Part shown: piece by piece, positions 1 through 64,000 of the stretch
How positions within the stretch are numbered: the stretch's first letter is position 1
Layout of the letters: every line of letters starts with the position of its first letter
Assembly: GCA_016213135.1 (NCBI GenBank)
Contig: JACRBQ010000028.1
Span: 71,284 to 135,283 of the forward strand
DNA: 64,000 nucleotides
Source of the DNA: Chloroflexota bacterium
GTDB taxonomy: Bacteria; Chloroflexota; Anaerolineae; Anaerolineales; VGOW01
Direction: 5' to 3'
Translations under genes and position numbers: made by a program
Notes under the pieces: generated by a model
What the model saw: the letters and a program-made list of their open reading frames with translations, nothing else
What the model was told of the DNA's origin: nothing
Database searches by the model: none

Positions 1-706
1 TAAGCGCCAGAGCAATCGGAAACAACCATCCGCCCCTCGGTTGGCCGCGGAGAGTTTCCAACCCTTCGGCGGCCTCGGAGGCGAATTGGTGAGCCAGCGT
101 CTCGGAGAGATAGTCGCGATGGAGAACGACGCGCACGATGCGGTTGACGAGTCTGGCCCCCCACACCAGCGCGCGCTCCAGTTCGGCGGCGGAGCGCATG
201 CCCAGCAATACGATGGAGATGAGGACAAGGGCCACGCCAAAGAGAATGCCGGAGGCCACCAGCTCGCTGGCGTGCAGGTCGTTGCGCCGGAACAGAGCCA
301 GCAAGCCCAGGGTGAGCACGATGCTGAACGCAATGTGGTCGAATACGATGTATAGCACGCCGGCCAGCGTCACCCGCGCCGTCGAGACGCCGCGCTTGCG
401 CGCATCGTCCAGAAAGACGGCCAGACCGCTGATGCCGGCGCTGGGCGCGACGACGTTGAGGAAGGTGCTGGCCAGGACCAGCGGCAGCAGGGTGCGATAC
501 GGCTGATCCAGCCCTACCACGCGGTAGGCGGCGCGGTATTGGGCCGTTTGATTGACGAGCCAGGCCCCTTGCACCACCAGAGCCAACACAATCCACACCG
601 GTTGGCCGCGTTGGGCCACGGCAACGAATTGCGAAAAATGACCGAATTGGCTGAAAAAAAAGCTGACGGCGAGGAGAAGGACAACCGCAAAGGCGAGTCG
701 GCGCAT
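1..706 (-). CDS. Polytopic membrane protein, UPF0104 / lysyl-phosphatidylglycerol-synthase-TM-like (flippase-like) family; 3' end runs off the window
   Basis: Absent from the ORF track because it has no stop inside the window. Manual minus-strand translation from the ATG (complement of 704-706) gives MRRLAFAVVLLLAVSFFFSQFGHFSQFVAVAQRGQPVWIVLALVVQGAWLVNQ...LNVVAPSAGISGLAVFLDDARKRG...; several hydrophobic spans. Plus-strand ORFs 41..355, 138..506 and 539..832 are antisense shadows. Confidence 0.55.
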   Translation of the reverse strand, partial: MRRLAFAVVLLLAVSFFFSQFGHFSQFVAVAQRGQPVWIVLALVVQGAWLVNQTAQYRAAYRVVGLDQPYRTLLPLVLASTFLNVVAPSAGISGLAVFLDDARKRGVSTARVTLAGVLYIVFDHIAFSIVLTLGLLALFRRNDLHASELVASGILFGVALVLISIVLLGMRSAAELERALVWGARLVNRIVRVVLHRDYLSETLAHQFASEAAEGLETLRGQPRGGWLFPIALAL

Positions 707-836
707 GGGCGCGATGACTATAGCATGATTTGCGGAAAGGGTGGAGCAGGGGTCGGCGAATCAAGAGCGCCCGACGCAAGTTTGCGGCTGGGGCCGCGCG
801 TCGGGCGCTCCGGTGTGGTGGCCCGGGCCTGACCGG

Positions 837-1979
837 TCAGGCTTGCGGTCGCTCGGCCAGCGTCACGGTGATCTTCAACGTCTGGCCGTTGCGATAAACG
901 TCCAGTTCAACTTGCTGGCCGGGGTTGTACTTGAGCAGCGTATTGATGAACGGGTGTGCGTCGTCGAGCGTCACGCCGTCTATTGCCGTGATAATGTCGT
1001 CTGTCTGCACGCCCGATTTCGCCGCCGGGCCGTCGCCCGCCACCTTGGTGACGTAGATGCCCCACTTCGCGCCAAGGTTGTACTGCGCGGCAATGTCCGG
1101 GGTCACCGCCTGCCACTGCACGCCCAAGTACGGGCGGGACACGAAGCCCTGCTTGATCAACTGCTGGCCGATCGCGTTCACGGTATTGGCCCCCACCGCA
1201 AAGCCGAGGCCCTCGGCCTGATCGCCCATTACGGCGTTGCCGCGAATGACCAGCGTGTTCAGCCCGATGACCTGCCCGGCGAGGTTCACCAGCGGCCCGC
1301 CGGAGTTGCCGTGGTTGATGGCCGCGTCAGTCTGGATCATATCCTCCATCACGTAGCCGGACTGCGTTTCAATGCTGCGGCCGGTGGCGCTCACCACGCC
1401 CACCGTCACCGTGTTCTTAAAGTCGCCCAGCGGCGAGCCAATGGCAATCACGGTTTCGCCGGGCTTGAGCACATCCGAGTTGCCCAACTCGGCCGTGGCC
1501 GGCACCTGCTTGCTTACTTTGATCACGGCCACATCGGAGAAGGGGTCGCGGCCCGTCAATGCGGCGTCGACGCTCGCGCCGTTTTGAAACACCACCGAAA
1601 GACTTTGCTGGCGATCCACCACGTGATTGTTGGTGAGAATGTAGCCGTCGGTGGAAATGATGACACCCGAACCGGAGGCTTGTGTCCCGTCGCTCAGGGT
1701 GTTGATGACGGTCACTACTGCCGGGCCTACCCGGGCCACGGCATCGGTAATCGCCGATTGAACGTCCACGGTGCGCAATCCGGCGCTCGGCGCAGCCGGG
1801 GTTGGCAGCGCAATCGTGGCCGGCTGCGGCGTGGGGGTGGCCTGCGCCGCCGAGGCGGCTTCCGTTTTGTTTTGGCGCAGGGCCACGAAAACTGCCACGC
1901 CGCCCGCCGCGGCGCCGCCGAAGGCGGCCAGGCCCATGGCCCCGATGAGTGAAATGGCAATGACAAGTCGTCTAAACAT
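837..1979 (-). CDS. HtrA/DegP-family (S1C) serine protease with N-terminal membrane anchor and C-terminal PDZ domain
   Basis: Track ORF 837..2255 trimmed to the internal ATG at 1979 (MFRRLVIAISLIGAMGLAAFGG...), just below the stop of the upstream gene at 2000. Trypsin-fold motifs TNNHVV and GNSGGPL; PDZ-like C-terminus. Confidence 0.9.
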   Translation of the reverse strand: MFRRLVIAISLIGAMGLAAFGGAAAGGVAVFVALRQNKTEAASAAQATPTPQPATIALPTPAAPSAGLRTVDVQSAITDAVARVGPAVVTVINTLSDGTQASGSGVIISTDGYILTNNHVVDRQQSLSVVFQNGASVDAALTGRDPFSDVAVIKVSKQVPATAELGNSDVLKPGETVIAIGSPLGDFKNTVTVGVVSATGRSIETQSGYVMEDMIQTDAAINHGNSGGPLVNLAGQVIGLNTLVIRGNAVMGDQAEGLGFAVGANTVNAIGQQLIKQGFVSRPYLGVQWQAVTPDIAAQYNLGAKWGIYVTKVAGDGPAAKSGVQTDDIITAIDGVTLDDAHPFINTLLKYNPGQQVELDVYRNGQTLKITVTLAERPQA

Positions 1980-1999
1980 AGTCAAGCTCAAATGTCCCG

Positions 2000-2698
2000 T
2001 TATCGCCGTCGGCGGCCAATACCGCCGATCAGAAAAACGTAGTACAGCAATTGCGCTAGCGCCGCCGCCAGCCCGGCCACGTAAGTCATGGCCGCGGCAT
2101 CCAGCACCGATTTCACGCCGCGCCGTTCGTCGGGGTCGGTGAGCAGGCCGGCGTCGGTCAGCAGCGTCATGGCGCGGGCGCTGGCGTTGAACTCCACGGG
2201 CAAAGTCGCCAGGGCGAACAACGCGCCCCCGGCGAACACAAACACGCCGAGCCACGCCAGTTGCGTGATCTGCAAAATCAAACCGATGAGGATGAGTATC
2301 CAGCCGAGGTTGGAGCCGATGTTGACAGCCGGCACAATGGCCGAGCGGAAACGCAACGGCGCGTAGCCGTCACGGTCTTGCAGGGCGTGGCCGATTTCGT
2401 GCGCGGTGATGGCGAGCGCCGCCACCGACGTGCCAAAGCCCACCCCTTGCGAAAGCCGCAGCACATTGCGCTGAGGGTCGTAGTGGTCAGTCAGTTGCCC
2501 GGCCACACTTTCGAGCTGCACACCGGCCAGCCCGGCGTATTGCAGCAGGCGCTGCGCCACGTCGGCCCCGCGCAGGCGCAGGCTGTTGGGCACGTTGCCC
2601 CACTTTTTGTACGCGCCATCCACCCGCATCTTGGCAATCCACACCAGCAGCAGGGCCGGGACCATAAAAATCAAGTACGTTGGATCGAAGAAAAACAT
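2000..2698 (-). CDS. Membrane zinc metallopeptidase (YugP-like, Zn_peptidase_2 family)
   Basis: 232 aa; N-terminal TM segment (MFFFDPTYLIFMVPALLLVWIA), HExxH motif (AHEIGHALQ), C-terminal TM helices. Confidence 0.8.
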   Translation of the reverse strand: MFFFDPTYLIFMVPALLLVWIAKMRVDGAYKKWGNVPNSLRLRGADVAQRLLQYAGLAGVQLESVAGQLTDHYDPQRNVLRLSQGVGFGTSVAALAITAHEIGHALQDRDGYAPLRFRSAIVPAVNIGSNLGWILILIGLILQITQLAWLGVFVFAGGALFALATLPVEFNASARAMTLLTDAGLLTDPDERRGVKSVLDAAAMTYVAGLAAALAQLLYYVFLIGGIGRRRR

Positions 2699-2707
2699 TG
2701 TTAGCTC

Positions 2708-4018
2708 CTATTCGGCCCGAACCGCCAAGCCAATAAGCCACTGGATCGCCAGCCCGCCGGGGCCGCCACTGAGCGTTTGCACGGCGGCATCCAACTGCGG
2801 GTCGCGCCCGGCGTCGCGGTCGGCTTTGGTGAGCTTCACCACCGTGTCGGGCGTGATGCCCACGTTGTGGATGGAGCGGCCATTGGGGGTGAGCCAGCGG
2901 GCAATGGTGATGCGCACCGTGCCCTGATCGTTTGCAAGCGGCTGCCACGTTTGCACCGTGCCCTTGCCATACGATTGCTCGCCTATGATCGTGCCGCGAT
3001 GATAATCCTGAATGGTCCCGGCCACAATCTCGGAGGCGCTGGCGCTGCCTATGTCGATGAGCACCACCAGTGGCACTTGGGTCGCCAACCCGCCCGGCTG
3101 CGCGGTAAAGGTCTCCTCGCGCCCGTCGCCGTAGCGCTGGATGAGCACCGTGCCATTGTCGATGAACTGGCTCAACACCTCCACCGCGGTGTCGCGGAAG
3201 CCGCCGGGGTTGCCGCGCAGATCGAGCACCAGGCCTTTGACGTTTTGCGACATGAGCGCCTGCAACTGCGTCTTCAGTTCGGCGGTGGTCTTCTCGCCGA
3301 AGGAATTGATTTTCACGTAGCCGATCTGCCCGTCGAGCATTTTGCCTTCCACCGACGGGATAGTGATCCTGGCGCGCACGATGTCGAACTCCAGCGGCTC
3401 CGCCTCGCCTTCACGCACAATCGTAAGGTGCACCGTGGTGCCGGCCTTGCCGCGCACTTTGCTGATGACAGTGAAGCCGTCCTGTCCGGCGACGTCTTCG
3501 TTGTCCACTTCTATAATGATGTCGCCGGCGAGTATGCCGGCCTTGAGCGCGGGTGAGCCGGGCAGGGGGCTGATGACTTTCAGAAAGTCGCCGCTGGTGT
3601 CCACTTCCGCGCCAATGCCCTCCAGTTCGCCCGAGCTGTCGCTGAGCAGGATGGCCGACTCGGCCGGGGTGCTATAACCGGTGTGTTTGTCGCCCAGGGC
3701 TTGCAGCATGCCTTTGATGGCCCCATAGGCCAGCGCCTGATCGTCCACCGGTTGGTCGACAAAATCTTCGTGAACCAGCGCCCACGCCTCCCAAAACGGG
3801 GCGAACTTCTGCGCGAGGTCGGCGGGAGTGCCGCCCTGGTTGGGCTGGGTTGCCGTGGAGGGGCCGCCATCCAAAAAGGAGACTCCGGCCAGCGGACCGG
3901 CTCCGAACGCGGTGACGTGGCCCGCCATGAATCCTGCGGCGAATACGCCGACTGCAAAAGCAATCGCCAAACCGCCCAATAGCGCCATGCGCACAAATCT
4001 GCTCATATCGGTCTCCAA
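2708..4018 (-). CDS. S41-family carboxy-terminal processing peptidase (Ctp/Prc-like) with PDZ domain
   Basis: 436 aa; signal/anchor segment, PDZ-like block (ISPLPGSPALKAGILAGDIIIEVD), S41 motifs DLRGNPGG and GSASASEI. Confidence 0.9.
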   Translation of the reverse strand: METDMSRFVRMALLGGLAIAFAVGVFAAGFMAGHVTAFGAGPLAGVSFLDGGPSTATQPNQGGTPADLAQKFAPFWEAWALVHEDFVDQPVDDQALAYGAIKGMLQALGDKHTGYSTPAESAILLSDSSGELEGIGAEVDTSGDFLKVISPLPGSPALKAGILAGDIIIEVDNEDVAGQDGFTVISKVRGKAGTTVHLTIVREGEAEPLEFDIVRARITIPSVEGKMLDGQIGYVKINSFGEKTTAELKTQLQALMSQNVKGLVLDLRGNPGGFRDTAVEVLSQFIDNGTVLIQRYGDGREETFTAQPGGLATQVPLVVLIDIGSASASEIVAGTIQDYHRGTIIGEQSYGKGTVQTWQPLANDQGTVRITIARWLTPNGRSIHNVGITPDTVVKLTKADRDAGRDPQLDAAVQTLSGGPGGLAIQWLIGLAVRAE

Positions 4019-4091
4019 GGGTTATTGACGTGGCAGATCATAGCCCACAAATATGAATTGTGGATAAGCGGCCGGTAAGTGGCCGGCCAAC

Positions 4092-4117
4092 AAAAAAACA
4101 CCCACCCGGCTGGGTGC
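4092..4117 (-). terminator. Rho-independent terminator downstream of the cupredoxin gene
   Basis: CACCCA (4099-4104) pairs with TGGGTG (4111-4116). On the minus strand a run of 7 T (complement of 4092-4098) follows, 27 nt after the stop at 4144. Confidence 0.55.
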
Positions 4118-4143
4118 CTTTCTGTTTGGGCCGAGCCGTGAGT

Positions 4144-4515
4144 CTACGGCGTCACGGTGAGCGTGCCAACCATGCCCGCCTGTTTGTGGCCGGGCACGGC
4201 GCAATAAAACTCGTACGTGCCGGCGGAACCGGGGGTGAACGAGAAGGTGATCGTATGCCCCGCCGCTGCCTTTTGCTCTCCCAAAACTCCGTCGATGATG
4301 AACGAGTGATCGAGCGTGCCGTCGTTGACGAACGTGACGTTCAGCGTTTGGCCCGCTTGGGCGGTGATGGCATTGGCGTCGTAGGCGATGTCTTTGGCGT
4401 GGAGGGTGATGGCCAGGGCCGGTTGAGCGGAACTGCCCCCGCCACTGCCGCCGCAGGCGGCCAACGTCATCATGATCAGTGTCGTCGCGAGAAAAAACGT
4501 TCTTTTGGATATCAT
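4144..4515 (-). CDS. Cupredoxin (plastocyanin/azurin-like blue copper) lipoprotein
   Basis: 123 aa; lipobox LAAC followed by GGSGGGS. Type-1 Cu ligand pattern: His in LDHSF, then C-x-x-P-G-H-x-x-x-G-M in YEFYCAVPGHKQAGMVGTLTV. Confidence 0.85.
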   Translation of the reverse strand: MISKRTFFLATTLIMMTLAACGGSGGGSSAQPALAITLHAKDIAYDANAITAQAGQTLNVTFVNDGTLDHSFIIDGVLGEQKAAAGHTITFSFTPGSAGTYEFYCAVPGHKQAGMVGTLTVTP

Positions 4516-4553
4516 TGAAATGTCTCCTTGCCGGACTCATGTCGCTCTGAAAA

Positions 4554-5522
4554 CTAAATCCAACCTTGCCTGCGGAACAGCCGCCACATGGCCAGCGGAA
4601 TGACGATGGTCAGCGCCAACATGCCTATGAACAGGTAAGGACTCTGGAAGGGGAGTGTCTCGAAATTCATGCCAAAAAAGCCGGTGAGGAAAGTGAGCGG
4701 CATGAACAGGGCGGTGAAGACCGTGAGCACTTTCATAATCTCGTTGATGCGATTCGACGACACCGACAGATAAGTGTCGAGCGCGCCGCTGGTCAGATCG
4801 CGTAAGGTGTCGTTGATGTCGGCCAGGCGCACCAGATGATCGTACACGTCGCGGAAGTACACTCGCTCGTCGGGGTCTACCACGGCGTAGGTGTCGCGCG
4901 CCAACCGGTTCATCACCTCGCGCTGGGGGATGATGATGCGCCGCAGGTGCAGGACGGCGCGCTTGATGGCGAATATCTTGGTCAGCACTGCCTGATTACC
5001 GGCGGCGAAGATTTGATCCTCCAATTCGTCAATGGCGTCGTCAAGTTGATCGACGACAGGCATGAAATCGGATACGAGCGTATCGACGATGTTGTACAGC
5101 AGATAATCGGCGCCGCGCGCGAGGTAACGCTCACTGCGCTGAGAGGCCGCCCAGACTTTGTCCGCCGACATCACCGGGTTTTTGTGGTGGGTGATCAAAA
5201 AATTCTTTCCCAAAAACACGTCGATCTCGTTGGTGTCCAGCTCGTTCGTCGCCGGGTTGTAAGAAACCCCATGCACCACCGCATACACGTATTCGCCCCA
5301 GTCGTCGATCTTCGGGACGTGGGCTTCCTGCAGCGCATCGTCTATCGCCAGTGGATGAAAATGAAAAAGGTCGGCAAGCAGTTGTTCAACCCGTCCGCCC
5401 GGCTCCCCGGCCAGGTCGGCCCAGAAAAGGCCGCCGGAATCGAGCAAGGCGACTTTCCATTTTGATTCCGGCACATCGGTGGTGATGCCACCTTTGCTGC
5501 TGCGGTAGATGGTCCGGATCAT
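4554..5522 (-). CDS. corA: CorA-family magnesium/cobalt transporter
   Basis: 322 aa; two C-terminal TM helices with the signature GMNFE (FFGMNFETLPF). Confidence 0.9.
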   Translation of the reverse strand: MIRTIYRSSKGGITTDVPESKWKVALLDSGGLFWADLAGEPGGRVEQLLADLFHFHPLAIDDALQEAHVPKIDDWGEYVYAVVHGVSYNPATNELDTNEIDVFLGKNFLITHHKNPVMSADKVWAASQRSERYLARGADYLLYNIVDTLVSDFMPVVDQLDDAIDELEDQIFAAGNQAVLTKIFAIKRAVLHLRRIIIPQREVMNRLARDTYAVVDPDERVYFRDVYDHLVRLADINDTLRDLTSGALDTYLSVSSNRINEIMKVLTVFTALFMPLTFLTGFFGMNFETLPFQSPYLFIGMLALTIVIPLAMWRLFRRQGWI

Positions 5523-6295
5523 AATTCCCTCCGATATTCTTCAAACTGCTCGCTGTTGCAGGCGTCGATATAACGCAAAATCTCGCCGCCGCTGAAGGGG
5601 TAGAGAGGGTGACACGAGGTGGGCCAGGCGCCCTTGGGGGCGTGAGCCACTGCCGTTACGGCCGGGCCGGGGATGTCGGCTTTGTCCAGCTTATCCACAA
5701 TCTCCTCGGCTGTGATGACGGTTTTGCGCGCCGACATGGCGAGTTCCACGTCCACGGCCGGGTTGCCGCCGATGACGGCGTTGCCACTGACATCGGCTCT
5801 GAGGGCGTGGATGACGGCCACGTCGCACTGAATGGCCGGGTAGGCCACCAGCGTTTCGCCGTTGTAGGGATCGGTAATAGTTTTCACATCGGGGCGCAGC
5901 GAGAGCATGTCGGTGCCCAGCCAGCCGCGCCCGGCCATGAAGCCCACGCCGGCCAGTGCGGCGCGCAGCCCAAATGCCAGGCTGGCTTCGGTCTCTTCGA
6001 CGATTTCAACATCGCCCAGGTTGGCCGTCTGGGTGAACATGGGGGCCAGCCCAAAGGCTTCGAGGCCGAAGTAGCACGAGCGCAGGCGCTTCACCAGCCC
6101 CGCGCCCACCAGCAAATCGGATTCGTATCCGGCGGTGAAGGCTAATAAGGTGAGGGAGTGTGGGGGTGTGGGCGCGCGGAGAAGTTCGCGCACAAAGGCC
6201 ACCGGGCGGCGGTAGAGGGTCATGCCGCCGAGGGCCAGTGTGTCGGTGGGGCTGAGGAGCGAAGGGGTTTCAGAGAGGGGGATGAGTTTGGGCAT
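5519..6295 (-). CDS. CoA-transferase subunit A-like protein (glutaconate/3-oxoacid CoA-transferase alpha family)
   Basis: 258 aa; family-typical N-terminus (...LALGGMTLYRRPVAFVRELL...FTAGYESDLLVGAG...). 4-nt ATGA-type overlap with corA. No subunit B gene is adjacent. Confidence 0.6.
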   Translation of the reverse strand: MPKLIPLSETPSLLSPTDTLALGGMTLYRRPVAFVRELLRAPTPPHSLTLLAFTAGYESDLLVGAGLVKRLRSCYFGLEAFGLAPMFTQTANLGDVEIVEETEASLAFGLRAALAGVGFMAGRGWLGTDMLSLRPDVKTITDPYNGETLVAYPAIQCDVAVIHALRADVSGNAVIGGNPAVDVELAMSARKTVITAEEIVDKLDKADIPGPAVTAVAHAPKGAWPTSCHPLYPFSGGEILRYIDACNSEQFEEYRREL

Positions 6296-7193
6296 AGGTG
6301 AGTCTTTCAGCCAGTGTCTCCAGTTCAGCGCGGCGTTCGAGGCGGACGATCCAGTCGGCGGGGATGGCGGCGCGGCCGAGGCGCGCGCCCATGATGCCGC
6401 CGGCGATGGAGGCTACCGAGTCGGAGTCGCCGGTGATGTTGGCTCCGAGTCTCACGGCGGCCACGTAGTCGTCGGGGTGTTTCAGGCAACAGTAGATCGC
6501 CAGGGCCACAGCCTCTTCGCCCACCCAGCCCTCGCCAATGTGCCGCAGGGCGGCGTCGGTGTCGGCCCAACCCAGCGTGTGGTTGAGCCGCAAAATGGCG
6601 GCGTCGAATTCGTCCGAGAGGCCGTCGCAGAATTCTAGCACGCCGCGCGAAAACTGTTTGGGGTGCGCGCCGTCGAGGGCCAGTTTGACGAGGTAGGCAG
6701 CGGCGATGCAGGCAGCGTCGGCGGCGGGGTGGGCGTGGGTGGCGCGGCCTGTGGCCTGAGCCACGGCGCGCAGCCGCTCCGGGCTGTGTTGGTAAAGGTA
6801 GCCAATGGGGGCGACGCGCATCGCCGAGCCGCAGCCTTTGGATCCTTTCACGCCAGACTCGCGCCAATGGACTCCGCGTTCCAGTGCGGCCACGGCCCGC
6901 AGGCAAGTGGCCCCGGGCGAACGGCCGGGGGTATCGGGATGATGCGCCCAGGCGATGAATTGGGCGACCACGGCTTCCATCAGTTGATCAGTGTCGTCAT
7001 TTTCCACACAGACGAGCGCTTGCGCCAGGGCCAATGTCATCTGCGTGTCGTCCGTGAACAGCGCGGGGTCGGGCGGTTCGGCGATGCCGCGCGGGCCGTA
7101 GCGGGCGCGGATGGAGTCGAGCGTCATGAACTCGACGGGCCGGCCCAGCGCATCGCCGAGGGCCAGGCCATAGAGGACGGGAAGGAACGACAT
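6270..7193 (-). CDS. ADP-ribosylglycohydrolase family protein
   Basis: 307 aa; N-terminal GLALGDALGRPVEF and C-terminal GDSDSVASIAGGIMGA motifs typical of the DraG/ARH family. Confidence 0.85.
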   Translation of the reverse strand: MSFLPVLYGLALGDALGRPVEFMTLDSIRARYGPRGIAEPPDPALFTDDTQMTLALAQALVCVENDDTDQLMEAVVAQFIAWAHHPDTPGRSPGATCLRAVAALERGVHWRESGVKGSKGCGSAMRVAPIGYLYQHSPERLRAVAQATGRATHAHPAADAACIAAAYLVKLALDGAHPKQFSRGVLEFCDGLSDEFDAAILRLNHTLGWADTDAALRHIGEGWVGEEAVALAIYCCLKHPDDYVAAVRLGANITGDSDSVASIAGGIMGARLGRAAIPADWIVRLERRAELETLAERLTYAQTHPPL

Positions 7194-7196
7194 GCG

Positions 7197-7625
7197 CTAT
7201 TTGCGGTTGACCATGACTAGTCCGCCGATGCACAGGAGGATGCCGATGGCGTTGACCGGCGACACTTTTTCTTTGAACAGCAGCAGCCCCACCGGCAACA
7301 GCAACAATCCCACGGTGGTGTTGGAAACAATGCCGGCCAGACTGATGTTCCAGCCGGCGCGGTACGCCAGCAGGAACCCCAACTCGAGTCCGATGATGGC
7401 AATGCCGAGCGCGAAGCTTGTCCAGTTGAGCTGGCGCAGGGAATGGGCCAGCCCGCCCTCGGGCCGGTACACGGCCAGCAAGCCCATCGAGCCCAGCGCG
7501 GCAGTGAGGTAGGTGGCAGTGAGGGCCAGCGCCGGGTTCGCGTTGCCGGGCGTGAGCTTTTGCACGATGTGATAGACGGTGTTGGCAACGACGGTGAGGA
7601 TGATGGAGAAATAGAAGAGGAACAT
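7197..7625 (-). CDS. Small EamA/DMT-superfamily membrane protein
   Basis: Track ORF 7197..7709 trimmed to the internal ATG at 7625 (MFLFYFSIILTVVANTVYHIV...). About 142 aa and 4-5 hydrophobic helices. The longer N-terminus would read through the repeat region. Confidence 0.6.
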   Translation of the reverse strand: MFLFYFSIILTVVANTVYHIVQKLTPGNANPALALTATYLTAALGSMGLLAVYRPEGGLAHSLRQLNWTSFALGIAIIGLELGFLLAYRAGWNISLAGIVSNTTVGLLLLPVGLLLFKEKVSPVNAIGILLCIGGLVMVNRK

Positions 7626-7719
7626 GGGGGGATTGGGGTATGGGGGTAGGGGAGTATGGGGGTTTCGCTGCCGGCGTGAAGCGTGAGGCGTGAATGGGTC
7701 GCGCCTCACGCTTCACATT
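7626..7719. repeat. Heptamer-periodic intergenic element: G-run heptamers followed by a perfect 15-bp hairpin
   Basis: ggggatt ggggtat gggggta ggggagt atggggg (7626-7660). Then GTGAAGCGTGAGGCG (7676-7690) and CGCCTCACGCTTCAC (7702-7716) with an 11-nt loop. Confidence 0.85.
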
Positions 7720-8370
7720 TCACTCTTCCGCTATCAGTCGCTTAATCACGTCGCCCGTTTCCAAAATCGTCGCCACCTGAAAATCCACGGCCGGGTCGAG
7801 GCTTGGGCCGTCGCCCACCAGCACCGTGGTCATGCCCAGCGCCTGCGCGGGGCGCAGGTTGCGCACGCTGTCCTCTATAAGCACGCACGAGGCGGCGGGG
7901 GCGGCGACGCGCTGCAACAGGATTTCGTAAGCCCGGGGCAGGGGCTTGTTTTCGAATTCCATAGCCCGGATGTCGATGATGGCGCTGAAATGGCGGGCGA
8001 TGCCGAGCATGCCCAGCACCCGGCTCGTGTGGCCGGTGTCGGAGTTGGTGAAGATGGCTTTGGGGCAGGGCAGGGTGGCAAGCATCGAGTCGAGGGCCGG
8101 ATCGGGCGCGATGTAGCGCGTGAGGTCAAGGTCGTGCACGTAGGCAAGGTAGTCGTCGGCATCCACGCCGGGGTAGTGGCGCATGAGGCCCCGCAGGGTG
8201 GTGCCATAGTCGTGGAAGTATTGCCCGCGCAGAGCTTCCACCTGCGCCGGGTCGAGGCCAATTCGCTCGGTCATAAAACGGATGATGCGCTGGCCGATTG
8301 CTTCCCACAGGCCGTTGTTGCCGGGGTATAGTGTGTCGTCGAGATCGAAGATAAGCTGTCGGATGGCCAC
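7720..8370 (-). CDS. HAD-superfamily hydrolase, pyrimidine 5'-nucleotidase-like (subfamily IA)
   Basis: Track ORF 7720..8643 trimmed to GTG at 8370 (VAIRQLIFDLDDTLY...), so the DxDxT nucleophile motif sits at the usual N-terminal position. Later motifs FTNS and IEDSVRN. Confidence 0.75.
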   Translation of the reverse strand: MAIRQLIFDLDDTLYPGNNGLWEAIGQRIIRFMTERIGLDPAQVEALRGQYFHDYGTTLRGLMRHYPGVDADDYLAYVHDLDLTRYIAPDPALDSMLATLPCPKAIFTNSDTGHTSRVLGMLGIARHFSAIIDIRAMEFENKPLPRAYEILLQRVAAPAASCVLIEDSVRNLRPAQALGMTTVLVGDGPSLDPAVDFQVATILETGDVIKRLIAEE

Positions 8371-8457
8371 AGGGCGATGATTATAAGGCAAAACAGGCAA
8401 TCCATAGACTCTTTCCCAAGCGAGTGGTATGTTATACGACCAAAGGGAAGGACTCGT

Positions 8458-9564
8458 ATGCAACCGAAAGCACAGCGCGGCTATTTCCTGTTGGCCGATA
8501 TCTCCGGCTATTCCACTTACGTGGCGCAAACAGAATTGGAGCATGCGCAGGAAGTGCTGACCGAGTTGCTGGAGTTGCTCGTCGGGCGCCTCACGAGCAA
8601 GCTCATTCTTTCCAAGCTCGAAGGCGATGCCGTATTTGTTCATTTACCCGAAGAGCAGCTTGCGCGCGGCGACACGCTGCTGGATTTGATCGATGCCACT
8701 TACGGGGCGTTCCGCGACCGGGTGGAAGGTATTCGCCGCCGCACCACGTGCGAGTGCCGCGCCTGTCAGGCCATTCCCCTGCTCGATCTGAAATTCATCG
8801 TGCATCATGGCGACTACATCACCCAGAACGTTTCGGGCATTCGCGAGTTGCTGGGCACGGATGTCAACCTCGTCCACCGGCTGCTGAAGAATCATGTCGC
8901 CGAGGCTACCGGCTGGCGCAGCTACGCGCTGTTCAGCCGACAGTCGCTCACCCGACTGGGCTTGACCCTTGCCAATCTGCACGAGGCTACGGAGACGTAT
9001 GATCTCGGCGCCGTGGACACTTTGGCCCTGGACCTGCTGCCGCGCTACCGGGAAATGGTGGACGCCCGGCAGGTGGTGGTAGGCCCGGATGAGTGCGACG
9101 CACGGGTGACGCACGACTTCCGCGCCCCGCCAATGGCCGTGTGGGACTGGCTTAATTCGCCGGCGAAGCGTGTCCTGTGGGACGACCCTCGGCCGGCGCG
9201 TTCGGTAGCGGCCTTGCCACGGCCGGACGGGCGCATAGGCCCCGGGGCGCGCAACCACTGTGTCCACGGCAAACAGGAAGTGTGGGAAACCGTGCTCGAC
9301 TGGCGGCCGTTTGACTACTTCACACTTCTGGTGCATACCGGCACAGCCAAACTAACGCAAATGTGCGAACTGGCGTCCCTGCCCAATGGCGGCACGCGCC
9401 TGAACGTGTTGTACCACTTGCACTCGCCGTTGCCTCGCCTCGTGGTTAGGCCGATAGTGCGAATGGTGGTGCGGCAGAGGAAAATTGCTGAAAGCTTCGT
9501 CACCCTGGCGCGCATGATAGAGGGGACATTGGCCTCGGCACCCGAGGATGGGGATGCAAGGTAA
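8458..9564 (+). CDS. DUF2652-type (class III nucleotidyl-cyclase-like) domain fused to a C-terminal SRPBCC/START-like domain, paralog 1
   Basis: Start moved to ATG 8458, after AAGGGAAGGA. Cyclase-like motifs LLADISGYS, KLEGDAVFV, GTDVNLVHRL; Cys cluster TCECRACQ. C-terminal half (PPMAVWDWLNSPAKRVLW...) resembles SRPBCC. Confidence 0.75.
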   Translation: MQPKAQRGYFLLADISGYSTYVAQTELEHAQEVLTELLELLVGRLTSKLILSKLEGDAVFVHLPEEQLARGDTLLDLIDATYGAFRDRVEGIRRRTTCECRACQAIPLLDLKFIVHHGDYITQNVSGIRELLGTDVNLVHRLLKNHVAEATGWRSYALFSRQSLTRLGLTLANLHEATETYDLGAVDTLALDLLPRYREMVDARQVVVGPDECDARVTHDFRAPPMAVWDWLNSPAKRVLWDDPRPARSVAALPRPDGRIGPGARNHCVHGKQEVWETVLDWRPFDYFTLLVHTGTAKLTQMCELASLPNGGTRLNVLYHLHSPLPRLVVRPIVRMVVRQRKIAESFVTLARMIEGTLASAPEDGDAR

Positions 9565-9577
9565 ACTGCGGGGACAC

Positions 9578-10133
9578 ATGGACACCAAAATTCAACACGG
9601 TTACCTCGTTCTGGCGGATATTTCGGGCTACACCTCGTTTGTGGCGGCCACCGAACTGGAACACGCCCACGACATTCTCACCGAACTGCTGGAGTTGGTC
9701 CTCGGCCAACTCACGCCGACGCTCACACTCTCCAAGCTGGAAGGCGATGCGGTATTTGCCTATGCCCCCGAGGCCCGCCTCCCGCGTGGCGAGACGGTGC
9801 TGGAATTGGTCGAGGCTACCTATGTGGTCTTCCGTGACCGGCAGGAAGCCATTCGCCGCCGGACGACGTGCCAGTGCAACGCCTGCCGTTCCATCCCGGC
9901 CCTCGATCTCAAATTCATCGTTCACCATGGCGACTTCATCGCCCAGCGCGTGGCGGGCATTCACGAACTCGTCGGCTCCGATGTCAACCTGATCCACCGG
10001 CTGTCGAAGAACCACGTGGCCGAGGCCACCGGCTGGCGGGCCTACGCCATGTTTACCAAGGCCGGGCTGGCGCACATGGGTCTGCGCCCGGAGGGTATGC
10101 ACGAGCAGGCCGAAGCCTATGAGCATCTGGGCG
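9578..10133 (+). repeat. Direct repeat copy A (~556 bp), near-identical to 10741-11296
   Basis: Side-by-side reading shows only scattered single-base differences (e.g. caacacggt vs caacatggt; gagttggtc vs gagctggtc). Protein differs at about 3 of ~185 positions. Confidence 0.85.
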
Positions 10134-10699
10134 ATGTTCAAACGCACAGTATGGATTTGCGGGCGCGTTATCAAGAATTGACCGACGCGCGGCGCATCGT
10201 GGTGGCGGCAGAAGAGGCCGACCTAATCCTTACGCAGGAATTTTCTGCGCCGCCGCCCGCCGTCTGGGAGTGGCTGAATGATCCAAAGAGTCGCAACAAG
10301 TGGGCGCTTGATACAGTTTGGACGGTGGGCGGACGCCCGAACGGGCGCACCGGCATTGGGGCGCAAAACCACTGCGCGCATGGCAAAGGCAGCAGCTACA
10401 CCGAAACAGTTCTCGATTGGCGTCCCTTTGAATACGTGACCACGGAAGCGCGCGAGCACGGCTTTCCGCCGATGATTATTATCGAGACATTCCGCTTTGA
10501 GCCAACGCCGGACGGCAAAGGGACGCGCGTGACCGACTACCTTCGGATGCCCACGCCGTTGTCGCAGTGGCGGAGCGTCAGCCGCGCGTTGTGCAAGTTC
10601 ATGCTTGTTGGCATGATGAAATACGATCAAGTCTTGTCCGGCGCCGCGCGTTTGTTGGACGAGTCTGCGCAGGACATGGAGTCCGACGCTCGGCTTTGA
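9578..10699 (+). CDS. DUF2652-type cyclase-like plus SRPBCC fusion protein, paralog 2
   Basis: Start at ATG 9578 (MDTKIQHGYLVLADISGYT...), 14 nt after the paralog 1 stop. Same motif set (KLEGDAVFA, GSDVNLIHRL, TCQCNACR). Confidence 0.75.
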   Translation: MDTKIQHGYLVLADISGYTSFVAATELEHAHDILTELLELVLGQLTPTLTLSKLEGDAVFAYAPEARLPRGETVLELVEATYVVFRDRQEAIRRRTTCQCNACRSIPALDLKFIVHHGDFIAQRVAGIHELVGSDVNLIHRLSKNHVAEATGWRAYAMFTKAGLAHMGLRPEGMHEQAEAYEHLGDVQTHSMDLRARYQELTDARRIVVAAEEADLILTQEFSAPPPAVWEWLNDPKSRNKWALDTVWTVGGRPNGRTGIGAQNHCAHGKGSSYTETVLDWRPFEYVTTEAREHGFPPMIIIETFRFEPTPDGKGTRVTDYLRMPTPLSQWRSVSRALCKFMLVGMMKYDQVLSGAARLLDESAQDMESDARL

Positions 10700-10740
10700 A
10701 AGACGGCATGACCGGCGGCGCAGGCAGTGGGATGAGGCTT

Positions 10741-11296
10741 ATGGACACCAAAATTCAACATGGTTACCTCGTTCTGGCGGATATTTCGGGCTACACCTCG
10801 TTTGTGGCGGCCACCGAACTGGAACACGCCCACGACATTCTCACCGAACTGCTGGAGCTGGTCCTCGGCCAACTCACGCCGACGCTCACACTCTCCAAGC
10901 TGGAAGGCGATGCGGTATTTGTCTATGCCCCCGAGGCCCGCCTCCCGCGTGGCGAGACGGTGCTGGAATTGGTCGAGGCTACCTATGTGGCCTTCCGCGA
11001 CCGGCAGGAAGCCATTCGCCGCCGGACGACGTGCCAGTGCAACGCCTGCCGCTCCATCCCGGCCCTCGATCTCAAATTCATCGTTCACCATGGCGACTTC
11101 ATCGCCCAGCGCGTGGCGGGCATTCACGAACTCGTCGGCTCCGATGTCAACCTGATCCACCGGCTATCGAAGAACCACGTGGCCGAGGCCACCGGCTGGC
11201 GGGCCTACGCCATGTTTACCAAGGCCGGGCTGGCGCACATGGGTCTGCGCCCGGAGGGCATGCACGAGCAGACCGAAGCCTATGAGCATCTGGGGC
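10741..11296 (+). repeat. Direct repeat copy B (~556 bp), near-identical to 9578-10133
   Basis: See copy A. Identity starts exactly at the ATG and decays after ...tatgagcatctgg. Confidence 0.85.
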
Positions 11297-11838
11297 AGGT
11301 GCAAACCTACAGCCTCGACCTGCGCGCCCGCTATGCGGCGCTGGTGGACGCGCGGCGCGTAGTGGTCGCGCCCGAAGACGCGCACAACGTGCTGACGACC
11401 GACGTGCCCGCGCCCATGGCCGAGGTATGGAGTCTGTTGAACGAACCGCGGAATCGCGAAGAGTGGGAAGGAATCCACATCGTCCCGGTTTCCAAAGTCG
11501 GGGGCCGTACCGGCGCGGGTGCGCGCAGCCACTGCATGCACGGGGACAACGTTTCAATGGTCGAGACCGTGCTGGACTGGCGGCCCTTCGACTATTTCAC
11601 GGTGGAGCAAAACAGCCGCGGCATCCCCGGCATGATCATCAACATTACCTACAAGCTCACCCAAACGCCCACCGGCACACGCACCGAACGGCGCGAGCGT
11701 TGGATGGGATCAGGCTTCGGGCCGCTGTATAAGTTTCTCTGCTACTGGATGGACGTGATATTCGGGATAAAAAAGGGGTTTGAGCAGCGCCTCAAACAGT
11801 TAGCCGCTCAGGCGGACAAGCCCGAAACCGGAGGCTGA
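10741..11838 (+). CDS. DUF2652-type cyclase-like plus SRPBCC fusion protein, paralog 3
   Basis: Start at ATG 10741 (MDTKIQHGYLVLADISGYT...). The track start at 10567 overlaps paralog 2. N-terminal ~185 aa almost identical to paralog 2; C-terminal half diverged. Confidence 0.75.
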   Translation: MDTKIQHGYLVLADISGYTSFVAATELEHAHDILTELLELVLGQLTPTLTLSKLEGDAVFVYAPEARLPRGETVLELVEATYVAFRDRQEAIRRRTTCQCNACRSIPALDLKFIVHHGDFIAQRVAGIHELVGSDVNLIHRLSKNHVAEATGWRAYAMFTKAGLAHMGLRPEGMHEQTEAYEHLGQVQTYSLDLRARYAALVDARRVVVAPEDAHNVLTTDVPAPMAEVWSLLNEPRNREEWEGIHIVPVSKVGGRTGAGARSHCMHGDNVSMVETVLDWRPFDYFTVEQNSRGIPGMIINITYKLTQTPTGTRTERRERWMGSGFGPLYKFLCYWMDVIFGIKKGFEQRLKQLAAQADKPETGG

Positions 11839-11839
11839 A

Positions 11840-12625
11840 TCACCCGGCCGCCTCGGCGGCATAAAGCAGCACCCCGGCAGCCACCGCTAGATTCAGCGAA
11901 CTCACTTTGCCGTGCATGAGCAGGCGCACCGTTTGCCCGCAGGCCGCTAGTTGCTCCGCCGATAGCCCCTTCTGCTCGGACCCCATCAGTAAAATGAGCG
12001 GGCGCGAATAGTTCGCCGCGCGGTAATCAACGCTGCCGCGAGCCGACGTGCCAACCACCGCGTACCGGTGGCGCTCGGCCCACCCCGCAAACTCTGCAAA
12101 CGAAGCCGAGGCCACGGGCAGGTGAAACAAGGCCCCCATGCTGGCGCGCACCGCGCCGGGATGATACGGATCGGCCCCGCCTTCCAGCAACAGCAGCCCG
12201 CTCGCCCCCACCGCGTCCAACGTGCGCAGCACCGCGCCGATGTTGCCGGGGTCTTGCGGCGACACCAGCGCCACCCCCCAGGCAAACATCTCCGGCGAAA
12301 GATCGCTCAACCGCGCCGGGCGCTGCCGCAGCACGGCCAGCAAACCGCTGGGGTTGTCTTTCTCGGCAACGGAGGCGAAAGTTGCCGCATCCACTTCATG
12401 GCATGGCAGGCCGCGCGCCGATTCTCGCGCCACCAGCTCGCGGGCAAACGCGCTCGTCAGCAAGTCCGGCGCACACACCACGAACTCCACCCCGGCCTCG
12501 GCCTCCAGCGCCGCGGTCACGTGGCTAATGCCCTCCGCCACAAACAGGCCCGTGGCCTCGCGCTCCTTGCGCAGCCGCAACGAACGCACCAATTTAATTT
12601 TCGGGTTTGTGCGGCTGGTGATCAT
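11840..12625 (-). CDS. TrmH/SpoU-family RNA 2'-O-methyltransferase
   Basis: Track ORF trimmed to ATG at 12625 (MITSRTNPKIKLVRSLRLRKERE...). SpoU motifs GNIGAVLRT, LLMGSEQKGLS, SLNLAVAAGVLLY. Confidence 0.85.
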   Translation of the reverse strand: MITSRTNPKIKLVRSLRLRKEREATGLFVAEGISHVTAALEAEAGVEFVVCAPDLLTSAFARELVARESARGLPCHEVDAATFASVAEKDNPSGLLAVLRQRPARLSDLSPEMFAWGVALVSPQDPGNIGAVLRTLDAVGASGLLLLEGGADPYHPGAVRASMGALFHLPVASASFAEFAGWAERHRYAVVGTSARGSVDYRAANYSRPLILLMGSEQKGLSAEQLAACGQTVRLLMHGKVSSLNLAVAAGVLLYAAEAAG

Positions 12626-12635
12626 CGCCAACGAA

Positions 12636-13613
12636 TCACAGCAAAGCCAACAGCCTGGGCAACACGTCTTTGGGCTGCCCCACCACCGCTGCATCGGCCG
12701 CGTTGAAGATGGGCGCGCTGGCGTCCGGGTGAATCGCCACCACAAACTTCGCGCCTTCGGTTCCGGCGCGGTGCAGCGTGTCGCCCCAAATGCCGGCGGC
12801 AATGTAAACGTCCGGCGCAATCTCCGTGCCTATCACGCCCACAATATCCTCTTTGCCAATCCAACCCGAGTCGAATGCGGATCGATCCCCGGCGAAGTGC
12901 GCCCCGAGTTTCGCCGCGAGTAGCCTGGCGACTTCGACGGTGGCCGCATCGTTGCCCCCGCGACCCACGGCCACCACCCGGGCCGCTTTGTGCAGCGGCG
13001 TGGCCGGAGGCGTATGCGCGGCGGGACCTGTGTCCCGGCTGGGATGCTCCGGTTCCGATGCGGCCACTGGCTCCACCTCGCCCGTCCGGCCCGAGTCGCG
13101 CGCCGGCATGGGGAAAATCTCCGGGCGCACGGTGAAAATCTGCGGCTTGGCCGTCACGGCGCTGTCAAGATAATGCGCCCCATCGTAAACCGGGTGCGAG
13201 GCCACAACCTCCCGCGCCGCTTCATCCAGCCGCAGGGCAATGCAATTGAGCACCACGCCACCGTGCAACCGGCCCGCTAGCCGCGCCGCCACCTCGTTGC
13301 CCGTCTCGTCGGCGGCAAGGAACACAAATTCCGGTTTGGCATTGGCGAACAATGCGGCCAGTGTGGCTACTGCCGCGTCCGCGCCGGCGGCGGCCAGCGG
13401 ATGAACGCGGTCGGCGCCGAGGGCAATAGCCTCGCCCGAGTCGGCGGGGCCGACGTAATGCAAATACGCGCCGAGCGAATCGGCCATGCGGCGGGCCTCG
13501 CCCAACAACGGGGCGGCGCGCGCCGTGTTGCCCAGGTCCACTACCCACAGGTCGCGATACTCGTCGATTTCAATTGCTTCGCCCATCAGGGCTTGGAGGT
13601 CGTTGAGGTTCAT
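12636..13613 (-). CDS. etfA: Electron transfer flavoprotein alpha subunit
   Basis: 325 aa; C-terminal FAD-binding block (...YIAAGIWGDTLHRAGTEGAKFVVAIHPDASAPIFNAADAAVVG...). 4-nt overlap with etfB. Confidence 0.85.
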   Translation of the reverse strand: MNLNDLQALMGEAIEIDEYRDLWVVDLGNTARAAPLLGEARRMADSLGAYLHYVGPADSGEAIALGADRVHPLAAAGADAAVATLAALFANAKPEFVFLAADETGNEVAARLAGRLHGGVVLNCIALRLDEAAREVVASHPVYDGAHYLDSAVTAKPQIFTVRPEIFPMPARDSGRTGEVEPVAASEPEHPSRDTGPAAHTPPATPLHKAARVVAVGRGGNDAATVEVARLLAAKLGAHFAGDRSAFDSGWIGKEDIVGVIGTEIAPDVYIAAGIWGDTLHRAGTEGAKFVVAIHPDASAPIFNAADAAVVGQPKDVLPRLLALL

Positions 13614-14365
13614 GGAGTCATTCTCTCTGCGATTTCTTCCACCGTCATCTGCTTGCCAAATTCGCGCTCCGGCGGGAACGACTGGCCGCGCTCGACCACT
13701 GCCGGTTGCAGCGCCGAGTCGTCGAGGCCCAGGTCGGCGGCAGTCATAATCTCCACTGCTTCCGGGTCGCGATACATTTCAATGATCGCGCCGCCGTGCG
13801 GGTAGCGCGGGGTCGGGCCGCTGCGCGTGACGGTGACCACGGCGGGCAGGTCGGCTTCGACGCCGTTGTAGGCGCGTTGCGTTGCGTCGCGCACGTCTCG
13901 GCGGACGATGCGAACGACCGCGCCTTCCAACGCGCACTGCACCGCGTTACCCAGAAAAGCCATATTCACCATCTCGGCCAACTGTGGCCCCACGGCTTCG
14001 CCCGTGTCCAGCGCGCTGTCGCCGGTGAGGATCAAATCCACATCACCCAGGCTGTCGCACAGAGCTTCGTAGAAACGTCCCGCAGGGGCCGCAACGTCCT
14101 CCTTAATCAAAATCGCCCGATCCGCGCCCAGGGCGCGGGCTTCGCGCAGGGCGTCTTCGGTGCGGGCCGGGCCGACGGCAGCGGCCACCACCTCCGCGCC
14201 CGTGGCGTCTTTGATCTGCAGGGCTGCTTCCAGCGCCCGCTTGTCTGCCGGGTTGATCATGTATTCTTCGCGGTTCACAAACACCTTGCCCGCCTTGCGG
14301 TTCACCAGCATCCCGGCGGGGTCGAGGAGTTGTCTGAGGAGTACGAGGAGTCTCATGGCACGCAT
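13610..14365 (-). CDS. etfB: Electron transfer flavoprotein beta subunit
   Basis: Track ORF 13610..14422 trimmed to MRAMRLLVLLRQLLDP...; 14356 is an alternative start. Family-typical N-terminal strand and overall length. Confidence 0.8.
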   Translation of the reverse strand: MRAMRLLVLLRQLLDPAGMLVNRKAGKVFVNREEYMINPADKRALEAALQIKDATGAEVVAAAVGPARTEDALREARALGADRAILIKEDVAAPAGRFYEALCDSLGDVDLILTGDSALDTGEAVGPQLAEMVNMAFLGNAVQCALEGAVVRIVRRDVRDATQRAYNGVEADLPAVVTVTRSGPTPRYPHGGAIIEMYRDPEAVEIMTAADLGLDDSALQPAVVERGQSFPPEREFGKQMTVEEIAERMTP

Positions 14366-14422
14366 ACCCTTTGTTTCTTCGACAAGGCGACTCGATGGCA
14401 AGGTGATACGGTGATCGCTCAT

Positions 14423-14464
14423 TGAAACACTGTCACCTTGTCACCCGTTCACCGCTTCATGCCT
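14423..14464. repeat. Heptamer/octamer-periodic intergenic element (gtcacc-type) between an acyl-CoA dehydrogenase gene and etfB
   Basis: cattgaaacactgtcaccttgtcacccgttcaccgcttcatgcc. The complement carries five TGA (gtgaag, atgaag, gtgaac, gtgaca, gtgaca). Confidence 0.6.
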
Positions 14465-15631
14465 TCACGGTCTTATTCGCACGCCCACGCCCTGCATCAG
14501 CTCCGAGGCAATCACAATCCGCTGTATCTCGTTGGTGCCTTCGAAGATTTCCGAAATGCGGGCGTCGCGGAAGCCGCGTTCGATGGTGAAATCGCGGCTC
14601 AACCCCAGCGCGCCGTGGATTTGCAACGCGCGGTCGATGCAGCGCGAGGCGGTTTCGGAGCCGAGCAGTTTGCACATGCCCGCCTCTTTGATGAACGGGC
14701 GCCCGTTGTCTATGAGCCACGCGGTGCGATACACCAGCGCCCGCAGGGCCTCGATCTCGGCGGCCATGTCGGCAATCATGAATTGAATGGATTGCATGTG
14801 GGCTATCGGCCGGCCAAACTGCTGGCGCGTGCGCGCCCAACGGATGGACGCCTCCAGCGAGGCTTGCGCCCCGCCGAGCGTGGCCGCGCCCAGCGACGCG
14901 CGGCCAATGTCGAGGGCTTTCATGAACGTCACAAAACCCAATCCTATCTGTCCCACCACATTCTCGCGGGGCACGCGCACCTCGTCGAAATTGAGCAGCG
15001 AGGTGGGCGATCCGTGCAAGCCCATTTTGCTTTCGGGCTTGCCGGGCGTGTACCCGGCCCACTCGCGCTCCACGGCAAACACCGTGGCCCCGCCGCGCGC
15101 GCCCAGCGCCGGGTCGGTGAGGGCCAACACGTTGATCACGTCGGCGATGGGGCCGTTGGTGATCCACATCTTCTGCCCGTCGAGGATATACGAGTCGCCT
15201 TCGAGGGTGGCGCGCATCTGAATTCCGGCGGCGTCAGACCCGGCGTTCGGTTCGGTGAGAGCAAAGGCGGCAATCTTCCTGCCGCTGCACAGGTCGGGCA
15301 TGTATTTTTGCTGGAGGGCCTTGGAGCCGTCGAGGTACAGGCTCATGACGCCAATGCCGATGTGCGCGCCGATGATGGTAGCCACCGACGGGCACACGCG
15401 GTTCAGCTCCTCCATCATGATGCAGTAGCCCAACTCGCCCGCGCCCATGCCTCCGTATTCGCGGGGGAACGGCACGCCGAAGAAGCCCACGTCGCCCATG
15501 CGGCGGATCAACTCGGGCGGAACGACGCTGTCTTCGTCAATTTTTTTGGCGACGGGCGCAATTTCCTCGGTAATGAACTCGCGCAGCATCCGGCGCAGGG
15601 CATTGTATTCGGGGGGGAGGTCGTAGTTCAT
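14465..15631 (-). CDS. Acyl-CoA dehydrogenase
   Basis: 388 aa; ACAD signatures (AFALTEPNAGSDA, QIHGALG, IFEGTNEIQR). Confidence 0.9.
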   Translation of the reverse strand: MNYDLPPEYNALRRMLREFITEEIAPVAKKIDEDSVVPPELIRRMGDVGFFGVPFPREYGGMGAGELGYCIMMEELNRVCPSVATIIGAHIGIGVMSLYLDGSKALQQKYMPDLCSGRKIAAFALTEPNAGSDAAGIQMRATLEGDSYILDGQKMWITNGPIADVINVLALTDPALGARGGATVFAVEREWAGYTPGKPESKMGLHGSPTSLLNFDEVRVPRENVVGQIGLGFVTFMKALDIGRASLGAATLGGAQASLEASIRWARTRQQFGRPIAHMQSIQFMIADMAAEIEALRALVYRTAWLIDNGRPFIKEAGMCKLLGSETASRCIDRALQIHGALGLSRDFTIERGFRDARISEIFEGTNEIQRIVIASELMQGVGVRIRP

Positions 15632-15636
15632 TTTTA

Positions 15637-15702
15637 GTGGTCAATGGTCAGTGACCGGTGGCCAGTGATTTCTGCTCACCGTCCACTGGCCACTATCCAC
15701 TG
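15637..15702. repeat. Heptamer-periodic intergenic element with an internal 10-bp inverted repeat
   Basis: tggtcaa tggtcag tgaccgg tggccag tgatttc tgctcac cgtccac tggccac tatccac. GTGGCCAGTG (15658-15667) pairs with CACTGGCCAC (15684-15693). Confidence 0.8.
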
Positions 15703-16866
15703 TCATGGCTGGATGCGGAGTCCCTTTTCCTCGAACGCCGCCCGCGCGACGACGTATCGCTGAATTTCATCCGTGCCGCCGAGCAGGCGCAGGGCGCGCA
15801 CGTCGCGATAGTAGCGCGAGATGGCGTATTCGTCCGAGAAGCCGTAGCCGCCGTGCACTTGCAGCATTTTATTGGCGGCATCTTTGGCCACGCGCCCGCC
15901 GAAGTACTTGGCCATCGACGCGGCCCGGCCAAATTCCTGACCGCTGCCTGCCAGCCACGCAGCATGGCGCACCAGCCCGCGCAGGGCTTCAATGTCGGTG
16001 GCGGTGTCGGCCACGTAGTTTTGCATGGCCTGCTTGTGGGCAATCTGCACGCCGAACTGTTTGCGCTCGGCGGCGAAGGTCACCCCGAGAGCCAGTGCGG
16101 TTTGGGCCGCGCCCAGGGCCACGGCGGCCAGCGTGAGCCGCACGCGGTCAAAGGCTCGCACTACAATCGCCCAGCCCTCGTTCTCGCCGTTGAGGCGGTT
16201 GGCTTCGGGCACAAAGCAATCTTCAAGATATACGGTGCGAATGTCCATGCCGCGCAGGCCGAGAGTCTTTTCGCGGTAGCCGATCATCACGCCGGGGGCG
16301 TCATTCGCCACCACAAACGCGGAGATGCCCTTGTGCCGCGCTCCGGGGTGGGTGCTGGCGAACACCACCATCACCCCGCCGAGGCCGGCGTTGCTCACCC
16401 AATTCTTCGTGCCGTTCAGCCGGTAGCCGCCCTCAACTTTGTCGGCCCGGGTCGTCAACGAACCGGGGTCGGACCCGGCGTCCGGCTCGGTGAGGGCAAA
16501 CGCCCCAATGACCTCCCCGGCGGCCATGGCCGGCAGATGCTTCTGCTTCTGCTCCTCGGTGCCCACGTCCAAAATCGACATGGCCGCGAGGCTGGTGTGG
16601 ATGGCGATGGTGACGGCGGTGGAGAGGCAGTGCTTGCCCAACTCTTCGGCCAGCAGGGTGTAGCTCAGCCAGTCGATGCCTACGCCGCCGTAAGCCTCGG
16701 GAATGGGTGCGCCGAAGAAGCCCTGCGCCGCCGCCTTTTTGTACAGGTCGAGCGGCGGCTCCTCGCTGCGATCCACGTGCTCGGCGATCTTGGCGACCTC
16801 CTTTTCGGCAAAGTCGCGGAACAAATCGCGAAACATGGTTTGTTCTTCGGTCAGAGAAAAGTCCAT
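15703..16866 (-). CDS. Acyl-CoA dehydrogenase
   Basis: 387 aa; ACAD signatures (AFALTEPDAGSDP, QVHGGYGF, LLGGTDEIQR). Confidence 0.9.
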   Translation of the reverse strand: MDFSLTEEQTMFRDLFRDFAEKEVAKIAEHVDRSEEPPLDLYKKAAAQGFFGAPIPEAYGGVGIDWLSYTLLAEELGKHCLSTAVTIAIHTSLAAMSILDVGTEEQKQKHLPAMAAGEVIGAFALTEPDAGSDPGSLTTRADKVEGGYRLNGTKNWVSNAGLGGVMVVFASTHPGARHKGISAFVVANDAPGVMIGYREKTLGLRGMDIRTVYLEDCFVPEANRLNGENEGWAIVVRAFDRVRLTLAAVALGAAQTALALGVTFAAERKQFGVQIAHKQAMQNYVADTATDIEALRGLVRHAAWLAGSGQEFGRAASMAKYFGGRVAKDAANKMLQVHGGYGFSDEYAISRYYRDVRALRLLGGTDEIQRYVVARAAFEEKGLRIQP

Positions 16867-16940
16867 GAGTGCTCCTGATAGCGATAGCTTGCCGCACTCC
16901 CGGCGGCAAAAAGCTTATCGCGAAATCCGCCGACAGTGCT

Positions 16941-17345
16941 TCACCCCGTATCCTTCTTCTCTTTTTCTTCCTTCAACTTCCCCAACTCTTTCTCTAACTC
17001 TTCTTTCTCTTTCTTCAACTGTTCCACCTCGGCCTGCGCCTCGGCAGCCACCACCGCGGGCTTCTTCGCCTCTTGCCCCCAAACGCTGATGTTGTCGCTC
17101 GTGGGCGAGGGCAGATAACTGCCGTAGACGAACCACCAAACGCCCACGATTATGGCGGCCACGGCCACCGACGCCCCCACCGTGAGCCATTGGCTGAAGA
17201 ACCACGCGTAGATGAACAGAAACAACGCGGCCGGGTACAGCAGAAACCAGTTCGCCACGGCGCGGCGCTTAGGCTCCACCCGCAGCCAAAAGAAGGCGAC
17301 GACGAGGAGCAGGGCAGAGAGGGGGAGGAGGGTGGAGAAGGTCAT
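16941..17345 (-). CDS. Hypothetical membrane protein with a charged coiled-coil C-terminus
   Basis: 134 aa; three hydrophobic helices, then EAQAEVEQLKKEKEELEKELGKLKEEKEKK. I recognise no family. Confidence 0.5.
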   Translation of the reverse strand: MTFSTLLPLSALLLVVAFFWLRVEPKRRAVANWFLLYPAALFLFIYAWFFSQWLTVGASVAVAAIIVGVWWFVYGSYLPSPTSDNISVWGQEAKKPAVVAAEAQAEVEQLKKEKEELEKELGKLKEEKEKKDTG

Positions 17346-17437
17346 GGAGGTGGGAGGTCAGAGGTCAGAGGTGGGAGGTGAGGCCTGGTCACTTTGCCCT
17401 CCACCCTCCACGCTCCACCCTCCACACTTCACATTTG
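17346..17437. repeat. Heptamer-periodic intergenic element with G-rich and C-rich halves (imperfect dyad)
   Basis: ggaggtg ggaggtc agaggtc agaggtg ggaggtg aggcctg gtcactt tgccctc caccctc cacgctc caccctc cacactt cacattt. Confidence 0.8.
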
Positions 17438-18244
17438 TCACTTATCCTTGAACACCGGTTGCCTCTTGCTCAGAAACGCCGTGATGCCTTCCTTGGCGTC
17501 TTCGGTGCCGACCAGCCGGGCCACATTGGCAGCCTCCACCGCCAGCCCGTCGGCCAACGATGCGTCCCGGCCTTTGCCAATGGAGTCCAGCGCCGCGGCA
17601 ATGGTCACTGCCCCCTTGCTGACGATTTTCCTGGCGAGGTCTTTGGCGGTCTTCAGCACTTCGCCCGCCGGCACCACCTTGTTGACCAGGTTGAGCCGGT
17701 AGGCTTCCTGCGCGGTGAAGGTGTCGCCGGTGAGGATCCACTCGGCGGCCTTGGCCGGGCCTACAATGCGCGGCAGCCGTTGTGTGCCGCCCCAGCCGGG
17801 GATGATGCCCAGGCTGATCTCCGGTTGACCCAGCCGCACCCGGTCGCCCGCAATACGCATGTGGCAGGCCATCGCCAGTTCCAGGCCGCCGCCGAGGGCC
17901 ACACCGTTGATGGCGGCGATGAACGGCTTGGGACTGTTTTCAATCTTGGTGAATGTCGATTGCCCGCGCGCGATAAACTCCCGCGCGGCATTGATGGCGG
18001 CGTCGACCGAGCCGAGCTTGATGAAGTCGTTGAACTCGTTGATGTCGGCCCCGGCCACAAAGGCCATTTGCCCGCCGCCGGTGATCACCGCCGCCTTCAC
18101 CGCCGGGTCGGCCAGCACCTCGTCCACCGCTTCGCCTAACTCGATCATTGTGGTGCGGTCCAGCGCGTTCACGGGCGCGTGGTCAATGGTGATGACCGCC
18201 ACGCGATCTTCGATACTGATTTTGATGAATTGTCGCTCTGTCAT
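17438..18244 (-). CDS. Enoyl-CoA hydratase/isomerase (crotonase) family protein
   Basis: Track ORF trimmed to ATG at 18244 (MTERQFIKISIEDRVAVITIDHAPVNAL...). Crotonase motifs (FVAGADI, ALGGGLELAMACH). The longer N-terminus would translate the tandem repeat. Confidence 0.9.
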   Translation of the reverse strand: MTERQFIKISIEDRVAVITIDHAPVNALDRTTMIELGEAVDEVLADPAVKAAVITGGGQMAFVAGADINEFNDFIKLGSVDAAINAAREFIARGQSTFTKIENSPKPFIAAINGVALGGGLELAMACHMRIAGDRVRLGQPEISLGIIPGWGGTQRLPRIVGPAKAAEWILTGDTFTAQEAYRLNLVNKVVPAGEVLKTAKDLARKIVSKGAVTIAAALDSIGKGRDASLADGLAVEAANVARLVGTEDAKEGITAFLSKRQPVFKDK

Positions 18245-18259
18245 GGTTGTTCTCCCGTG

Positions 18260-18375
18260 AGGGCGATTCGCGTATCGCCTTGTAAGGGCGATTCGCGTAT
18301 CGCCTTGTAAGGGCGATTCGCGTATCGCCTTGTAAGGGCGATTCATGAATCGCCCCTACAAGAATCGCCCCTACG
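18260..18375. repeat. 25-bp tandem repeat: 3 perfect copies plus degenerate copies, each unit a small palindrome
   Basis: Unit agggcgattcgcgtatcgccttgta at 18260-18284, 18285-18309 and 18310-18334. Then agggcgattcatgaatcgcccctaca and agaatcgcccctacgattca. Arms GGCGAT/ATCGCC; the 4th unit holds the perfect palindrome GGGCGATTCATGAATCGCCC. Confidence 0.9.
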
Positions 18376-18377
18376 AT

Positions 18378-19607
18378 TCATGCCGAATACTCGTGAAACC
18401 CTTTGCCGGCGGCCCGGCCCAAATGCCCGGCCCGCACTTTGGTGCGCAGCGTGCGCGACGGGCGGAAGCGCTCGCCGTGCTTCTTCTGCAACTCCTCGAG
18501 CTTGGCCACCACTACATCCAGCCCGATGAAGTCGGCCACGGCCAGCGGGCCGATGCGTTCGCCGCCGTAGGTCATGCCGGTGCCGGCCACCATCGCCATG
18601 TCGATGTCGTTCAACGATGCGATGCGCTCTTCAATGCACAGCGAGGCCTCGTTGATCAGCGGCATGATCAGCCGGTCAGGGTCGAAGCCCGGCAGGCCCT
18701 TCCGCACTTTGCCGCCGGCCTGCAAGTCGGCAATCATCTTCTTCGTCGGCTCGTCGGTTTCGTTGCCGTAGCCGTAGAAGCCTGCGCCGCTTTTTTCGCC
18801 CAATCGCCCGGCCTTCACCAGTTCCACAAACAGTTCGGCCCCGTGCATACGCGAGCCGTATTCCTGCTCAAGGTATAGGCCCACGTGCGCGCACACGTCC
18901 AGCCCCAGCATGTCCATCAAAAAGAACGGCCCCATAGGCATGCCCCACTCCTGCATTTTCTGGTCAATTTCGTTGGCCGAGGCCGCCCCCTCTTGCAGGC
19001 TCAGCACGGCCTCGTTGAGGTAGGGCACCAGCAGCCGGTTGACGAGGAAGCCCGGGCACTCTTGCACCACCACTGCAATCTTGCGCAGAGACTCGGTGAA
19101 TTGCACCACGTCGTCCACCGTCTCTTGCGTGGTGTCGAGGCCGGGGATGATCTCCACCAGCTTCATCACGTGCGCCGGATTGAAGAAGTGCATGCCGATC
19201 ATCTTGCCGGGTCGGCCCGAGTAGCGGCCCATCTCCGAGATGGATAGCGCCGAGGTATTCGAGGCGAACAGCGTGGCCTCCGGCACCGCTTTGGCGATCT
19301 CGGTCAGCACGGCTTGCTTGATCTTCATCGTCTCCGGCACGGCTTCGATCACGATGTCCACGTCGCCGAAATCACCATAGGTCAGCGCGGGCGTGACGAG
19401 CGACAGCTTGCCATCCATCTCGCCGGCGGACATCTTGCCCTTGTCCACCCGGCCCTGATAAATTTTGCGGATGCGGGCCATGCCCTTATCCAGCATGGCC
19501 TGATCCACGTCTTTCAGAACAACCGGCAAGCCTGAGAACGAGATGACTTGCGCGATCTCGGCGCCCATGGCCCCCGCGCCGATGACTGCTGCTTTGAAGA
19601 TATACAT
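18378..19607 (-). CDS. 3-hydroxyacyl-CoA dehydrogenase (NAD-binding, long form with duplicated C-terminal domain)
   Basis: Track ORF trimmed to ATG at 19607 (MYIFKAAVIGAGAMGAEIAQV...), preceded by GGAGGG. Rossmann motif GAGAMG and HFFNPA motif. Confidence 0.9.
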   Translation of the reverse strand: MYIFKAAVIGAGAMGAEIAQVISFSGLPVVLKDVDQAMLDKGMARIRKIYQGRVDKGKMSAGEMDGKLSLVTPALTYGDFGDVDIVIEAVPETMKIKQAVLTEIAKAVPEATLFASNTSALSISEMGRYSGRPGKMIGMHFFNPAHVMKLVEIIPGLDTTQETVDDVVQFTESLRKIAVVVQECPGFLVNRLLVPYLNEAVLSLQEGAASANEIDQKMQEWGMPMGPFFLMDMLGLDVCAHVGLYLEQEYGSRMHGAELFVELVKAGRLGEKSGAGFYGYGNETDEPTKKMIADLQAGGKVRKGLPGFDPDRLIMPLINEASLCIEERIASLNDIDMAMVAGTGMTYGGERIGPLAVADFIGLDVVVAKLEELQKKHGERFRPSRTLRTKVRAGHLGRAAGKGFHEYSA

Positions 19608-19620
19608 GATCCCTCCAAAC

Positions 19621-19686
19621 GACAAATGACGAATGACGAATGATGAATGGGACCGCCATTCCGCATTCATCGTTCCGCATTCCGCG
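19621..19686. repeat. Heptamer-periodic intergenic element (gacgaat type) with a complementary right half
   Basis: gacaaat gacgaat gacgaat gatgaat gggaccg ccattcc gcattca tcgttcc gcattcc. TGA recurs at 7-nt spacing. Confidence 0.8.
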
Positions 19687-20901
19687 TTAGAAATGCTCGA
19701 TCACCAACGCCGCGCCCTGGCCGCCGGCGGCGCACAGCGTGGCCAACCCGTAGCGGGCCGGCTTGCCTTCCCTGGCCCGGCGCTTCATTTCGTGCAGCAT
19801 GGTGACCACGATGCGCACGCCCGAGGATCCCACGGGGTGCCCCAGGGCAATCGCCCCGCCGTTCACGTTCACCTTGCTCCAGTCCCAGCCTTCATCTTTC
19901 AGCGCCTTGCCCACCGACAGCACTTGCGCGGCGAAGGCTTCGTTGACTTCGATAAGGTCCATATCCTTCAGCGCCAGCCCCGATTTCTTGAGGGCCTTGG
20001 GCACGGCAAACGCCGGGGCCACGCCCATGCGGTGCGGCTCCACACCGGCGAAGCCGTAGCCGACGATTCTCGCCATCGGCGTGTAGCCAAGCGCCTGTGC
20101 CTTCTCGGCGGTCATCATCAGCATGGCGCTGGCGCCGTCTGAGATGCCGCACGAGTTGGCCGGAGTGACACTGCCGCCTTCTTTGAATATGGTCGGATAG
20201 AGCGCGGCTTTTTGCAGCGTCAGCCCGGGGTTGATGGTCTCATCCTGCGTCACTTTCTCCCGCGCCACTTCGCTGCCGGCCACCTTCTTCACCACTTCCA
20301 CCGGCACGATCTCGTCGGCGAACTTCTGCATCCGGGTAGCCATGAACGCCTTCTTGTGCGACTGCACGGCGTACTCGTCTTGCTCCTGCCGGCTGATGCC
20401 GAACTCTTCGACGAGATTCTCGGCCGTGCGGCCCATGAGCTGCCCGCAAATGGGATCGGTCAGGCCTTCCCACATGGCATCGGTGAACTGCGAATGGCGA
20501 ATCTTGAGTCCCCAGCGCGCGCCTTTCACAATGTACGGGATGTTGCTCATGCTTTCCACGCCGCCCACGAGGTAAATCTCCCCGTCGCCCACCTGGATGC
20601 TGCGCCACGCGTTGACGATGGCGTCCATGCCCGAGTCGCAATTGCGGGCTACGGTGTAGGCCGGAACTTCCTTGGGGATGCCCGCCATCAGCGCGGCCAC
20701 GCGGGTGATGTTGGGCGCGTCGGACGGCTGGGCGATGCAGCCAAAGATGACCTCGGCGATGCTGGCCGAATCGATCTTCGTGCGCTCCAACAATGCTTTG
20801 ATCACCGTGACGGCCAGCGCCTTGGCGTCCACGTCGCGGAACGCGCCGCCGTGGTTGCCCACGGGCGTGCGCACGGCATCTACGATTACGACATCTTTCA
20901 T
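19687..20901 (-). CDS. Acetyl-CoA C-acetyltransferase / 3-ketoacyl-CoA thiolase
   Basis: 404 aa; thiolase signatures (VARNCDSGMDAI active-site Cys region, NVNGGAIALGHPVGSSG, GLATLCAAGGQG). Confidence 0.92.
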   Translation of the reverse strand: MKDVVIVDAVRTPVGNHGGAFRDVDAKALAVTVIKALLERTKIDSASIAEVIFGCIAQPSDAPNITRVAALMAGIPKEVPAYTVARNCDSGMDAIVNAWRSIQVGDGEIYLVGGVESMSNIPYIVKGARWGLKIRHSQFTDAMWEGLTDPICGQLMGRTAENLVEEFGISRQEQDEYAVQSHKKAFMATRMQKFADEIVPVEVVKKVAGSEVAREKVTQDETINPGLTLQKAALYPTIFKEGGSVTPANSCGISDGASAMLMMTAEKAQALGYTPMARIVGYGFAGVEPHRMGVAPAFAVPKALKKSGLALKDMDLIEVNEAFAAQVLSVGKALKDEGWDWSKVNVNGGAIALGHPVGSSGVRIVVTMLHEMKRRAREGKPARYGLATLCAAGGQGAALVIEHF

Positions 20902-20923
20902 TGCGGCTCTCCTTCTGAAAGAA

Positions 20924-20982
20924 CATCAAATTCCAAACTTCAAACCCCAAATTCGGAGTTTGATATTTGAAATTTTAAATTG
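20924..20982. repeat. AT-rich heptamer-periodic dyad element between the TetR and thiolase genes
   Basis: catcaaa ttccaaa cttcaaa ccccaaa ttcggag tttgata tttgaaa ttttaaa. The right half roughly complements the left. It lies in the likely promoter/operator region. Confidence 0.7.
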
Positions 20983-21657
20983 TTATTGCGTTTTCAATCC
21001 CTTGAGCACCAACTCCATCACTCCGTTGTAAAGCGTTTGCACCTCCAGCGCCACCAGCTCGCGCCTGAGCGGGTGTGAGATGAGCACCAGCGCGCCGTTG
21101 AGCGCCGCCCAGTACATGCCCGCCGCTTGTCTGGCATCGGTCACGGCAAAATCGCCGTCATCCATGCCTTGTTGGATGGCCCGCACTGCCCAGTGCAACC
21201 CTTGCACCGACCGCAACAGGATTTGCTGATACAGCTCCGCCGACACGGACTCCTGAAACTGGCCGCGGTCAAAGGCCATGATGAGCCGATAGTAGTCGTG
21301 GGTGTTTTGGAAGAAGTCGAGGTAAGTGGCGGAGATGCGGCGTAGCCGGGTTTCGGCGGGCAGGGGGGTGGCTTCGGCATAGGCTTCGGATAATCGCTGC
21401 ACCAGCACATCCAGGCCTTCCAAAAGCAAATGAGCCAGGATTGTTTCCTTGCTCTCGAAATACAGATAGAAGGTGCCCTTGGCTACCTGGGCGCGGGCGG
21501 CCACGTCGTCAACCGTGGCGCGATGGATGCCATTGTGGAAAAACACTTCACGGGCGGCGGCCAGGATGGCGTCACGGCGGACAATGGTTTCGCGTTCGCG
21601 CCGTGCTCGGGCCGGCGTCGTCTTCCGCTTGGGTGGGGCTTTCTGACTGGCGGTCAT
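20983..21657 (-). CDS. TetR/AcrR-family transcriptional regulator (likely regulator of the downstream beta-oxidation operon)
   Basis: Trimmed to ATG at 21657 (MTASQKAPPKRKTT...). TetR HTH region (ILAAAREVFFHNGIHRATVDDVAARAQVAKGTFYLYF). Confidence 0.85.
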   Translation of the reverse strand: MTASQKAPPKRKTTPARARRERETIVRRDAILAAAREVFFHNGIHRATVDDVAARAQVAKGTFYLYFESKETILAHLLLEGLDVLVQRLSEAYAEATPLPAETRLRRISATYLDFFQNTHDYYRLIMAFDRGQFQESVSAELYQQILLRSVQGLHWAVRAIQQGMDDGDFAVTDARQAAGMYWAALNGALVLISHPLRRELVALEVQTLYNGVMELVLKGLKTQ

Positions 21658-21729
21658 ATTGTGACTAACAGTCAGTTTATTGCAATTTTCGGTCCGAGTC
21701 AATAACTGAGCCTTAAAATCTCGGCCAGA

Positions 21730-21765
21730 AACACAAAACAGCCCCGACGGGTAGGCGGGGCTGTT
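21730..21765 (-). terminator. Rho-independent terminator after the Ser/Thr kinase gene
   Basis: ACAGCCCCG (21738-21746) pairs with CGGGGCTGT (21756-21764). On the minus strand TTTTGTGTTT follows. Confidence 0.6.
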
Positions 21766-21786
21766 GGGGGTGAGAGCTGACCTACC

Positions 21787-24039
21787 CTAAGGGGTGGGCT
21801 GGTAGGGCGGCGCGATTACCGGCTGCGGGGACTCGCGCGGGTCCGAAAGGAAATCGGCGGGCAGGGGGATGGGCGTGTACGTTTTGCCGGTGTTGATGGT
21901 GCCGTAATCCATGTAATACAACTCGGTACGACTGTCGGCGCCCTTCAGTATGTCCTGGAAGGCAAAGGCGAACTTAGTGCCGTCGGCGCTCCACTGCGGG
22001 TCGCGGTAGCAGCAGGCGCTGGTTAGAACCGGGTTGAGTTTCACCGGGCGGCGGAATGTGTCGGAGTTGTAGACATACAGGTCGCCGAAGCCGCCGTTGC
22101 GCACCACATCGATCAACGCGAACAGCGATTCGCCGTTCCAGCCGAAGGTTTCAATGGATGGATGGACTTCGTAGTTAGCCATGGTAAAACGGCTGCCCGG
22201 AAAGAGGTCCTTCAAATCCAGGAAGTTGCTGCCGCATTTGAAACCCAGAAGTTTAACGGCCTCGACTGCGCGTCCGGCCTGCTGGGCTATAGCGACCACG
22301 GCAATCCTTGTGCCATCGCGCGACATGCGTATGTAGCGCGTGCCGCTGGCTGAATCCGACACGCAAGTGGCAATGCGCCCCAGTTCCGCCCGCGAGGTGA
22401 TGGGTTCCAACACCTCGGGGTTGAACTCAGTAATGAACGTCAGTCGGTCCACGCTCACGGCAATCAACTTGCCGCCCGAGGACACGTCGAAGCCCTCCAG
22501 AAAGTCCGAGGAGTTGAAACAGCCGAGGCCATGGTCTTCGGATGTAAAGATGTTGGTCGTGAGGATGCACCGGCCTGAGATGAAGCCGATGGTCTGGCCA
22601 TCCGGCAGCCAGCGCAGGCTGCGCTTCTCGCCGCCGTCAAAGGTCACCTGTCGCAAATGGCTGCCGTCGACAGGGTTGACCACCCAGATGTCGCTCTTGT
22701 TGACGAACGCCAACTTCGGCTCGGAGATGAGAGCCTGCTGGTCACCTGCGGCCTGAGCGGTGGCGGTCGTCTGCGCCCCGACTGTCGCCTCCGCTGCCGC
22801 GGTGGCGCCGGCCTGCGCCAAAGCCGTGCCGGTGGCCTGGCTTACCAATGCCAGGGCCTCGTTGGTGGCTTGCAGGTCGGTCGTTTCGGTTTGTGCGGCC
22901 CCGGCGGTGGCAGTGCGCTGAGCCAGACTGGCGGCCTCGATCGCCGCGGCGGTGGTTGTCAGTTGCTCGCCCGAAACCGCCGCGGTGGGCGCGACCGACG
23001 TCTGGCCGCGCGACCCGAGAATTCCACTGCCGAAGAGTGCGCCCGCCAAGATGCCCACCACCACCAACCCGCCCACAAGGAAAAGCCACGCCGGAACTTT
23101 CCGTTGCGGCGTGGGCGGCGCCATCGGCTGCGTTTGAATAATCGCAGCCGGCAGCGGGCCGGAGTGCACCATGGTGGCGGTGACGCTTGCCGGTGGCGCC
23201 GCCACCACCTCGCCGCGGGCTACGGCGCTCAGGGCCAACGCCAAATCCCTGGCTGTAGCAAACCGATCTTGGCGCTCCTTGGCCATCGCCTGCGCGATTA
23301 CGGTTTCGATGGCCGGGGGCAGGTTGGGATTGGCCGAAAGAATCTGCGGCACAGGGTCTGTAATGTGCTTGACGATGACGCCCATGGCCGTATCGGATTC
23401 GTAAGGCAACCGCCCGGCGAGCATTTCAAACACGATACCGCCGAGCGAATAAATGTCGCTGCGCCCGTCGATCTCTTTTTCGCCGCGAGCCTGCTCCGGA
23501 CTCATGTAGGCGGGTGTGCCAATAAGCCCGGTGCCGGTATAGGTGCCGCCGCCGCCGGTGGCAATTTTGGCAATGCCAAAATCGGACACGTACGGCGAGC
23601 CGCGCTGATCGAAAAGAATGTTGCCCGGTTTGAGATCGCGGTGCACGATGCCGCGCGCGTGCGCCTCGTCCAGCGCCGGAGCCAGGCGGGCGAGAATACT
23701 CGCCGTTTCCTCCAACGACAGCGGCCCATGCTCGAGCTTGTCGGCCAGCGAACCGCCCGACATGATCCGCATCACAAAATACAGTTGGCCCTTGTCCTCG
23801 CCGAAGTCGTACAGCGGCACTATGGCCGGATGCTCCAGCAGGGCGATGGTCTGCACTTCGCGTTCGAAGCGCGCGCGGAAGGAGGGATCGTGCAAGAACT
23901 CGGGCGGCAAAATCTTAATTGCCACGTCGCGTTTAACCTGCGGATCGAAACCGTGGAACACGGTTGCCATTCCGCCGCGGCCAAGCTCGCCTTTAATTTC
24001 GTAACGCCCGATGGAAGAGGGAAGAGAGGGTTGCGTCAT
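21787..24039 (-). CDS. Ser/Thr protein kinase with TM helix, Ala/Thr-rich linker and extracytoplasmic TolB-like (PD40) beta-propeller domain
   Basis: 750 aa; Hanks motifs (GRGGMATVF, AIK, HRDLKPGNIL, DFG, TPAYMSPE). TM WLFLVGGLVVVGILAGALF; low-complexity A/T/Q linker. C-terminal repeats of the type DIWVVNPVDGSHLRQVTFDG. Confidence 0.9.
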   Translation of the reverse strand: MTQPSLPSSIGRYEIKGELGRGGMATVFHGFDPQVKRDVAIKILPPEFLHDPSFRARFEREVQTIALLEHPAIVPLYDFGEDKGQLYFVMRIMSGGSLADKLEHGPLSLEETASILARLAPALDEAHARGIVHRDLKPGNILFDQRGSPYVSDFGIAKIATGGGGTYTGTGLIGTPAYMSPEQARGEKEIDGRSDIYSLGGIVFEMLAGRLPYESDTAMGVIVKHITDPVPQILSANPNLPPAIETVIAQAMAKERQDRFATARDLALALSAVARGEVVAAPPASVTATMVHSGPLPAAIIQTQPMAPPTPQRKVPAWLFLVGGLVVVGILAGALFGSGILGSRGQTSVAPTAAVSGEQLTTTAAAIEAASLAQRTATAGAAQTETTDLQATNEALALVSQATGTALAQAGATAAAEATVGAQTTATAQAAGDQQALISEPKLAFVNKSDIWVVNPVDGSHLRQVTFDGGEKRSLRWLPDGQTIGFISGRCILTTNIFTSEDHGLGCFNSSDFLEGFDVSSGGKLIAVSVDRLTFITEFNPEVLEPITSRAELGRIATCVSDSASGTRYIRMSRDGTRIAVVAIAQQAGRAVEAVKLLGFKCGSNFLDLKDLFPGSRFTMANYEVHPSIETFGWNGESLFALIDVVRNGGFGDLYVYNSDTFRRPVKLNPVLTSACCYRDPQWSADGTKFAFAFQDILKGADSRTELYYMDYGTINTGKTYTPIPLPADFLSDPRESPQPVIAPPYQPTP

Positions 24040-24252
24040 ATTTCTCGAATTCGTTCAGCCCAATTTCACAGTGGCAGATTGTCTCTCATTTGTCGGGATT
24101 GCGCAACCTGCCGGCGATTGGCGATTGACGTGTGTCACGCCAAGACCGACGCGGCCTGCTTCGCAAAAACCGCGTCGGTCTGCCTGTTTGCTGAGGTTTT
24201 TTGCGTGCACGCCGACGGTTCGACACGGCTTTCTGTTCCTGTCGACATCGCC

Positions 24253-24258
24253 TATAAT
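24253..24258 (+). promoter_or_regulatory. Candidate -10 box (TATAAT) placed for a leaderless mutL transcript
   Basis: A perfect TATAAT at 24253-24258 lies 6 nt upstream of the mutL GTG at 24265. No Shine-Dalgarno sequence sits between them. Only a weak -35 candidate (TTCTGT, 24231-24236). Confidence 0.3.
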
Positions 24259-24264
24259 CTCGCA

Positions 24265-26121
24265 GTGCCCATCCGATTGCTCTCCGAGGACGTTGCTTCC
24301 CAGATCGCCGCCGGCGAAGTCGTCGAACGGCCCGCCTCCGTCGTCAAGGAACTGCTCGAAAACGCGCTCGATGCGGGGGCCCGCACCCTCAACATTGACG
24401 TCGAGGGCGCCGGCCGCGCCCTCATCCGCGTGTCCGACGACGGCTCGGGCATCCCTGCAGCCGAACTGGCGCTGGCCTTTGCCCGCCACGCCACCTCGAA
24501 GATCACGTCGGCGGACGATCTATTCTCCGTATCCACCCTCGGCTTTCGCGGCGAGGCGCTGGCCTCCATCGCCTCCGTCTCGCGCACCAGCCTCGTCACT
24601 CGCGCCGTGGGCGAAGCCGACGGCACCCAACTCAAACTTGAGGGCGGCGCGACCACCAGCCGGGGACTTATCGGCGCGCCCCGGGGCACGGTCGTCACCG
24701 TCGAGAATCTTTTCTTCAACGTTCCCGCCCGCCTCAAATTTCTGAAGTCGGAAGTGTCGGAGCGGGGGCACATCCTTACGCTCGTCACCCGCTACGCCCT
24801 TGCCTATCCAACGGTGCGCATTCGCCTCAACTTCGATAATCGCACCGCTTTCCAGTCTTCGGGAAATGGGGACTTGCGCGAAACGTTGATCGCAGTCTAC
24901 GGCGTGGAGATCGCGCGACAACTTCTGGAAGTGACCCCTGCCGCCGACCCGGCCGCAACGCCCGAACTGCCGGTTCCGCTGGACGCCCACGATGCCGACC
25001 CGTGGCCCCCGGCGTTGCACGAACGCCCGCTGCGCCCGGCCCCGGCCATCACGGTCACCGGATATATCTCCACCCCGTCGCTCAATCGCTCCAACCGCAA
25101 AGAGATTGCGCTGTTCGTCAACGGGCGCTGGGTGCAAGACATCCGGCTTTCCGCGGCAGTGATTCAAGCCTACCACACGATGCTCATGGTGGGCCGTTAC
25201 CCAATCGTACTACTCATGCTCGGCGTGCCGCCGGCCGACGTAGACGTGAACGTTCATCCCACCAAAGCCGAAGTTCGCTTCCGCAAACCGGACCAGGCCT
25301 TCTCGGCAGTCGAGCGCGCCGTGCGGCGCACACTGCTGACCAGCGCCGCCGTGCCGCATTTTGAACCGGCCCACTGGAGCAGCCAGCCAGGCACTTTTAG
25401 CGCCCCGCCAATTTTCACGGATCTGCCCCCGCACTTCGATGCGGCCTCGGTTCCCCCCGTGGCGGCCCCGCCGCAGTCGGGCATTGAGCCAAATGCCACA
25501 TCGCCACAGCCGCCCGACCAGCCGCCGCTACCTACAGCCAACATGCCGCTACTGCGGGTCATCGGCCAAATTGGCGCGGCCTACATTGTGGCCGAAGGCC
25601 CCGACGGTCTGTATCTCGTCGACCAGCACGCCGCGCACGAACGGGTGCTATACGAAGCCCTCAGCCTCCAACGCGCCGCGGCGCAAGTGGTGTCGCAGGC
25701 CTTGCTGGATCCGGTGGCGGTAGAAGTGCCGGCCGATGCCGCCTATCTGCTGCAAACTCAAATCGACACCCTTAACGCCCTGGGCTTCAGCATCGAGCCG
25801 TTCGGGAGCAACACATTTTTGGTGCGGTCACTCCCCGCCGTACTAGGACCTATTGACCCGGCCCGGGCCGTGCGCGTGGTGGTGGAGGACTTTGAGGAGG
25901 ATGAAACAGCGCTGGCGGCCGAGGTGGAAGCGCGGCTCATTGCCCGCGTGTGCAAACGGGCGGCGGTCAAAGCGGGGCAGGTGCTTTCGCCGGCCGAGCA
26001 ATCCGAGCTTGTCCGGCGCCTGGAGGCTTGCCACTCGCCGCGCACCTGCCCGCACGGGCGCCCCACCATGATTCATTTGAGTGTGGATGCATTGGAAAAG
26101 CAATTCGGTCGGCGCGGCTGA
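24265..26121 (+). CDS. mutL: DNA mismatch repair protein MutL
   Basis: In-frame GTG at 24265 inside track ORF 22657..26121 gives VPIRLLSEDVASQIAAGEVVERPASVVKELLENALDAG..., the canonical MutL N-terminus. The upstream 536 codons are antisense to the kinase gene. C-terminal dimerisation domain present. Confidence 0.92.
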   Translation: MPIRLLSEDVASQIAAGEVVERPASVVKELLENALDAGARTLNIDVEGAGRALIRVSDDGSGIPAAELALAFARHATSKITSADDLFSVSTLGFRGEALASIASVSRTSLVTRAVGEADGTQLKLEGGATTSRGLIGAPRGTVVTVENLFFNVPARLKFLKSEVSERGHILTLVTRYALAYPTVRIRLNFDNRTAFQSSGNGDLRETLIAVYGVEIARQLLEVTPAADPAATPELPVPLDAHDADPWPPALHERPLRPAPAITVTGYISTPSLNRSNRKEIALFVNGRWVQDIRLSAAVIQAYHTMLMVGRYPIVLLMLGVPPADVDVNVHPTKAEVRFRKPDQAFSAVERAVRRTLLTSAAVPHFEPAHWSSQPGTFSAPPIFTDLPPHFDAASVPPVAAPPQSGIEPNATSPQPPDQPPLPTANMPLLRVIGQIGAAYIVAEGPDGLYLVDQHAAHERVLYEALSLQRAAAQVVSQALLDPVAVEVPADAAYLLQTQIDTLNALGFSIEPFGSNTFLVRSLPAVLGPIDPARAVRVVVEDFEEDETALAAEVEARLIARVCKRAAVKAGQVLSPAEQSELVRRLEACHSPRTCPHGRPTMIHLSVDALEKQFGRRG

Positions 26122-26189
26122 GGACGCTTTAACGACATGCGGGCCGCCGGCGTCAACTGCATGGTGCAACTGCAAGCTGCGCCCCAAAA

Positions 26190-26231
26190 CAAAACAGCAC
26201 GGCCCTCGCGGGGAGGGCCGTGCTGTTTTTC
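26190..26231. terminator. Bidirectional rho-independent terminator between convergent mutL and PPIase genes
   Basis: ACAGCACGGCCCTC (26194-26207), loop gcgg, GAGGGCCGTGCTGT (26212-26225). Flanked by an A-run upstream and TTTTT downstream. Confidence 0.75.
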
Positions 26232-26287
26232 AAAAGAAACTCAAGTCTGCATTTGCCGGGCGGCGTCTCGATAGAGCGCGGCCGCGC

Positions 26288-27622
26288 TTACGGCGCGGCG
26301 GTCGGCGCATTCAGCACCTGGTCAATCGTCGGCACGGTGGGTACGCTCAACTGCCAAATGTCATATTCGGTCACCAAAGCCGGGTCGGCGCGCTGATCAC
26401 TAAGCCATTGGGTAAACGCATCGCTCTTGTTCTGCTCCAGCTCTGCTGCGGTGAGCAGCCGCGATTGGCGCGAGAGAATTTCGATGACGTGATAACCAAA
26501 GGTGGTTTTCACCGGGTCGGGGTACAGGCCGACCGCGGCTTGGAACGCCACGTCGTCGAATTCAGGAACCATCCTGCCGGGCGCACAAGTGCCGAGGTCG
26601 CCGCCGGTGTCTTTGTTGCTGGCGTCGGTGGAATACCGGGCCGCCAGTTGCGCAAAATCTGCGCCGTTCTTGAGCTGCGAGATGACGTCTTTGGCTGTCG
26701 CCTCGTCAGCCACCAGAATGTGCCGGGCGTGGGCTTCAGGAGTATCGGTGGGCACATCCGCCGTGATGATTTCGATCAGCTTCTTTCGCAGCAGGTCAGT
26801 CTCCAACATGCGCCGGAGGTCGGTCTCGGTCATGCCGGTCTGGCTCTTCATGCGTTCCAGAAAGCTGGCGAACGCCTTTTGATACCCCTCCAGCGTGTAC
26901 GGCGTTGCCGTCGGCGGCGGCGTGGGTGACGGCCCGGCCGTTGGAGTTTCCGTGGGGCCGGTGGTTTCTGTAGGAGCCGGCGTTTCACTGGGAGCCGTGG
27001 TGGCAGAAGCCGTAGGCGTGAAATTCGGCGGAAAGGTGGGCGTCAGCGTGGGGGCGGTAGTAGCGGTAGGCGGGGACGTAGGCCCTTCGGTGGCGGTGGG
27101 TTCCGGGGTGGGCGTGCCATTGGCGTAAAAGCCGAAGGCCTCCTGCATGGCTTTGTCCACATCGTCGGCCGAAACGGTCAGCCCGCGTTTGGCGGCTTCC
27201 TGCCGTACCAGCTCGTCGTTGATCACATTGGTCAGTATTTGGCGGCCCATGGCGTTGGTGTCGGCCAGTTGGCTTTCCACCTGCGCTAGTTGCTGCTGGT
27301 AGTAGGCGGCCGTATTTTGGTCGCTGCCGAATATCTGGATGATTTGCGAAAGCCTGGTGTACTGGTTAATGAGTTGCACGCGCTCGTACTTGACGGCTTT
27401 CTGGAAGTCGGCAATCGTAATTTGCACCGCGCCCACTTTAGCCACCGGCTTGCGCGGCTGGAGCACGGTCAGGTCCAATGCGCCGTACCCCAGGATGCCC
27501 AACACCAACAGGGCTATGGCCGCCGCGCCGGTGATGAGCCAGCGCTGCAGCATAGCGTCGCGCTCGGCGCGCGCGAGGTGTTTCTTGGTTAGGATGATTT
27601 TTGGCTCCCTGCTTTTAGCCAT
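26288..27622 (-). CDS. Membrane-anchored peptidyl-prolyl cis-trans isomerase (SurA/PrsA-like, parvulin type) with a Pro/Thr-rich linker
   Basis: 444 aa; N-terminal TM, SurA_N-like region, PT-rich block (TPTPEPTATEGPTSPPTATTAPTLTPT...). Parvulin domain (ARHILV..., FGYHVIEIL). Confidence 0.85.
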   Translation of the reverse strand: MAKSREPKIILTKKHLARAERDAMLQRWLITGAAAIALLVLGILGYGALDLTVLQPRKPVAKVGAVQITIADFQKAVKYERVQLINQYTRLSQIIQIFGSDQNTAAYYQQQLAQVESQLADTNAMGRQILTNVINDELVRQEAAKRGLTVSADDVDKAMQEAFGFYANGTPTPEPTATEGPTSPPTATTAPTLTPTFPPNFTPTASATTAPSETPAPTETTGPTETPTAGPSPTPPPTATPYTLEGYQKAFASFLERMKSQTGMTETDLRRMLETDLLRKKLIEIITADVPTDTPEAHARHILVADEATAKDVISQLKNGADFAQLAARYSTDASNKDTGGDLGTCAPGRMVPEFDDVAFQAAVGLYPDPVKTTFGYHVIEILSRQSRLLTAAELEQNKSDAFTQWLSDQRADPALVTEYDIWQLSVPTVPTIDQVLNAPTAAP

Positions 27623-27742
27623 AGGAGGTCTCCTTTGCGTTACACAGCAACGGGCATAGGAGTGACCCTATGCCCGGTTGTGTTGCGACTCACTCTAAAT
27701 TGATGAACGACGGCGGGGCGGGCCGCGCCGTCGGTGGTGACT

Positions 27743-28030
27743 TTAGCCGGCTTCGAAGGGCAACAGCGCCATGTGCCGGGCGCGCTTGACAGCCTCGGTG
27801 ACCAGGCGCTGGTGTTTGGCGCAAGTGCCGGTCTGGCGTCGGGGGCGGATCTTGCCGCGTTCGGTGACGTACTTGCGCAGCACGTCCACCTGTTTGTAAT
27901 CCAGGGTGTTGATCTTTTCGACGCAAAACTGGCACACACGGGCGCGGCGAACAAATCGCCCTCCGCGCTCGTCGCCTTCACCTTCTTCTTCTTCACCGCT
28001 CCCGCGGCGATAGCGATACTCTTCGTCCAC
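27743..28030 (-). CDS. rpsR: 30S ribosomal protein S18, with an acidic N-terminal extension
   Basis: Core [60 protein letters not shown] is canonical S18. Confidence 0.92.
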
Positions 28031-28050
28031 GTTGGTGGTCTCCTAAAACA

Positions 28051-28464
28051 CTAAAACGGAAATTCGTCGTCGGGTTCCGGGTTGTCGGGGGGTTCCGCGG
28101 CCGCGCTTTCGGCGGGGTGCGCCCGGTTGCTGCGCTCGCCGAGGATGATCATTTCGTTCGCGACCACCTCGGTCTTGGAATGCTTCTTCCCTTCCGGGTC
28201 ATCCCATGAGTGCGTTTGTAACCGGCCCTCGACGTAAACCAGTGACCCTTTGACCAGATACTGCTTGCACGTTTCGGCCAATTTGCCCCAGGCCACCACG
28301 CTGAACCATTCGGTCTCCTCGTGGCGGTCGCCTTCAGAAGTATTCCAGGCCCGTGAGCAGGCCACTGTAAAAGTGGTCACCGGGCGACCCGAGGTGGTGT
28401 AGTGCATCTCCGGGTCGCGGCCAAGGTTGCCAATGATCATGACTTTGTTCAACCCTCTGCTCAT
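28051..28464 (-). CDS. ssb: Single-stranded DNA-binding protein
   Basis: 137 aa; OB-fold N-terminus (LNKVMIIGNLGRDPEMHYT) and acidic tail ending DDEFPF. Confidence 0.92.
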   Translation of the reverse strand: MSRGLNKVMIIGNLGRDPEMHYTTSGRPVTTFTVACSRAWNTSEGDRHEETEWFSVVAWGKLAETCKQYLVKGSLVYVEGRLQTHSWDDPEGKKHSKTEVVANEMIILGERSNRAHPAESAAAEPPDNPEPDDEFPF

Positions 28465-28504
28465 AGGTCGCTCCTTTTGGGTGGGCTAATCGGCTAATCG
28501 GCAA

Positions 28505-28870
28505 TTACGCCTCCGGGGAGGCGGTCTCTACAGGCACGGGTGTAGCTTCGGCCGTTGCCGGCGCCGGCGTTGCCACCGGCGCGGTTTCGTCGGTACGCGT
28601 GATCATAAAACGCAGGATCTGCTCGTTGAGCCGCAGGTTGCGTTCTACAATGATGGGGGCCGATGCGTTCATAGTTGCTTGTATCAGCACATAGCTGCCA
28701 TCATTCTGTTTGCGTATCTCGTAGGCCAATCGCTTCTTGCCGAGGCGCTCGGTTTTGTCAACCGTGCCGCCGGCAGACGCGATCCAGCCCTGCACCTTTT
28801 CGGTGAGCGCAGTGACGCCATCCTCGTCCACTTCCGGGTGAACGATGTAGGCCACTTCATAAAGACGCAT
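28505..28870 (-). CDS. rpsF: 30S ribosomal protein S6
   Basis: MRLYEVAYIVHPEVDEDG...KKRLAYEI is canonical S6. Gene order rpsF-ssb-rpsR. Confidence 0.92.
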   Translation of the reverse strand: MRLYEVAYIVHPEVDEDGVTALTEKVQGWIASAGGTVDKTERLGKKRLAYEIRKQNDGSYVLIQATMNASAPIIVERNLRLNEQILRFMITRTDETAPVATPAPATAEATPVPVETASPEA

Positions 28871-29028
28871 AAGTAGAAGGTCTCCTTTCCTTGGGATTTT
28901 GCCCCGGTGAGGCGGCGGGAGCCGACGGCCGGAGCGGAAAGTGTTTGGGCAGGCGGGGAAGTGCAGGTCGCCAAATCCGTTTACACAGCGAGTGCGAGTG
29001 TATCACAAGATTGCGCAACACACAAATG

Positions 29029-32000
29029 CTATGTTGGCAATGCGACGTAGAAAGTGCTGCCCTGGCCGAGACGGCTGTCCACCCATACCCGCCCGTCGTG
29101 GCGGTCGATGATGGATTTGACAATGGCCAACCCCAGCCCGCTGCCCTTGACGCCTCCGCTGTCTCGCTGGCGCACGCGGAAGAATTTCTCGAACAACCGG
29201 GCCTGGTCGCCGGGGGCAATGCCGATGCCGCTGTCTTGGACGGCAATGATGATGCTCTGCTCAATTAGCTCGGCGGACACGCGCACGTGCCCGGTGGCGG
29301 GGGTGTACTTGATGGCATTGTCCACGAGATTGGAGATGGCCTGTCGCAGCAACGTGCAGTCGCCGGGCACCGGCGGCAGGTCCGGGGCTATATGCACGGT
29401 GATGGCGATGTCTTTGTTGGAGGCGCTGTTGCGCAGATTGCCTACGGCGTCGGTGACCAGGTCGGCCACGCTGCACGATTCCCTGGCCAGACCCACGCCG
29501 GCTTCGACGCGGTTCAAATCCAACACGTCGTCGATCAGCTCGCTCATTTGCTCAATGCCGATCACGATCTTGCCGGCGAATTCGTTTTGCTTGGCGTTGA
29601 GCTGGCCCACCATGGGCAGCATGGTGGCGTAGCCGCGCATAAATGTGAGCGGCACGCGGAGGTCGTGGCTCACGGTGGCAACGAATTCCGATTTCAATTC
29701 ATCCAATTGCTTGAAGTAGGTCACGTCGCGCAGCACCGCCACCAGCCCGATGTAGGAGCCATCCGCGGCTACAATGGGCGAGGCCGAGGCGTACAGCGTG
29801 CGCCCGTCGGCCAGCGGCACCTGCCGGGAGGCGGCCATGTGCGGGTTGCGGATCAATTCCAGCAATTCGGGCCGGCTGATTACCTCGGCCAGCGGGCGGC
29901 CGTGCGCGCTGTGGGCCGGGACGTTGAACACGGACTCGGCTGCCGGGTTGAGTAGCAACACCCGCTCGCGCCGGTCGATGACGATGACCGCATCGGGCGA
30001 GGAGGCCAGGATGGCCTGCAATTGCTGCCGGCCGCCTTCGCTGGCCTCATAGAGGCGGGCGTTAGTCACGGCCACTGCGGCCTGCCCGGCCAGCGTGGAC
30101 AGGAAATCGACTTCGGATTCGGTAAACGGGTGCGGTTGGCTGAAGCCAATCCACAACATGCCGATATATTCGGCCTCCTGTCGCAGCGGCAGGGCAATGA
30201 GCGATTGCACTTGCCCGCCGGTTTTGTTCACGCTGAACACGGTGCGAGCGCGGGCGATGTTTTCCAGCACGATGCGCCCATCCGATTCGGTTAACGCGAG
30301 CAGGTCTCTATCCAGCGGGGCCATGGCGGCGCTCAACGAACCATCGGCAAACACCACCGGCGGCGACTCGTCGCTCGCGCGGCTGACCAGCCGTACCCCG
30401 TCGCCGCGAACGGCGGTGAGCGCGCCGGAAAGCAGCGAGGGCAGTGATTGATCCAGATTCAGGCTGCCGGCAATGCCCTGGCTGACGCGCAACAGCAAAT
30501 TCAATTCGCCAATCCGGGCGCGCAGCCGTTCGCGCATGCCCTCGAAGGCCACGCCCAGACGGCCTACTTCATCCTCCCCGGAAAGATCCACGGGGCGATC
30601 GAACTCGCCCTGGGCGATACTGGCGGTGGCGCGAGCCAGCGCGGCAATGGGCCGGGTGATGCGGCTGGTAACCCACAGCATCACCCCGGCGCCTATAATG
30701 CCGATCGCAATGAGAATGAACACTGTGGGTGTGGTGATTTGTGTGGCCTGCGCCAGCACCACCTCGTTGGGCAAAATGACCACCACCGTCCACGGGTAGC
30801 CCTGCACCGGGAGCGAAAACACCAACTGCCGGGTGTTGCCGGGCGACCGATCACGGAAGGCCGCGCCATTCGGAATAGTAGTCTGCAATTGTTCAACGTT
30901 GGCCACTGGCGCGGCCCACGTTTGCAGCAGCCGCGACTGGCTGGAATCGTAAATGATCGCGCCGCGTTCGTCGACAATAAACCCCTGGCCGGCGTCGGCG
31001 GTGAGGCCGGCCAACTGGCTCAACGCCGGTTTCAGCAGCGGGTTGCCGTCTATCTGCGCCCGCCCTACCAGCGCGCCGCGTGACACGCCGGATTGCGCGC
31101 CGATGACCGGCACTACAAACGACACCTCCACTTTGCCATTTGCCGGGGCGGCTGGATACAGGGTCAGTGTTTGCGGCACCGCCGATTGCACGGCGGACTG
31201 CTCGTCTAAAGTGATGAGTTGTTGCGCGTCGGCGCCGGGCGGATAGGTGGCGATGAGGGTGCCAGTGGGATCTAAATAGGACAGGCGGTTAAAAAACGCA
31301 ATGGTCTGGATCTGTTCCTCCAGCCACTGGCCCACCAGCGCCGGGTCGGTCTGTTGCGACTGCTCATCCGCCGCCATGGAAGTGAGGATGCTCTGGCCGG
31401 TTTGGATGAAGTAGGGGATGCTGTTGCTGACGCTTTGGGCGTCGCGGCCCATTTGGGCGACGATAAGGCCGGTAGCTGCCGAGTTGGCGATGCTGGTGCT
31501 GGCCAAGAACAACACGAGCAGGCCGGCGAAACTGAGCGGAAACAGTGTGAATAGCAGCCGGCTATTAAGGCTGGAGGCATAGGGCGGGGGGCGCGCGCCC
31601 ATACGAGGCGCCCATGAGCGAGGAAAGGCAGCCCGGGCTAATACGGCTATTACGCCGGCGATCAGTAATTCGCCGAACAGCGGCACGGCCCGCGCCCACC
31701 ACTGGGCCGCGGCAAAGTCTAATCCGGTGAGGCCGGTGGCGGTGTCGCTCGGCAGATAGGCAAGGAAGGAGAAGTAGGAAAGCAGCCAAACCGCCAGGGC
31801 GGAGGCGAATGCAGCCGCTAGTGGAAACCGGATGAGCCGGGGTGGGAAATCGCGGTAGTCCTGCCGCATGAGCCAACTCACCAACCATGCGGCCAGCGCA
31901 GTTTCAAGGGCGGTCGTAATCTGATAAGTTTCCCAGCCGGCCCGCGCCAATCCGGCCACCAGGCCCACAGCGAGGGCCGGGCCGGTGCCCAGCAACCCGG

Positions 32001-32310
32001 CGGCCAACAGAATGGGTGTGTAGCCTAGCAGGGTCAGGGTGGGGCCGGGCGGTTCGATAGGCACGCCGGGCGGGGCAGCCATCCCCGGAAACCGGAGGCG
32101 CAACATACTAATTAGCACAGGCGATGCCACGGCCAATGCCCCGAACAGCAGCCACTGTGAAGAGGTGAGTTTGTGGAAATCGCGCCAGGTGGTGGCGATG
32201 GCAGCGACAAGGAGGAATAGGACGTATGCCCCAAGGACTGTGTAGCCAACCAGATTGGTGGGCAAGCCAAAGTACGGCAGGCGATCAATTCCCCATGGCT
32301 CGAAGGACAT
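29029..32310 (-). CDS. Large multidomain sensor histidine kinase (polytopic N-terminus, extracytoplasmic sensor, HAMP, GAF, PAS, HisKA, HATPase_c)
   Basis: 1093 aa; about 8 N-terminal TM helices, a second TM pair flanking a ~250-aa loop, HAMP-like segment. H-box ATVSHDLRVPLT; N/G boxes (DNAIKYT, DSGIGI, GSGLGLAIV). Confidence 0.88.
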   Translation of the reverse strand: MSFEPWGIDRLPYFGLPTNLVGYTVLGAYVLFLLVAAIATTWRDFHKLTSSQWLLFGALAVASPVLISMLRLRFPGMAAPPGVPIEPPGPTLTLLGYTPILLAAGLLGTGPALAVGLVAGLARAGWETYQITTALETALAAWLVSWLMRQDYRDFPPRLIRFPLAAAFASALAVWLLSYFSFLAYLPSDTATGLTGLDFAAAQWWARAVPLFGELLIAGVIAVLARAAFPRSWAPRMGARPPPYASSLNSRLLFTLFPLSFAGLLVLFLASTSIANSAATGLIVAQMGRDAQSVSNSIPYFIQTGQSILTSMAADEQSQQTDPALVGQWLEEQIQTIAFFNRLSYLDPTGTLIATYPPGADAQQLITLDEQSAVQSAVPQTLTLYPAAPANGKVEVSFVVPVIGAQSGVSRGALVGRAQIDGNPLLKPALSQLAGLTADAGQGFIVDERGAIIYDSSQSRLLQTWAAPVANVEQLQTTIPNGAAFRDRSPGNTRQLVFSLPVQGYPWTVVVILPNEVVLAQATQITTPTVFILIAIGIIGAGVMLWVTSRITRPIAALARATASIAQGEFDRPVDLSGEDEVGRLGVAFEGMRERLRARIGELNLLLRVSQGIAGSLNLDQSLPSLLSGALTAVRGDGVRLVSRASDESPPVVFADGSLSAAMAPLDRDLLALTESDGRIVLENIARARTVFSVNKTGGQVQSLIALPLRQEAEYIGMLWIGFSQPHPFTESEVDFLSTLAGQAAVAVTNARLYEASEGGRQQLQAILASSPDAVIVIDRRERVLLLNPAAESVFNVPAHSAHGRPLAEVISRPELLELIRNPHMAASRQVPLADGRTLYASASPIVAADGSYIGLVAVLRDVTYFKQLDELKSEFVATVSHDLRVPLTFMRGYATMLPMVGQLNAKQNEFAGKIVIGIEQMSELIDDVLDLNRVEAGVGLARESCSVADLVTDAVGNLRNSASNKDIAITVHIAPDLPPVPGDCTLLRQAISNLVDNAIKYTPATGHVRVSAELIEQSIIIAVQDSGIGIAPGDQARLFEKFFRVRQRDSGGVKGSGLGLAIVKSIIDRHDGRVWVDSRLGQGSTFYVALPT

Positions 32311-32479
32311 AGCGAAGGATTATAGCATCGTGATCCTATAGGTCAAATGCCCCATGACCATAGGGTTGATTGCGTATTGGTTGTGGCTCTGTCATACTTG
32401 TGCTAGACTACAAACTGGCTGAAAACGGACGTTTTCGCCGATGCTTATGCGTCGATGTGTCTTTCGAAAGGATTGACTT

Positions 32480-33655
32480 ATGGCCGAGAAGATTCTTATT
32501 GTTGACGACGATCTCGATACGCTCAAACTCGTCGGTTTGATTCTGCAGCGTCAGGGGTATGAGATCATTGCCGCCAACACGGGCAGCCAGGGGCTGGCCA
32601 AGGCGGCGTCAGATCGCCCCGACCTGATTCTATTGGATGTGATGATGCCGGACATGGAAGGCTTTGAGGTCACGCGCCGCCTGCGCGCCTCGCCGGACCT
32701 GGGGCACATCCCCATCATCATGTTTACGGCCAAGACCATGGTGGACGATAAGGTCACCGGTTTTGAAGCCGGCGCCGACGACTACATGACCAAGCCCACG
32801 CACCCGGCCGAACTGGTGTCGCGGGTGAAGGCGCTGCTGGCCCGATCCGGGGCTAGCGCCGCTGCCCGACCCTCGGCGGCGCCGACCGAACGGGCGCACA
32901 TTGTGGGCGTGTTGGGGGCCAAGGGCGGCCTTGGCGCCAGCACGCTGGCCCTCAACCTCGGCACGGCCTCGGCGCAGGCCGGCGAGGACACCGTCCTGTG
33001 CGACTTGCGGCCCGGCCAGGGAACCCTGTCGCTGCAATTGGGCTTCACCCAAAGTCCGGCTGTAGGCTTGTTGTTGAGCAAAAGCGTGGGCGAGATCACC
33101 ACTCGGGCCATCGAAACGCAAATTACCACCCACGCCCGCTCCGGGCTGCGGCTGCTCATGTCGTCGCCCTTGCCCAGCGAGGCTTCGCTGGCGAGCGCCG
33201 CGGCGCAGGCCGAGCAGCTCGTCCGGCAGACTGCCACCATGTGCAAGGTGTTGGTGCTTGACCTGGGAGCGGGGTTCACCGACATCAACAAAAAAGTGCT
33301 GCCGCTGTGCGACCGGTTTGTGCTGATTGTGGAACCGGTGCGCCTGACGCTCACCATGGGCAAAGCGATTCTTTCCAGCCTCGAGACCATCGGCCTCAAT
33401 CCGGCGCGAGTGGATGTAGCCATGGTGAACCGCGTCCGCTCCAGCTTGCAGGTGGCGTGGCAACAGGCCGAGCAACTGCTGGGCCATAACATTGCCACGG
33501 TGATTACCTCCGCGCCCGAACTGGCTTATCAGGCCGCGGAAGCCTGCGTGCCGATGACGATTATGCAACCCGATAGCTTGCTCACCGATCAGGTGAACAA
33601 GCTGGCCGAGATCGTTGTTCAGGGCAAGCGCGGAGGCAGCGCCCTTACCACCTAA
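32480..33655 (+). CDS. Response-regulator receiver domain fused to a MinD/ParA/CpaE-like P-loop domain
   Basis: 391 aa; REC motifs (ILIVDDD, DLILLDVMMPDMEG, KP). ParA-like block VGVLGAKGGLGASTLALNLG, where the usual GK[ST] lysine is Ala. Confidence 0.8.
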   Translation: MAEKILIVDDDLDTLKLVGLILQRQGYEIIAANTGSQGLAKAASDRPDLILLDVMMPDMEGFEVTRRLRASPDLGHIPIIMFTAKTMVDDKVTGFEAGADDYMTKPTHPAELVSRVKALLARSGASAAARPSAAPTERAHIVGVLGAKGGLGASTLALNLGTASAQAGEDTVLCDLRPGQGTLSLQLGFTQSPAVGLLLSKSVGEITTRAIETQITTHARSGLRLLMSSPLPSEASLASAAAQAEQLVRQTATMCKVLVLDLGAGFTDINKKVLPLCDRFVLIVEPVRLTLTMGKAILSSLETIGLNPARVDVAMVNRVRSSLQVAWQQAEQLLGHNIATVITSAPELAYQAAEACVPMTIMQPDSLLTDQVNKLAEIVVQGKRGGSALTT

Positions 33656-33665
33656 GCAAACCCTG

Positions 33666-34442
33666 ATGGCCTCCATCGCAACCCGCCACTCTATCGGGCG
33701 AGCAGCGGATCTGGTGCGCGGGTCGCCATCGACCGTTGCGCTCACCGGGGCCGGAATCTCCACCCCGTCCGGCATACCAGATTTTCGCAGCCCGGAATCG
33801 GGATTGTGGACGGACATCGATCCGACGGTGGTGGCGACGCTACAGGAATTCTGCCGAAACCCCAAAGCCTTTTACGAATGGATACGGCCGCTGGCGCGGC
33901 TGTTGCTGGCCGCCGAGCCCAACCCTGCTCACCGAGCGCTGGCGCGGCTGGAGCAGGCCGGACGCCTCGCCGTGATCGTGACTCAAAACATTGATATGTT
34001 GCACCATCGGGCCGGCTCCGAGCGGGTCCTGGAAGTTCACGGCCACTTGCGCGAGGCGACGTGCATTCATTGCTACCGCGCGTGGCCGGCCCACGCGTTT
34101 CTGCTTCGCTGGCTCGACGACAATGTGCTCCCGCGCTGCCCCGAGTGCGGCTACCCCCTCAAACCCAATGTGATTCTATTTGGCGAGCAACTCCCTGCCC
34201 AAATTCTTACCCAGGCCAAGCTGGCCGCCCGTCGCTGCGGGGTGATGCTGGTGGCCGGGTCGTCGCTGGAGGTGTTCCCCGCCGCCGACCTGCCGCTGAT
34301 AGCGTTGGAGCACGGCGCCAAGCTGATCGTGATCAACCACATGTCCACGTTTGTGGATGACCGGGCCGAGGTCGTGATCCGCGACGACGTGGCCGAAGTT
34401 CTGCCCGCACTGGCCGACGAGGTGCTCCGTGCCGGACTATAG
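33666..34442 (+). CDS. cobB: NAD-dependent protein deacylase, Sir2/CobB family
   Basis: Trimmed to ATG 33666 (MASIATRHSIGRAADLV...). GAGISTPSGIPDFRS, QNIDMLH, zinc ribbon CIHC...CPECG. Confidence 0.88.
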   Translation: MASIATRHSIGRAADLVRGSPSTVALTGAGISTPSGIPDFRSPESGLWTDIDPTVVATLQEFCRNPKAFYEWIRPLARLLLAAEPNPAHRALARLEQAGRLAVIVTQNIDMLHHRAGSERVLEVHGHLREATCIHCYRAWPAHAFLLRWLDDNVLPRCPECGYPLKPNVILFGEQLPAQILTQAKLAARRCGVMLVAGSSLEVFPAADLPLIALEHGAKLIVINHMSTFVDDRAEVVIRDDVAEVLPALADEVLRAGL

Positions 34443-35643
34443 CGGGCCTGAGCGCCGCCGTGTCTACGACCTTCGCTTCCGGCGCTACGAGCGGCTGCTG
34501 GAAGTGGCGCGCACGCTCTCGGGCACGCTGGATCTGCCCGCGCTGTTGCGCAACATCATCGCGGCGGCTACCGAGTTGACCGACACCGAGGCGGCATCCA
34601 TCATGCTGGTGGATTCGCGCACCGGGCAACTGCGGTTTGAAGCCTCCACCGACCCCTCGGCAGACGTGATGGAAAGCATTGTTGTGCCCGTCGAGGGCAG
34701 CATTGCCGGCGCCATTTTCTCGACCGGCAAACCGCTGATGATCGACGACGTTGCAACGGACCCGCGCCACTACCGGGGGGTGGATAATAAAGTGACGTTT
34801 GTCACGCGCTCCATTCTGGGTGTGCCGCTGGTGAGCAAAGAAAAATCCATCGGCGTGCTGCAGGCGCTCAACAAAAAAAAGGGCGAGGCTTTTACCCAGG
34901 AAGACCTGCACTTTTTGGAGGCGCTGGCTGCCCAGGCGGCAGTGGCCATTGTGACCACGCGGTTGTTCCAGCAGAGCGATCTCATCGCCGAAATGGTTCA
35001 CGAGATCCGCACGCCGCTGGCCGCGCTGAGCGCGTCGACACATCTGTTGCTGCGCAACGACTTGTCCGCCGATCAGCGCGAGGAAATGGTGCGCACCATT
35101 CAGTCCGAGACTTCGCGGTTGGCTACCATGACCACCGACTTTCTGGATTTGGCCCGACTGGAATCGGGCCGGGCGCGGTTTGTGCGCGAGCGGTTCGACC
35201 TGCCCAAGCTGGTGCACGAGTGCCTGCAGGTCGTCCAGCCTCAGGCTGACAGCCGCCGCGTTACGATGGACGTGCTGCTCCCCGGCGAATGGCCGGCGGT
35301 GTTTGCCGATCGGGGCAAGATTAAACAGGTGTTGCTTAACCTGCTCACCAACGCCGTCAAATACAACCGCGAAGGCGGCACCGTACACGTCAGCGGGCTG
35401 GATGCCCCCGACCACGTGAGCATCACCGTGGTCGATTCGGGCCGGGGCATTCCGCCGCCGGCCCTGCCGCACATCTTCGAAAAGTTTTATCGCGTGGCCG
35501 ACAGCGAGGGCTGGACTCAGGGCACGGGCCTCGGGCTGGCCATTGCCAAGCGCATCGTGGAGGCCCACGGGGGCGCTATATTTATCGGCAGCACGGTCAA
35601 CGTGGGCACGGCGTTCACATTCACACTCCCACGCGGCAAATAG
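34429..35643 (+). CDS. GAF-domain sensor histidine kinase (cytoplasmic)
   Basis: 404 aa; GTG start overlapping the Sir2 stop by 14 nt. GAF region; H-box VHEIRTPLAAL; N box NAVKYN; G boxes DSGRGI and GTGLGLAI. Confidence 0.88.
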   Translation: MPDYSGPERRRVYDLRFRRYERLLEVARTLSGTLDLPALLRNIIAAATELTDTEAASIMLVDSRTGQLRFEASTDPSADVMESIVVPVEGSIAGAIFSTGKPLMIDDVATDPRHYRGVDNKVTFVTRSILGVPLVSKEKSIGVLQALNKKKGEAFTQEDLHFLEALAAQAAVAIVTTRLFQQSDLIAEMVHEIRTPLAALSASTHLLLRNDLSADQREEMVRTIQSETSRLATMTTDFLDLARLESGRARFVRERFDLPKLVHECLQVVQPQADSRRVTMDVLLPGEWPAVFADRGKIKQVLLNLLTNAVKYNREGGTVHVSGLDAPDHVSITVVDSGRGIPPPALPHIFEKFYRVADSEGWTQGTGLGLAIAKRIVEAHGGAIFIGSTVNVGTAFTFTLPRGK

Positions 35644-35685
35644 TCGCCCCGCCCTATCACCGGGCCGTGCTTGTGGCGGCTTGCT

Positions 35686-36075
35686 TCAACGACCGTGACG
35701 TTGCCCCACGGGGGCGAACAGCGCCACGGCCAGCAGCAGGCTGGTGGCGGCCAGTGCCAGCGCCCCGGCCAGTATGGGCCATAAGGTCGCAATGGGGCCG
35801 ATCCATTGGCGCAGCCATAACACCTCCAGCGCGGCTTGCGCGCTCCATTGCGCCGGAATAGACACCCACAGCAGCCCGCATACGAAAACCATCGCCGCCC
35901 CGAACACGCTCATCGTAATATCCAGCCAGCCAATGCTGAACCGCGCCGCAGGTCGCTCTGCCCGAATGCGGGCCAACACCCCCGGGGCCAGCGTGGGCGG
36001 AGCCGGGGCCGGCGGATAAGTTCGCAGCGCATGCTCTACTGAGTCATAAGGATTGGCTTCGGTCAACTGGCTCAT
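35686..36075 (-). CDS. Putative membrane anti-sigma factor
   Basis: 129 aa; 4-nt overlap with the upstream ECF sigma gene. Short cytoplasmic N-terminus followed by 3 TM helices. The call rests on position. Confidence 0.5.
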   Translation of the reverse strand: MSQLTEANPYDSVEHALRTYPPAPAPPTLAPGVLARIRAERPAARFSIGWLDITMSVFGAAMVFVCGLLWVSIPAQWSAQAALEVLWLRQWIGPIATLWPILAGALALAATSLLLAVALFAPVGQRHGR

Positions 36076-36635
36076 GCTGGCTCCTCCGTCAACTCCTTCA
36101 ACGCGGCTCGCAATCGGGCTTTGGCCCTAAACAGCCCGGTCTTCACCGTGCCCACGGGCAGGCTCACAACACTCGCAATTTCCTCGTACGACAATTCCTG
36201 CTGATAGCGCAGCGCGATCAGCAGGCGATAGCTCTCCGGCAGCGCTTCAATTTGGCGGTGCAAAAACGCCTGCCGCTCCTGGGCCTCCGCACGAGTAGTC
36301 GGGTCGTTGCTCTCGTCGCCCGCCACATCCATGACCTCCTCGTCGCCCACGGCGGCCATGTCGCGGCGCAGGCGGGGCAAGCGGTTGTAACACAGGTTCG
36401 TGGCAATGCGATACAGCCATGTGCGGAATTGCGACTGCTGGCGGAAGTTGGGCAGCGCCAGCCATGCGCGCACAAAAGCTTCCTGCGACAAGTCTTCGGC
36501 TTCGTGCGGGTCGCCCAGCGTCCGCAGAATCAAGTTGTACACAAATTGCTGATGCGCGCTTACCAGCACCCCAAAGGCCTCTGTGTCTCCGCCTTTGGCC
36601 CGGCGGATCAATATCCCCTCGTCAATAGTCACCAA
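36072..36635 (-). CDS. ECF-type RNA polymerase sigma-70 family factor
   Basis: 187 aa; region 2 (FVYNLILRTLGDPHEAEDLSQEAFVRAW) and region 4 (ALRYQQELSYEEIASVVSLPVGTVKTGLFRAK). Confidence 0.9.
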   Translation of the reverse strand: MVTIDEGILIRRAKGGDTEAFGVLVSAHQQFVYNLILRTLGDPHEAEDLSQEAFVRAWLALPNFRQQSQFRTWLYRIATNLCYNRLPRLRRDMAAVGDEEVMDVAGDESNDPTTRAEAQERQAFLHRQIEALPESYRLLIALRYQQELSYEEIASVVSLPVGTVKTGLFRAKARLRAALKELTEEPA

Positions 36636-36794
36636 CGCGCCCTCTTGCCCCTGTTGATTAGACCGGGCTACACCCCCGGAAGTTTCACCCCTCGGCGTGC
36701 GCCGCGGCGAGCCACCCTTGCCCCGGTTCCGGTGAAACTTTTTTGCCCCAACCCGGTCGAACCTAATGAATCAGATTCTACAGGAGGTATTGAT

Positions 36795-38066
36795 ATGAAA
36801 GGAAAATGGATCGTAGCAGCCGTGTTGTCGCTGGCCATGCTGGGCCTGTGCGCGGCGATGGTCGGCACGCTGGTGTTCACCATCGGCCGGGTGGGAGAGT
36901 CGGCGTTCAACGTGCGCTTTGGCGGCATTGGCCTGGCTACGGTGTCGGCAGAGGCCACCGAGGAACAGCGATTCGCCGTGACCGGCGACGCGGTGCTGGA
37001 TGTTCAGCCGGGCGACCAGAGCGCCGCCGGCGACGTGACCATCGTGGCCGGCACAGGCGATGAGATTGTCGTGTCGGCCCACAAAACCGCATGGGCTGCC
37101 GATACAGCCAAAGCCGAGGCAGCGCTGGCCGACCTCAAGGTGCAAATCTCCCAGCAGGGCAACACGGTTACCGTGCGAGTCGATAGGCCGCCGATCATTA
37201 ACGTGAACGTGGGCCAGGGCAGGCCGGATAGGGTGGACTTCACGATCGCCGTGCCGGCCCGTACTACCGTCACCGCCCGCACCCGGTTTGGCAACGTGTC
37301 ATTGACGGGCACGAGTGGCGACGCCGACCTGGGCACCAGCTTCGGCGACGTGAAAGCCTCAGGCCTGACGGCGGGCATCATCAAGCTGGACTCGGCCTTT
37401 GGCGAAGTGTCCCTGAGCGAGTCGTCTGCACGGGAGATCGCGGGCCACACGAGCAACGGCGCTATCATGTTCGACTCGGTCGAGGCCGCCGACTCGGTCG
37501 ACCTGTCCACCGAGTTCGGCGAGATCACTTTCAAAGATGGCAAGGCCGGTTCGCTCAGGGTGAACACCAGCAGTGGCGAAGTCTACCTGAGCGGGGTGAG
37601 TGTGAAGCAAACCATCACCGTGGCCGGGAGCTTCGGCGGCATCAAGCTGGAAGGCGCTACTGCACGGGCGTATGATCTGGTGACGAGCAGCGGCGCGATT
37701 GCGCTGAGCGGCGCCGACGGAACGGTGAAGGCGCAAACGCAGTTTGGCGACATCACCGTATCCGAGGCCTCGGCGGTGACGCTGGACCTGAATACCAACA
37801 GCGGCGGCATCGAAGTCTCCGGCTCGCTTGGCCCAGGGCCGCACCGGCTCGAGACTCAGTTTGGCGGCATCAAACTGAGTCTGCCCGAAGACACCGCCCT
37901 AAACATTGATCTTTCGACCCAGTTCGGCCAGATCAAAAATGAATTCCCGATGTCGATTGACGGTGCGCCCGACGAAAAGCACTGGCGCGGCAAAATCAAC
38001 GGCGGCGGCGAAAGCCTGACCGCCGCCACTGACAACGGCAACATTACCATTCAGATTCTCAAATAA
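36795..38066 (+). CDS. DUF4097-type (putative adhesin, repetitive beta-strand) protein with an N-terminal membrane anchor
   Basis: Track ORF 36252..38066 trimmed to ATG 36795, after CAGGAGG (MKGKWIVAAVLSLAMLGLCAAMV...). Repeated units of the type TQFGDITV / SFGEVSL / SSGEVYL / NSGGIEV. Confidence 0.75.
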   Translation: MKGKWIVAAVLSLAMLGLCAAMVGTLVFTIGRVGESAFNVRFGGIGLATVSAEATEEQRFAVTGDAVLDVQPGDQSAAGDVTIVAGTGDEIVVSAHKTAWAADTAKAEAALADLKVQISQQGNTVTVRVDRPPIINVNVGQGRPDRVDFTIAVPARTTVTARTRFGNVSLTGTSGDADLGTSFGDVKASGLTAGIIKLDSAFGEVSLSESSAREIAGHTSNGAIMFDSVEAADSVDLSTEFGEITFKDGKAGSLRVNTSSGEVYLSGVSVKQTITVAGSFGGIKLEGATARAYDLVTSSGAIALSGADGTVKAQTQFGDITVSEASAVTLDLNTNSGGIEVSGSLGPGPHRLETQFGGIKLSLPEDTALNIDLSTQFGQIKNEFPMSIDGAPDEKHWRGKINGGGESLTAATDNGNITIQILK

Positions 38067-38079
38067 AGGAGAGATTGCG

Positions 38080-38481
38080 ATGAGCGACGTTATTCCATGC
38101 CTCGGTTCGCTGGGCTTCTTCTTCCTGCTGTTCAGCTTCATCATTGTGATGCGATATATGGGTTACCGCGAAACTATGGCCCTGGCCGAGAAAGGCCTTG
38201 TGCGTTCCGACAAAGGGCCGGGCAACGGCAAGAACACCTTGCGCTTCGGCATTGTCATCACCGGCATCGGCCTCGCCCTGTGCGTGGGTTTGTATCCTCT
38301 CGGTTTCATGGGCGACGGCGCGCGGTTTCCTCTGGGCCTTGGCCCGTGGATGCTGGCGGGCTTTCTGCCCATGTTCTTCGGGCTGGCGCTGGTCCTGATT
38401 TACGTGCTGACCCGCGAAGACAAAAAGCCGGATCAGCCACCTGCCGCCGAGATCAAACCGCCTGAGCCGCCACAAGGGTAG
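38080..38481 (+). CDS. Small hypothetical membrane protein (4 TM)
   Basis: 133 aa; hydrophobic helices; co-directional, 13 nt after the DUF4097 gene. I recognise no family with confidence. Confidence 0.5.
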   Translation: MSDVIPCLGSLGFFFLLFSFIIVMRYMGYRETMALAEKGLVRSDKGPGNGKNTLRFGIVITGIGLALCVGLYPLGFMGDGARFPLGLGPWMLAGFLPMFFGLALVLIYVLTREDKKPDQPPAAEIKPPEPPQG

Positions 38482-38495
38482 GCGGCCTGAGCGCC

Positions 38496-38552
38496 AAAAA
38501 CAAACTGGGAGCGGAGCGCCCACGCGGCAACCCGCTCCCAGTTTTTTGTTTT
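38496..38552. terminator. Strong bidirectional rho-independent terminator
   Basis: AAAAACAAACTGGGAGCGG (38496-38514) pairs with CCGCTCCCAGTTTTTTGTTTT (38532-38552). The stem is flanked by A- and T-runs. Confidence 0.8.
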
Positions 38553-38608
38553 GCAGGCCTAACAAGGCGAATTCGCGACCTTTCCGCCAGATATTACAAA
38601 AAACAAAC

Positions 38609-38636
38609 TTGTGCCAAATGCTAAATCTGTTACACT
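38609..38636 (+). promoter_or_regulatory. Candidate sigma-70-type promoter for the small peptide gene
   Basis: TTGTGC (38609-38614), 16 nt, TACACT (38631-38636), in the only AT-rich stretch of this neighbourhood, about 100 nt upstream of the 38741 ATG. Confidence 0.25.
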
Positions 38637-38740
38637 ATACAAATAGTCCATATTATGAGGCAAGCCGCGTTTGCACTAAAGGGAGGCGCGCTACCTCAGT
38701 AGTATATTCGCATTTCCACCTACCGCTCAGGAGGCCAGCC

Positions 38741-38806
38741 ATGTACGAGAAGCCCGAAATCACCAAGCACGACGACCTGTCCCAGATCACCTTCAGCAGC
38801 CACTAG
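38741..38806 (+). CDS. 21-aa peptide MYEKPEITKHDDLSQITFSSH; candidate RiPP precursor/scaffold with lasso/PqqA-like leader features
   Basis: AGGAGG lies 6 nt upstream of the ATG. 19 of 20 sense codons end in G/C (host-like GC3) within an AT-rich intergenic region. Spacing Y2-x2-P5-x-I7 ... T17-x matches the Y-17/P-14/L-12/T-2 lasso leader motif. Flanked by hairpins. Confidence 0.55.
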   Translation: MYEKPEITKHDDLSQITFSSH

Positions 38807-38919
38807 TTCTACCCGACTCGGCAGACTAGCCCGTGAACCGTTCTCGCCCGAGTCGCCTGGCACCACAGCACGACCCGTCGTAGCGCGCCTCCCTTTGGCT
38901 CAAACTCGCACTTGAATAT

Positions 38920-38953
38920 CCTCCGAGTGTCTGTCCAATGCGACACTCGGAGG
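38920..38953 (+). promoter_or_regulatory. Perfect 12-bp stem-loop between the peptide gene and the nucleotidyltransferase gene; the 3' arm contains the downstream GGAGG
   Basis: CCTCCGAGTGTC (38920-38931), 10-nt loop, GACACTCGGAGG (38942-38953). GGAGG at 38949-38953 lies 11 nt before the ATG at 38965. Confidence 0.6.
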
Positions 38954-38964
38954 CCTAATGCCGA

Positions 38965-40137
38965 ATGCCAGCCTTTGCCCAGTCCGCCGCCCAGGTATTG
39001 CTCTCTGCACTTCGCCACGGCCAAACCGCCAATGCGTGGGAAGCCGAGCGCTCGCAATCTGGCGTGGAATGGGAAGACCTCGCCATCCGGGCCATTGTGT
39101 TCGGGTTGGCTCCTCAGTTGCACCATCGGCTGCAAAGGTGGGGGGCCGCCGTGCCGCCCCGCGCCGCGGCCAAGCTGGCAGCCACCTATCAGGCCACCGC
39201 ATACCGCAACGCCGCCATCTATGAGCAACTGGGGCAACTGCTCGTCGCCTGCGACGAACACGGCGCGCATCCCATCGCCCTCAAAGGCGCGCACCTTGCC
39301 GCTGCCGTGTACGCGCACCCGGCACTGCGCCCCATGAGCGACATTGACCTGCTGTTTGCGCCGGGCGAGCTGCCCGCCGCCGAGGCCGCCCTGCGCTCGC
39401 TGGGTTACGAGGGCAAGCATAAGCCCGCCCAAATCGGCGCCGGCGTCACCAAACACACGAGCACGTTTCAGCGCCCCGCGCCCACTGAGGCCACGCCCAA
39501 CCCTTACCTCTCGGCACAGGCCAACGTCATGGTCGAGCCGCACGGCTCGCTCGAAGAATCGTGGTACGGCCTGCGGGTGGACATCACCCCCGGTATGAGT
39601 GACCGGGCCGCGCAAGCCTGGCTCGGCGGCTGCGGCTGCCGCGTGCTAACGCCCGAGGATTTGCTGTTGCACCTGTGCGTCCATTTTTGTTTTCATTTGA
39701 TCATGGGCGCGCCTTCGATGGTGCAATTGACGGACCTCCTTACGGTGGTGGACACATGCTCTCCCGATTGGGCTGTGTTCACTTCCCGCGTGCTGGATCG
39801 CCGCGCCGCACCCTACGCGTTGGCAGCTTTGACTCTGGCTTCCGGCCTGCTGGGTGCGCCCGCGCCACAGTCCACGCTGGCCGCCCTCTCGGCTGCCGCG
39901 CCGGGGCCGTTGCGCGCGCGCATCGCCCGCCTCGGCCTCGCCGATGTTCTGCGGCGCACGCAACAAAAACCGTTCAACAATCTTGCGGGCCGCATTTGGC
40001 ATGGCCTGGCCGACCGCGCCGAGACTGCGCGCTGGGCCGCCGACTGGCCAAGCCGCTGGCGCGTGTGGCAAACGGCGTTGAATGTGGGAAGCACTGATAC
40101 AGGACGGATGCTATTGAAAATGAACAATGAACAATGA
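38965..40137 (+). CDS. Uncharacterised nucleotidyltransferase family protein (NTP_transf_5-like), copy 1
   Basis: 390 aa; paralogous in layout to 57135..58316 (e.g. ALKGAHLAAAVYAHPALRPMSDIDLLF vs VLKGWPVVERLYANPAQRVMYDHDFLL; LHLCVHFCFH vs IHLAMHFAGH). The stop lies inside a heptamer repeat. Confidence 0.7.
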   Translation: MPAFAQSAAQVLLSALRHGQTANAWEAERSQSGVEWEDLAIRAIVFGLAPQLHHRLQRWGAAVPPRAAAKLAATYQATAYRNAAIYEQLGQLLVACDEHGAHPIALKGAHLAAAVYAHPALRPMSDIDLLFAPGELPAAEAALRSLGYEGKHKPAQIGAGVTKHTSTFQRPAPTEATPNPYLSAQANVMVEPHGSLEESWYGLRVDITPGMSDRAAQAWLGGCGCRVLTPEDLLLHLCVHFCFHLIMGAPSMVQLTDLLTVVDTCSPDWAVFTSRVLDRRAAPYALAALTLASGLLGAPAPQSTLAALSAAAPGPLRARIARLGLADVLRRTQQKPFNNLAGRIWHGLADRAETARWAADWPSRWRVWQTALNVGSTDTGRMLLKMNNEQ

Positions 40138-40200
40138 ACAATGAACAATGGCGATACTTCTGACCTCTGACCTCCGACCTCTGTCCTCCGCCTTCCGAAT
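40117..40200. repeat. Heptamer tandem repeats (aatgaac x4, then tgacctc-type x5)
   Basis: aaaatga acaatga acaatga acaatga acaatgg cgatact tctgacc tctgacc tccgacc tctgtcc tccgcct tccgaat. TGA at 40121/40128/40135/40142 and ATG at 40120/40127/40134/40141/40148. Confidence 0.9.
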
Positions 40201-42028
40201 GAAGCTCTCTCGCCTTCTCGCCACCGCCCTCGCCGTTGCCGGAGCCGCCTCCGCCGCCCGCGTGCTTCGCCGCCGTCGCGCCTGGGAGCAGACTCACAAC
40301 CGCGTTGCCATTTGTGTCGATTTCGACGACGCCCACGAGGCCGCCATTCGCGCCGCGCTGCCTTTCGACTCCTTCCTCGGTGAGCTTGCCCGCCACGGCG
40401 CGACTCATCTCTCCCTGCCCGAACTTACGCTCAACCGTTTGATCGAAGGCGGGCGGCTCACCCCGCAATCGCCGGCCACGCCGTTCAGTCGCGCCCCGCG
40501 CGTGGGCCGCTGGAATTACCTCCACGGCGACCCGGCCCTCGTGAGTCAACTGGCCGCCGAACTGTCGGCGCGGTTGCCGTACACCGAACCGGCCATAATG
40601 GGTGAGGGCACGCTGGTGTTTGCGGGCGACCTCGCGGCCATTGGCTCCATCGGCATGGGCTTCGACGCAAGCGTCGCGGCGATTATCGCCGGGCAAGGGC
40701 TGGGTGTGGTGTCACGCCCGGTCAGTTATCCGTGGCCCGAAGATTCCCTCATCACCCTCAGCCTCGCGCAGGCCTCGGTGTTCGGCAAGCTCATCGCCTT
40801 CGACGGCGAGATGATTCTCGGCCACGAGATGCACCTCAGCGCAACGCTTGAGGCCATGGAGCGCGAGGGGCTGACGCTGGTTTACTTTGCCGAGTCGCGC
40901 CACCAAAAGGGCGACTGGTTCGTTGCCAAGCGCCGCGCTCCAGCGGTGGTGCTGGCGCACGGCTTCACTCCCGCCGGGATGATTCCGTTGGACTATCACG
41001 CTGCCGCGCATTTGTGGGCGCACCTGGCGCGTGAGCGCGGCATCCGCTTTTGCTACGTCACCCTTTTCAAAGTGCTGCACGCCACCGCGCCGCTCGAAGC
41101 GTTGCACTACGTCGGGCATATCAAGGAGGCGCTGGAGGCCGAGGGCTTTGTGGTGACGGCAGACGCGAGCCTGCCTGTGCCCGTGCCCGCGCCCGATAAA
41201 AAGGATTTAGCCCTGGTGGGCCTGACCTCGGCGGGCGCGGCCTCAGCCGCGCTGGCCGGCGCGCTGAACCTGCCCGAGGCCGCCGCCGTGCCATTGGTGG
41301 CCCTTGCCGCAGGGGCCGCCGTCGCGCTGCCCTACCTCGAGCAACCGCGCGATCGTTTGGAGGCGCAATACCCGCCCTCGTATGCGCCCAAACTGCTGGC
41401 CCTCGCTGCTGCATTGTCGCCAGTGGCAGCCCTCGCCGCGCGCAACCCGCTGGAGTGGGGCCAGGGCCTGCTGCTGCAAACCGCCGCCGCCGCCGGCCTC
41501 GCCGTTTTCACCAGCGGGCAGGATTATCATTTGCGAATCGAAGAATACCGGGGCTTCAATTTGGATTGGCTGCTGCCGCTGGCGTATGCCGCTACCGGCA
41601 TCCCCGATGCCATGGCGCGGGTCGCGGCCATCAGTGCGCTGGTGGGCGCGTGGGCGGTGCTCACTCAACGCGGGCAAGACCCGCTGGCGAAGCTTGACCC
41701 GGCGCATGCCGAAGGTCACACGCACCACCTCTCGGCGGCCACGCGCCTCTTGGGCGACGCCCGCATGGTCCTTGGGCCGAAACCGGCGCGCAAGTGGGCC
41801 GGGCTGGGCGCGGCGGGCACAGCGGCCGGCCTCGTGCTGGCCAGTCGCGGGCACAGGCAATGGGCCGCCGTTGCCGCGCTGGCCGGAGCCGTGGGCGGCG
41901 TGCTGGGCCTCGTGGGCTTCCGCCGCCCCGAGCGCGCCCTCGCCGTCACCGCCAAAGAATCATTACCGAGTTGGGGCGTTGGCATTGCCGTCGGCTTGCT
42001 TGCCCTGTTGTTCTATCGTCGCGAGTAG
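40199..42028 (+). CDS. Large polytopic membrane protein with an N-terminal extracytoplasmic domain (DUF5693-like)
   Basis: Start moved to ATG 40199 (MKLSRLLATALAVAGAASAA...). N-terminal pattern RVAICVDFDDAHEAA...GATHLSLPELTL, then more than 8 hydrophobic helices. Family assignment is from memory. Confidence 0.5.
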   Translation: MKLSRLLATALAVAGAASAARVLRRRRAWEQTHNRVAICVDFDDAHEAAIRAALPFDSFLGELARHGATHLSLPELTLNRLIEGGRLTPQSPATPFSRAPRVGRWNYLHGDPALVSQLAAELSARLPYTEPAIMGEGTLVFAGDLAAIGSIGMGFDASVAAIIAGQGLGVVSRPVSYPWPEDSLITLSLAQASVFGKLIAFDGEMILGHEMHLSATLEAMEREGLTLVYFAESRHQKGDWFVAKRRAPAVVLAHGFTPAGMIPLDYHAAAHLWAHLARERGIRFCYVTLFKVLHATAPLEALHYVGHIKEALEAEGFVVTADASLPVPVPAPDKKDLALVGLTSAGAASAALAGALNLPEAAAVPLVALAAGAAVALPYLEQPRDRLEAQYPPSYAPKLLALAAALSPVAALAARNPLEWGQGLLLQTAAAAGLAVFTSGQDYHLRIEEYRGFNLDWLLPLAYAATGIPDAMARVAAISALVGAWAVLTQRGQDPLAKLDPAHAEGHTHHLSAATRLLGDARMVLGPKPARKWAGLGAAGTAAGLVLASRGHRQWAAVAALAGAVGGVLGLVGFRRPERALAVTAKESLPSWGVGIAVGLLALLFYRRE

Positions 42029-42103
42029 AGCGGGAGTCAGGAGTCAGGAGTCAGAGGTCAACATTGAGTCTTGAGCCTTGAGCCTTGTGAATTGTGCATT
42101 GTG
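42029..42103. repeat. Heptamer-periodic element carrying phased stop and start codons
   Basis: gagtcag gagtcag gagtcag aggtcaa cattgag tcttgag ccttgag ccttgtg aattgtg cattgtg. Plus-strand tca at 42037/44/51/58; TGA at 42065/72/79; GTG at 42087/94/101. Confidence 0.9.
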
Positions 42104-42931
42104 CCTTCTCCTCTTTCCTCCTCCTTCGCCCACATCCCCTCCGGCCCGTTCATCTACGGCCCGGAAGAGTGTTACGAGCGGCTTGAGCAGTGCCCGCCGC
42201 TCAAGCCGAGGCAAACGCTGGAACTGCCGGAGTTTTGGATAGCCAAGGCCCCGGTGACGTATGGGCAGTGGCGGGAGTTTTTGGAGGCGACGGGCCACCG
42301 ATGGGCCGGGCAGTGGTATCGAGTCGTTCGTGGCTGGCGAGGGGTTTTCTTGCGCGCCTATGCGCCCACACCCACTTATCCCGCTGGGCACGACGACGTC
42401 CCCATCGTTGATGTGTCGCAGCGGGACGCATATGCCTATTGCGAATGGCTGTCGGGGCGGTTGGGCTGGCGGTGCACACTCCCCACCGAGGCCCAGTGGG
42501 AAAAGGCGGCCCGGGGCACGGATGGGCGGGTCTATCCATGGGGCGACGAGTCACCCCGGCCCGAAATCCAGTGGCAGCGCAAGTTCCCCGTGGGGCCGGA
42601 GTCGTACCTGTTCAGCCTCGCCGTCCGCCCCCGGCGCGAGTGGGCGCGGGCGGGGTGGTATTGGCGTAACGGTCACCCGTGGCCGGTGGGCGCCGCGCCG
42701 CAAAACGTGTCGCCCTACGGCTGCATGGATATGAGCGGCAACATTTGGGAATGGACGAGCAGCCTTTACAACCCGGCCCTGCCGCAGTTTCACGCGGTGA
42801 AGGGCGGGTCGTGGGGGTACAGCATTCACCACACGAAGTTGAATGTTCGCAGCGCGTGTAGTGTAACGACTCCCAGCGCCGAATACCGGGCGCAGGGCAC
42901 GGGGTTTCGGATGATGGTTGAAATGGTCTAA
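42101..42931 (+). CDS. Formylglycine-generating-enzyme (SUMF1/FGE-sulfatase) domain protein
   Basis: Frame of track ORF 42071..42931; probable start at the third phased GTG (42101, VPSPLSSSFAHIPSGPFIYG...). FGE-type motifs (PVVDVS-like PIVDVSQRDAYAYCEWL, RLPTEAEWE-like CTLPTEAQWEKAARG, NIWEWT, KGGSW, GFR). Confidence 0.8.
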   Translation: MPSPLSSSFAHIPSGPFIYGPEECYERLEQCPPLKPRQTLELPEFWIAKAPVTYGQWREFLEATGHRWAGQWYRVVRGWRGVFLRAYAPTPTYPAGHDDVPIVDVSQRDAYAYCEWLSGRLGWRCTLPTEAQWEKAARGTDGRVYPWGDESPRPEIQWQRKFPVGPESYLFSLAVRPRREWARAGWYWRNGHPWPVGAAPQNVSPYGCMDMSGNIWEWTSSLYNPALPQFHAVKGGSWGYSIHHTKLNVRSACSVTTPSAEYRAQGTGFRMMVEMV

Positions 42932-43198
42932 ACTTTGGAGCGGGGACTGTAGAACCGCGCCGTAGCAGACCGGAAGCCGCCGAAGTTTATGCACGAAGAG
43001 ACTTTTCGATTTGTGCAGTTGTAGTGATTTGTCTGTCATAGTAGAGACATTTGCGGGTTAAGCAGTCGTTAGGCGGCTTGGCGCAATCCAAAGTGCCGCC
43101 AGTTCGGTCACCGCGTGTCCCGCGGGAGTTCGGTGAAACTGCCGGCTTATCGGCACAAGCGTTTGTATTCATTCTGCTGGATAAGGAGAAACTTCCAC

Positions 43199-43987
43199 AT
43201 GGAGCAGAAAGAACACCTATCAAACGAACGACCGCCCGTCGTGTTCGTCCCCGGTGGGATCATGCCTGCCGCGATGGCATACGGGCCGCTCCTCGACGTG
43301 GCCAAGGGCGAAGTCCAACCGATCGTCAAGGACTTGGAGGTCTACGCTACCGATACGCCGCCACCTGACTTCGGGCTGGAGTTGGAGGTCGAAGGTATCC
43401 GACGCGTTGCCGACGACGCCGGCGCAAAGCGCTTTCACCTCGTCGGATATTCCGCCGGCGGCGCATCCTCTCTGGCATTCACCGCGAAATATCCCGAGCG
43501 GCTCAGAAGCCTTGCCCTGATCGAGCCAGCTTGGAGTGGCGGTTTGATGACCCCCGAGGAGACGGCTGACTGGGCAGAGCTCGACCACGCGATGTCTCTC
43601 CCGCCCGGCGAGCGGATGCGCGCGTTTATGCGCTGGCAAATGCGCCCGGGCGTGGAGCCGCCTGTTCTACCGCTGCCGCCTGGACCACCACCGCCCTGGA
43701 TGGCAAAGCGACCGGCGGGCCTCGAAGCATTCGCCCGAGCCTTCAAGATCTACAACCTCGACACGGAGCGCTTTCGCCAATTTCAGCAACCGGTCTACTA
43801 TGTGCTCGGCGGCCTGAGCACTCGATACTACGAGCGCGCGGCAAAGAGGCTCGCCGGCCTGTTCCCCAACATGCAAGTGGAAGTTTACGAGGGTCGCAGC
43901 CACATGGATCCACCACACCGAGCCGAGTCAGAGCGGTTCGCGCGGGCGCTGCGCGCGCGGTGGGCGCGCGCTGAACAACCTTTATAG
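43199..43987 (+). CDS. Alpha/beta-fold hydrolase
   Basis: Start at ATG 43199, after AAGGAGAA (MEQKEHLSNERPPVVFVPGG...). Nucleophile elbow GYSAGG. Confidence 0.75.
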   Translation: MEQKEHLSNERPPVVFVPGGIMPAAMAYGPLLDVAKGEVQPIVKDLEVYATDTPPPDFGLELEVEGIRRVADDAGAKRFHLVGYSAGGASSLAFTAKYPERLRSLALIEPAWSGGLMTPEETADWAELDHAMSLPPGERMRAFMRWQMRPGVEPPVLPLPPGPPPPWMAKRPAGLEAFARAFKIYNLDTERFRQFQQPVYYVLGGLSTRYYERAAKRLAGLFPNMQVEVYEGRSHMDPPHRAESERFARALRARWARAEQPL

Positions 43988-44003
43988 TTGTGGAGGACAA
44001 TCT

Positions 44004-44294
44004 ATGGCTGCGTATATCGTTGGGCGAATGCATATCCAGCATCGAGACTGGTGGGATGAGTATTTCGCGCAAGTCCCCGCCTTGATCGCACAACATTCAG
44101 GCAAATTCCTGGTGCGCGGCGGCGCTCCTGAAACGCTGGAAGGGCACGAGCGCCTGCCCGATGTTGTGTTTGTTGTCGAATTCCCGAGCAAAGCACAGGC
44201 CCTCGCATTCTGGCATTCTGCCGATTTTGCGCCATTCATTGCGCTCCGACAAACCGGCTCCACGCTGGAAGCGATGCTTCTCGACGGCGTTTAA
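44004..44294 (+). CDS. DUF1330 domain protein
   Basis: 96 aa; MAAYIVGRMHIQHRDWWDEYF...FVVEFPSKAQALAFWHSADF... matches the DUF1330 pattern as I remember it. Confidence 0.65.
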   Translation: MAAYIVGRMHIQHRDWWDEYFAQVPALIAQHSGKFLVRGGAPETLEGHERLPDVVFVVEFPSKAQALAFWHSADFAPFIALRQTGSTLEAMLLDGV

Positions 44295-44418
44295 GTGGAC
44301 CATGTGATGCGTGCATCTGCCGCCAAATAGTCGTTACACGCGTTACGTCTTCCGATATCGTCCGATTTCACTGTGACGTAGAGTAAATGAGAGGCGGTGG
44401 CACAACTCGCTAACTGAA

Positions 44419-44652
44419 GTGATAAAATTCCTCAATCGAGTAATTCGGGGATGGCGGAACTACTTTCGTAGTGGAAACTGCACCTTGAAATTCCAGCAAC
44501 TTGACCGCTATGTACGCAACCGACTGGAACAATGGGTTCGGTCTAAACAGGGGTCTCGTGGGCATTGGAACGAACGTGCCTTTCGGGATTTGATGGCTCA
44601 ACACGGATTGGAATACTTCTACCTGCCCGGAGTATGTGCGGTTAAGCCTTGA
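44419..44652 (+). pseudogene. Group II intron reverse transcriptase/maturase, C-terminal fragment only (~77 codons)
   Basis: IKFLNRVIRGWRNYFRSGNCTLKFQQLDRYVRNRLEQWVRSK...; the RT finger/palm domains are absent. Confidence 0.7.
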
Positions 44653-44677
44653 AAGCCACAGGAAGAAGGTTGTCAGA

Positions 44678-44710
44678 GAGCCGGATGAGGGAAAACCTCA
44701 TGTCCGGTTC
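44678..44710 (+). ncRNA. Group II intron domain V
   Basis: GAGCCGGAUGAGG-GAAA-ACCUCAUGUCCGGUUC: AGC catalytic triad, 2-nt bulge, GAAA tetraloop; close to the domain V consensus. Confidence 0.75.
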
Positions 44711-44887
44711 GAGGTGGCAGGGGATGAAAACCAGACATGGTGATGGTATTGAGGCACTCTCAGAAGAAATGGAGAGCAACGGGTCTGCCACACCTAAATT
44801 CAGGCGTCATCCCTTGACCCTACCAGCCGATGGGCGGAGGTTGCCGCTATGAACACAGGCTTTTTCTGAATGAAAGGAGAACCCAAA

Positions 44888-45328
44888 ATGATAAAGTATC
44901 GTAGTGAGATAGCTATCAATCGGCCAGTGGACCAAGTCTTTCGTTTCGTAACCGATGTCCAGAAGTATTCGCAATGGACGGATATGGGCGAGACCAGGCT
45001 CGTTTCCGATGGCCCGCTCGGAGTCGGATCGAAAATGCAAACAGTTATAAAAATGGGCCCTTTGAAAGTGAACATGACTTTTGAAGTAACTGAATACGAA
45101 GTAAACCGAAGGATGTCATTCATTGGTACATCCGCAGGGCCTCTGGAATGGGATGCTACTTTCACTGTCGAGCCCAAAGATGCGTCCACTACGCATATGA
45201 CTAGCTCTGGCGAATTGCGTCTGAAAGGGCTGTGGAGATTGGCCGAGCCGCTCATGGCGGGGGAGGTGAAGAGCGGAGAAGCCAAGGAGCTGGAGAGGCT
45301 AAAGAACCTTCTTGAGACCACTGCATAG
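44888..45328 (+). CDS. SRPBCC (START/polyketide-cyclase-like) family protein
   Basis: Start at ATG 44888, after AAAGGAGA (MIKYRSEIAINRPVDQVFRFVTDVQKYSQW...). GC content is visibly lower than the neighbours. Confidence 0.75.
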   Translation: MIKYRSEIAINRPVDQVFRFVTDVQKYSQWTDMGETRLVSDGPLGVGSKMQTVIKMGPLKVNMTFEVTEYEVNRRMSFIGTSAGPLEWDATFTVEPKDASTTHMTSSGELRLKGLWRLAEPLMAGEVKSGEAKELERLKNLLETTA

Positions 45329-45389
45329 AGCCTGCGTTGTGAGGGGACAAATAGCCGCGCATGCCAAAGCGGCGATCTAAGGAGTTCCT

Positions 45390-46220
45390 ATGCCAAACCC
45401 GCTCCCGCCCAAAGATCCCTATCTGAGATACCTAAAAGTCAACTCGGCAGATGAACTGTGGCAAAAGGTCCTCACCGAGGGCGAACCCATAGATAAGCAC
45501 CTGCATCACCTTTTTGGCCTGCTCCCCTCTAATCCGCGGTGCAAGTATTGTCATGGCCCCTTCACTGGCATTGGCGGCGCGTTCATGCGCTTTCTCGGCG
45601 TTCGCCAATCGGCCAAGAATCCTAAATTTTGTAATGCTTGCGATCTCTTCACTGGTAAGTATCGGGGCGGCGCAGAGGTAGAGCTGACGATGCTGTTCGT
45701 GGATGTGCGCGGCTCGACCACGCTGGCCGAGAAAATGAACGCCACCGAGTTCAGCCACTTGATGAATCGCTTCTATGACGCCGCGATAAATGTCCTCGTG
45801 CATGCCGATGCTTTTATTGATAAACTGGTTGGGGATGAGGTCACGGCCCTGTTCATTCCCGGCTTCGCGGGCAAGGCGCATGCCCGCCGGGCGGTGGACG
45901 CCGGACAGGCCTTGTTGCGGGTCACGGGTTATGGGGAGCCGGGTGGTCCCTGGGTCCCGATCGGAGTCGGGGTCCACACCGGCTCGGCCTACGTCGGTTC
46001 TATTGTTGGCGCAAGCGGAGCCTCCTCCGATTTCACCGCGCTGGGCGACAACGTGAACATAACCGCGCGTCTGGCTTCCAAAGCCGGCTCGGGCGAAGTC
46101 CTAATCAGCGACGCCACGTGCAATGCGGCGCGGATAGAAACTGGGGGATTGGAAAAGCGTGAACTGGAACTAAAGGGCAAAAGTGAGCCGGTGAGCGTGA
46201 GAGTATTGCATGCAGGATGA
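45390..46220 (+). CDS. Class III adenylate/guanylate cyclase with an N-terminal Cys-rich (zinc-ribbon-like) segment
   Basis: 276 aa; CKYCHGP...CNAC, then the cyclase core (LTMLFVDVRGSTTLAE, KLVGDEVTALF, LGDNVNITARLAS). Confidence 0.85.
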   Translation: MPNPLPPKDPYLRYLKVNSADELWQKVLTEGEPIDKHLHHLFGLLPSNPRCKYCHGPFTGIGGAFMRFLGVRQSAKNPKFCNACDLFTGKYRGGAEVELTMLFVDVRGSTTLAEKMNATEFSHLMNRFYDAAINVLVHADAFIDKLVGDEVTALFIPGFAGKAHARRAVDAGQALLRVTGYGEPGGPWVPIGVGVHTGSAYVGSIVGASGASSDFTALGDNVNITARLASKAGSGEVLISDATCNAARIETGGLEKRELELKGKSEPVSVRVLHAG

Positions 46221-46427
46221 CTTACGTGAGCGAAGCGTTCATATCGAACCGCCGCCCAACAACAGGTTCCAGCCGACGTTGCTCCGCCGCGCTCCGACGA
46301 GCGGCTGAACCCGACCGCTATTTTTCATTGGCTGTACGAAGTGGGACATCAGCAGGGTGCTCCGTAGTTCGAAGGCGTATTCACGATAAACTTGTGTACG
46401 TACGAAATGGACGAGGAGGGGACTCCA

Positions 46428-47924
46428 ATGACTTCCAATACCATTTTCCTCATCAACTTCCGCAACCACCGCGATATGTATCCGCCGTTTGGGATCATGT
46501 ACGTGGCCGACGCGCTGGAGCAGGCGGGATTCGGTGTGAGAATCTTCCACGAGACCGAGGAGTTCGTGGGCGACTTTGTGCGGCAAGTGGCCGACGAGCG
46601 CCCGTTGTTCGTGGGCTTCAGCACTATCACCGGGCCGCAACTCAAACCCACCATTGAGGCCTCGCGACGGGTGCACGCGCTGGGCGTGCCGGTGGTGTGG
46701 GGCGGGGTGCACGCCACCATCATGCCGCTCGAAGTGCTCAAAGAAGATTACGTGGATTTTGTCGTGGTGAACGAAGGCGAAGAGACGACGCAAGAGCTGG
46801 CGGGGATGCTGTCGGGCAAGCAGTTGCCGTTCTGGGCCGGGGTGACCGGGCTGGCGTACAAAGACGAACAGGGCGTCCCCAGCTTTGGGGCCGAGCGGCC
46901 CTTCATTCAAGACCTCGACCGCTTTCGCCCGCGCTGGGACAAGATTCCCGTGGAACGCTATCTCATCCCCAGCGGCCCGTACACCCGCGCCATCCCCGTT
47001 TACATCTCGCGCGGCTGCCCCTTCCGCTGCGGCTTCTGCTACAACGAGGTCGTGATGAAGCGCACGTGGCGGCAGCACTCGGATCAGTTCATCCTCGATC
47101 AGCTTCAGTGGCTCAAAGACAACTACCGCATTGACGCCGTGGATTACGCCGACGACTATCTCTTTGGCCGCATCAAGCCCATGCAGCGGCTGGTGGAAAA
47201 AGTGGGCATGCCGTGGAGCGGGCAGGTGCGGGTGCAGTTGCTCTCGCCGGAGTTCGTGCAGTGGATGAGCGATACCGGCTGCCAGTGGGTGAACATCGGG
47301 GCCGAGTCCGGCTCGCAGGCCGTGCTCGATAACATGCACAAAGATCAGAAAGCGTGGCAGATCGAGTGGGGCGTGCGCAACCTCACGCAGGGCGCGCCGC
47401 ACATCGAAGCCAACCTGTCGTTCATCATCGGCCTGCCCGGCGAAAAAGGCGAAGACACCAAAGTGACTCTCGACCTCATCGAGACGCTGTGCGACATCAG
47501 CCCCAAGGCCCGCTGCTCGGTGTGCGTGTACATGCCCTATCCCGGCACGCCGCTGTGGCCGCAGGCGCTGGCGCAGGGCTACGTGCCGCCGGATAATCAG
47601 GAGGGCTGGTGCCACCTCGATCTCAATCGCGGCAACACGCCGTGGATGGACGACGGCGAAGCGCAAGTGATGAGCGACATCAACGACATCCTGTTTGTGG
47701 GCCGCTCGACCGGCCACTGGATTTTGCAGCCCTACTATGCCCTGCTGCGCTGGCGCTGGCGTAATCGCTACTTCCGGCATTACTGGGAGGGCGCGCTCAA
47801 AAAGGCCGTCGCCAATTCGCCGTTGCGCCGGGTGCTGGCCTGGCTCATCGAGCGGCTGGTGCGGTTCAACCCCATCACCCACAAAGGCCCGGCGGCTGAG
47901 GCGGGCGGGTTGGCCGGCGATTAA
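46428..47924 (+). CDS. B12-binding-domain radical SAM protein
   Basis: Start at ATG 46428, after GAGGAGGGG (MTSNTIFLINF...). N-terminal B12-binding-like Rossmann region; CxxxCxxC motif (RGCPFRCGFCYN). Confidence 0.85.
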   Translation: MTSNTIFLINFRNHRDMYPPFGIMYVADALEQAGFGVRIFHETEEFVGDFVRQVADERPLFVGFSTITGPQLKPTIEASRRVHALGVPVVWGGVHATIMPLEVLKEDYVDFVVVNEGEETTQELAGMLSGKQLPFWAGVTGLAYKDEQGVPSFGAERPFIQDLDRFRPRWDKIPVERYLIPSGPYTRAIPVYISRGCPFRCGFCYNEVVMKRTWRQHSDQFILDQLQWLKDNYRIDAVDYADDYLFGRIKPMQRLVEKVGMPWSGQVRVQLLSPEFVQWMSDTGCQWVNIGAESGSQAVLDNMHKDQKAWQIEWGVRNLTQGAPHIEANLSFIIGLPGEKGEDTKVTLDLIETLCDISPKARCSVCVYMPYPGTPLWPQALAQGYVPPDNQEGWCHLDLNRGNTPWMDDGEAQVMSDINDILFVGRSTGHWILQPYYALLRWRWRNRYFRHYWEGALKKAVANSPLRRVLAWLIERLVRFNPITHKGPAAEAGGLAGD

Positions 47925-47936
47925 ACTCGGAGACCC

Positions 47937-48803
47937 ATGCTTGCACTCTCAGGGGGATCGAAGTCGAAACCCATCGGGCAGGTGACCCGCGGCAAAACCG
48001 CGCCCAACCGTTTGCGCCAGACGGACGTGTATCTGGCGGTGGCCCATGCGGCGCAGGTGCGCGGGGCCACGGGCGTTTGCGTGGATTTGGGCTACGGCGC
48101 GTACCCCGTCACCACGGTGGAAACGTTGCACCGCCTGCGGCGGCTCAACCCCGGCCTCCGCGTGGTGGGGGTGGAAATTGATCGCCAGCGGGTAACCGAT
48201 GCCGAACCGTACGCCGAACCGGGGCTGGAGTTTCGCTTCGGCGGCTTTAATTTGCCGCTGCTCCCCGGCGAGCGTGTGAGCTTCATTCGCGCCTTCAACG
48301 TGCTGCGGCAGTACGACGAGTCGGCGGTGGCCGAGGCGCTGGCCGCGCTGGCCGGGCCACTGACCGAGGGCGGGCTGATTATCGAAGGCACGTGCGACCC
48401 GCCGGGACGTTTGCTGACCTTCAATCTGTTTCTCAAACAGGGCGGGGCGCTGAGCCGCACGGGGTTTGTGCTGGCCCCGCGCCTCTCCGGCCTCAGCGTC
48501 GATTTTGACCCTCGCGAGTTTCGCGCCGTGCTGCCGAAAAACTTCATCCATCACGCCGAGCCGGGCGGGGCGGTTGATTGCTTTTTTGCCGCGTGGCACG
48601 CCTCGTGGCAGGCAGCCCGCGCCCTCGCCCCCGACGCGCGCGGCGTCTTTATGCAGGCGGCCCTGCGACTGGCCGATGGCTACGGCTACTCGCTGGATCG
48701 CCGCCCGGCGCTGTTGCGACGCGGGTTCCTATGCCTGGGTGCGCATGTCCTCGCCAGCCTTTCGGGGATCGTGCTCACTTCCGGCCCTAACCGTAGCCGG
48801 TAG
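47937..48803 (+). CDS. Class I SAM-dependent methyltransferase-like protein
   Basis: 288 aa; motif I-like VCVDLGYGAYP and VVGVEID. The last ~118 nt overlap the 3' end of the convergent HprK-like gene. Confidence 0.6.
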   Translation: MLALSGGSKSKPIGQVTRGKTAPNRLRQTDVYLAVAHAAQVRGATGVCVDLGYGAYPVTTVETLHRLRRLNPGLRVVGVEIDRQRVTDAEPYAEPGLEFRFGGFNLPLLPGERVSFIRAFNVLRQYDESAVAEALAALAGPLTEGGLIIEGTCDPPGRLLTFNLFLKQGGALSRTGFVLAPRLSGLSVDFDPREFRAVLPKNFIHHAEPGGAVDCFFAAWHASWQAARALAPDARGVFMQAALRLADGYGYSLDRRPALLRRGFLCLGAHVLASLSGIVLTSGPNRSR

Positions 48804-49699
48804 GCCGGGGCGGATTGCACCAGCGCATTGAGTGCGGCCAGGTGCGCCGGGATCATCGCTCGATCCCACTGCTCGATGGCATGCGGCAGGATGAGTCGCA
48901 AAGCCTCGGGCTGGCTCACCGGCTCGAGGGCATGATCCATGCGCCCTTCGATTTGCGGAAACACAATGGCAGCGGCGGGGGCGCGATCCCGCCACACGTC
49001 CGGCCACAGTCGCTCGGCGGTCACGGTGATCTTTTTTCGCTCGCCGGTTGCCAGTGCGGCAGTCGTTTCAAACCGGGCCAGCGTGTCGGGATACGCGGCC
49101 AGCAGGCCCGGGTAGCTCAGCACCTCCGCCGCGGCGGTGATGATGGGCGAATCGTTCGAGAGCAGTTTCCACCCGGCGTTGAGCAGCGCCATGCCGGTGG
49201 TCGTCTTGCCCGCGCCGATGTGCCCGACGATCAACACCGCTCCCCCTCCCCCATTCCGGTGATGTTCCGGAATGGGGGAGGGGCGGGGTGGGGGCGAGGC
49301 CGCAAAGGCGTGCAGCAAAAACATCCCGCGCCGGCGCAGGTGCGGCGACAGGCCGATGGCAATGAGGTCTTCAAACACGCCGTAGGTGTCGAGCGCGGCG
49401 GAAGTCAGTTGCCCCTCGGTGTGGCCATGGGCGCAGTCCAGCCGCAGTTGCCCGAAGCGCGGGAAGTGCGCGGTGACGCGGGCACCGTCGAGAAAGTATT
49501 GGAGCAAGTCGCCCTGCCGGAACTGCGGCTCGCGGGGCGGGGGCGGGGGAACGTGATCGGTGAGGGACAAGTGAAACGTGATCGTCGGCGGCTTGCCGTC
49601 CGCCTGCGGGCGCGAGGCAAACGATTCCACCCATCGCTCGCCGATGGCCGCCTCGTCCCACTGCCCCTCGACGACCACGCCGTGGAGGTCCCATAACAT
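48686..49699 (-). CDS. HPr-kinase-related P-loop kinase, copy 1 (HprK-related kinase of RiPP-like clusters)
   Basis: Probable start at MLWDLHGVVV... (49699); the longer track start at 49762 would overlap the PqqD gene. Core LLHAFAAS...AVLIVGHIGAGKTTTGMALLNAGWKLLSNDSPII resembles the HprK C-terminal domain. Confidence 0.75.
   Translation of the reverse strand: MLWDLHGVVVEGQWDEAAIGERWVESFASRPQADGKPPTITFHLSLTDHVPPPPPREPQFRQGDLLQYFLDGARVTAHFPRFGQLRLDCAHGHTEGQLTSAALDTYGVFEDLIAIGLSPHLRRRGMFLLHAFAASPPPRPSPIPEHHRNGGGGAVLIVGHIGAGKTTTGMALLNAGWKLLSNDSPIITAAAEVLSYPGLLAAYPDTLARFETTAALATGERKKITVTAERLWPDVWRDRAPAAAIVFPQIEGRMDHALEPVSQPEALRLILPHAIEQWDRAMIPAHLAALNALVQSAPAYRLRLGPEVSTIPERLARTCAPRHRNPRRNSAGRRSSE
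49242..49283. repeat. 17-bp perfect palindrome inserted in-frame in the HprK-like gene
   Basis: CCCCTCCCCCATTCCGG (49243-49259), 7-nt loop, CCGGAATGGGGGAGGGG (49267-49283). It encodes ...PPPRPSPIPEHHRNGGGG... just upstream of the P-loop. Confidence 0.85.
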
Positions 49700-49734
49700 G
49701 GCCGCGAGTATATCACGCAGAGAGTCTTCAAAAA

Positions 49735-50034
49735 ATGGCCGTACCGAAATCTGAGGACACATTGGACGCCGAGACCGTACTCCGCCGCTCGCCCCAGAGC
49801 ACCTTTCAAGTCGTGGCCGACGAGGCCATTCTCATCCACCTTGGCACCGGCACGTACTTTTCGCTCAACCGTGTGGGCACGGAATTTTGGCAGATGCTCG
49901 ACGGCCAAGGCACCATCGGCGGACATGCCGAAACCCTCGCCCAAAAATACAGTGTGGACGTTTCGATTGTCACCGCGGACTTGCTGGAGTTGGCCGGAAA
50001 GATGGCCGCGGACAAACTTGTCGATGAACTCTGA
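49735..50034 (+). CDS. PqqD-family RiPP recognition element protein (lasso B1-like)
   Basis: 99 aa; VVADEAILIHLGTGTYFSLNRVGTEFWQMLDGQGTIGGHAETLAQKYSVDVSIVTADLLELAGKM matches the PqqD/RRE pattern. Confidence 0.85.
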   Translation: MAVPKSEDTLDAETVLRRSPQSTFQVVADEAILIHLGTGTYFSLNRVGTEFWQMLDGQGTIGGHAETLAQKYSVDVSIVTADLLELAGKMAADKLVDEL

Positions 50035-50509
50035 AGCTCCCCCATCGGCCGGGCGCGCCCGCCACTGGGCGTTGGCTCTCTCCCTCGCGCCGGGCCTGGC
50101 CCTCAGCCCGCGCCGCCGCGCGCTGTTGCGCGACATGCGCGCCTTTTGCCGCGCCCTGCCGCACGCCCTCGTGAACCCGCTGCCGGAAGCCATGCACAAC
50201 ATCACCCCCGCCGCGCCCGCGCCCGCCGACCTCGATCTCATCCGCAACCTGGCCGACCTCGCCGCGCTGCTGGAGCGCCGCTCGCCGCTGGGATTGTGCC
50301 TGCGGCGCTCGCTCACCCGTTATCACTTTTTGCGCCGCGCCGGGCTGCCTGTGGCCGTGCAGTTCGGGGCGCGGTTCGTCGGCGGCCGGCCCGACCGCGA
50401 CATCACCGGCCATGCCTGGCTCACGTTGCGCGACGCGCCCTACCACGAGTCCGGCGAGGACTGGCAGGGCTTTGCGATCATGTATTCCTATCCACCCACG
50501 GAGGCTTGA
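50024..50509 (+). CDS. Lasso-peptide B2-type transglutaminase-like cysteine protease
   Basis: ATG 50024 overlaps the PqqD stop. GLCLRRSLTRYHFLRRAGLPVAVQFG...ITGHAWLTL gives the Cys and His of the B2 catalytic set. Confidence 0.8.
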   Translation: MNSEAPPSAGRARHWALALSLAPGLALSPRRRALLRDMRAFCRALPHALVNPLPEAMHNITPAAPAPADLDLIRNLADLAALLERRSPLGLCLRRSLTRYHFLRRAGLPVAVQFGARFVGGRPDRDITGHAWLTLRDAPYHESGEDWQGFAIMYSYPPTEA

Positions 50510-50511
50510 AG

Positions 50512-51051
50512 ATGATGAACAGACTCATTGCGATCGCGCTCGCTGCGATTCTACTCCTGACCGCCTGTGGCGCGCCTACCCCGCCGCCACCCACTGTGTT
50601 CCCCACCCTGCCGCCGCCCGCAGCCGCGACTGTTCAACCGCCCACCGCCCCGGTGCCGCCGCCCACCCGCACAGCCGCCCCGGCCACTGCCGTGGTGGAG
50701 ACTCCGTACGAAGTCGCCACTGCCGCCCCTACCGTGGCGTCCCCGACCACCGCGCCGCCCACCGCCTCCGTCGTATACATGACGCTTCAGGATTTTGTCA
50801 TCGTGCCGGACACCCTCACTGTCCCCGTCGGCGCCAAAGTGATCTTTTTGATCAAGAGCGCCCCGGGCGGCTTTCATCAACCATATTCCTCCTTCCCCGA
50901 CAACTTCAATGAGTCCGGACTGTTCTCTGCGCCGAGCGGCCTCGGCGACGGAACGAGCTACGCCTACACGTTCACCACAGCCGGCACGTACACCGTGCGC
51001 TGCGGCTATCACCCCGCCGCGATGGTCGCCACCATCACCGTGACCCCGTAG
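50512..51051 (+). CDS. Cupredoxin lipoprotein with a Pro/Thr/Ala-rich linker, embedded in the RiPP-like operon
   Basis: MMNRLIAIALAAILLLTACG (lipobox), PT-rich linker, cupredoxin core ending YTVRCGYHPAAMVATITVTP (C-x2-H-x3-M). Starts 3 nt after the B2 stop; its stop lies 2 nt before the AsnB ATG. Confidence 0.75.
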   Translation: MMNRLIAIALAAILLLTACGAPTPPPPTVFPTLPPPAAATVQPPTAPVPPPTRTAAPATAVVETPYEVATAAPTVASPTTAPPTASVVYMTLQDFVIVPDTLTVPVGAKVIFLIKSAPGGFHQPYSSFPDNFNESGLFSAPSGLGDGTSYAYTFTTAGTYTVRCGYHPAAMVATITVTP

Positions 51052-51052
51052 C

Positions 51053-52906
51053 ATGTGCGGTATCGTGGGCCTCGCGGCCCCGGATGCTTCCGCCGACACC
51101 CTCGGCCCGCTCAACGACCTCCTCGCCCATCGCGGCCCGGACGACTCGGGCGTGTACGGGGGTGAGGGCCTGGCGCTGGCCGCGCGCCGCCTGAGCATCA
51201 TCGACCTCGAGGCCGGGCATCAGCCTCTCAGCAACGAAGACGGCACGGTGTGGCTGGTTTACAACGGCGAGGTCTACAATGCGCCCGCGCTCCGCGCCCA
51301 ACTCGAAGCCGCCGGGCATCGCTTCGCCACCCACACCGACACCGAGACCATCGTCCACGCCTACGAGCAATGGGGCCGCGCCGCCGTGGCTCGCCTGCGC
51401 GGCATGTTCGCCTTCGCCCTGTGGGACGCACCGCGCCGCCGGTTGCTCCTTGCCCGTGACCGCTTCGGCGTGAAGCCGCTGTATTACGCACAGGCGGGCA
51501 ATCGCTTCGCCTTCGCCTCCGAAGTGCGCCCCGTGCTGAGCGCGCTGCCCCAGCTCTCGCGCTGTGCCAGCCTGCCCGCTTTGCATCACCTCTTCAGCCT
51601 CGGCTTCATCCCCTCGCCGCTCACCGCCTTCGACGGCGTATTCAAGCTGCCCGCCGCGCACACACTCGTGTTGGAGAACGGCCAACTCACGCTCGAATGC
51701 TATTGGCAATTGCGTTACCCGCCCGACGGCGGGCACCGGCGTATCGGTCTCGACGAGGCCTCCGAGCAGTTTGTCGCCGCGCTGCGCGACGCCGTGGCCG
51801 CGTGGCGGCTCAGCGACGTGCCCGTCGGTTCACTCCTCAGCGGCGGCGTGGACTCGGCCTCGCTCGCCGCGCTGCTGGCCGAGATCACCGGCGGGCAGAT
51901 TCACACCTTCACCATCGGCTTCACCGCCGCCTCGCACGACGAATCCGCGCTTGCCCGCGAAGCCGCCCGCGCCATCGGCAGCCACCATCACGAACTCACT
52001 TTCTCCGCCGCCGACTTCGAGTTACTGCCGCACGTCGTCCGCCGCCTCGAAGAGCCGCAGTGCTCGGCCACCAGCGTGCCCATCTTTCTGCTTTATCGCG
52101 CCTGCCGCGAGGCGGGCTTCAAAGTGATCATGACCGGCGAGGGCGCCGACGAACTGCTGGGCGGCTATCACTGGTTCGATGGCGACCGCCGCGTGCGGCC
52201 TCTGTTACGGTTGCCGCAATTCATCCGGGGGATAATGGCCCGTGCCCCCGTGACCGCCTCCGACGCGGCCCGGCGCGTCCTGGCCCGTGGCGGCGCTGAC
52301 CCGGTGGCGCGTTATGCCCTGTGGCAACAGGTCGCCGGCCTGACCGAACTCGCCGCCCTCACCCCCAGCCCCTCTCCCTTGGGGAGAGGGGAGTTGAGGC
52401 TCCCTCTCCCTTTGGGAGAGGGTTGGGGTGAGGGTTGGCATCCCCTCGACCAATTCCTCTACCTCGAATCGCAAACGCGCATGATCGACTTCATCAACTT
52501 CGAAGTGGATCGCATGAGCATGGCGAACTCCGTCGAGGCCCGCCCGCCGTTTCTCGATCATCACCTGTGGGAGTTGTGCGCCGCGCTGCCGCCGGACTGC
52601 AAACTGAGTCCCAACGGCAACAAACTGCTGTTGCGCCTCGGCATGAAAGGCAAACTGCCGCCCGCCGTGCTCGGTCAGCCCAAACGCGGCCTCGCCGCGC
52701 CCCATGCCGCGTGGCTTCGCGCCGAGCGCCTGCCCCCGTGGGCCGAGGAGGCCCTGCACCCCTCGGCCCTCGCCCAAACCGGTTACTTCCAACCCGCCGA
52801 AGTGTCCCGCCTACGCGCTGCTCACCAGTCCGCCCGCGCCGACCACTCTCGCCTGCTCATGGGCATCCTCACGACCCAACTCTGGCATTCCGAATTCCTC
52901 CTCTGA
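51053..52906 (+). CDS. Asparagine synthetase B-type (glutamine-hydrolysing) enzyme; positional equivalent of the lasso cyclase
   Basis: 617 aa; N-terminal MCGIVG (Ntn Cys2 intact), PP-loop SGGVDSAS, C-terminal RMSMANSVEARPPFLD. Confidence 0.85.
   Translation: MCGIVGLAAPDASADTLGPLNDLLAHRGPDDSGVYGGEGLALAARRLSIIDLEAGHQPLSNEDGTVWLVYNGEVYNAPALRAQLEAAGHRFATHTDTETIVHAYEQWGRAAVARLRGMFAFALWDAPRRRLLLARDRFGVKPLYYAQAGNRFAFASEVRPVLSALPQLSRCASLPALHHLFSLGFIPSPLTAFDGVFKLPAAHTLVLENGQLTLECYWQLRYPPDGGHRRIGLDEASEQFVAALRDAVAAWRLSDVPVGSLLSGGVDSASLAALLAEITGGQIHTFTIGFTAASHDESALAREAARAIGSHHHELTFSAADFELLPHVVRRLEEPQCSATSVPIFLLYRACREAGFKVIMTGEGADELLGGYHWFDGDRRVRPLLRLPQFIRGIMARAPVTASDAARRVLARGGADPVARYALWQQVAGLTELAALTPSPSPLGRGELRLPLPLGEGWGEGWHPLDQFLYLESQTRMIDFINFEVDRMSMANSVEARPPFLDHHLWELCAALPPDCKLSPNGNKLLLRLGMKGKLPPAVLGQPKRGLAAPHAAWLRAERLPPWAEEALHPSALAQTGYFQPAEVSRLRAAHQSARADHSRLLMGILTTQLWHSEFLL
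52369..52422. repeat. Two tandem G/C-rich palindromes inserted in-frame in the AsnB-type gene
   Basis: CCCCTCTCCC-ttg-GGGAGAGGGG (52369-52391) and CTCCCTCTCCC-ttt-GGGAGAGGG (52400-52422). They encode PSPSPLGRGELRLPLPLGEGWGEGW. Confidence 0.85.
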
Positions 52907-52969
52907 CCATTTCGCCTCCCACCTCTCACCTCCCACTTCCCACTTCCCACTTCCCACCTCTCCTCCCCC
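52907..52969. repeat. Heptamer-periodic intergenic element (tcccact type)
   Basis: tcccacc tctcacc tcccact tcccact tcccact tcccacc tctcctc, between the AsnB-type and EEP genes. Confidence 0.85.
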
Positions 52970-53749
52970 ATGCGCCTCCTCACTTACAACCTCTACTTCG
53001 GCGGCGCCGACCGGGCCGAGCAAATTCTTGCGGTGCTGACTCACGCCAACGCCGACGTGATTGCCCTCACCGAGGCGGACGACCGGGCCGTGGTGGAGAT
53101 GCTCGCTGCGCGGTTGGGCATGGTTCACCAGTGGGCGCGAGGCAGCGGCGATCGACACATTGCCACCCTCTCCCGCTTCCCCATCGTGGATTGGCATATC
53201 TACAACAGGCCGCCCCTCAGCCAAGCCGCGCTGGAAACAACGCTGGAAATCCGGCCGTCGCCGATCGGGTCGGAGGTTGGAGGGGTGGGGGTCACAATTT
53301 ATAACGTGCATCTTCTCCCTTACCTCTTCCTCCCGTTCGAGCTGCGCCGCTGGCAAGCCGTAGGCTGTCTGCTGCAAATCATCCGCCAGCAGCCATCGGG
53401 GCCGCACCTGCTCGTGGGCGACTTCAACGCCATTGCCCCCGGCGACCGTGTGCTGCAACACCTCCACCCGCCGCGCATGAGGCGGCAGCAGGCGCTGCAA
53501 TTCAACATCATCTTCCGGTTGGCCCTTCGCCGCCTCCTCAGCGCCGGGTACACCGATTGCTTCCGTGCCCTGCACCCCGCCGACGACGGCTTTACGTGGA
53601 TGCCCCCCAGGCCGAGCACCCGCTACGACTACATCCTCGCCGACCCCACCCTGGCCCGCGCCCTCACCGCCTGCCGGGTCGTCGACGACCTGCCAGCCAT
53701 CGCCACCGCCTCCGACCACTTGCCGCTGATGGCTGACTTTGAGTTTTGA
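52970..53749 (+). CDS. Endonuclease/exonuclease/phosphatase (EEP) family protein
   Basis: 259 aa; MRLLTYNLYFGG...ALTE...GDFN...SDHLPL pattern of the EEP fold. Confidence 0.8.
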   Translation: MRLLTYNLYFGGADRAEQILAVLTHANADVIALTEADDRAVVEMLAARLGMVHQWARGSGDRHIATLSRFPIVDWHIYNRPPLSQAALETTLEIRPSPIGSEVGGVGVTIYNVHLLPYLFLPFELRRWQAVGCLLQIIRQQPSGPHLLVGDFNAIAPGDRVLQHLHPPRMRRQQALQFNIIFRLALRRLLSAGYTDCFRALHPADDGFTWMPPRPSTRYDYILADPTLARALTACRVVDDLPAIATASDHLPLMADFEF

Positions 53750-53759
53750 ATGTTGAGTG

Positions 53760-53773
53760 TTGAGTTTTGAATT
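53760..53773. repeat. Left 14-bp terminal inverted repeat of the four-helix-bundle cassette
   Basis: TTGAGTTTTGAATT is the exact reverse complement of 54152-54165. Part of heptamer array 53741-53775 (gagtttt gaatgtt gagtgtt gagtttt gaattc). Confidence 0.85.
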
Positions 53774-53793
53774 CTCACGAAGGAGTCTTGCCT

Positions 53794-54153
53794 GTGAGCG
53801 AAAGCATTGTTCAGAAGAAGAGTTTTGAGTTTTCGTTGGAAATTATTGCGCTTTATCGAGTGCTTCAGGGAAAGCGCGAATATGTAATTTCCAAACAGTT
53901 GCTGCGCAGCGGCACAAGCATTGGGGCCAATGTGGAGGAGGCATCGGCGGGGCAGAGCAAAAAGGATTTTCTCTCAAAGATGTCGGTAGCTTCCAAAGAA
54001 GCCAGAGAAACGAAATACTGGCTGCGCCTGCTTCAAGAGTCGAAAATCGTTGATATGGATGTCGCCACTGAGCTTTCTCACGTCGAGGAGCTGATCCGTA
54101 TCCTCACTGCCATAGTCAAAACCACCGGCGCCCAACTTCGCCCCAATTCATAA
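53794..54153 (+). CDS. Four-helix-bundle protein (23S rRNA intervening-sequence protein family)
   Basis: Probable GTG start at 53794, after GAAGGAG (VSESIVQKKSFEFSLEIIALYRVL...SKQLLRSGTSIGANVEEA...KDFLSKMSVASKEARETKYWLRLL). GC content is clearly lower than the flanking genes. Confidence 0.8.
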   Translation: MSESIVQKKSFEFSLEIIALYRVLQGKREYVISKQLLRSGTSIGANVEEASAGQSKKDFLSKMSVASKEARETKYWLRLLQESKIVDMDVATELSHVEELIRILTAIVKTTGAQLRPNS

Positions 54154-54165
54154 TTCAAAACTCAA
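54152..54165. repeat. Right 14-bp terminal inverted repeat of the four-helix-bundle cassette
   Basis: AATTCAAAACTCAA; part of heptamer array 54147-54177 (aattcaa aactcaa aactcaa aacttca). Confidence 0.85.
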
Positions 54166-54178
54166 AACTCAAAACTTC

Positions 54179-55177
54179 ATGCAGCACCCAACTCCTCCTC
54201 AAGATTTTTGGTCCCGGCAAGCGAATGCTCAAAGCCACTCATTGGCGTTCGCCCCGCTGGGCACGCCCGCCGCAATCACCGCCAACGATCCGGCCGTCCT
54301 CGCCGCCGCCCGGCTCTCGGCGGGGCGTTACAGCCGCGCCCCCAACGTCGGTGGCCGGCCCATCCGTGTCAGCATCGTCGTCGGCGCGCAAGCCACCGCG
54401 CCCGTGCCGCCCGACCTGCCCGACCGGTTGGTTTACGCCGGGTTGGGTCATTGGCTCACCGTTTCCGCCGGCGAATGGGGACACGGCTTTGCCAACCGCC
54501 AGACGCGCCAGGCCTTCGTCTTCCTCTCCCCGGCCCTCGCCGCCGAGCCGTTGCTGGTCAGCCGCTACTTTGTGGATCATTATCTGCTCAACCTGCTAAT
54601 GACCGAGTGGGCCATGCTTCACGCCTCGTGCGTGGTTGATGCTGCCGGGCGACTCATCCTCATGGTCGCCTCGCACAACACCGGCAAATCCACCACCGCC
54701 CTGCGGCTCATGCGCGCCGGGCACACCTTCCTCGCCGACGGCATGGCGTTGCTCAAAGCCGACGGGCCTGGCCTGCTCGTCGGCGGCTACCCCATCGGCG
54801 AAGTGAAATTGCGCGACGACGTGCTGGCTCTGTTTCCGGAATACACCGGCGACGCCGTGCAAGTTCGCGAGCATCGCAAAACAGTGGTAAATTTGCGGGC
54901 CGCGCACCCGGCGCAAGTGGCCGAGTCCGTATTCACGCCCGCTGCCGTGCGGCTGCTGTTGGTGGAGCAGGGGGCCGCCACCGCTGCCGAGCCGTTGACC
55001 GACCGCGCGCAGATGCTCGCCGCCATTGCGCCGAACACGGTGTTTTGGGACGAGCCTGTCGCGCTCGAACACAACACGGCCATTCTCAATCGTTTGTTGG
55101 ATGCGGCTCGCGCTTACCGCTTCACCCTCGGCCCCGACCCGGCTCAGATCATTTCCGCGATGGAGGCATTGGAATGA
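54179..55177 (+). CDS. HPr-kinase-related P-loop kinase, copy 2
   Basis: 332 aa; LHASCVVDAAGRLILMVASHNTGKSTTALRLMRAGHTFLADGMALL resembles the HprK C-terminal domain (compare HGV..V.G.GVLI.G.SG.GKSE.AL.L...GH.LVADD). Confidence 0.75.
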   Translation: MQHPTPPQDFWSRQANAQSHSLAFAPLGTPAAITANDPAVLAAARLSAGRYSRAPNVGGRPIRVSIVVGAQATAPVPPDLPDRLVYAGLGHWLTVSAGEWGHGFANRQTRQAFVFLSPALAAEPLLVSRYFVDHYLLNLLMTEWAMLHASCVVDAAGRLILMVASHNTGKSTTALRLMRAGHTFLADGMALLKADGPGLLVGGYPIGEVKLRDDVLALFPEYTGDAVQVREHRKTVVNLRAAHPAQVAESVFTPAAVRLLLVEQGAATAAEPLTDRAQMLAAIAPNTVFWDEPVALEHNTAILNRLLDAARAYRFTLGPDPAQIISAMEALE

Positions 55178-56322
55178 AACGCACCTTGATCGTGATCATA
55201 GCCTTCGCTATGGCCGCCTGTTCCTCCCCGGCGCCAACCTTGCCTCCCCTGCCCACCCTGCCGCCGGGGGCCACCGCCGCCCCGGCCACCGAGCCAGTTG
55301 CCCCGGCGGAAACGGCGACTCCGCCGCCCGTCACCGCCACTGCGGCCCCCACCGCCACTCCCGCCTCCGACGCGGTGCCGTGTCCCCTCACCGACCTGCC
55401 CGTGTCGCAGTCCGTGCTGCAATCGCGCCGCCCGCTGCTGGTGCAAATCGGCAACTCAGGCCCCGAGCGCCCGCAGTTCGGGCTGGCCCAGGCCGACCTC
55501 GTGTTTGAGACCATTGCCGAGGGCGGCATCACCCGCTTCTCGGCCATCTACTTTTGCCAGGATGCCACCGACATTGCCGGGGTGCGCTCCGGCCGGTTGA
55601 TTGACCTTCAGCTTCTGCCCATCTTCGACGCCGTTTTTGTGCACGTGGGGGCGAGCGAGCAAGTGCAGGCGCTGTTTGAAAACGATAGACACATCCGCGA
55701 CACCAGCCTCGACTTCTTTCGCAGTCACCCCGGCTTCACCCTGCAACCGGATCGCCGCCGCGCCCCGTTCGACGTGTTCACCAGCACCGAAGCGCTGTAC
55801 AATGCCGCGCGCCGGCGGGCCATTCCGGTTCCGGGCGACCGGCCCGTGCCGCAGTTGAACTTTGCCGCTGCTCCGCCTGCCGGGGGAACGCCCGTCGCCT
55901 CCGTCACCGTGCGGCACCACTCGAGCTATTGGGTGCGCTGGAAGTGGGATGCCGCTGCCAATGTGTGGGGGCGACACCTCACCAGCGAAACGGCCCCGGC
56001 CAACGACACCCCCCACGTGGACGCGGCCACCGGGCGCATCCTCACCGCTGCCAACGTGCTCATCGTTCAGGCGCCGCACGAGCAGACGGACATCATTGAA
56101 GACAGCCTGAACTCGCGCTCGATGCAAGTGAACCTCATCGGCAGCGGCGCGGCCACACTGCTGCGCGACGGGCAACTGTTCACCGGCTCGTGGAAGCGCG
56201 AGGCCCTCACCGACTGGTTCACCCTCACGCTGGCCGACGGCTCGCCGATGACTCTGCATCCGGGAAACACGTTTGTGCATTTCTATCCGACTACGTTTAA
56301 GCTGGATGCGGCTCAACCATGA
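55174..56322 (+). CDS. DUF3048-domain lipoprotein
   Basis: ATG 55174 overlaps the upstream stop (ATGA). MKRTLIVIIAFAMAACSS lipobox, PT/A-rich linker, then CPLTDLP...RRPLLVQIGNSGPERPQFGLAQADLVFETIAEGGITRFSAIY. Confidence 0.75.
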   Translation: MKRTLIVIIAFAMAACSSPAPTLPPLPTLPPGATAAPATEPVAPAETATPPPVTATAAPTATPASDAVPCPLTDLPVSQSVLQSRRPLLVQIGNSGPERPQFGLAQADLVFETIAEGGITRFSAIYFCQDATDIAGVRSGRLIDLQLLPIFDAVFVHVGASEQVQALFENDRHIRDTSLDFFRSHPGFTLQPDRRRAPFDVFTSTEALYNAARRRAIPVPGDRPVPQLNFAAAPPAGGTPVASVTVRHHSSYWVRWKWDAAANVWGRHLTSETAPANDTPHVDAATGRILTAANVLIVQAPHEQTDIIEDSLNSRSMQVNLIGSGAATLLRDGQLFTGSWKREALTDWFTLTLADGSPMTLHPGNTFVHFYPTTFKLDAAQP

Positions 56323-57128
56323 CCCGCACCCTCGACACCCTCCGCGCTTTCACCGAACGCGGCTTCCGGCTGGCGGCCAGTTACCGGCTGACCTTCGTGG
56401 GCACTTACCTCGGCGGGGCGATGACCGTGGTGTTCTTTGGCGCGCTGCAAAGTCTGGTGGGCAAGCGTGTGCCCTCGGTGGCGGCCTATGGCGACTACTT
56501 CACCTATCTGCTCATCGGCGGCATCTTCGCCCGTTACCTGTCGTTTGGCATGAGGCACTTTGGCCGCGAACTGGAACAGGAAATGCTGGCCGGGACGCTG
56601 GAGCCGATGCTCGTCACCCGCACTCCGTCTCCGCTCATTCTGCTGGGGCCGTCGCTGTGGGTGGCCGTGGAAGGGCTGCTGGTGATGGCGCTGCAATTCA
56701 TCGTCGGCGTGACGTTTTTTGTGACCGACTTTTCGCGCGCCAACTGGCCCTCGGCCCTCGTCGTCGGGGCGCTGGCGTTGGTGGCTCTCAGCTTTTGGGG
56801 AGTGCTGGCGGCGGCGTTCATGCTGCTGTTCAAACGCGCCGACCCGCTGAGCTGGTTTGTGGACTTCACTATTTTTCTGCTGGCGGGCGTGTACTTCCCG
56901 GTCGCCATTTTGCCGCTGTGGCTCAAAGCCATCGCCTATCTTTTGCCCTTGAGCTACACCTTGGACGCCGTGCGGCTGGCGCTCATGCGCGGTCAATCGG
57001 TCACCGACCTGGGCGGCTACGTGGGCATTCTGTTGCTGTTCAATGCGTTGCTGATTCCGGGCGGGTTGCTGGCCTTTCGCGCTGCGCTGCGGCACGTCAA
57101 GCAAACCGGATCGTTGGGCCATTACTAA
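56319..57128 (+). CDS. ABC-2-type transporter permease (no cognate ATPase gene adjacent)
   Basis: 269 aa; 6 predicted TM helices. 4-nt overlap with the upstream gene. ABC-2 style N-terminus (LRAFTERGFRLAASYRLTFV). Confidence 0.7.
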   Translation: MTRTLDTLRAFTERGFRLAASYRLTFVGTYLGGAMTVVFFGALQSLVGKRVPSVAAYGDYFTYLLIGGIFARYLSFGMRHFGRELEQEMLAGTLEPMLVTRTPSPLILLGPSLWVAVEGLLVMALQFIVGVTFFVTDFSRANWPSALVVGALALVALSFWGVLAAAFMLLFKRADPLSWFVDFTIFLLAGVYFPVAILPLWLKAIAYLLPLSYTLDAVRLALMRGQSVTDLGGYVGILLLFNALLIPGGLLAFRAALRHVKQTGSLGHY

Positions 57129-57134
57129 TCACCC

Positions 57135-58316
57135 ATGTTTCCCGATCTCGTCCGTTCCCTCCGCCTTGACGCGCCGGCGTTTGAACCGGCCCCCGGCGCC
57201 GACTGGGCCGCACTGCTGGATCAGGCTGACGCGCACTCGCTGACGCCGTTGTTGCATGCGTTGGGGCGGGAGTTGGGGTGGCTGCGTATGCTTCCAACGG
57301 AAGCGGCTAGTCGGATGGCGAAAGCGTTTGGCGACAATGCGCGTAGGCAGATCAACGTGCGCGCCGAGTTGCTGGAGATCGACTCGATCCTCACCGAGGC
57401 CTGTGTCCCTCACATTGTGCTGAAGGGCTGGCCGGTAGTGGAGCGGCTATACGCCAACCCGGCGCAGCGCGTAATGTACGACCACGATTTTTTGCTTCCG
57501 GCGGAGGCGGCGCAGGCCGGGCACGCGGCGCTGAAGGCGGCGGGGTTCGGGCCGGTGCCCGTTAAGGATGCCTGGGTGGAAAAGCATTTGCCCGCACTGT
57601 GGCGCAACGAGGGCTATGTGTGGGATGGCTATCTGTTCGATCCCGACTACCCGCGCCCGGTGGAACTGCACGTGCAGTTGTGGGACACGGGCTGGCGCGG
57701 GTTGCGGGTGGGCCCGTTGCCCGACGTGTGGAGCGCCTCGCCAACCCGAACCGTGGCCGGGCGGCCCATGCGTGTGCTGTCCGACGCCGACAACATCATT
57801 CATCTGGCGATGCACTTCGCCGGGCACTGGGTGGAGCGCGAGGCGCGGCTGAATCAATTGCTGGATGTGGCCCGCTGGCTGGCGCTGCCGGAGGCGCGGG
57901 GCGAGGCCTTTTGGCAGGCGGTGGCGGCGCGCGCCTCTGCCGCCGGGGTGGGGCGGTTTGTGTATGCCTCGGTATGGCTGGCGGGCGAGGTGTTCGGCGC
58001 GCCTCTGCCGCCCGCCGCGCCGTGGCAGCAGCTGGCCCGGGCCACGCCGCCCAGGTTGCGCGCCTGGCTGGCGGCCCACGGCGTGGCGGATGCCTTGGAA
58101 TCCAACTATCGCCGCCGCAACCTGCGCACCGGCTACGAGTTGACTTTTTTGGCCGCCGCTTCGCCGGCAGAACGGCTGGGTATTCTGCGTTTTGCCGCCT
58201 TCCCGAATTTGGCGCATCTTATGGCAAAATATGGGCTACACTCTCGTTGCCAGGCGGTGCTATATTATCCCCGCTACGTGGCCGAGCGCATGGGTAGGGT
58301 GACGGCGAAATTCTGA
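57135..58316 (+). CDS. Uncharacterised nucleotidyltransferase family protein (NTP_transf_5-like), copy 2
   Basis: 393 aa; VLKGWPVVERLYANPAQRVMYDHDFLL, VELHVQLW, IHLAMHFAGH; paralog of 38965..40137. Confidence 0.7.
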   Translation: MFPDLVRSLRLDAPAFEPAPGADWAALLDQADAHSLTPLLHALGRELGWLRMLPTEAASRMAKAFGDNARRQINVRAELLEIDSILTEACVPHIVLKGWPVVERLYANPAQRVMYDHDFLLPAEAAQAGHAALKAAGFGPVPVKDAWVEKHLPALWRNEGYVWDGYLFDPDYPRPVELHVQLWDTGWRGLRVGPLPDVWSASPTRTVAGRPMRVLSDADNIIHLAMHFAGHWVEREARLNQLLDVARWLALPEARGEAFWQAVAARASAAGVGRFVYASVWLAGEVFGAPLPPAAPWQQLARATPPRLRAWLAAHGVADALESNYRRRNLRTGYELTFLAAASPAERLGILRFAAFPNLAHLMAKYGLHSRCQAVLYYPRYVAERMGRVTAKF

Positions 58317-58326
58317 TTGAGGGGCG

Positions 58327-59796
58327 ATGAAGCGAACCAGCACTATTCTGATAGCCGACGACGAACCCGATGGCCGTGAGGTGATGGCGGCTTTGCTCCG
58401 CTCATCCGACTACGAAATGGTGTTCGCCGGGGACGGGCAGGAAGTATTGGATCAGGCCAAAGCCGTTCAGCCGGACCTGATATTGCTGGATGTGATGATG
58501 CCGGTGATGGACGGGTTTGAAGTGTGCCGCCGCCTGCGCGCCGACCCCGTTCTGGCCGAAGTGCCGGTGATTATCGTCACCGCCCTCGGCGACCAACAGG
58601 CCCGCATCAAGGGCATCGAGGTGGGCGCAGACGATTTCATCAGCAAGCCCTATAACCGCCTCGAACTGCGGGCGCGGGTCAAGGCCGTCACCCGCCTCAA
58701 CCGCTTTCGCCGCCTGCAACTCGAACGGGCCAAGTTCGAATGGGTGGTGGAGCAGGCCGACGACGGCTACGTGATCCTCAACGGCCAGGACGCTTTTGTG
58801 TATGCCAACCCGCAGGCCCGGCTCTATTTGGACTTGCCCGATGGCAGCGATCTGGCCGAAGGCGACCTCAAGTTTATTCAGACGGTCAAAGGCCACTACC
58901 GCCTCGAACCCATGGAAGCCTGGGTGACGTGGCCCGACGAAATACCCCCCAACGCCGCCACTCCGCCGCGCTACCTTGTGCGCCCCGAAACCGCCATCGC
59001 CGACGCCCGCTGGCTGCAAGTGAAAGTGCTGGAGACGGCCATCGGGGCCGAGCCGGGGCGCATCGTCCGCCTGCGCGACATCAGCACACAGGTCAAATCG
59101 CGCAACGACGTTTGGACGTTCCACAACTCGGTATCCCACAAACTGCGCACTTCGCCCGCCGTGATGACCAGCAGCCTGCAACTGCTGGAGATGCACATTG
59201 ACCAGCTTTCCAAGGAAGAGATCAAGGCCTTCGCCGACAACGCCCTCAAGGGCGCAAAGCGGCTGCGCGATGAAATAGAAGACGTCGTCCAATTTCTCAA
59301 CGTGCGCACGCTGGCCCGCCCCGGCGAGGGCTTCGCCCTCGAGGCCTTGGCTCCACTGGTGAAGGAGGTGGCCGCTGAGATGGGGGAGATGAGCGTCGCC
59401 ATATCCGTTGCGCCTGAACTGGCGCAGGCGCGGCTGGCGCTTTCGCACCAGGCCACGGAAATCCTGTTGCGCGAATTGCTGGAAAACGCAAAGAAATTCC
59501 ACCCGCGCCATCGCCCCACGGTGGAAGTCTCCGTCAAACAAGGGCCGGGCAGGACCGTCAGTCTGCGTGTTTCCGACAACGGCCTCACCCTCTCGGGGGA
59601 ACAACTGGCCAAAGTGTGGACGCCTTACTATCAGATAGAAAAACACTTCACCGGCGAGGCCCCGGGCATGGGCCTCGGGCTGGCCTCGGTGGCGTTCCTC
59701 ATCGGCGGGGTAGGGGGCACGTCGCGCATGACCAACCGCCCCGACGGGCCGGGCATCACCGTCGAGCTGATTGTGCCGCTGGCCTGGGCGGCCTGA
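58327..59796 (+). CDS. Hybrid protein: N-terminal receiver domain, central sensory region, C-terminal histidine kinase core
   Basis: 489 aa; REC (ILIADDEPDG, DLILLDVMMPVMDG, SKP). H-box-like SVSHKLRTSP; N box LLENAKKF; G boxes DNGLTL and GMGLGLA. Confidence 0.8.
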   Translation: MKRTSTILIADDEPDGREVMAALLRSSDYEMVFAGDGQEVLDQAKAVQPDLILLDVMMPVMDGFEVCRRLRADPVLAEVPVIIVTALGDQQARIKGIEVGADDFISKPYNRLELRARVKAVTRLNRFRRLQLERAKFEWVVEQADDGYVILNGQDAFVYANPQARLYLDLPDGSDLAEGDLKFIQTVKGHYRLEPMEAWVTWPDEIPPNAATPPRYLVRPETAIADARWLQVKVLETAIGAEPGRIVRLRDISTQVKSRNDVWTFHNSVSHKLRTSPAVMTSSLQLLEMHIDQLSKEEIKAFADNALKGAKRLRDEIEDVVQFLNVRTLARPGEGFALEALAPLVKEVAAEMGEMSVAISVAPELAQARLALSHQATEILLRELLENAKKFHPRHRPTVEVSVKQGPGRTVSLRVSDNGLTLSGEQLAKVWTPYYQIEKHFTGEAPGMGLGLASVAFLIGGVGGTSRMTNRPDGPGITVELIVPLAWAA

Positions 59797-59805
59797 CTCA
59801 CCGCC

Positions 59806-61002
59806 ATGGGGCCACTACCGGCAATCGTCCGCTGGCTGCTGGTCGGCCTCGGCCTCGGCCCGCTCGCCGTTTTCGCGCTGCGGCGCATCCTCTTCACCCT
59901 CACCCTGCTGCACCCTCAGCCGCCCGCTGACGCGGCCCGGTGCCCCACCGTACTCATCCTCGTCCCCATCCGCAACGAGCCTCAATCCATCCCCGGCCTG
60001 TGCGCCGCCCTCGATGCTCTCGACTACCCGCGCCCGCAGTGGCAAGTGGCCCTCATTGACGACGGCCCCACCGACGATTTGCGCCAGCATGCCGCCATCG
60101 AAGCTGCCGTGGCGACGCGCCCCGGGTGGCAGGCCCTGCACCTGCCCGCCAGTGTGGGCAAAGCTCAGGCCCTCAACCACGGCCTGGCCCACGTCCCCTT
60201 TGGCGAAATCGTCTTCATCTTCGACGTGGACAGCCGCCCGCAACCCAATTGCCTGCGCTGGGCCGTGCGGCCTTTTGCCGACGCGCGCGTGGCCGCCGTC
60301 AGCGGGCGGCTGGTGGCAGCTAATGCGCTGGCCGGCCCGGCCGCTTATTACACCGCCGTTGAATCCCTCGTCCATCAACTGGTCACCCTGCGCGGCAAAG
60401 ACGTGCTGCGCCTCGGCCCGCCGCTGCTCGGTTCCAACAACGGCTACCGCCGCGCCGCCCTGGCGCAAGTGGGCGGCTTCCGGCCCGGAGCCTTCCTCGA
60501 AGATAGCGACCTCACCCTCGCCCTCCTCCGCGCCGGATACACCACTCGCTTCGTGCCGCAAGCCGTGGCTTCGCACCGCGTGCCCGCCACCCTGCGCGGA
60601 TACATCCACCAGCACATCCGCTGGGGGCGCGGCTTCAACGACGTGGCCCGCGACCACCTCCCCGGCCTGCTCACCGGCCCGCGCCTGTCGTGGCCCCTGC
60701 GTCTCGAGCTGGCCCTCTTCGCCGTGGGCTACCTCGACCGGCTGGCGTTGCTGTGGGCCATCGCGCTGGCGCTGCTCGGCGTCGAGCCGGTTGTGCTTTG
60801 GATCGGGATTGGAATCAGCTTGACTCTCCCGCTCGTGCAGATCATCGCCGCCCTGGCATTCGACCGCGCCGCCGCCGGATATTGGTGGCGGCTGCCTCTC
60901 ATCCCCGCCTTCTTCGTGGTGGACACATGCACCGCCCTGTGGGCCATGGCCGCCACCCTGCTGAACCTGCCGCGCCTGTGGCATAAAACCGACCGTGGCT
61001 AA
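59806..61002 (+). CDS. Membrane glycosyltransferase family 2 (processive, cellulose/chitin-synthase-like)
   Basis: 398 aa; N-terminal TM, DDGPTDD, FDVDSRP (DxD), GSNNGYRR, Q-x-x-RW (QHIRWGRG), 4 C-terminal TM helices. Confidence 0.85.
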   Translation: MGPLPAIVRWLLVGLGLGPLAVFALRRILFTLTLLHPQPPADAARCPTVLILVPIRNEPQSIPGLCAALDALDYPRPQWQVALIDDGPTDDLRQHAAIEAAVATRPGWQALHLPASVGKAQALNHGLAHVPFGEIVFIFDVDSRPQPNCLRWAVRPFADARVAAVSGRLVAANALAGPAAYYTAVESLVHQLVTLRGKDVLRLGPPLLGSNNGYRRAALAQVGGFRPGAFLEDSDLTLALLRAGYTTRFVPQAVASHRVPATLRGYIHQHIRWGRGFNDVARDHLPGLLTGPRLSWPLRLELALFAVGYLDRLALLWAIALALLGVEPVVLWIGIGISLTLPLVQIIAALAFDRAAAGYWWRLPLIPAFFVVDTCTALWAMAATLLNLPRLWHKTDRG

Positions 61003-63985
61003 TCCCTCTCCCCCCACGGTCACCGTCATCATCCCGGTGCGCAATGGCGGCCCGGCATTCAAACGCTGCCTCGCCGCCCTCAACCAGTCCAGCGCCCGCC
61101 CGTTTGAAGTGCTGGTCGCCGACGACGGCTCCACCGACTCGTCGGCCCAGTGGGCGGTGGAGGCCGGGGCGCGCCTCGTGCGCCCCGAGCCGTTGGGCGG
61201 CGGCCCGGCGGCGGCCCGCAACGCGGCAGCCGCCCGCGCCTCCGGCGACGTGCTGTTCTTCTTCGACTCCGATGTGCAGGTGCGCCCCGACACCATGGCC
61301 CGCGTGGAGCGCGCCTTTGCCGACGACCCTGCCCTCGCCGCTTTGTTCGGCTCGTACGACGACTCGCCCGGCGACCCTGGCTTTCTCTCGCAATTCAAAA
61401 ACCTGTTTCACCACTATGTCCACCAGCACGGCGCAGAAGAGGCGTCCACTTTTTGGAGCGGATGCGGGGCCGTGCGGCGCGATGCCTTCCTGGCGGTGGG
61501 CGGCTTCCCCGCCCGTTATCGGCTGCCCTCCATCGAAGACATCGAACTCGGTTACCTGCTCAAGCGGCGCGGCCACCGCCTGCGGCTGGATAAGGGGCTG
61601 CAAGTGAAGCACCTCAAACGGTGGACTCTGCCCGGCCTGCTGCATTCCGACATCGTAGCTCGCGGCATCCCGTGGACGCGGCTCATATTGCGCGAGGGCG
61701 CATTTCTCAACGATCTGAATTTGCAGACGCATAATCGCTTTAGCGTGGTGGCAGCCTATCTTGGCGTGGTGTGCGCCCTGGCCGGTGTTTGGATTCCGGC
61801 GGCGTGGTTGGGTGTGCCGCTGGCGGCGCTGACTCTGCTGGCGCTCAATTGGCCGCTGTATCGCTGGTTCGCGCGCAAGCGCGGCGCGGCCTTTGCGGCG
61901 AAGGCGCTTGCCCCGCATTGGTTGTATTACTTCTACAATGGAATTTCATTCGGGGCCGGAGCGCTCCTGCATTTGAGAGATCAAATCGCGCATACGGCGG
62001 CTGAATCACCAAGACACCAAGACACGAAAGACACTCCCTTTTCTCTTCGCGCCTCCGCGTCTTTGTGGTTGATGGTGGCGATTCTTCTGGTTGCCACCTT
62101 ACTTCGTTTTCACCGCCTGGGCGCACAAAGCATGTGGCTGGACGAATTGTTGGAGATCGGGATCGCCCGGCAGCCATACGCCGCTATCCTGAGCCAACTA
62201 CTTGCGTATGGCGCGATGCCCTTGGATTATTTTGTGGCGCACGGCGCGTTGCTGTTGGGCGATCAGGATTTCTGGCTGCGCGCCGCGCCGGCTTTGTTTA
62301 GCGTAATGACCGTGGCGGCCATGTACCGCCTGGCGGGGCGGTTGGTCAACCGGGCCACTGGTTTGGCGGCCGGCGCACTGCTGGCCGTGGGCGCGTTTCA
62401 CGTTCATTACGCGCAAGAGACTCGCCCCTATGCCCTCTTTGGCTTGCTGGCCCTATTGTCGTTTCATTTTTTGTTCCGCGCTCTGAAAACGAATCAACCC
62501 GCCCACTGGATCGGCTACGCCGCCGCCACCGCGCTCTCGCTGGCGACACACTACTTCACCCTATTTATGATCGCGGCGCAAATGCTTATAGTTCTCCAGA
62601 AAAGTCTTTTCTCAATTTCAGGCGCAGACCGAGCCGGTCTTAGAGACCGGCTTGGTCTTAATCGCCAACGCTGGCTGCGCTTCGCCCTGGCCTTGTCGTT
62701 TGTCGGTGTTGTGTTATCGCTCACGCCCTATCTCGACAATGTGCTGGAAGTCGGCAGTGAATTTACGCGCGCGATGCTCGGCCTGCGCGCGAATGCGGCC
62801 GCGATTCAACCGGCGGCCGATCCGCTTCTGCAGCCGCCGATCCTCAATCGCGAATTTTTCGTGGGCCAACTGCTTGGCGAATTGAGCGGTGGCGGGGGGC
62901 TTTGGCCCTGGCTGTTTTTGGCGCTGGCGGTGGCGGGCGCAATCGTGGGGTGGCGGCGTCACGGCAGAGTGTTGGCGGCTCTCGCGATCTGGGCCGTGGC
63001 GCCGATCCTCCTGACGGTGATCTTTTTGATTCACCGCCAAACATTTTTCGCCGTGCGATACGTCACGCCTGCCTACGTGGCATTGATCATTTTAGTGGCG
63101 GTTGGCGTTGTTGAGATCGCCGGGCTATTCAAAGAGCGCCTTCGCGCCGTTGCCCTACTCGGTTTGCTCGGCGTGTCTGTGGCGTTCAGCTTGCTCCGCG
63201 TGAATGCGTACTACGCGACGAACAAAGAGAATTGGCGCGGCGCGGGGCATTTCATTGACGCCAACTATTCGCCGGGCGATAAGGTGGACTCGCCGTTGGG
63301 GGGCGGCGTGATTTTTCATTACACGCGGCTGGCCGATGCCGGCCGTCTCGACACCACTTCCACAGCCGATCTGGATTCGGTGACCGGGCGGCTGTGGGTG
63401 GTTATGCATCCGTACATCGGTCCGGCCACGGGCGGCCTGGGCGATTGGCTCGCGGCGCAACCCTCGGCTGTGGAATACCGGATTGACGAGGGCCTCCGAG
63501 TTTTCGTGTTGGATAAGTCGAAAACGAGAGCGGAGATTCTGGCGAGCATCACACCGCCGGATACACCGACGGCCTGGAGCAGGTTGGGCGAACAATACGC
63601 GCTCATTGGCGCGTGGGCCGAGGCCGAGACGAGTTATCTGCGCGCCATTGCTTCGAGCGATGCGCCGCAATTCAAAGTGAGCTACGCCGACACCCTCCGG
63701 CAGAACGGCCAGACCGACCGGGCGGCGCGGTATTATCTCGCGGCGTTGATGGACGAGCCGCAAGCGGTGGGCGCGTTGAACGGGATCGGGCGAATTTATT
63801 TGGAGCGTCGCTTGTTCGACGAGGCGTTGACGGCCTTCACCCGCGCCGCCGCCGCCGACCCCGGCGACTACACCGCCAACTTCTTCCTGGCCCAAACGTA
63901 CGATCGCCTTGGCCGACCGGCTGAGGCCGCGCCGTATCGTGACCGGGCAAGCCAGATCGTGCCCGATTTGATCGAGCCGCCATAA
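60995..63985 (+). CDS. Tripartite fusion: GT2 glycosyltransferase, then a GT-C (ArnT/PMT-like) polytopic membrane glycosyltransferase, then C-terminal TPR repeats
   Basis: 996 aa; GTG start overlapping the upstream stop. GT2 (VIIPVRNGG, ADDGSTD, FFDSDV, IEDIELGY) plus 2 TM. ~11 TM region with the early loop WLDELLEIG (GT-C style). C-terminal TPR-like repeats (AETSYLRAIA, YYLAALMDEP, AFTRAAAADP). Confidence 0.75.
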   Translation: MANPSPPTVTVIIPVRNGGPAFKRCLAALNQSSARPFEVLVADDGSTDSSAQWAVEAGARLVRPEPLGGGPAAARNAAAARASGDVLFFFDSDVQVRPDTMARVERAFADDPALAALFGSYDDSPGDPGFLSQFKNLFHHYVHQHGAEEASTFWSGCGAVRRDAFLAVGGFPARYRLPSIEDIELGYLLKRRGHRLRLDKGLQVKHLKRWTLPGLLHSDIVARGIPWTRLILREGAFLNDLNLQTHNRFSVVAAYLGVVCALAGVWIPAAWLGVPLAALTLLALNWPLYRWFARKRGAAFAAKALAPHWLYYFYNGISFGAGALLHLRDQIAHTAAESPRHQDTKDTPFSLRASASLWLMVAILLVATLLRFHRLGAQSMWLDELLEIGIARQPYAAILSQLLAYGAMPLDYFVAHGALLLGDQDFWLRAAPALFSVMTVAAMYRLAGRLVNRATGLAAGALLAVGAFHVHYAQETRPYALFGLLALLSFHFLFRALKTNQPAHWIGYAAATALSLATHYFTLFMIAAQMLIVLQKSLFSISGADRAGLRDRLGLNRQRWLRFALALSFVGVVLSLTPYLDNVLEVGSEFTRAMLGLRANAAAIQPAADPLLQPPILNREFFVGQLLGELSGGGGLWPWLFLALAVAGAIVGWRRHGRVLAALAIWAVAPILLTVIFLIHRQTFFAVRYVTPAYVALIILVAVGVVEIAGLFKERLRAVALLGLLGVSVAFSLLRVNAYYATNKENWRGAGHFIDANYSPGDKVDSPLGGGVIFHYTRLADAGRLDTTSTADLDSVTGRLWVVMHPYIGPATGGLGDWLAAQPSAVEYRIDEGLRVFVLDKSKTRAEILASITPPDTPTAWSRLGEQYALIGAWAEAETSYLRAIASSDAPQFKVSYADTLRQNGQTDRAARYYLAALMDEPQAVGALNGIGRIYLERRLFDEALTAFTRAAAADPGDYTANFFLAQTYDRLGRPAEAAPYRDRASQIVPDLIEPP

Positions 63986-64000
63986 TCTTACGAATGACAC

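Follow-up and report, generated by a model that had tools for sequence, protein, structure and literature searches.

The closest systems described so far are the Linear Polyphosphorylated Peptides (LPP) of Bacillota (Popov et al., Nat Commun 2026, PMC13381572), in which a Ser near the cleavage site is polyphosphorylated. Their clusters, situated in polysaccharide loci, combine a discrete PqqD-type RiPP recognition element (RRE) with an HprK-like kinase and an uncharacterised NTP transferase, and have no macrolactam cyclase. LPP precursors are 35-200 aa long with variable C-termini and carry the motif YxxPxVLxHQxIxFETxxS; the leader is cut after T-1 by LppS, a SipW-like (archaeal-type SpI) serine peptidase, and the exporter is MsbA-like. 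In paeninodin and pseudomycoidin systems (PMC6993621; Zhu et al. 2016, cited in PMC13381572), with a split B1/B2 pair, a lasso cyclase, WxxP leaders in Bacillota and a core of 20 residues or more with an Asp acceptor, an HprK-like kinase acts on a Ser at or near the precursor C-terminus and a PsmN-like NTP transferase adds a hexose to the phosphate; PsmN itself attaches a hexose to phospho-Ser (PMC6993621). LPP and paeninodins have been described as restricted to Bacillota (PMC13381572), and the function of the PsmN/LppN-type NTP transferases, together with the final structure and role of the phosphorylated peptides, are given as open questions (PMC13381572, PMC6993621).

Three further groups are relevant for the comparison. 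Canonical split-B1/B2 lasso systems (TbiA/TbiB1/TbiB2, fusilassin) show the leader spacing Y-17, P-14, L/I-12 and T-2, and require both a macrolactam synthetase (C protein) and a core of ring and tail with Asp/Glu at position 7-9; the motif definitions used here, [Y/W]xxPx[L/V/I] and a penultimate Thr, were taken from PMC13381572 and PMC10368454, and known B2 substrates have Thr at -2 (PMC10368454). PQQ/PqqA and mycofactocin/MftA systems likewise start from a short ribosomal peptide with a PqqD-type RRE. Finally, Haft's HPr-rel-A system comprises HprK-related kinase A (TIGR04352) with PqqD and nucleotidyltransferase partners; we are aware of no description of a substrate peptide for it.

Here we analysed a 64,000-nucleotide stretch of a Chloroflexota contig (hereafter, the window) with a small ORF at positions 38741-38806 (+), which is a real gene annotated by no gene caller. 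It encodes the 21-residue peptide MYEKPEITKHDDLSQITFSSH (codons ATG TAC GAG AAG CCC GAA ATC ACC AAG CAC GAC GAC CTG TCC CAG ATC ACC TTC AGC AGC CAC TAG) and is preceded by a Shine-Dalgarno site AGGAGG at 38729-38734 (+), 6 nt before the ATG. G or C ends 20 of the 21 sense codons, or 19 of 20 if the ATG is left out, and the GC3 of neighbouring genes is 0.76-0.83. The first-pass annotation, made from sequence alone, had reported the ORF, its AGGAGG and the 19 G/C-ending codons, all of which held; the AT-rich intergenic setting it described was confirmed only for the upstream spacer (GC 0.38-0.46 vs 0.63 for the window), and not for the downstream one (GC 0.61). Its observation that Y2, P5, I7 and T17 occupy lasso positions -17, -14, -12 and -2, if cleavage falls between F18 and S19, can be read directly from the sequence, while the cleavage itself is inferred; the division into a leader of residues 1-18 and a core of S19-S20-H21 is thus a prediction, cleavage not having been shown. 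A longer in-frame ORF starting with TTG at 38546 (86 aa) was rejected: it covers the terminator and promoter region, and conservation is limited to the 21 codons.

All 41 genome loci in which the neighbouring NTP_transf_5 gene has a homologue with sufficient flanking sequence contain the small ORF, and 20 of them carry two tandem copies. The resulting 65 instances, from the window and the 41 loci, all have 21 codons with unalignable flanks, and SD-like AGGAG/GGAGG sites precede nearly all of them. Furthermore, a metagenome scan with a leader-only DNA pattern, which left the C-terminus of the peptide unconstrained, returned 42 stretches, 40 of them from this peptide family, with the C-termini TFSSH (39 times), TFSAH (four) and TFSMH (one). 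The gene is under purifying selection (pN/pS 0.19), with 12, 8 and 20 variable sites at codon positions 1, 2 and 3, respectively, and invariant residues are encoded by several codons (six for L13; AGC or TCN for S20). Residues M1, Y2, K4, P5, H10, L13, Q15, F18, S19 and H21 are invariant; along with Y2 and P5, every instance has I, L or V at position 7, and T17 is kept in all but one (Ala in L044). S20 is replaced by Ala in five instances and by Met in one. Such conservation, seen in all related loci amid synonymous changes and flanks that cannot be aligned, is far beyond chance.

Altogether, some 110 instances, from many Chloroflexota genomes (Anaerolineae-type, several families) and one Acidobacteriota genome, share the same length, stop position and C-terminus TFS[S/A/M]H, leaving an unusually short core of at most 3-4 residues, (F)S[S/A/M]H, without an acidic residue. 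None of ten variants tested was found in a collection of 15 billion proteins; Pfam and NCBIfam gave no significant match for the peptide, only weak ones to lasso (leader) models (E 0.085-0.13), and neither the peptide by itself nor a profile of 25 members found anything among PDB chains. A full-text literature search retrieved nothing relevant on TFSSH, NTP_transf_5 or DUF5693, PF14907 occurring in a single unrelated paper.

These data bear on the simplest alternative, that the ORF is a lasso precursor decayed through a premature stop, or a chance ORF. In its favour, no lasso fold could be built on so short a core, which moreover lacks an acidic acceptor, as is evident directly from the sequence. 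Against it stand the identical length, stop and C-terminus in about 110 instances across several families and a second phylum, the purifying selection and the conserved Shine-Dalgarno sites, and we regard this alternative as all but excluded. The first-pass annotation had listed decay and coincidence as its second and third hypotheses; both fail, as the stop position and TFS[S/A/M]H are fixed across families. It had also named two findings that would refute its idea, namely an ORF not conserved in syntenic loci, or a long-core precursor elsewhere. The 41 of 41 genome loci, the 40 of 42 metagenome stretches and the pN/pS speak against the former. As to the latter, no conventional long-core precursor occurs in the cluster, judged from short ORFs at 30-64 kb with [YW]xxPx[LIVMFA] and a Shine-Dalgarno site; the only other such ORF lies out of frame inside the 58327-59796 gene.

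The gene following the peptide, which always adjoins it, encodes an NTP_transf_5 nucleotidyltransferase, NTP5a (38965-40137, +; PF14907, E 5e-44), as first annotated. Its D126-I-D128 is invariant, and its AF2 model (pLDDT 86.7) matches ANT(2'')-Ia (5cfs, 4xje), LnuA and FKRP; the same ANT(2'') templates were taken for PsmN in the pseudomycoidin study (PMC6993621). Then comes a DUF5693 membrane protein (40148-42028, +), likewise always linked to the peptide gene, in which a TM helix at the N-terminus is followed by a TIM-barrel-like domain and, at the C-terminus, by a membrane region of several helices. Its invariant motifs are VDFDD, GHEMH and DPxHAEGHTHHxS, and many homologues contain a His/Asp/Glu-rich insert of 40-60 residues; a fold search with DUF5693 gave only generic TIM-barrel matches (E above 1e-3). 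Two homologues matched ZIP transporters, but below threshold and on the His-rich stretch only, and no ZIP domain is claimed. In most loci an FGE-sulfatase-domain protein follows (42071-42931, +), without the two catalytic Cys of FGE as read by eye; its likeness to EgtB/SenA is at the domain level only (60 bits vs cut-offs of 360-420) and no His-modifying role is claimed for it. A B12-binding radical SAM protein (46392-47924, +), syntenic in many loci with 75-85% identity between them, may belong to the pathway, although its membership is uncertain.

A second group of genes encodes the presumptive recognition and processing proteins. HprK1, an HprK-like (ScmC-like) P-loop protein with GAGKTT (48686-49762, -), is divergent from a PqqD-family, B1-like RRE (49735-50034, +; PF05402, E 3e-14), whose nearest relative of solved structure is the lasso RRE TbiB1 (5v1u, E 1e-8), against E 0.15 for LppB. 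A lasso-type B2 cysteine peptidase (Transglut_core3; 50024-50509, +) passes NF033537 with 36.5 bits (cut-off 33), Cys92 and His130 being invariant. Next are a cupredoxin-like lipoprotein with a C-x2-H-x3-M motif (50512-51051, +), found in only some related clusters and missing from L065, L067 and L039, and an AsnB-type amidotransferase (51053-52906, +). The first-pass annotation had treated this AsnB as a cluster partner; it is an ordinary glutamine-dependent enzyme (TIGR01536 453 bits, cut-off 267), and at least one related cluster (L039) lacks its gene. A role as lasso cyclase was rejected, as it scores 224 bits with NF033535 (cut-off 525) and starts with MCGIVG, keeping the glutaminase Cys. 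Further downstream are an endonuclease/exonuclease/phosphatase-family (EEP) protein (52970-53749, +), which recurs in related clusters and could possibly be a phosphodiesterase, HprK2, an HprK-like P-loop kinase with NTGKST (54179-55177, +), an ABC-2 type transporter permease (56319-57128, +) and a second NTP_transf_5 paralogue, NTP5b (57135-58316, +). It should be added that the HprK-like proteins match kinase models weakly and far below cut-offs, and their assignment as kinases rests on these matches and on the P-loop motifs. No SipW-like or signal-peptidase domain was detected among all substantial ORFs at 33.6-64 kb.

The association of small ORF, NTP5a and DUF5693 was seen in all loci. 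Most of them show the ORF immediately in front of NTP5a; in L012, L019 and L038 it follows that gene. Linkage to the two HprK-like kinases, PqqD and B2 is frequent and occurs in several gene orders: in the window, L046, L047, L065, L067, L087 and L093 the set HprK1(-)/PqqD/B2, with or without AsnB, EEP and HprK2, follows 5-11 kb downstream; B2 adjoins the small ORF divergently in L076; and in more distant genomes, as in the loci of Ardenticatenaceae, Promineifilaceae and Leptofilum, HprK2 does so, with or without NTP5b. Outside the window, NTP5b shares an operon with HprK2 that is divergent from the peptide genes. In L092, only two small ORFs, NTP5a and DUF5693 were found within 10 kb, and L091 has neither PqqD nor B2 within that distance. 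As PqqD, B2 and the kinases are not found nearby in every locus, the dependence of the peptide on the RRE and B2 is less secure than that on NTP5a and DUF5693. The earlier view of PqqD and B2 as the main partners was corrected, NTP_transf_5 and DUF5693 being the tightest ones; similarly, the NTP_transf_5 paralogue is some 18 kb downstream, not about 10 kb as had been stated, the PqqD operon beginning about 11 kb downstream. Polysaccharide-type surroundings were observed in the window (GT2 and PMT_2), L040 (GT2 genes) and L046 (Wzy_C), and genes for Fur and CbiM adjoin the cluster in five Leptofilum-type loci.

The cluster thus resembles that of LPP in having a discrete PqqD-type RRE, HprK-like kinases and uncharacterised NTP transferases without a macrolactam cyclase, in its polysaccharide context, and in the Ser, modified in LPP and proposed to be so here, within three residues of the leader end. 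Moreover, the LPP motif aligns in register with Y2, P5, I7, H10, L13, T17 and S20 of the peptide, whereas its L-10, Q-7, F-3 and E-2 are not kept. Other features differ: the peptide has 21 residues, no variable core and a stop only 1-2 residues past the Ser; a lasso-type B2 is encoded in place of an SpI-like peptidase, and the PqqD protein is nearer to TbiB1 than to LppB; instead of an MsbA-like exporter, only the ABC-2 permease and DUF5693 were found; there are two kinases, two NTP transferases and an invariant C-terminal His; and the hosts are Chloroflexota plus one Acidobacteriota genome rather than Bacillota. The invariant His has no role in either the LPP or the paeninodin analogy.

With paeninodin and pseudomycoidin the cluster shares the split B1/B2, the HprK-like kinase and the PsmN-like NTP transferase, NTP5a having the ANT(2'') structural templates of PsmN; it has neither a cyclase nor a ring-forming residue, and the leader is YxxP instead of WxxP. 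Canonical split-B1/B2 lasso systems are approached in the leader spacing, the RRE, the B2 model and a small residue (Ser) at core position 1, yet their requirements for a C protein and for a ring-and-tail core are not met by this cluster and its three-residue core. In the absence of an acceptor Asp/Glu, a tail and a cyclase, the peptide cannot be a lasso peptide, and the early statement that a lasso fold is impossible held. As in PQQ and mycofactocin, only a few C-terminal residues would reach the product; unlike there, the modifying enzymes are kinases and nucleotidyltransferases, there are no PqqE/MftC-type radical SAM-SPASM enzymes (the sole radical SAM protein being B12-binding and without a SPASM domain) and no Glu/Tyr or Val-Tyr motif, and no data exist for small-molecule release. 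The marks of PQQ, a conserved Glu-x3-Tyr core and PqqE, PqqB and PqqC as partners, are not satisfied: E-x3-Y is lacking and the PQQ PqqD model gives 19.9 bits (cut-off 46). The HPr-rel-A system is similar in its HprK-related P-loop protein, PqqD-family protein and nucleotidyltransferase near exopolysaccharide genes, but neither kinase is a member (TIGR04352, 25.3 and 26.1 bits vs a cut-off of 200).

On balance, we are inclined to interpret the peptide as the precursor (A peptide, 21 residues) in a RiPP pathway that is related to lasso pathways but linear, with a phosphorylated and probably glycosylated product, the chemistry being assigned by analogy, without biochemical, transcript or peptide data. 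The peptide would be made from a short transcript, the ends of which pair as a conserved 20-bp helix of inferred role. Its N-terminal Y2-x-x-P5-x-[I/L/V]7 would dock on the PqqD-type protein in the manner of lasso and LPP leaders, as suggested by motif, spacing and gene linkage. By analogy with PadeK, PsmK and LppK, either or both of the HprK-like kinases might then phosphorylate the invariant Ser19, possibly several times, and the PsmN-like NTP_transf_5 enzymes may put a hexose or other phospho-linked group on that phosphate or hydroxyl. B2 would cut after F18, Thr17 being at -2, and free the decorated Ser-x-His tripeptide. That DUF5693 and the ABC-2 permease then handle or export the product, amid the many polysaccharide genes of the locus, is speculative. 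This corresponds to the leading hypothesis of the first-pass annotation, a non-lasso scaffold or precursor with a short Ser/His end decorated by kinases and nucleotidyltransferases, which is favoured here and also agrees with the 2026 description of LPP (PMC13381572); the modifications, the cleavage site and any small-molecule release of the present peptide are inferred. The matching of two Ser to two kinases, noted there as merely suggestive, failed because S20 can be replaced; for the same reason S19 is the likely acceptor.

A point against this pathway is that, in the register matching LPP, the cut would fall after T17 and S20 would carry the phosphate, although it is S20 that varies and S19 that is fixed; the cleavage and acceptor assignments therefore remain ambiguous. 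Correspondingly, the same kind of substrate might be processed otherwise, being cut after T17 to give F-S-S-H, as in LPP, or left uncut, in which case the whole phosphorylated and glycosylated 21-mer would be the product, possibly attached to or priming a cell-surface glycopolymer. This alternative can draw on the LPP register (T17 as -1, S20 as +3), on a leader unusually conserved for a discarded part (K4, K9, H10, L13 and Q15 invariant or nearly so), on genomes without B2 within 10 kb, and on the glycosyltransferases that fill the locus (GT2 and PMT_2 in the window, and those of L040 and L046). It is nonetheless unlikely: the peptidase is of the lasso B2 type, whose known substrates, with Thr at -2 (PMC10368454), fit a cut after F18; no SipW-like peptidase occurs at 33-64 kb; and the LPP-equivalent acceptor S20 is Ala or Met in six instances.

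The region around the gene also shows RNA features. RNAalifold applied to 20 loci predicted as the sole structure a 20-bp long-range helix, the 5' arm of which (CTAAAGGGAGGCGCGCTAC region) is at 38675-38694 (+), some 62 nt ahead of the ATG, and the 3' arm (GTAGCGCGCCTCCCTTTGGC) at 38880-38899 (+); the distance from the arms to the start codon is 47-62 nt, and that from the stop codon roughly 70 nt. Across these loci 96% of cells are paired, 11 of the 20 pairs exhibit compensatory changes, and none of 500 shuffles reached the observed values; covariation shows that a conserved helix brackets the peptide gene, its role being inferred. A promoter-like site at 38629-38656 (+; GTTACA, 16 nt spacer, TATTAT), recognised by consensus match only, would start a transcript just before the 5' arm. 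In addition, a perfect 12-bp hairpin was seen in the window at 38920-38953 (+), with GGAGG in its 3' arm before the NTP_transf_5 gene. Rfam returned no family in this region, only chance matches on the upstream terminator.

Such an arrangement raises the possibility of a regulatory uORF, encoding an arrest or attenuator peptide, that together with helix and hairpin controls the expression of NTP_transf_5 and DUF5693. The position directly upstream of NTP5a in most loci, the helix around the ORF and the hairpin covering the NTP5a Shine-Dalgarno site in the window are consistent with it; arrest peptides are known to have conserved C-termini adjoining the stop codon. Tandem duplicates in 20 loci, the location downstream of NTP5a in three, and the full RRE-binding motif at lasso spacing with linked RRE and B2 peptidase argue against it. 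Furthermore, given the distances of the helix arms from start and stop, a ribosome on the ORF would not open the helix. We consider this explanation very unlikely.

Another reading sees the release of Ser-x-His as the point of the system, with a tiny ATCUN metallophore or metal-handling tag as the partner of the His-rich DUF5693. The minimal ATCUN motif for binding Cu(II)/Ni(II) consists of a free N-terminus and His as the third residue, and the invariance of S19 and H21 with S, A or M between them is as expected for X-X-His. The invariant GHEMH and DPxHAEGHTHHxS of DUF5693 with the His/Asp/Glu-rich inserts of its homologues, the cupredoxin with Cys/His/Met ligands between B2 and AsnB, and the adjoining Fur and CbiM point in the same direction. 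All these links are circumstantial, however: the cupredoxin is missing from three related clusters, Fur and Cbi genes adjoin the cluster in a single lineage only, possibly through inherited synteny, the ZIP matches fall below threshold and on the His-rich stretch alone, the DUF5693 fold search was uninformative beyond generic TIM barrels, and the kinases and nucleotidyltransferases are left unexplained. There is accordingly very little to recommend it over the phosphorylated-peptide pathway. A bolder version of that pathway, which we deem improbable, would have lasso-type recognition and cleavage release a decorated Ser-x-His acting as a small molecule, from a precursor mRNA that is a discrete helix-closed RNA; the product could then conceivably be an ATCUN-type Cu/Ni unit operating with DUF5693, or a phosphoglycosyl tripeptide priming or capping a surface polymer. 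Were this true, Ser-x-His would be the shortest RiPP core known with lasso-type machinery.

The present analysis adds a peptide gene family not annotated so far, and would, by analogy, extend the kinase/NTP-transferase RiPP chemistry beyond Bacillota and point to a lasso B1/B2 leader processing, inferred here, that was recruited without the cyclase. Being only 21 residues long, with a single invariant Ser and a single invariant His, the peptide would be a minimal natural substrate, which could ease solving the questions of PsmN/LppN-type function and of the final product. If the tripeptide is truly released, this would represent an extreme case of a ribosomal scaffold for small-molecule production. 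DUF5693 and NTP_transf_5 proteins, in turn, gain a concrete and testable partner.

The first-pass annotation had placed a short open reading frame at 38741-38806 of the forward strand, and this location held exactly: the frame reads MYEKPEITKHDDLSQITFSSH, followed by TAG, with AGGAGG at 38729-38734 and the ATG 6 nt further on. Third codon positions were G/C in 20 of its 21 sense codons, GC3 of the neighbouring genes being 0.76-0.83; the spacer showed 38-46% GC upstream of the frame and 61% downstream (63% for the window). The peptide locus is set apart from the upstream DUF6249 gene by a strong hairpin (38496-38550), terminator-like in both directions and flanked on either side by A/T runs, and a promoter-like site (38629-38656) precedes the frame. 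The next gene encodes an NTP_transf_5 protein (NTP5a, 38965-40137; PF14907, E 5e-44). Further along are genes for an HprK-like P-loop protein (HprK1, 48686-49762, reverse strand), PqqD (49735-50034), a lasso-type B2 leader peptidase (50024-50509), AsnB (51053-52906), a second HprK-like protein (HprK2, 54179-55177) and a second NTP_transf_5 protein (NTP5b, 57135-58316). The DUF5693 protein of the window is identical to that of locus tag HY679_06530, the host being a Chloroflexi MAG.

Loci for comparison were fetched from species-representative genomes through alignment of NTP_transf_5 protein homologues, giving 45 loci, mostly of Anaerolineae, Ardenticatenaceae, Promineifilaceae and Leptofilum, with one Vicinamibacterales genome. 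Absence from syntenic loci, which according to the first-pass annotation would have refuted its reading, was tested: the same kind of frame was present on the same strand in all 41 loci with sufficient flank, and in the other four the sequence ends less than 135 nt from the match. All 65 instances (41 loci and the window) were 21 codons long, and nearly all had AGGAG or GGAGG about 5-10 nt ahead of the ATG. The frame could be aligned between loci and its flanking sequence could not. Among 60 distinct nucleotide versions pN was 0.11 and pS 0.59 (ratio 0.19), with 12, 8 and 20 variable sites at codon positions 1, 2 and 3, respectively; L13 was written with six codons, T17 with four, and S20 as AGC, TCT, TCC or TCG. 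This substitution pattern, together with the many codons used for invariant residues, shows that selection acts on the peptide and not on the RNA. Residues M1, Y2, K4, P5, H10, L13, Q15, F18, S19 and H21 were invariant across the family, K9, T17 and S20 nearly so. In a separate test, public metagenome contigs were scanned with a DNA pattern covering residues 1-15 only; 40 of the 42 stretches recovered belonged to the peptide family, and the unconstrained ends read TFSSH (39 times), TFSAH (four) and TFSMH (once). Ten peptide variants were all missing from a set of 15 billion predicted proteins, which indicates that gene callers have overlooked the family. By sequence analysis, the frame is thus a conserved, selected peptide gene preceded by a ribosome-binding site, and the alternative of a decayed or chance frame is refuted by these conservation data. 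Another rival explanation, that of a regulatory upstream ORF, has evidence against it: tandem double copies occur in 20 loci, the position relative to NTP5a varies (in L012, L019 and L038 the frame lies between NTP_transf_5 and DUF5693, not upstream of the former), and the peptide carries the binding motif for a PqqD-type recognition element (RRE). It should be added that the Vicinamibacterales contig (L044, 2.65 Mb; Acidobacteriota) encodes the peptide MYEKPKLTKHEDLSQIAFSSH, with Ala replacing Thr17, along with the bracketing helix described below, NTP5a, NTP5b, DUF5693, FGE, rSAM and HprK1; this suggests that the entire cluster was transferred horizontally.

A conserved, long-range RNA helix of 20 bp encloses the peptide gene, or both copies where these are in tandem; in the window its arms are 38675-38694 and 38880-38899, and the consensus of the 5' arm is GCCAnAGGGAGGCGCGCTAC. 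Perfect inverted repeats of at least 10 nt were found at the same position in 56 of 97 distinct instances, distant genomes included (L002-L093). RNAalifold on 20 aligned loci, which had been selected for having the inverted repeat, returned the bracketing helix as its sole prediction, with 96% of cells paired and compensatory changes at 11 of 20 pairs; none of 500 shuffles reached these values, and slid controls were 34-52% paired. The promoter-like site would set the transcript start at the 5' arm, which suggests either a discrete RNA whose two ends pair or a site for RNase III. No Rfam family matched the helix region. Separately, a perfect 12-bp hairpin (38920-38953; arms CCTCCGAGTGTC and GACACTCGGAGG) includes in its 3' arm the GGAGG preceding the NTP_transf_5 start at 38965, and might regulate translation of that gene.

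NTP5a and DUF5693 were constant neighbours of the peptide gene; most loci had an FGE-sulfatase-domain gene next, and many had one for a B12-radical SAM protein. In closer relatives (L046, L047, L065, L067, L087, L093) the order was peptide gene, NTP5a, DUF5693, FGE, rSAM, HprK1 (reverse), PqqD, B2, AsnB, an endonuclease/exonuclease/phosphatase-family (EEP) gene and HprK2, some having a small lipoprotein gene between B2 and AsnB. The window shared this order, plus a lower-GC insert at 43.1-46.2 kb. This block (43115-46220, GC 0.52-0.56) carries alpha/beta hydrolase, DUF1330, SRPBCC and adenylate/guanylate cyclase-domain genes, and is probably an insertion breaking the FGE-rSAM adjacency of related loci. 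Elsewhere the arrangement changed: L039 had NTP5a, DUF5693, HprK1 (reverse), PqqD, B2 and EEP without AsnB, in L076 B2 and the peptide gene were divergent, and in Ardenticatenaceae and Leptofilum-type loci HprK2 was divergent from two peptide gene copies, often with NTP5b and a 428-aa protein. Since the linkage persists through rearrangement, a shared function of the peptide and the linked genes is favoured. Linkage to PqqD and B2 is not universal within reach: both were absent within 10 kb in L091, and L092 had only two peptide gene copies, NTP5a and DUF5693 inside 10 kb.

Several further features of these loci were recorded. The conserved 428-aa protein, which many clusters encode with NTP5b on one side and HprK2 on the other (L021 2901-4184, reverse strand; homologues in L007, L022, L027, L029, L032, L036, L037, L040, L042 and L043), had no Pfam or NCBIfam match, and the window yielded no homologue. 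EEP and HprK2, directly adjacent in L046, are separated in the window by a gene (53767-54153) for a four-helix bundle belonging to the '23S rRNA intervening sequence protein' family. In a Promineifilaceae genome (L091) an inserted PIN-domain toxin-antitoxin pair (11430-12081) separates NTP5a from DUF5693. Genes for a Fur-family regulator and a CbiM/Q/O-type transporter adjoin HprK2 in Leptofilum-type loci (L031 663-3989; L028, L032, L034, L089), which may reflect a link to metals or merely inherited synteny.

The solved structure nearest to PqqD was the lasso-leader-binding protein TbiB1 (5v1u, E 1e-8), with LppB (9x8z), from the Linear Polyphosphorylated Peptides (LPP) system, much further away (E 0.15). 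B2 scored 36.5 bits on the lasso B2 model of NCBIfam, above the cut-off of 33, and its Cys (SPLGLCLRRSL) and His (GHAWL) were retained in four homologues. The model of NTP5a was confident (pLDDT 86.7) and best matched ANT(2'')-Ia (5cfs, 4xje among them), LnuA and FKRP, each of which transfers a nucleotidyl or phospho-alcohol group onto a hydroxyl; D126-x-D128 was invariant. PsmN, the NTP transferase required for hexose on phospho-Ser, was modelled on the same two ANT(2'')-Ia templates in the pseudomycoidin paper (PMC6993621). The HprK-like proteins had P-loops and matched HPr kinase models only weakly. DUF5693 (40148-42028), a membrane protein, has a soluble domain that is TIM-barrel-like and for which no convincing or close solved relative was found; VDFDD, GHEMH and DPxHAEGHTHHxS were invariant. 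Many homologues have a His/Asp/Glu-rich insert of 40-60 residues between membrane helices, hinting at metal binding. Enzyme linkage and partner identity at family or fold level are established by sequence analysis. AsnB was also considered as a lasso cyclase and rejected, scoring 224 bits on the cyclase model (cut-off 525) and passing the true asparagine synthase model; its N-terminus MCGIVG represents the glutaminase nucleophile, and the best match was an exopolysaccharide-associated amidotransferase family. Between B2 and AsnB (50512-51051) lies the gene for a lipoprotein that is cupredoxin-like and has the motif C-x2-H-x3-M; it was present in L046, L047 and L087 and absent from L065, L067 and L039.

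The peptide reproduces the lasso leader spacing, Y-x-x-P-x-[I/L/V] with Thr two residues ahead of Ser19, but its end of 3-4 residues lacks the Asp or Glu that defines a lasso core, and the equally defining cyclase is missing from the cluster; each of the two features was tested for. A conventional long-core precursor elsewhere, which the first-pass annotation had named as a further refutation, was looked for at 30-64 kb and not found: one other short frame there had [YW]xxPx[LIVMFA] and a ribosome-binding site, and it lies out of frame within the response-regulator gene. The closest known system is the LPP family, reported in May 2026 from capsular polysaccharide loci of Bacillota and having no cyclase (PMC13381572). 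LPP precursors share the motif YxxPxVLxHQxIxFETxxS, a SipW-like peptidase cuts after T-1 and core Ser3 becomes polyphosphorylated; in the heterologous host the NTP transferase showed no activity, and neither the end product nor its function is known (PMC13381572). The motif aligned in register with Y2, P5, I7, H10, L13, T17 and S20. However, LPP precursors have 35-200 residues against 21 here, and our peptide ends one or two residues past Ser. A B2 is linked instead of the SipW-like peptidase (no signal-peptidase-like gene was found at 33-64 kb of the window), two kinases and two NTP transferases occur in the clusters, DUF5693 is among the partners, and the hosts are Chloroflexota and one Acidobacteriota genome, whereas LPP and paeninodins are confined to Bacillota according to the authors (PMC13381572). 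Owing to these differences we class the peptide as a putative phosphorylated linear or lasso-related RiPP and not as an LPP member. Neither LPP nor paeninodin offers a counterpart to its invariant C-terminal His, which stays unexplained.

Every chemical step of the pathway is inferred, there being no experimental data for the family. The leader would dock on the PqqD protein and the kinases would phosphorylate the invariant Ser19; S20 is not essential, since Ala or Met replaced it in six instances. PsmN-like enzymes may then lengthen the Ser phosphate with a sugar or other group, and B2 is predicted to cleave between F18 and Ser19, where Thr would occupy position -2 and a small residue +1, to yield a decorated Ser-x-His. 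Rival readings are that the peptide is cut after T17, or left uncut. A speculative one, which we rate low, is free Ser-x-His as a minimal ATCUN Cu/Ni site; its support is circumstantial, namely the His-rich DUF5693, the cupredoxin in the operon and the Fur/CbiM genes beside Leptofilum-type clusters. To return to the decorated peptide, the first-pass observation was confirmed and its main reading, a modified short-core precursor that is not a lasso, holds, with the chemistry inferred. The peptide gene is real, unannotated and unusual, and it represents a kind of system, its chemistry and function still open, that was described only in 2026.

Follow-up and report, generated by a model that had tools for sequence, protein, structure and literature searches.

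A candidate maturation module for a tiny, almost invariant ribosomal peptide within a larger Chloroflexota gene system

In the stretch of Chloroflexota DNA analysed here (the window, 64,000 nucleotides), the operon at 48.7-58.3 kb is best read, with a probability of roughly 0.55, as the maturation module of a larger Chloroflexota system that makes a small product from a ribosomal peptide. The larger system spans ~38670 to 63985, and the operon (48686-58316), as one part of it, probably feeds a new small peptide-derived molecule into the cell-envelope sugar machinery. It would be a case in which the proteins that recognise and cut the leaders of lasso peptides are turned to a tiny, almost invariant peptide. 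The system is conserved across many Chloroflexota, and no account of it was found in Pfam, NCBIfam, Rfam or the searchable literature. The initial annotation, whose interpretation is partly supported, had called the operon a RiPP-like locus, and the lasso B1 (PqqD) and B2 pair with an AsnB-type enzyme bears this out. Its gene calls agree with our domain assignments, which were made by Pfam/NCBIfam profile searches (weakly so for the kinases), and the start and stop codons at every listed junction (50024/50034 and the others) are as it gave them. The genes of its interval are real, but the interval was too narrow, as the DUF5693, FGE-like, B12-rSAM and two downstream GT2 genes belong to the system as well. 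The features are as follows.

38741..38806, + strand: precursor peptide gene, MYEKPEITKHDDLSQITFSSH, 21 aa, adjoining the second NTP_transf_5 gene (N2)
38965..40137, + strand: NTP_transf_5 nucleotidyltransferase-fold enzyme N2 (Pfam E 4.8e-44; DxD motif RPMSDIDL)
40148..42028, + strand: DUF5693 membrane protein (N-terminal TM helix, TIM-barrel-like domain, C-terminal helix bundle)
42071..42931, + strand: FGE-sulfatase-fold protein (closest to SUMF2, CalU17 and the EgtB C-domain)
46392..47924, + strand: B12-binding radical SAM enzyme (closest curated family RiPP rSAM ApyD, below cut-off)
48686..49699, - strand: HprK-like P-loop kinase 1 (GAGKTT ... SND; weak HprK-like match, E 7e-6)
49735..50034, + strand: PqqD-family RRE, B1-like and leader-binding (Pfam PqqD 53.5 bits)
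50024..50509, + strand: B2-type transglutaminase-fold Cys protease (Transglut_core3)
50512..51051, + strand: cupredoxin lipoprotein (Copper-bind C-terminus, lipobox LLTAC, C-x2-H-x4-M copper loop)
51053..52906, + strand: glutamine-dependent AsnB-type amidotransferase (Asn_synthase plus GATase; Cys2, SGGVDS; starts MCGIVG)
52970..53749, + strand: EEP-family phosphoesterase (EEP domain), always paired with kinase 2
53767..54153, + strand: four-helix-bundle / 23S_rRNA_IVP (23S rRNA IVS protein family) gene, with imperfect inverted repeats of 41 nt on either side
54179..55177, + strand: HprK/PEPCK-fold kinase 2 (weak HprK-like match, E 4e-6; H148, GKS and D187 invariant)
55174..56322, + strand: DUF3048 (YerB-like) lipoprotein (DUF3048 N- and C-terminal domains)
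56319..57128, + strand: ABC-2 permease (ABC2_membrane)
57135..58316, + strand: NTP_transf_5 enzyme N1, a paralogue of N2 (E 7e-43)
58327..59796, + strand: hybrid response-regulator / histidine kinase, tightly spaced (partial domain-level matches only in other loci)
59806..61002, + strand: membrane GT2 glycosyltransferase (closest curated families MftF, PgaC and NodC, all below cut-off)
60995..63985, + strand: GT2 + PMT_2 (GT-C) + TPR fusion protein (domain profiles)

Although the initial annotation had placed no precursor gene in or next to the operon and had brought in the peptide encoded at 38741 only for an expression comparison, this peptide is the precursor, and compact orthologous clusters hold its gene together with the operon genes in a single block. 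AGGAGG stands 7 nt 5' of its ATG, and an SD-like motif precedes 82 of the 84 distinct peptide genes. The family is 21-23 residues long, almost invariant and often present in tandem copies; 92 genes from 70 sources reduce to 84 different DNA sequences, which encode 48 distinct peptides, and a single identical peptide is encoded by 14 different DNA sequences. Among the 84 gene copies, Y-17, K-15, P-14, L-6, F-1, S+1 and H+3 are invariant, position -12 is always Ile, Leu, Met or Val, and Thr-2 is kept in 83/84, an invariance that is owed in part to the search patterns used. The leader in the window (residues 1-18) has Tyr-17, Pro-14, Ile-12, Thr-2 and Phe-1, and Y-17/P-14/L-12/T-2 is the published B1/B2 recognition register of lasso leaders (PMC10368454). 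This register leaves three residues, so we infer that the core is only Ser-Ser-His after a full lasso-type leader; across variants it reads S-(S/A/M)-H. The NCBIfam lasso leader models were matched by one peptide variant (E 0.02-0.04, below threshold). Conservation at leader positions -10, -9, -6, -4, -3 and -1 far exceeds what ordinary lasso leaders show, and the "leader" may therefore itself be the functional part or may also be modified.

Several features of the comparative data indicate that the peptide and the operon genes very probably form one system. First, comparison of neighbourhoods for a co-conserved small ORF, as the initial annotation had suggested, brought out this peptide as the sole conserved small ORF in >12 compact clusters. 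Second, its orthologues adjoin NTP_transf_5 genes in ~160 loci, and when metagenomes were searched with a pattern from the peptide alone, 91 loci were obtained, and N2 (D126 and D128 invariant) stood next to the peptide in nearly all of those with sufficient flanking sequence. Third, a compact cluster on contig Ga0247727_10001623 holds, in this order, the peptide, N2, DUF5693, NUDIX, FGE-like, rSAM, minus-strand kinase 1, PqqD, B2, AsnB, EEP, kinase 2 and DUF3048 genes, and a matching block recurs in L125, L127 and L165 as well as in L011, L014, L021, L024, L032, L048 and L075. The co-inherited set is thereby shown to comprise the peptide gene, both NTP_transf_5 genes, DUF5693, FGE-like, B12-rSAM, both kinases, PqqD, B2, AsnB, EEP and GT2/PMT_2/ABC-2. 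In the long loci of the 21-aa clade, DUF5693 is found in 25/25 and the FGE-like gene in 22/25; in compact clusters the place between the FGE-like gene and kinase 1 is taken by B12-rSAM orthologues of 75-86% identity, and kinase 1 is always divergent from PqqD. No FGE-type Cys pair was seen in the C-terminal region of the FGE-like protein, and the model of the DUF5693 protein (pLDDT 79.8) gave only weak TIM-barrel or glycosidase matches. These data from related loci tie 38670-42931 and 46392-47924 to the system, and tight gene spacing runs on past 58316 (58327-59796, 59806-61002, 60995-63985), where membership of the hybrid response-regulator / histidine kinase is uncertain.

Lasso PqqD models head the NCBIfam matches of the PqqD protein, though below cut-off, and B2 passes the lasso B2 model NF033537 (34.4 bits, cut-off 33). 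GLCLRRSL is present in 13/14 B2 sequences (GICLRRSL in L049) and the GHAW His in 13/13 full-length ones; with its catalytic Cys and His kept, B2 is a predicted active protease. As PqqD, such a B2 and an Asn-synthase homologue make up the lasso core set, and known lasso peptides are decorated by HprK-like kinases and NTP_transf_5 enzymes (PMC8498205, PMC6993621), the locus could be an ordinary (phosphorylated) lasso cluster with a conventional precursor elsewhere in the genome and an unrelated Ser-Ser-His peptide. We consider this very improbable, since the peptide of the compact clusters has the exact lasso leader register, and no other YxxPxL small ORF was found near the operon. In addition, AsnB was rejected as a lasso cyclase: it scores 224 bits on the lasso-cyclase model against a cut-off of 525 (453 on asn_synth_AEB, cut-off 267), and its orthologues start MCG(I/V) and keep the glutaminase Cys2 in 10/10, as the initial annotation had observed for the enzyme in the window. 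Among solved structures, it comes closest to a hydroxyamidotransferase and to E. coli AsnB. Some precursors, for example that of L067 (MYKKPQIKKHPKLTQVTFSSH), whose cluster has kinase 1, PqqD, B2 and AsnB, contain neither Asp nor Glu, which makes an isopeptide impossible. As the modifiable end is only Ser-Ser-His, the product is very probably not a lasso, judging from these sequences, and the departure from the conventional lasso template that had been noted earlier stands. Compared with lasso systems, this one shares the leader-recognition and leader-cutting proteins, whereas its inferred core has three residues and its AsnB keeps Cys2.

The maturation reading is also consistent with the decorating enzymes. 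Enzymes like the HprK-like kinases and NTP_transf_5 proteins of this locus carry out the phosphorylation and phospho-glycosylation of paeninodin and pseudomycoidin, a likeness that the initial annotation had rightly drawn, and there is precedent for kinase and nucleotidyltransferase roles (PMC8498205, PMC6993621, PMC10368454). The kinases were assigned from weak sequence scores together with a predicted fold: the kinase 2 AlphaFold model (pLDDT 92.5) matches PEPCK and HprK/P folds, and its family profile matches the HprK/P structure 1jb1 (E 0.0017). Both pairs that had been called duplicates are real paralogues, and at 30% identity over 177 aa for the kinases and 28% over 313 aa for N1 and N2 they are old ones, not recent duplicates. 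In both L003 and L005, EEP and kinase 2 have an N1 orthologue (55-59% identity) linked to them.

A second alternative is a cofactor of the mycofactocin/PQQ kind, in which the C-terminal residues are remodelled by the rSAM and FGE-like proteins, cut off and glycosylated by the MftF-like GT2, giving a redox or metal-binding factor used at the membrane or intracellularly. Like PqqA and MftA, the peptide is very short, nearly invariant and often in tandem copies; an RRE, an rSAM, a peptidase and a GT2 (121 bits on MftF, below cut-off) are present, the core has a His, and some clusters have a cupredoxin lipoprotein. However, the rSAM is of the B12 type, usually a methylase, and not a SPASM cross-linker, the kinases, nucleotidyltransferases, EEP and export/envelope genes have no counterpart in the PQQ or mycofactocin pathways, and no partner oxidoreductases are evident, so we regard a cofactor as unlikely, at about one chance in five.

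The envelope genes bring in a third alternative, slightly less probable again, of envelope-polysaccharide modification like that of HPr-rel-A / exosortase-associated neighbourhoods, with a glycan or lipid substrate and the peptide gene as a regulator or an unrelated, merely co-located gene. The strongest partial match of AsnB is the XrtA/PEP-CTERM EPS amidotransferase model, and it could have a non-peptide substrate. GT2, PMT_2-TPR, DUF5693, Polysacc_synt flippase, ABC-2 and lipoprotein genes are tightly associated; membrane GT2 homologues adjoin the peptide and N2 in many loci, and ABC-2 permease homologues (41-45% identity) are found in 11/25 peptide loci. The permease was correctly described as ATPase-less, as the window contains no LSGGQ-type ABC ATPase. 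In the 23-aa clade, the peptide gene has PMT_2-TPR and GT2 homologues on its flanks, and in 11 long loci not even an HMM search detects a PqqD, B2 or kinase gene within +/-10 kb; for this reason, B1/B2 processing is either not universal or encoded elsewhere in that clade. One of its genomes has EEP, kinase 2 and N1 ~100 kb away from the peptide, and loci with these three genes also hold TylF methyltransferase, NTP_transf_3 and GT2. Against this alternative, to our knowledge PqqD and B2 have no roles other than leader-peptide binding and cutting, the peptide bears their recognition motif in the right register, and its gene adjoins N2 almost throughout. The HPr-rel-A membership suggested in the initial annotation did not hold, as the kinases reach 25-26 bits on TIGR04352/TIGR04355, where the cut-off is 200, and the NCBIfam matches include no HPr-rel-A PqqD model.

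Reading every enzymatic step from family membership, we propose for the maturation module that PqqD would bind the YxxPx(I/L) leader and present the peptide, and that the HprK-like kinases would phosphorylate Ser+1 (and Ser+2) with the leader still attached, as in paeninodin and BsfA; by analogy, we give Ser phosphorylation an even chance. The NTP_transf_5 enzymes may then extend the phosphate or hydroxyl by another group, in the manner of PsmN, and EEP may trim phosphodiesters. AsnB might amidate the C-terminal His carboxylate, the only carboxylate universally present, a step that we think somewhat less likely than not, and the B12-rSAM probably C-methylates. Cleavage by B2 after Phe-1, which we favour slightly, would free a decorated Ser-Ser-His-derived molecule, and the membrane GT2/GT-C, DUF5693, ABC-2 permease and lipoproteins could glycosylate or export it or build it into the envelope. 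In keeping with such an envelope link, the peptide and N2 of other clades have GT2, PMT_2-TPR, DUF5693, Polysacc_synt flippase and ABC-2 genes beside them.

Of the genes that had been described as coupled into the operon, the cupredoxin is accessory (4 distinct related contigs, a minority of loci), and DUF3048 was seen in only one contig besides that of the window; in L001 an orthologue follows kinase 2. The four-helix-bundle gene, already set apart as a cassette, is a local insertion outside the system: L001, L003 and L005 lack it, and there EEP directly adjoins kinase 2 or is parted from it by a PhyH gene alone.

The peptide cistron is also bracketed by a covarying 25-bp long-range helix.

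38670..38694, + strand: 5' arm of the conserved long-range helix, TTTGCACTAAAGGGAGGCGCGCTAC, upstream of the precursor gene
38880..38904, + strand: 3' arm of the conserved long-range helix, GTAGCGCGCCTCCCTTTGGCTCAAA

Between these arms 90.8% of cells are paired, compared with 37-52% when the partner is slid, and compensatory changes occur in 20/25 helix pairs.

The operon at 48.7-58.3 kb is half of a larger system. The initial annotation had described a RiPP-like operon there, and ORF listing together with profile searches placed every gene that it named at its reported position, with start and stop codons at all of the reported junctions. The right boundary was drawn too narrowly, since close spacing runs on to 63985. 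The features considered here, with protein genes assigned by profile searches, are as follows.

38670-38694 and 38880-38904: arms of a long-range helix, bracketing the SD and the whole peptide ORF
38741-38806, + strand: precursor peptide MYEKPEITKHDDLSQITFSSH, with AGGAGG 7 nt upstream of the ATG; in every locus a matching small ORF lies immediately 5' of the NTP_transf_5 orthologue
38965-40137: NTP_transf_5 enzyme N2
48686-49699, - strand: HprK-like kinase 1
49735-50034, + strand: PqqD-family RRE (B1)
50024-50509, + strand: B2-type transglutaminase-fold protein
50512-51051, + strand: cupredoxin lipoprotein
51053-52906, + strand: AsnB-type enzyme
52970-53749, + strand: EEP phosphoesterase
53767-54153, + strand: four-helix-bundle protein (23S rRNA IVS-protein family)
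54179-55177, + strand: HprK-like kinase 2
55174-56322, + strand: DUF3048 lipoprotein
56319-57128, + strand: ABC-2 permease
57135-58316, + strand: NTP_transf_5 enzyme N1
58327-59796, + strand: hybrid response regulator/kinase, continuing the close spacing
59806-61002, + strand: GT2, continuing the close spacing
60995-63985, + strand: GT2-PMT_2-TPR fusion, continuing the close spacing

Homologues of kinase 2 with 55-67% identity are numerous in Chloroflexota metagenomes. A related metagenome contig, Ga0247727_10001623, contiguously carries NTP_transf_5, DUF5693, NUDIX, FGE-like and B12-type radical SAM (rSAM) genes and, on the opposite strand, kinase 1, followed by PqqD, B2, AsnB, EEP, kinase 2 and DUF3048, and the window matches it in gene set and order apart from an insertion at ~43-46 kb and that of the four-helix-bundle gene. 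Scanning one genome per species with an NTP_transf_5 alignment gave 80 loci, ~70 from Chloroflexota (record titles include Anaerolineae, Promineifilaceae, Ardenticatenaceae, Caldilineaceae, Leptofilum and Trichofilum) and one from Vicinamibacterales, and only five of these Chloroflexota and Vicinamibacterales loci, each ending at a contig edge, lack the peptide gene. In a separate metagenome scan, a degenerate DNA pattern derived from the peptide alone gave 91 loci; NTP_transf_5 adjoins the peptide in nearly all of those with flanking sequence, and full compact clusters were found again (L125, L127 and L165). The comparison of neighbourhoods thereby yielded a conserved gene block with a co-conserved small ORF, the peptide. 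As in RiPP systems, the gene for a precursor that carries a recognition sequence shares one conserved neighbourhood with those for an RRE, a leader peptidase and tailoring enzymes. We put the probability that this is one co-inherited gene set that includes the peptide at about 0.9. A promoter and terminator scan gave counts at chance level; one promoter-like site was seen at 38629-38656, ~85 nt upstream of the peptide ATG.

The earlier statement that no precursor lies in or next to the operon stands for 48.6-51.1 kb, where no small ORF carries the leader motif, but a precursor is encoded at 38741 within the same gene set. A precursor inside the flagged interval was also sought by a regex scan for YxKPx[ILVMF] small ORFs in kinase-2-centred loci, which gave none because those loci stop short of the peptide. 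The 92 peptide genes from 70 sources represent 84 distinct DNA sequences and 48 distinct peptides of three lengths (MY.KP..., 21 aa; MKY.KP..., 22 aa; MK(K/T)Y.KP..., 23 aa). An SD-like motif precedes 82 of the 84 distinct genes, the gene is frequently present in two tandem copies, and one identical peptide is encoded by fourteen different DNA sequences, which shows that selection acts on the protein. No curated Pfam or NCBIfam family covers the peptide, and a sub-threshold match to the NCBIfam lasso-leader models was obtained with one variant only.

Residues of the precursor peptides, aligned at the C-terminus (leader, negative positions; core, +1 to +3). The search patterns allowed alternatives at several positions and fixed others, so that the invariance of P-14, F-1 and H+3 is partly by construction.
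Invariant in the leader: Tyr-17, Lys-15, Pro-14, Leu-6 and Phe-1
Invariant in the core: Ser+1 and His+3
Position -12: Ile, Leu, Met or Val
Position -2: Thr, 83/84
Position +2: ~90% Ser, the remainder Ala apart from one Met

The recognition register of lasso B1/B2 proteins consists of Tyr-17/Pro-14/Leu-12 and Thr-2 (PMC10368454, citing Sumida 2019 and Chekan 2019). The same register is found in Y2, P5, I7 and T17 of the 21-aa peptide, and the pattern occurs in 83-84 of the 84 distinct genes. Transferred to the peptide, it would place cleavage between Phe18 and Ser19, with residues 1-18 (MYEKPEITKHDDLSQITF) as the putative leader and a three-residue core, S-(S/A/M)-H; by this analogy, cleavage after Phe-1 is somewhat favoured.

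Profile scores uphold the initial assignment of both PqqD (Pfam PqqD, 53.5 bits against a cut-off of 23.4) and B2 (NCBIfam lasso B2 NF033537, 34.4 bits against 33). The best NCBIfam matches of the PqqD protein are lasso PqqD models, below the cut-off (32.7/80). Of 14 B2 orthologue sequences, 13 have the motif GLCLRRSL (the related locus L049 has GICLRRSL), and none of the 13 full-length ones lacks the GHAW His; with these residues kept the protease looks active.

Rule-based genome mining would presumably label PqqD, B2 and Asn_synthase together as a lasso cluster, and the leader register and the B1/B2 pair would agree with a lasso product. The third enzyme and the core speak against it. The AsnB-type enzyme passes the genuine asparagine-synthase model (453 bits, cut-off 267) and fails the lasso-cyclase model NF033535 (223.8, cut-off 525). 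It keeps the glutaminase nucleophile, as had been noted initially: the protein starts MCGIVG, and the Ntn glutaminase Cys2 is present in 10/10 orthologues, whereas a lasso cyclase is an Asn-synthase homologue without glutamine use. A lasso core has ~14 aa or more with Asp/Glu at 7-9, and with a core of 3 aa a 7-9-membered isopeptide ring cannot form. The precursor of the related locus L067, MYKKPQIKKHPKLTQVTFSSH, is without Asp or Glu, and its cluster has kinase 1, PqqD, B2 and AsnB. The short core, the acid-free L067 precursor, the lasso-cyclase failure and the retained Cys2 led us to reject a lasso peptide, and judged from sequence the product is very probably something else. The lasso label would then be wrong for this gene set, in which the same parts accompany a non-cyclisable three-residue core.

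The nearest solved relatives of the AsnB-type enzyme are a hydroxyamidotransferase and E. coli AsnB, and the NAGGN amidotransferase model TIGR03104 gives a strong partial match (375 bits, below its cut-off). All precursors share no carboxylate other than that of the C-terminus, so that its amidation is the simplest role for the enzyme, and we propose this role tentatively. AsnB-type C-terminal amidation has precedents in TsrC (thiostrepton) and AsnO (N-acetylglutaminylglutamine amide, NAGGN), which like the window enzyme are full-length glutamine-dependent AsnB homologues; the window enzyme is orthologous to neither, and we infer its activity. Inside the AsnB gene, at 52367-52444, lie two in-frame G+C-rich palindromes, CCCCTCTCCC..GGGAGAGGGG, encoding SPSPLGRGELRLPLPLGEGWGEGW, in a loop whose length and sequence differ from one orthologue to another. 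This element occurs once in the window and may be a REP-like element tolerated within the coding region.

Sequence matches of the two HprK-like proteins are weak (E about 1e-5 to 1e-6), and the assignment of kinase 2 gains backing from a match of its family profile to the HprK/P structure 1jb1 (E 0.0017) and from the AlphaFold model of kinase 2 (pLDDT 92.5), whose predicted fold matches PEPCK and HprK/P (common P-loop fold). In comparison with the lasso-kinase motif listed in PMC10368454, kinase 2 keeps H148, G169-K170-S171 and D187, and kinase 1 has GAGKTT and SND. Kinase and NTP_transf_5 are each duplicated, as proposed initially, and the low identity within the pairs (30% between the kinases, 28% between N1 and N2) marks them by sequence as ancient paralogues. 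Both N1 and N2 keep the DxD motif, and N2 has a weak MdcG-like Pfam match. PsmN, an 'uncharacterised nucleotidyltransferase', is needed to add hexose to the phospho-Ser of pseudomycoidin and is inactive when the pair equivalent to the DxD motif is mutated (PMC6993621).

Directly upstream of the N2 start (38965), a strong 12-bp hairpin, CCTCCGAGTGTC...GACACTCGGAGG, lies at 38920-38953 and was seen in the window and the close relative L150 only; its 3' arm holds the GGAGG nearest the N2 start and so could damp N2 translation. In five loci from Deltaproteobacteria, Methanosarcina, KSB1, Acidobacteriota and Syntrophaceae (L081, L083, L085, L086 and L088), HMM search found a PqqD-family gene near a distant NTP_transf_5 gene (26-31% identity). 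The partnership of NTP_transf_5 with an RRE thus reaches well beyond Chloroflexota and beyond known lasso clusters. The SSH-type peptide was not seen in the distant NTP_transf_5 loci of other phyla.

Compared with the clusters for phosphorylated or phospho-glycosylated lasso peptides (paeninodin pade, pseudomycoidin psm and Bradymonas bsf), the present system has several common features: split B1 (PqqD) and B2, an AsnB-family enzyme and an ABC-type export gene, and also the leader register Tyr-17/Pro-14/Leu-12/Thr-2, an HprK-like kinase, which there acts on Ser of the linear precursor, and a PsmN-type 'uncharacterised nucleotidyltransferase', which there is phosphate-dependent (PMC8498205, PMC6993621, PMC10368454). 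In contrast, the core comprises 3 residues, where those clusters have about 15-25, and lacks an Asp/Glu acceptor (some precursors are without any acidic residue); the AsnB homologue is a complete glutamine amidotransferase and not a cyclase; kinases and NTP_transf_5 enzymes each number two to three; genes for B12-rSAM, FGE-like, EEP, DUF5693 and GT2/GT-C proteins are added; and the peptide is near-invariant across families instead of hypervariable.

The mycofactocin and PQQ pathways likewise have a short, highly conserved and sometimes multicopy precursor, a PqqD-type RRE, a radical SAM enzyme and a dedicated peptidase releasing a two- or three-residue product, and MftF of mycofactocin is the closest curated family of the GT2. 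However, the GT2 reaches 120.8 bits on the MftF model (cut-off 280), no other NCBIfam Mft model matched and orthologues of MftA/B/C/D/E/F are not indicated. The peptidase is B2 and not MftE/PqqF, the radical SAM enzyme is of the B12 and not the SPASM type, the RRE family differs, and phosphorylation and nucleotidyl-transfer chemistry and an envelope/export component are found here.

The NCBIfam HPr-rel-A system also combines HprK-related kinases, a PqqD-family protein and a nucleotidyltransferase, and the initial annotation had named it. Membership did not hold up: the kinases score 25.3, 26.1 and 22.1 bits on TIGR04352/TIGR04355, far under the cut-off of 200, and the five NCBIfam matches of the PqqD protein include none of the HPr-rel-A PqqD type. 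A literature search gave nothing relevant on the peptide (TFSSH), PF14907/DUF5693 in this context or HPr-rel-A/TIGR04352. We class the system among RiPP pathways, as one that has taken over the B1/B2 module of lasso peptides but fails on the defining lasso features (core and cyclase).

The gene content differs between the clades named by peptide length, which were tabulated from 25 loci of 15 kb or more (21 aa) and 11 loci (23 aa).

Presence of genes in the 21-aa and 23-aa clades (loci).
N2: 25/25; 11/11
DUF5693: 25/25; 9/11
FGE-like: 22/25; 2/11
rSAM: 13/25; 0/11
kinase 1/PqqD/B2: 9/25; 0/11
AsnB: 7/25; 0/11
ABC-2: 11/25; 0/11
GT2 (59806-61002 type): 5/25; 6/11

HMM searches, too, detected no kinase, PqqD or B2 in the 11 loci of the 23-aa clade. 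In one genome of this clade, orthologues of EEP, kinase 2 and N1 (57-67% identity) lie ~100 kb from the peptide locus, which indicates that the system can be dispersed. The conserved operon of the 23-aa clade consists of PMT_2-TPR, peptide, NTP_transf_5, GT2, GT2, an 880-aa polytopic protein, DUF5693 and a Polysacc_synt flippase, and homologues of the window GT2 (59806-61002), GT2-PMT_2-TPR and ABC-2 adjoin the peptide and NTP_transf_5 in many genomes. The window lacks an ABC ATPase signature, in line with the initial description of a permease without ATPase. In the DUF5693 model, a TM helix at the N-terminus is followed by a TIM-barrel-like domain and a membrane bundle of helices; its structural matches were not significant.

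The peptide cistron is enclosed by a long-range RNA helix, whose arms are also found in L007, L009, L011, L053, L055, L094, L125 and other related loci. Two conserved 8-nt cores, AGGCGCGC on the upstream side and GCGCGCCT on the downstream side, served as independent anchors of the register, and for pair counting both arms from each of 48 distinct loci were joined via an artificial GAAA loop. Over the 25-bp helix, 90.8% of cells are paired, compared with 37-52% when the partner is slid; compensatory changes occur in 20 of the 25 pairs, and double-change cells number 273 against 99 +/- 11 in shuffles, none of 500 shuffles reaching the observed count. In other clades, the arms are unrelated in sequence yet complementary, and where the peptide gene is duplicated the 3' arm comes after the second copy, enclosing both tandem copies. 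RNAduplex energies discriminated poorly between true and mismatched upstream/downstream flanks because long sequences always find long duplexes, and a longest-exact-match comparison and the core-anchored pair counts were used in their place. Rfam gave nothing near the gathering threshold around the peptide gene, and a test of the 70 nt that follow the peptide stop showed that a local hairpin or attenuator is not general there (median z -1.0; z < -2 in only 24% of sequences). The 25-bp duplex is a plausible RNase III substrate, and the helix may serve excision or stabilisation of the precursor mRNA or be a dosage element; it may be a general means of controlling precursor dosage.

In the mechanism that we propose, PqqD would present the peptide and the kinases would phosphorylate Ser+1 and Ser+2 of the linear precursor, a step to which we give, by analogy, an even chance. 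The NTP_transf_5 enzymes may extend the phosphate or link Ser directly by a phosphodiester, EEP may edit phosphodiesters, AsnB would amidate the C-terminus, rSAM would methylate, and B2 would free the tripeptide so decorated. Glycosylation, export or installation of the product could fall to GT2, GT-C, DUF5693, ABC-2 and the lipoproteins. The near-invariant peptide and its tandem copies resemble PqqA/MftA more than antibiotics, which suggests that the product serves the cell's own physiology, as an envelope component, cofactor or signal, and is not a diversifying antibiotic.

A more specific and rather improbable proposal is that the Ser-Ser-His end is activated like choline or glycerol for teichoic acids, making a ribosomal peptide a stoichiometric building block of an envelope polymer in filamentous Chloroflexota. 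Here, the kinase would give phospho-Ser and NTP_transf_5 an NDP-linked peptide, the amidated, methylated phospho-tripeptide would be moved onto a glycan or lipid from the GT2/GT-C/DUF5693/flippase genes, and the covarying mRNA helix would secure a high precursor supply. If the RiPP pathway is as proposed, lasso leader recognition would extend to small-molecule-type RiPPs, and a defined substrate would become available for NTP_transf_5 (PsmN-like), HprK-like peptide kinases and DUF5693, all of them families that are little understood. The system is present in ~70 Chloroflexota species representatives, activated-sludge filament genera (Promineifilaceae, Leptofilum and Trichofilum) among them.

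Several further genes lie in or beside the locus. The four-helix-bundle gene stands between 41-nt imperfect inverted repeats (53738-53782 and 54136-54176) of TTGAGTT-like heptamers and splits the EEP-kinase 2 junction, which is closed in the related loci L001 and L003; this resembles the insertion of a small cassette. At ~43000-46300, alpha/beta hydrolase, SRPBCC and adenylate/guanylate-cyclase genes, with G+C dipping to 0.54, part FGE-like from B12-rSAM, which are adjacent in compact orthologous clusters, and this block is probably an insertion unrelated to the system. The FGE-like protein was rejected as a true formylglycine enzyme: it best resembles SUMF2, CalU17 and the EgtB C-domain, and no C-terminal Cys pair was seen by eye. 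Between rSAM and kinase 1, a 288-aa ORF (47937-48803) without Pfam or NCBIfam match overlaps the kinase 1 3' end convergently by 118 nt and has a VCVDLGYG motif that recalls SAM-methyltransferase motif I; its homologue was found in L014 only, and it is therefore not a conserved member. Two loci of other Anaerolineales (L003 and L005) combine EEP, kinase 2 and N1 orthologues with a TylF-type O-methyltransferase, a 540-aa NTP_transf_3 protein, GT2, a PhyH dioxygenase and two family-less proteins (~190 aa; 546-604 aa), which hints at a methylated sugar or sugar-nucleotide part of the product. In the window (36252-38481) and in L007 (6912-8609), where an ECF sigma factor gene is nearby, the peptide locus is directly preceded by genes for DUF4097 ('toastrack') and DUF6249 membrane proteins; their position may reflect a link to envelope stress or simply the synteny of related genomes.
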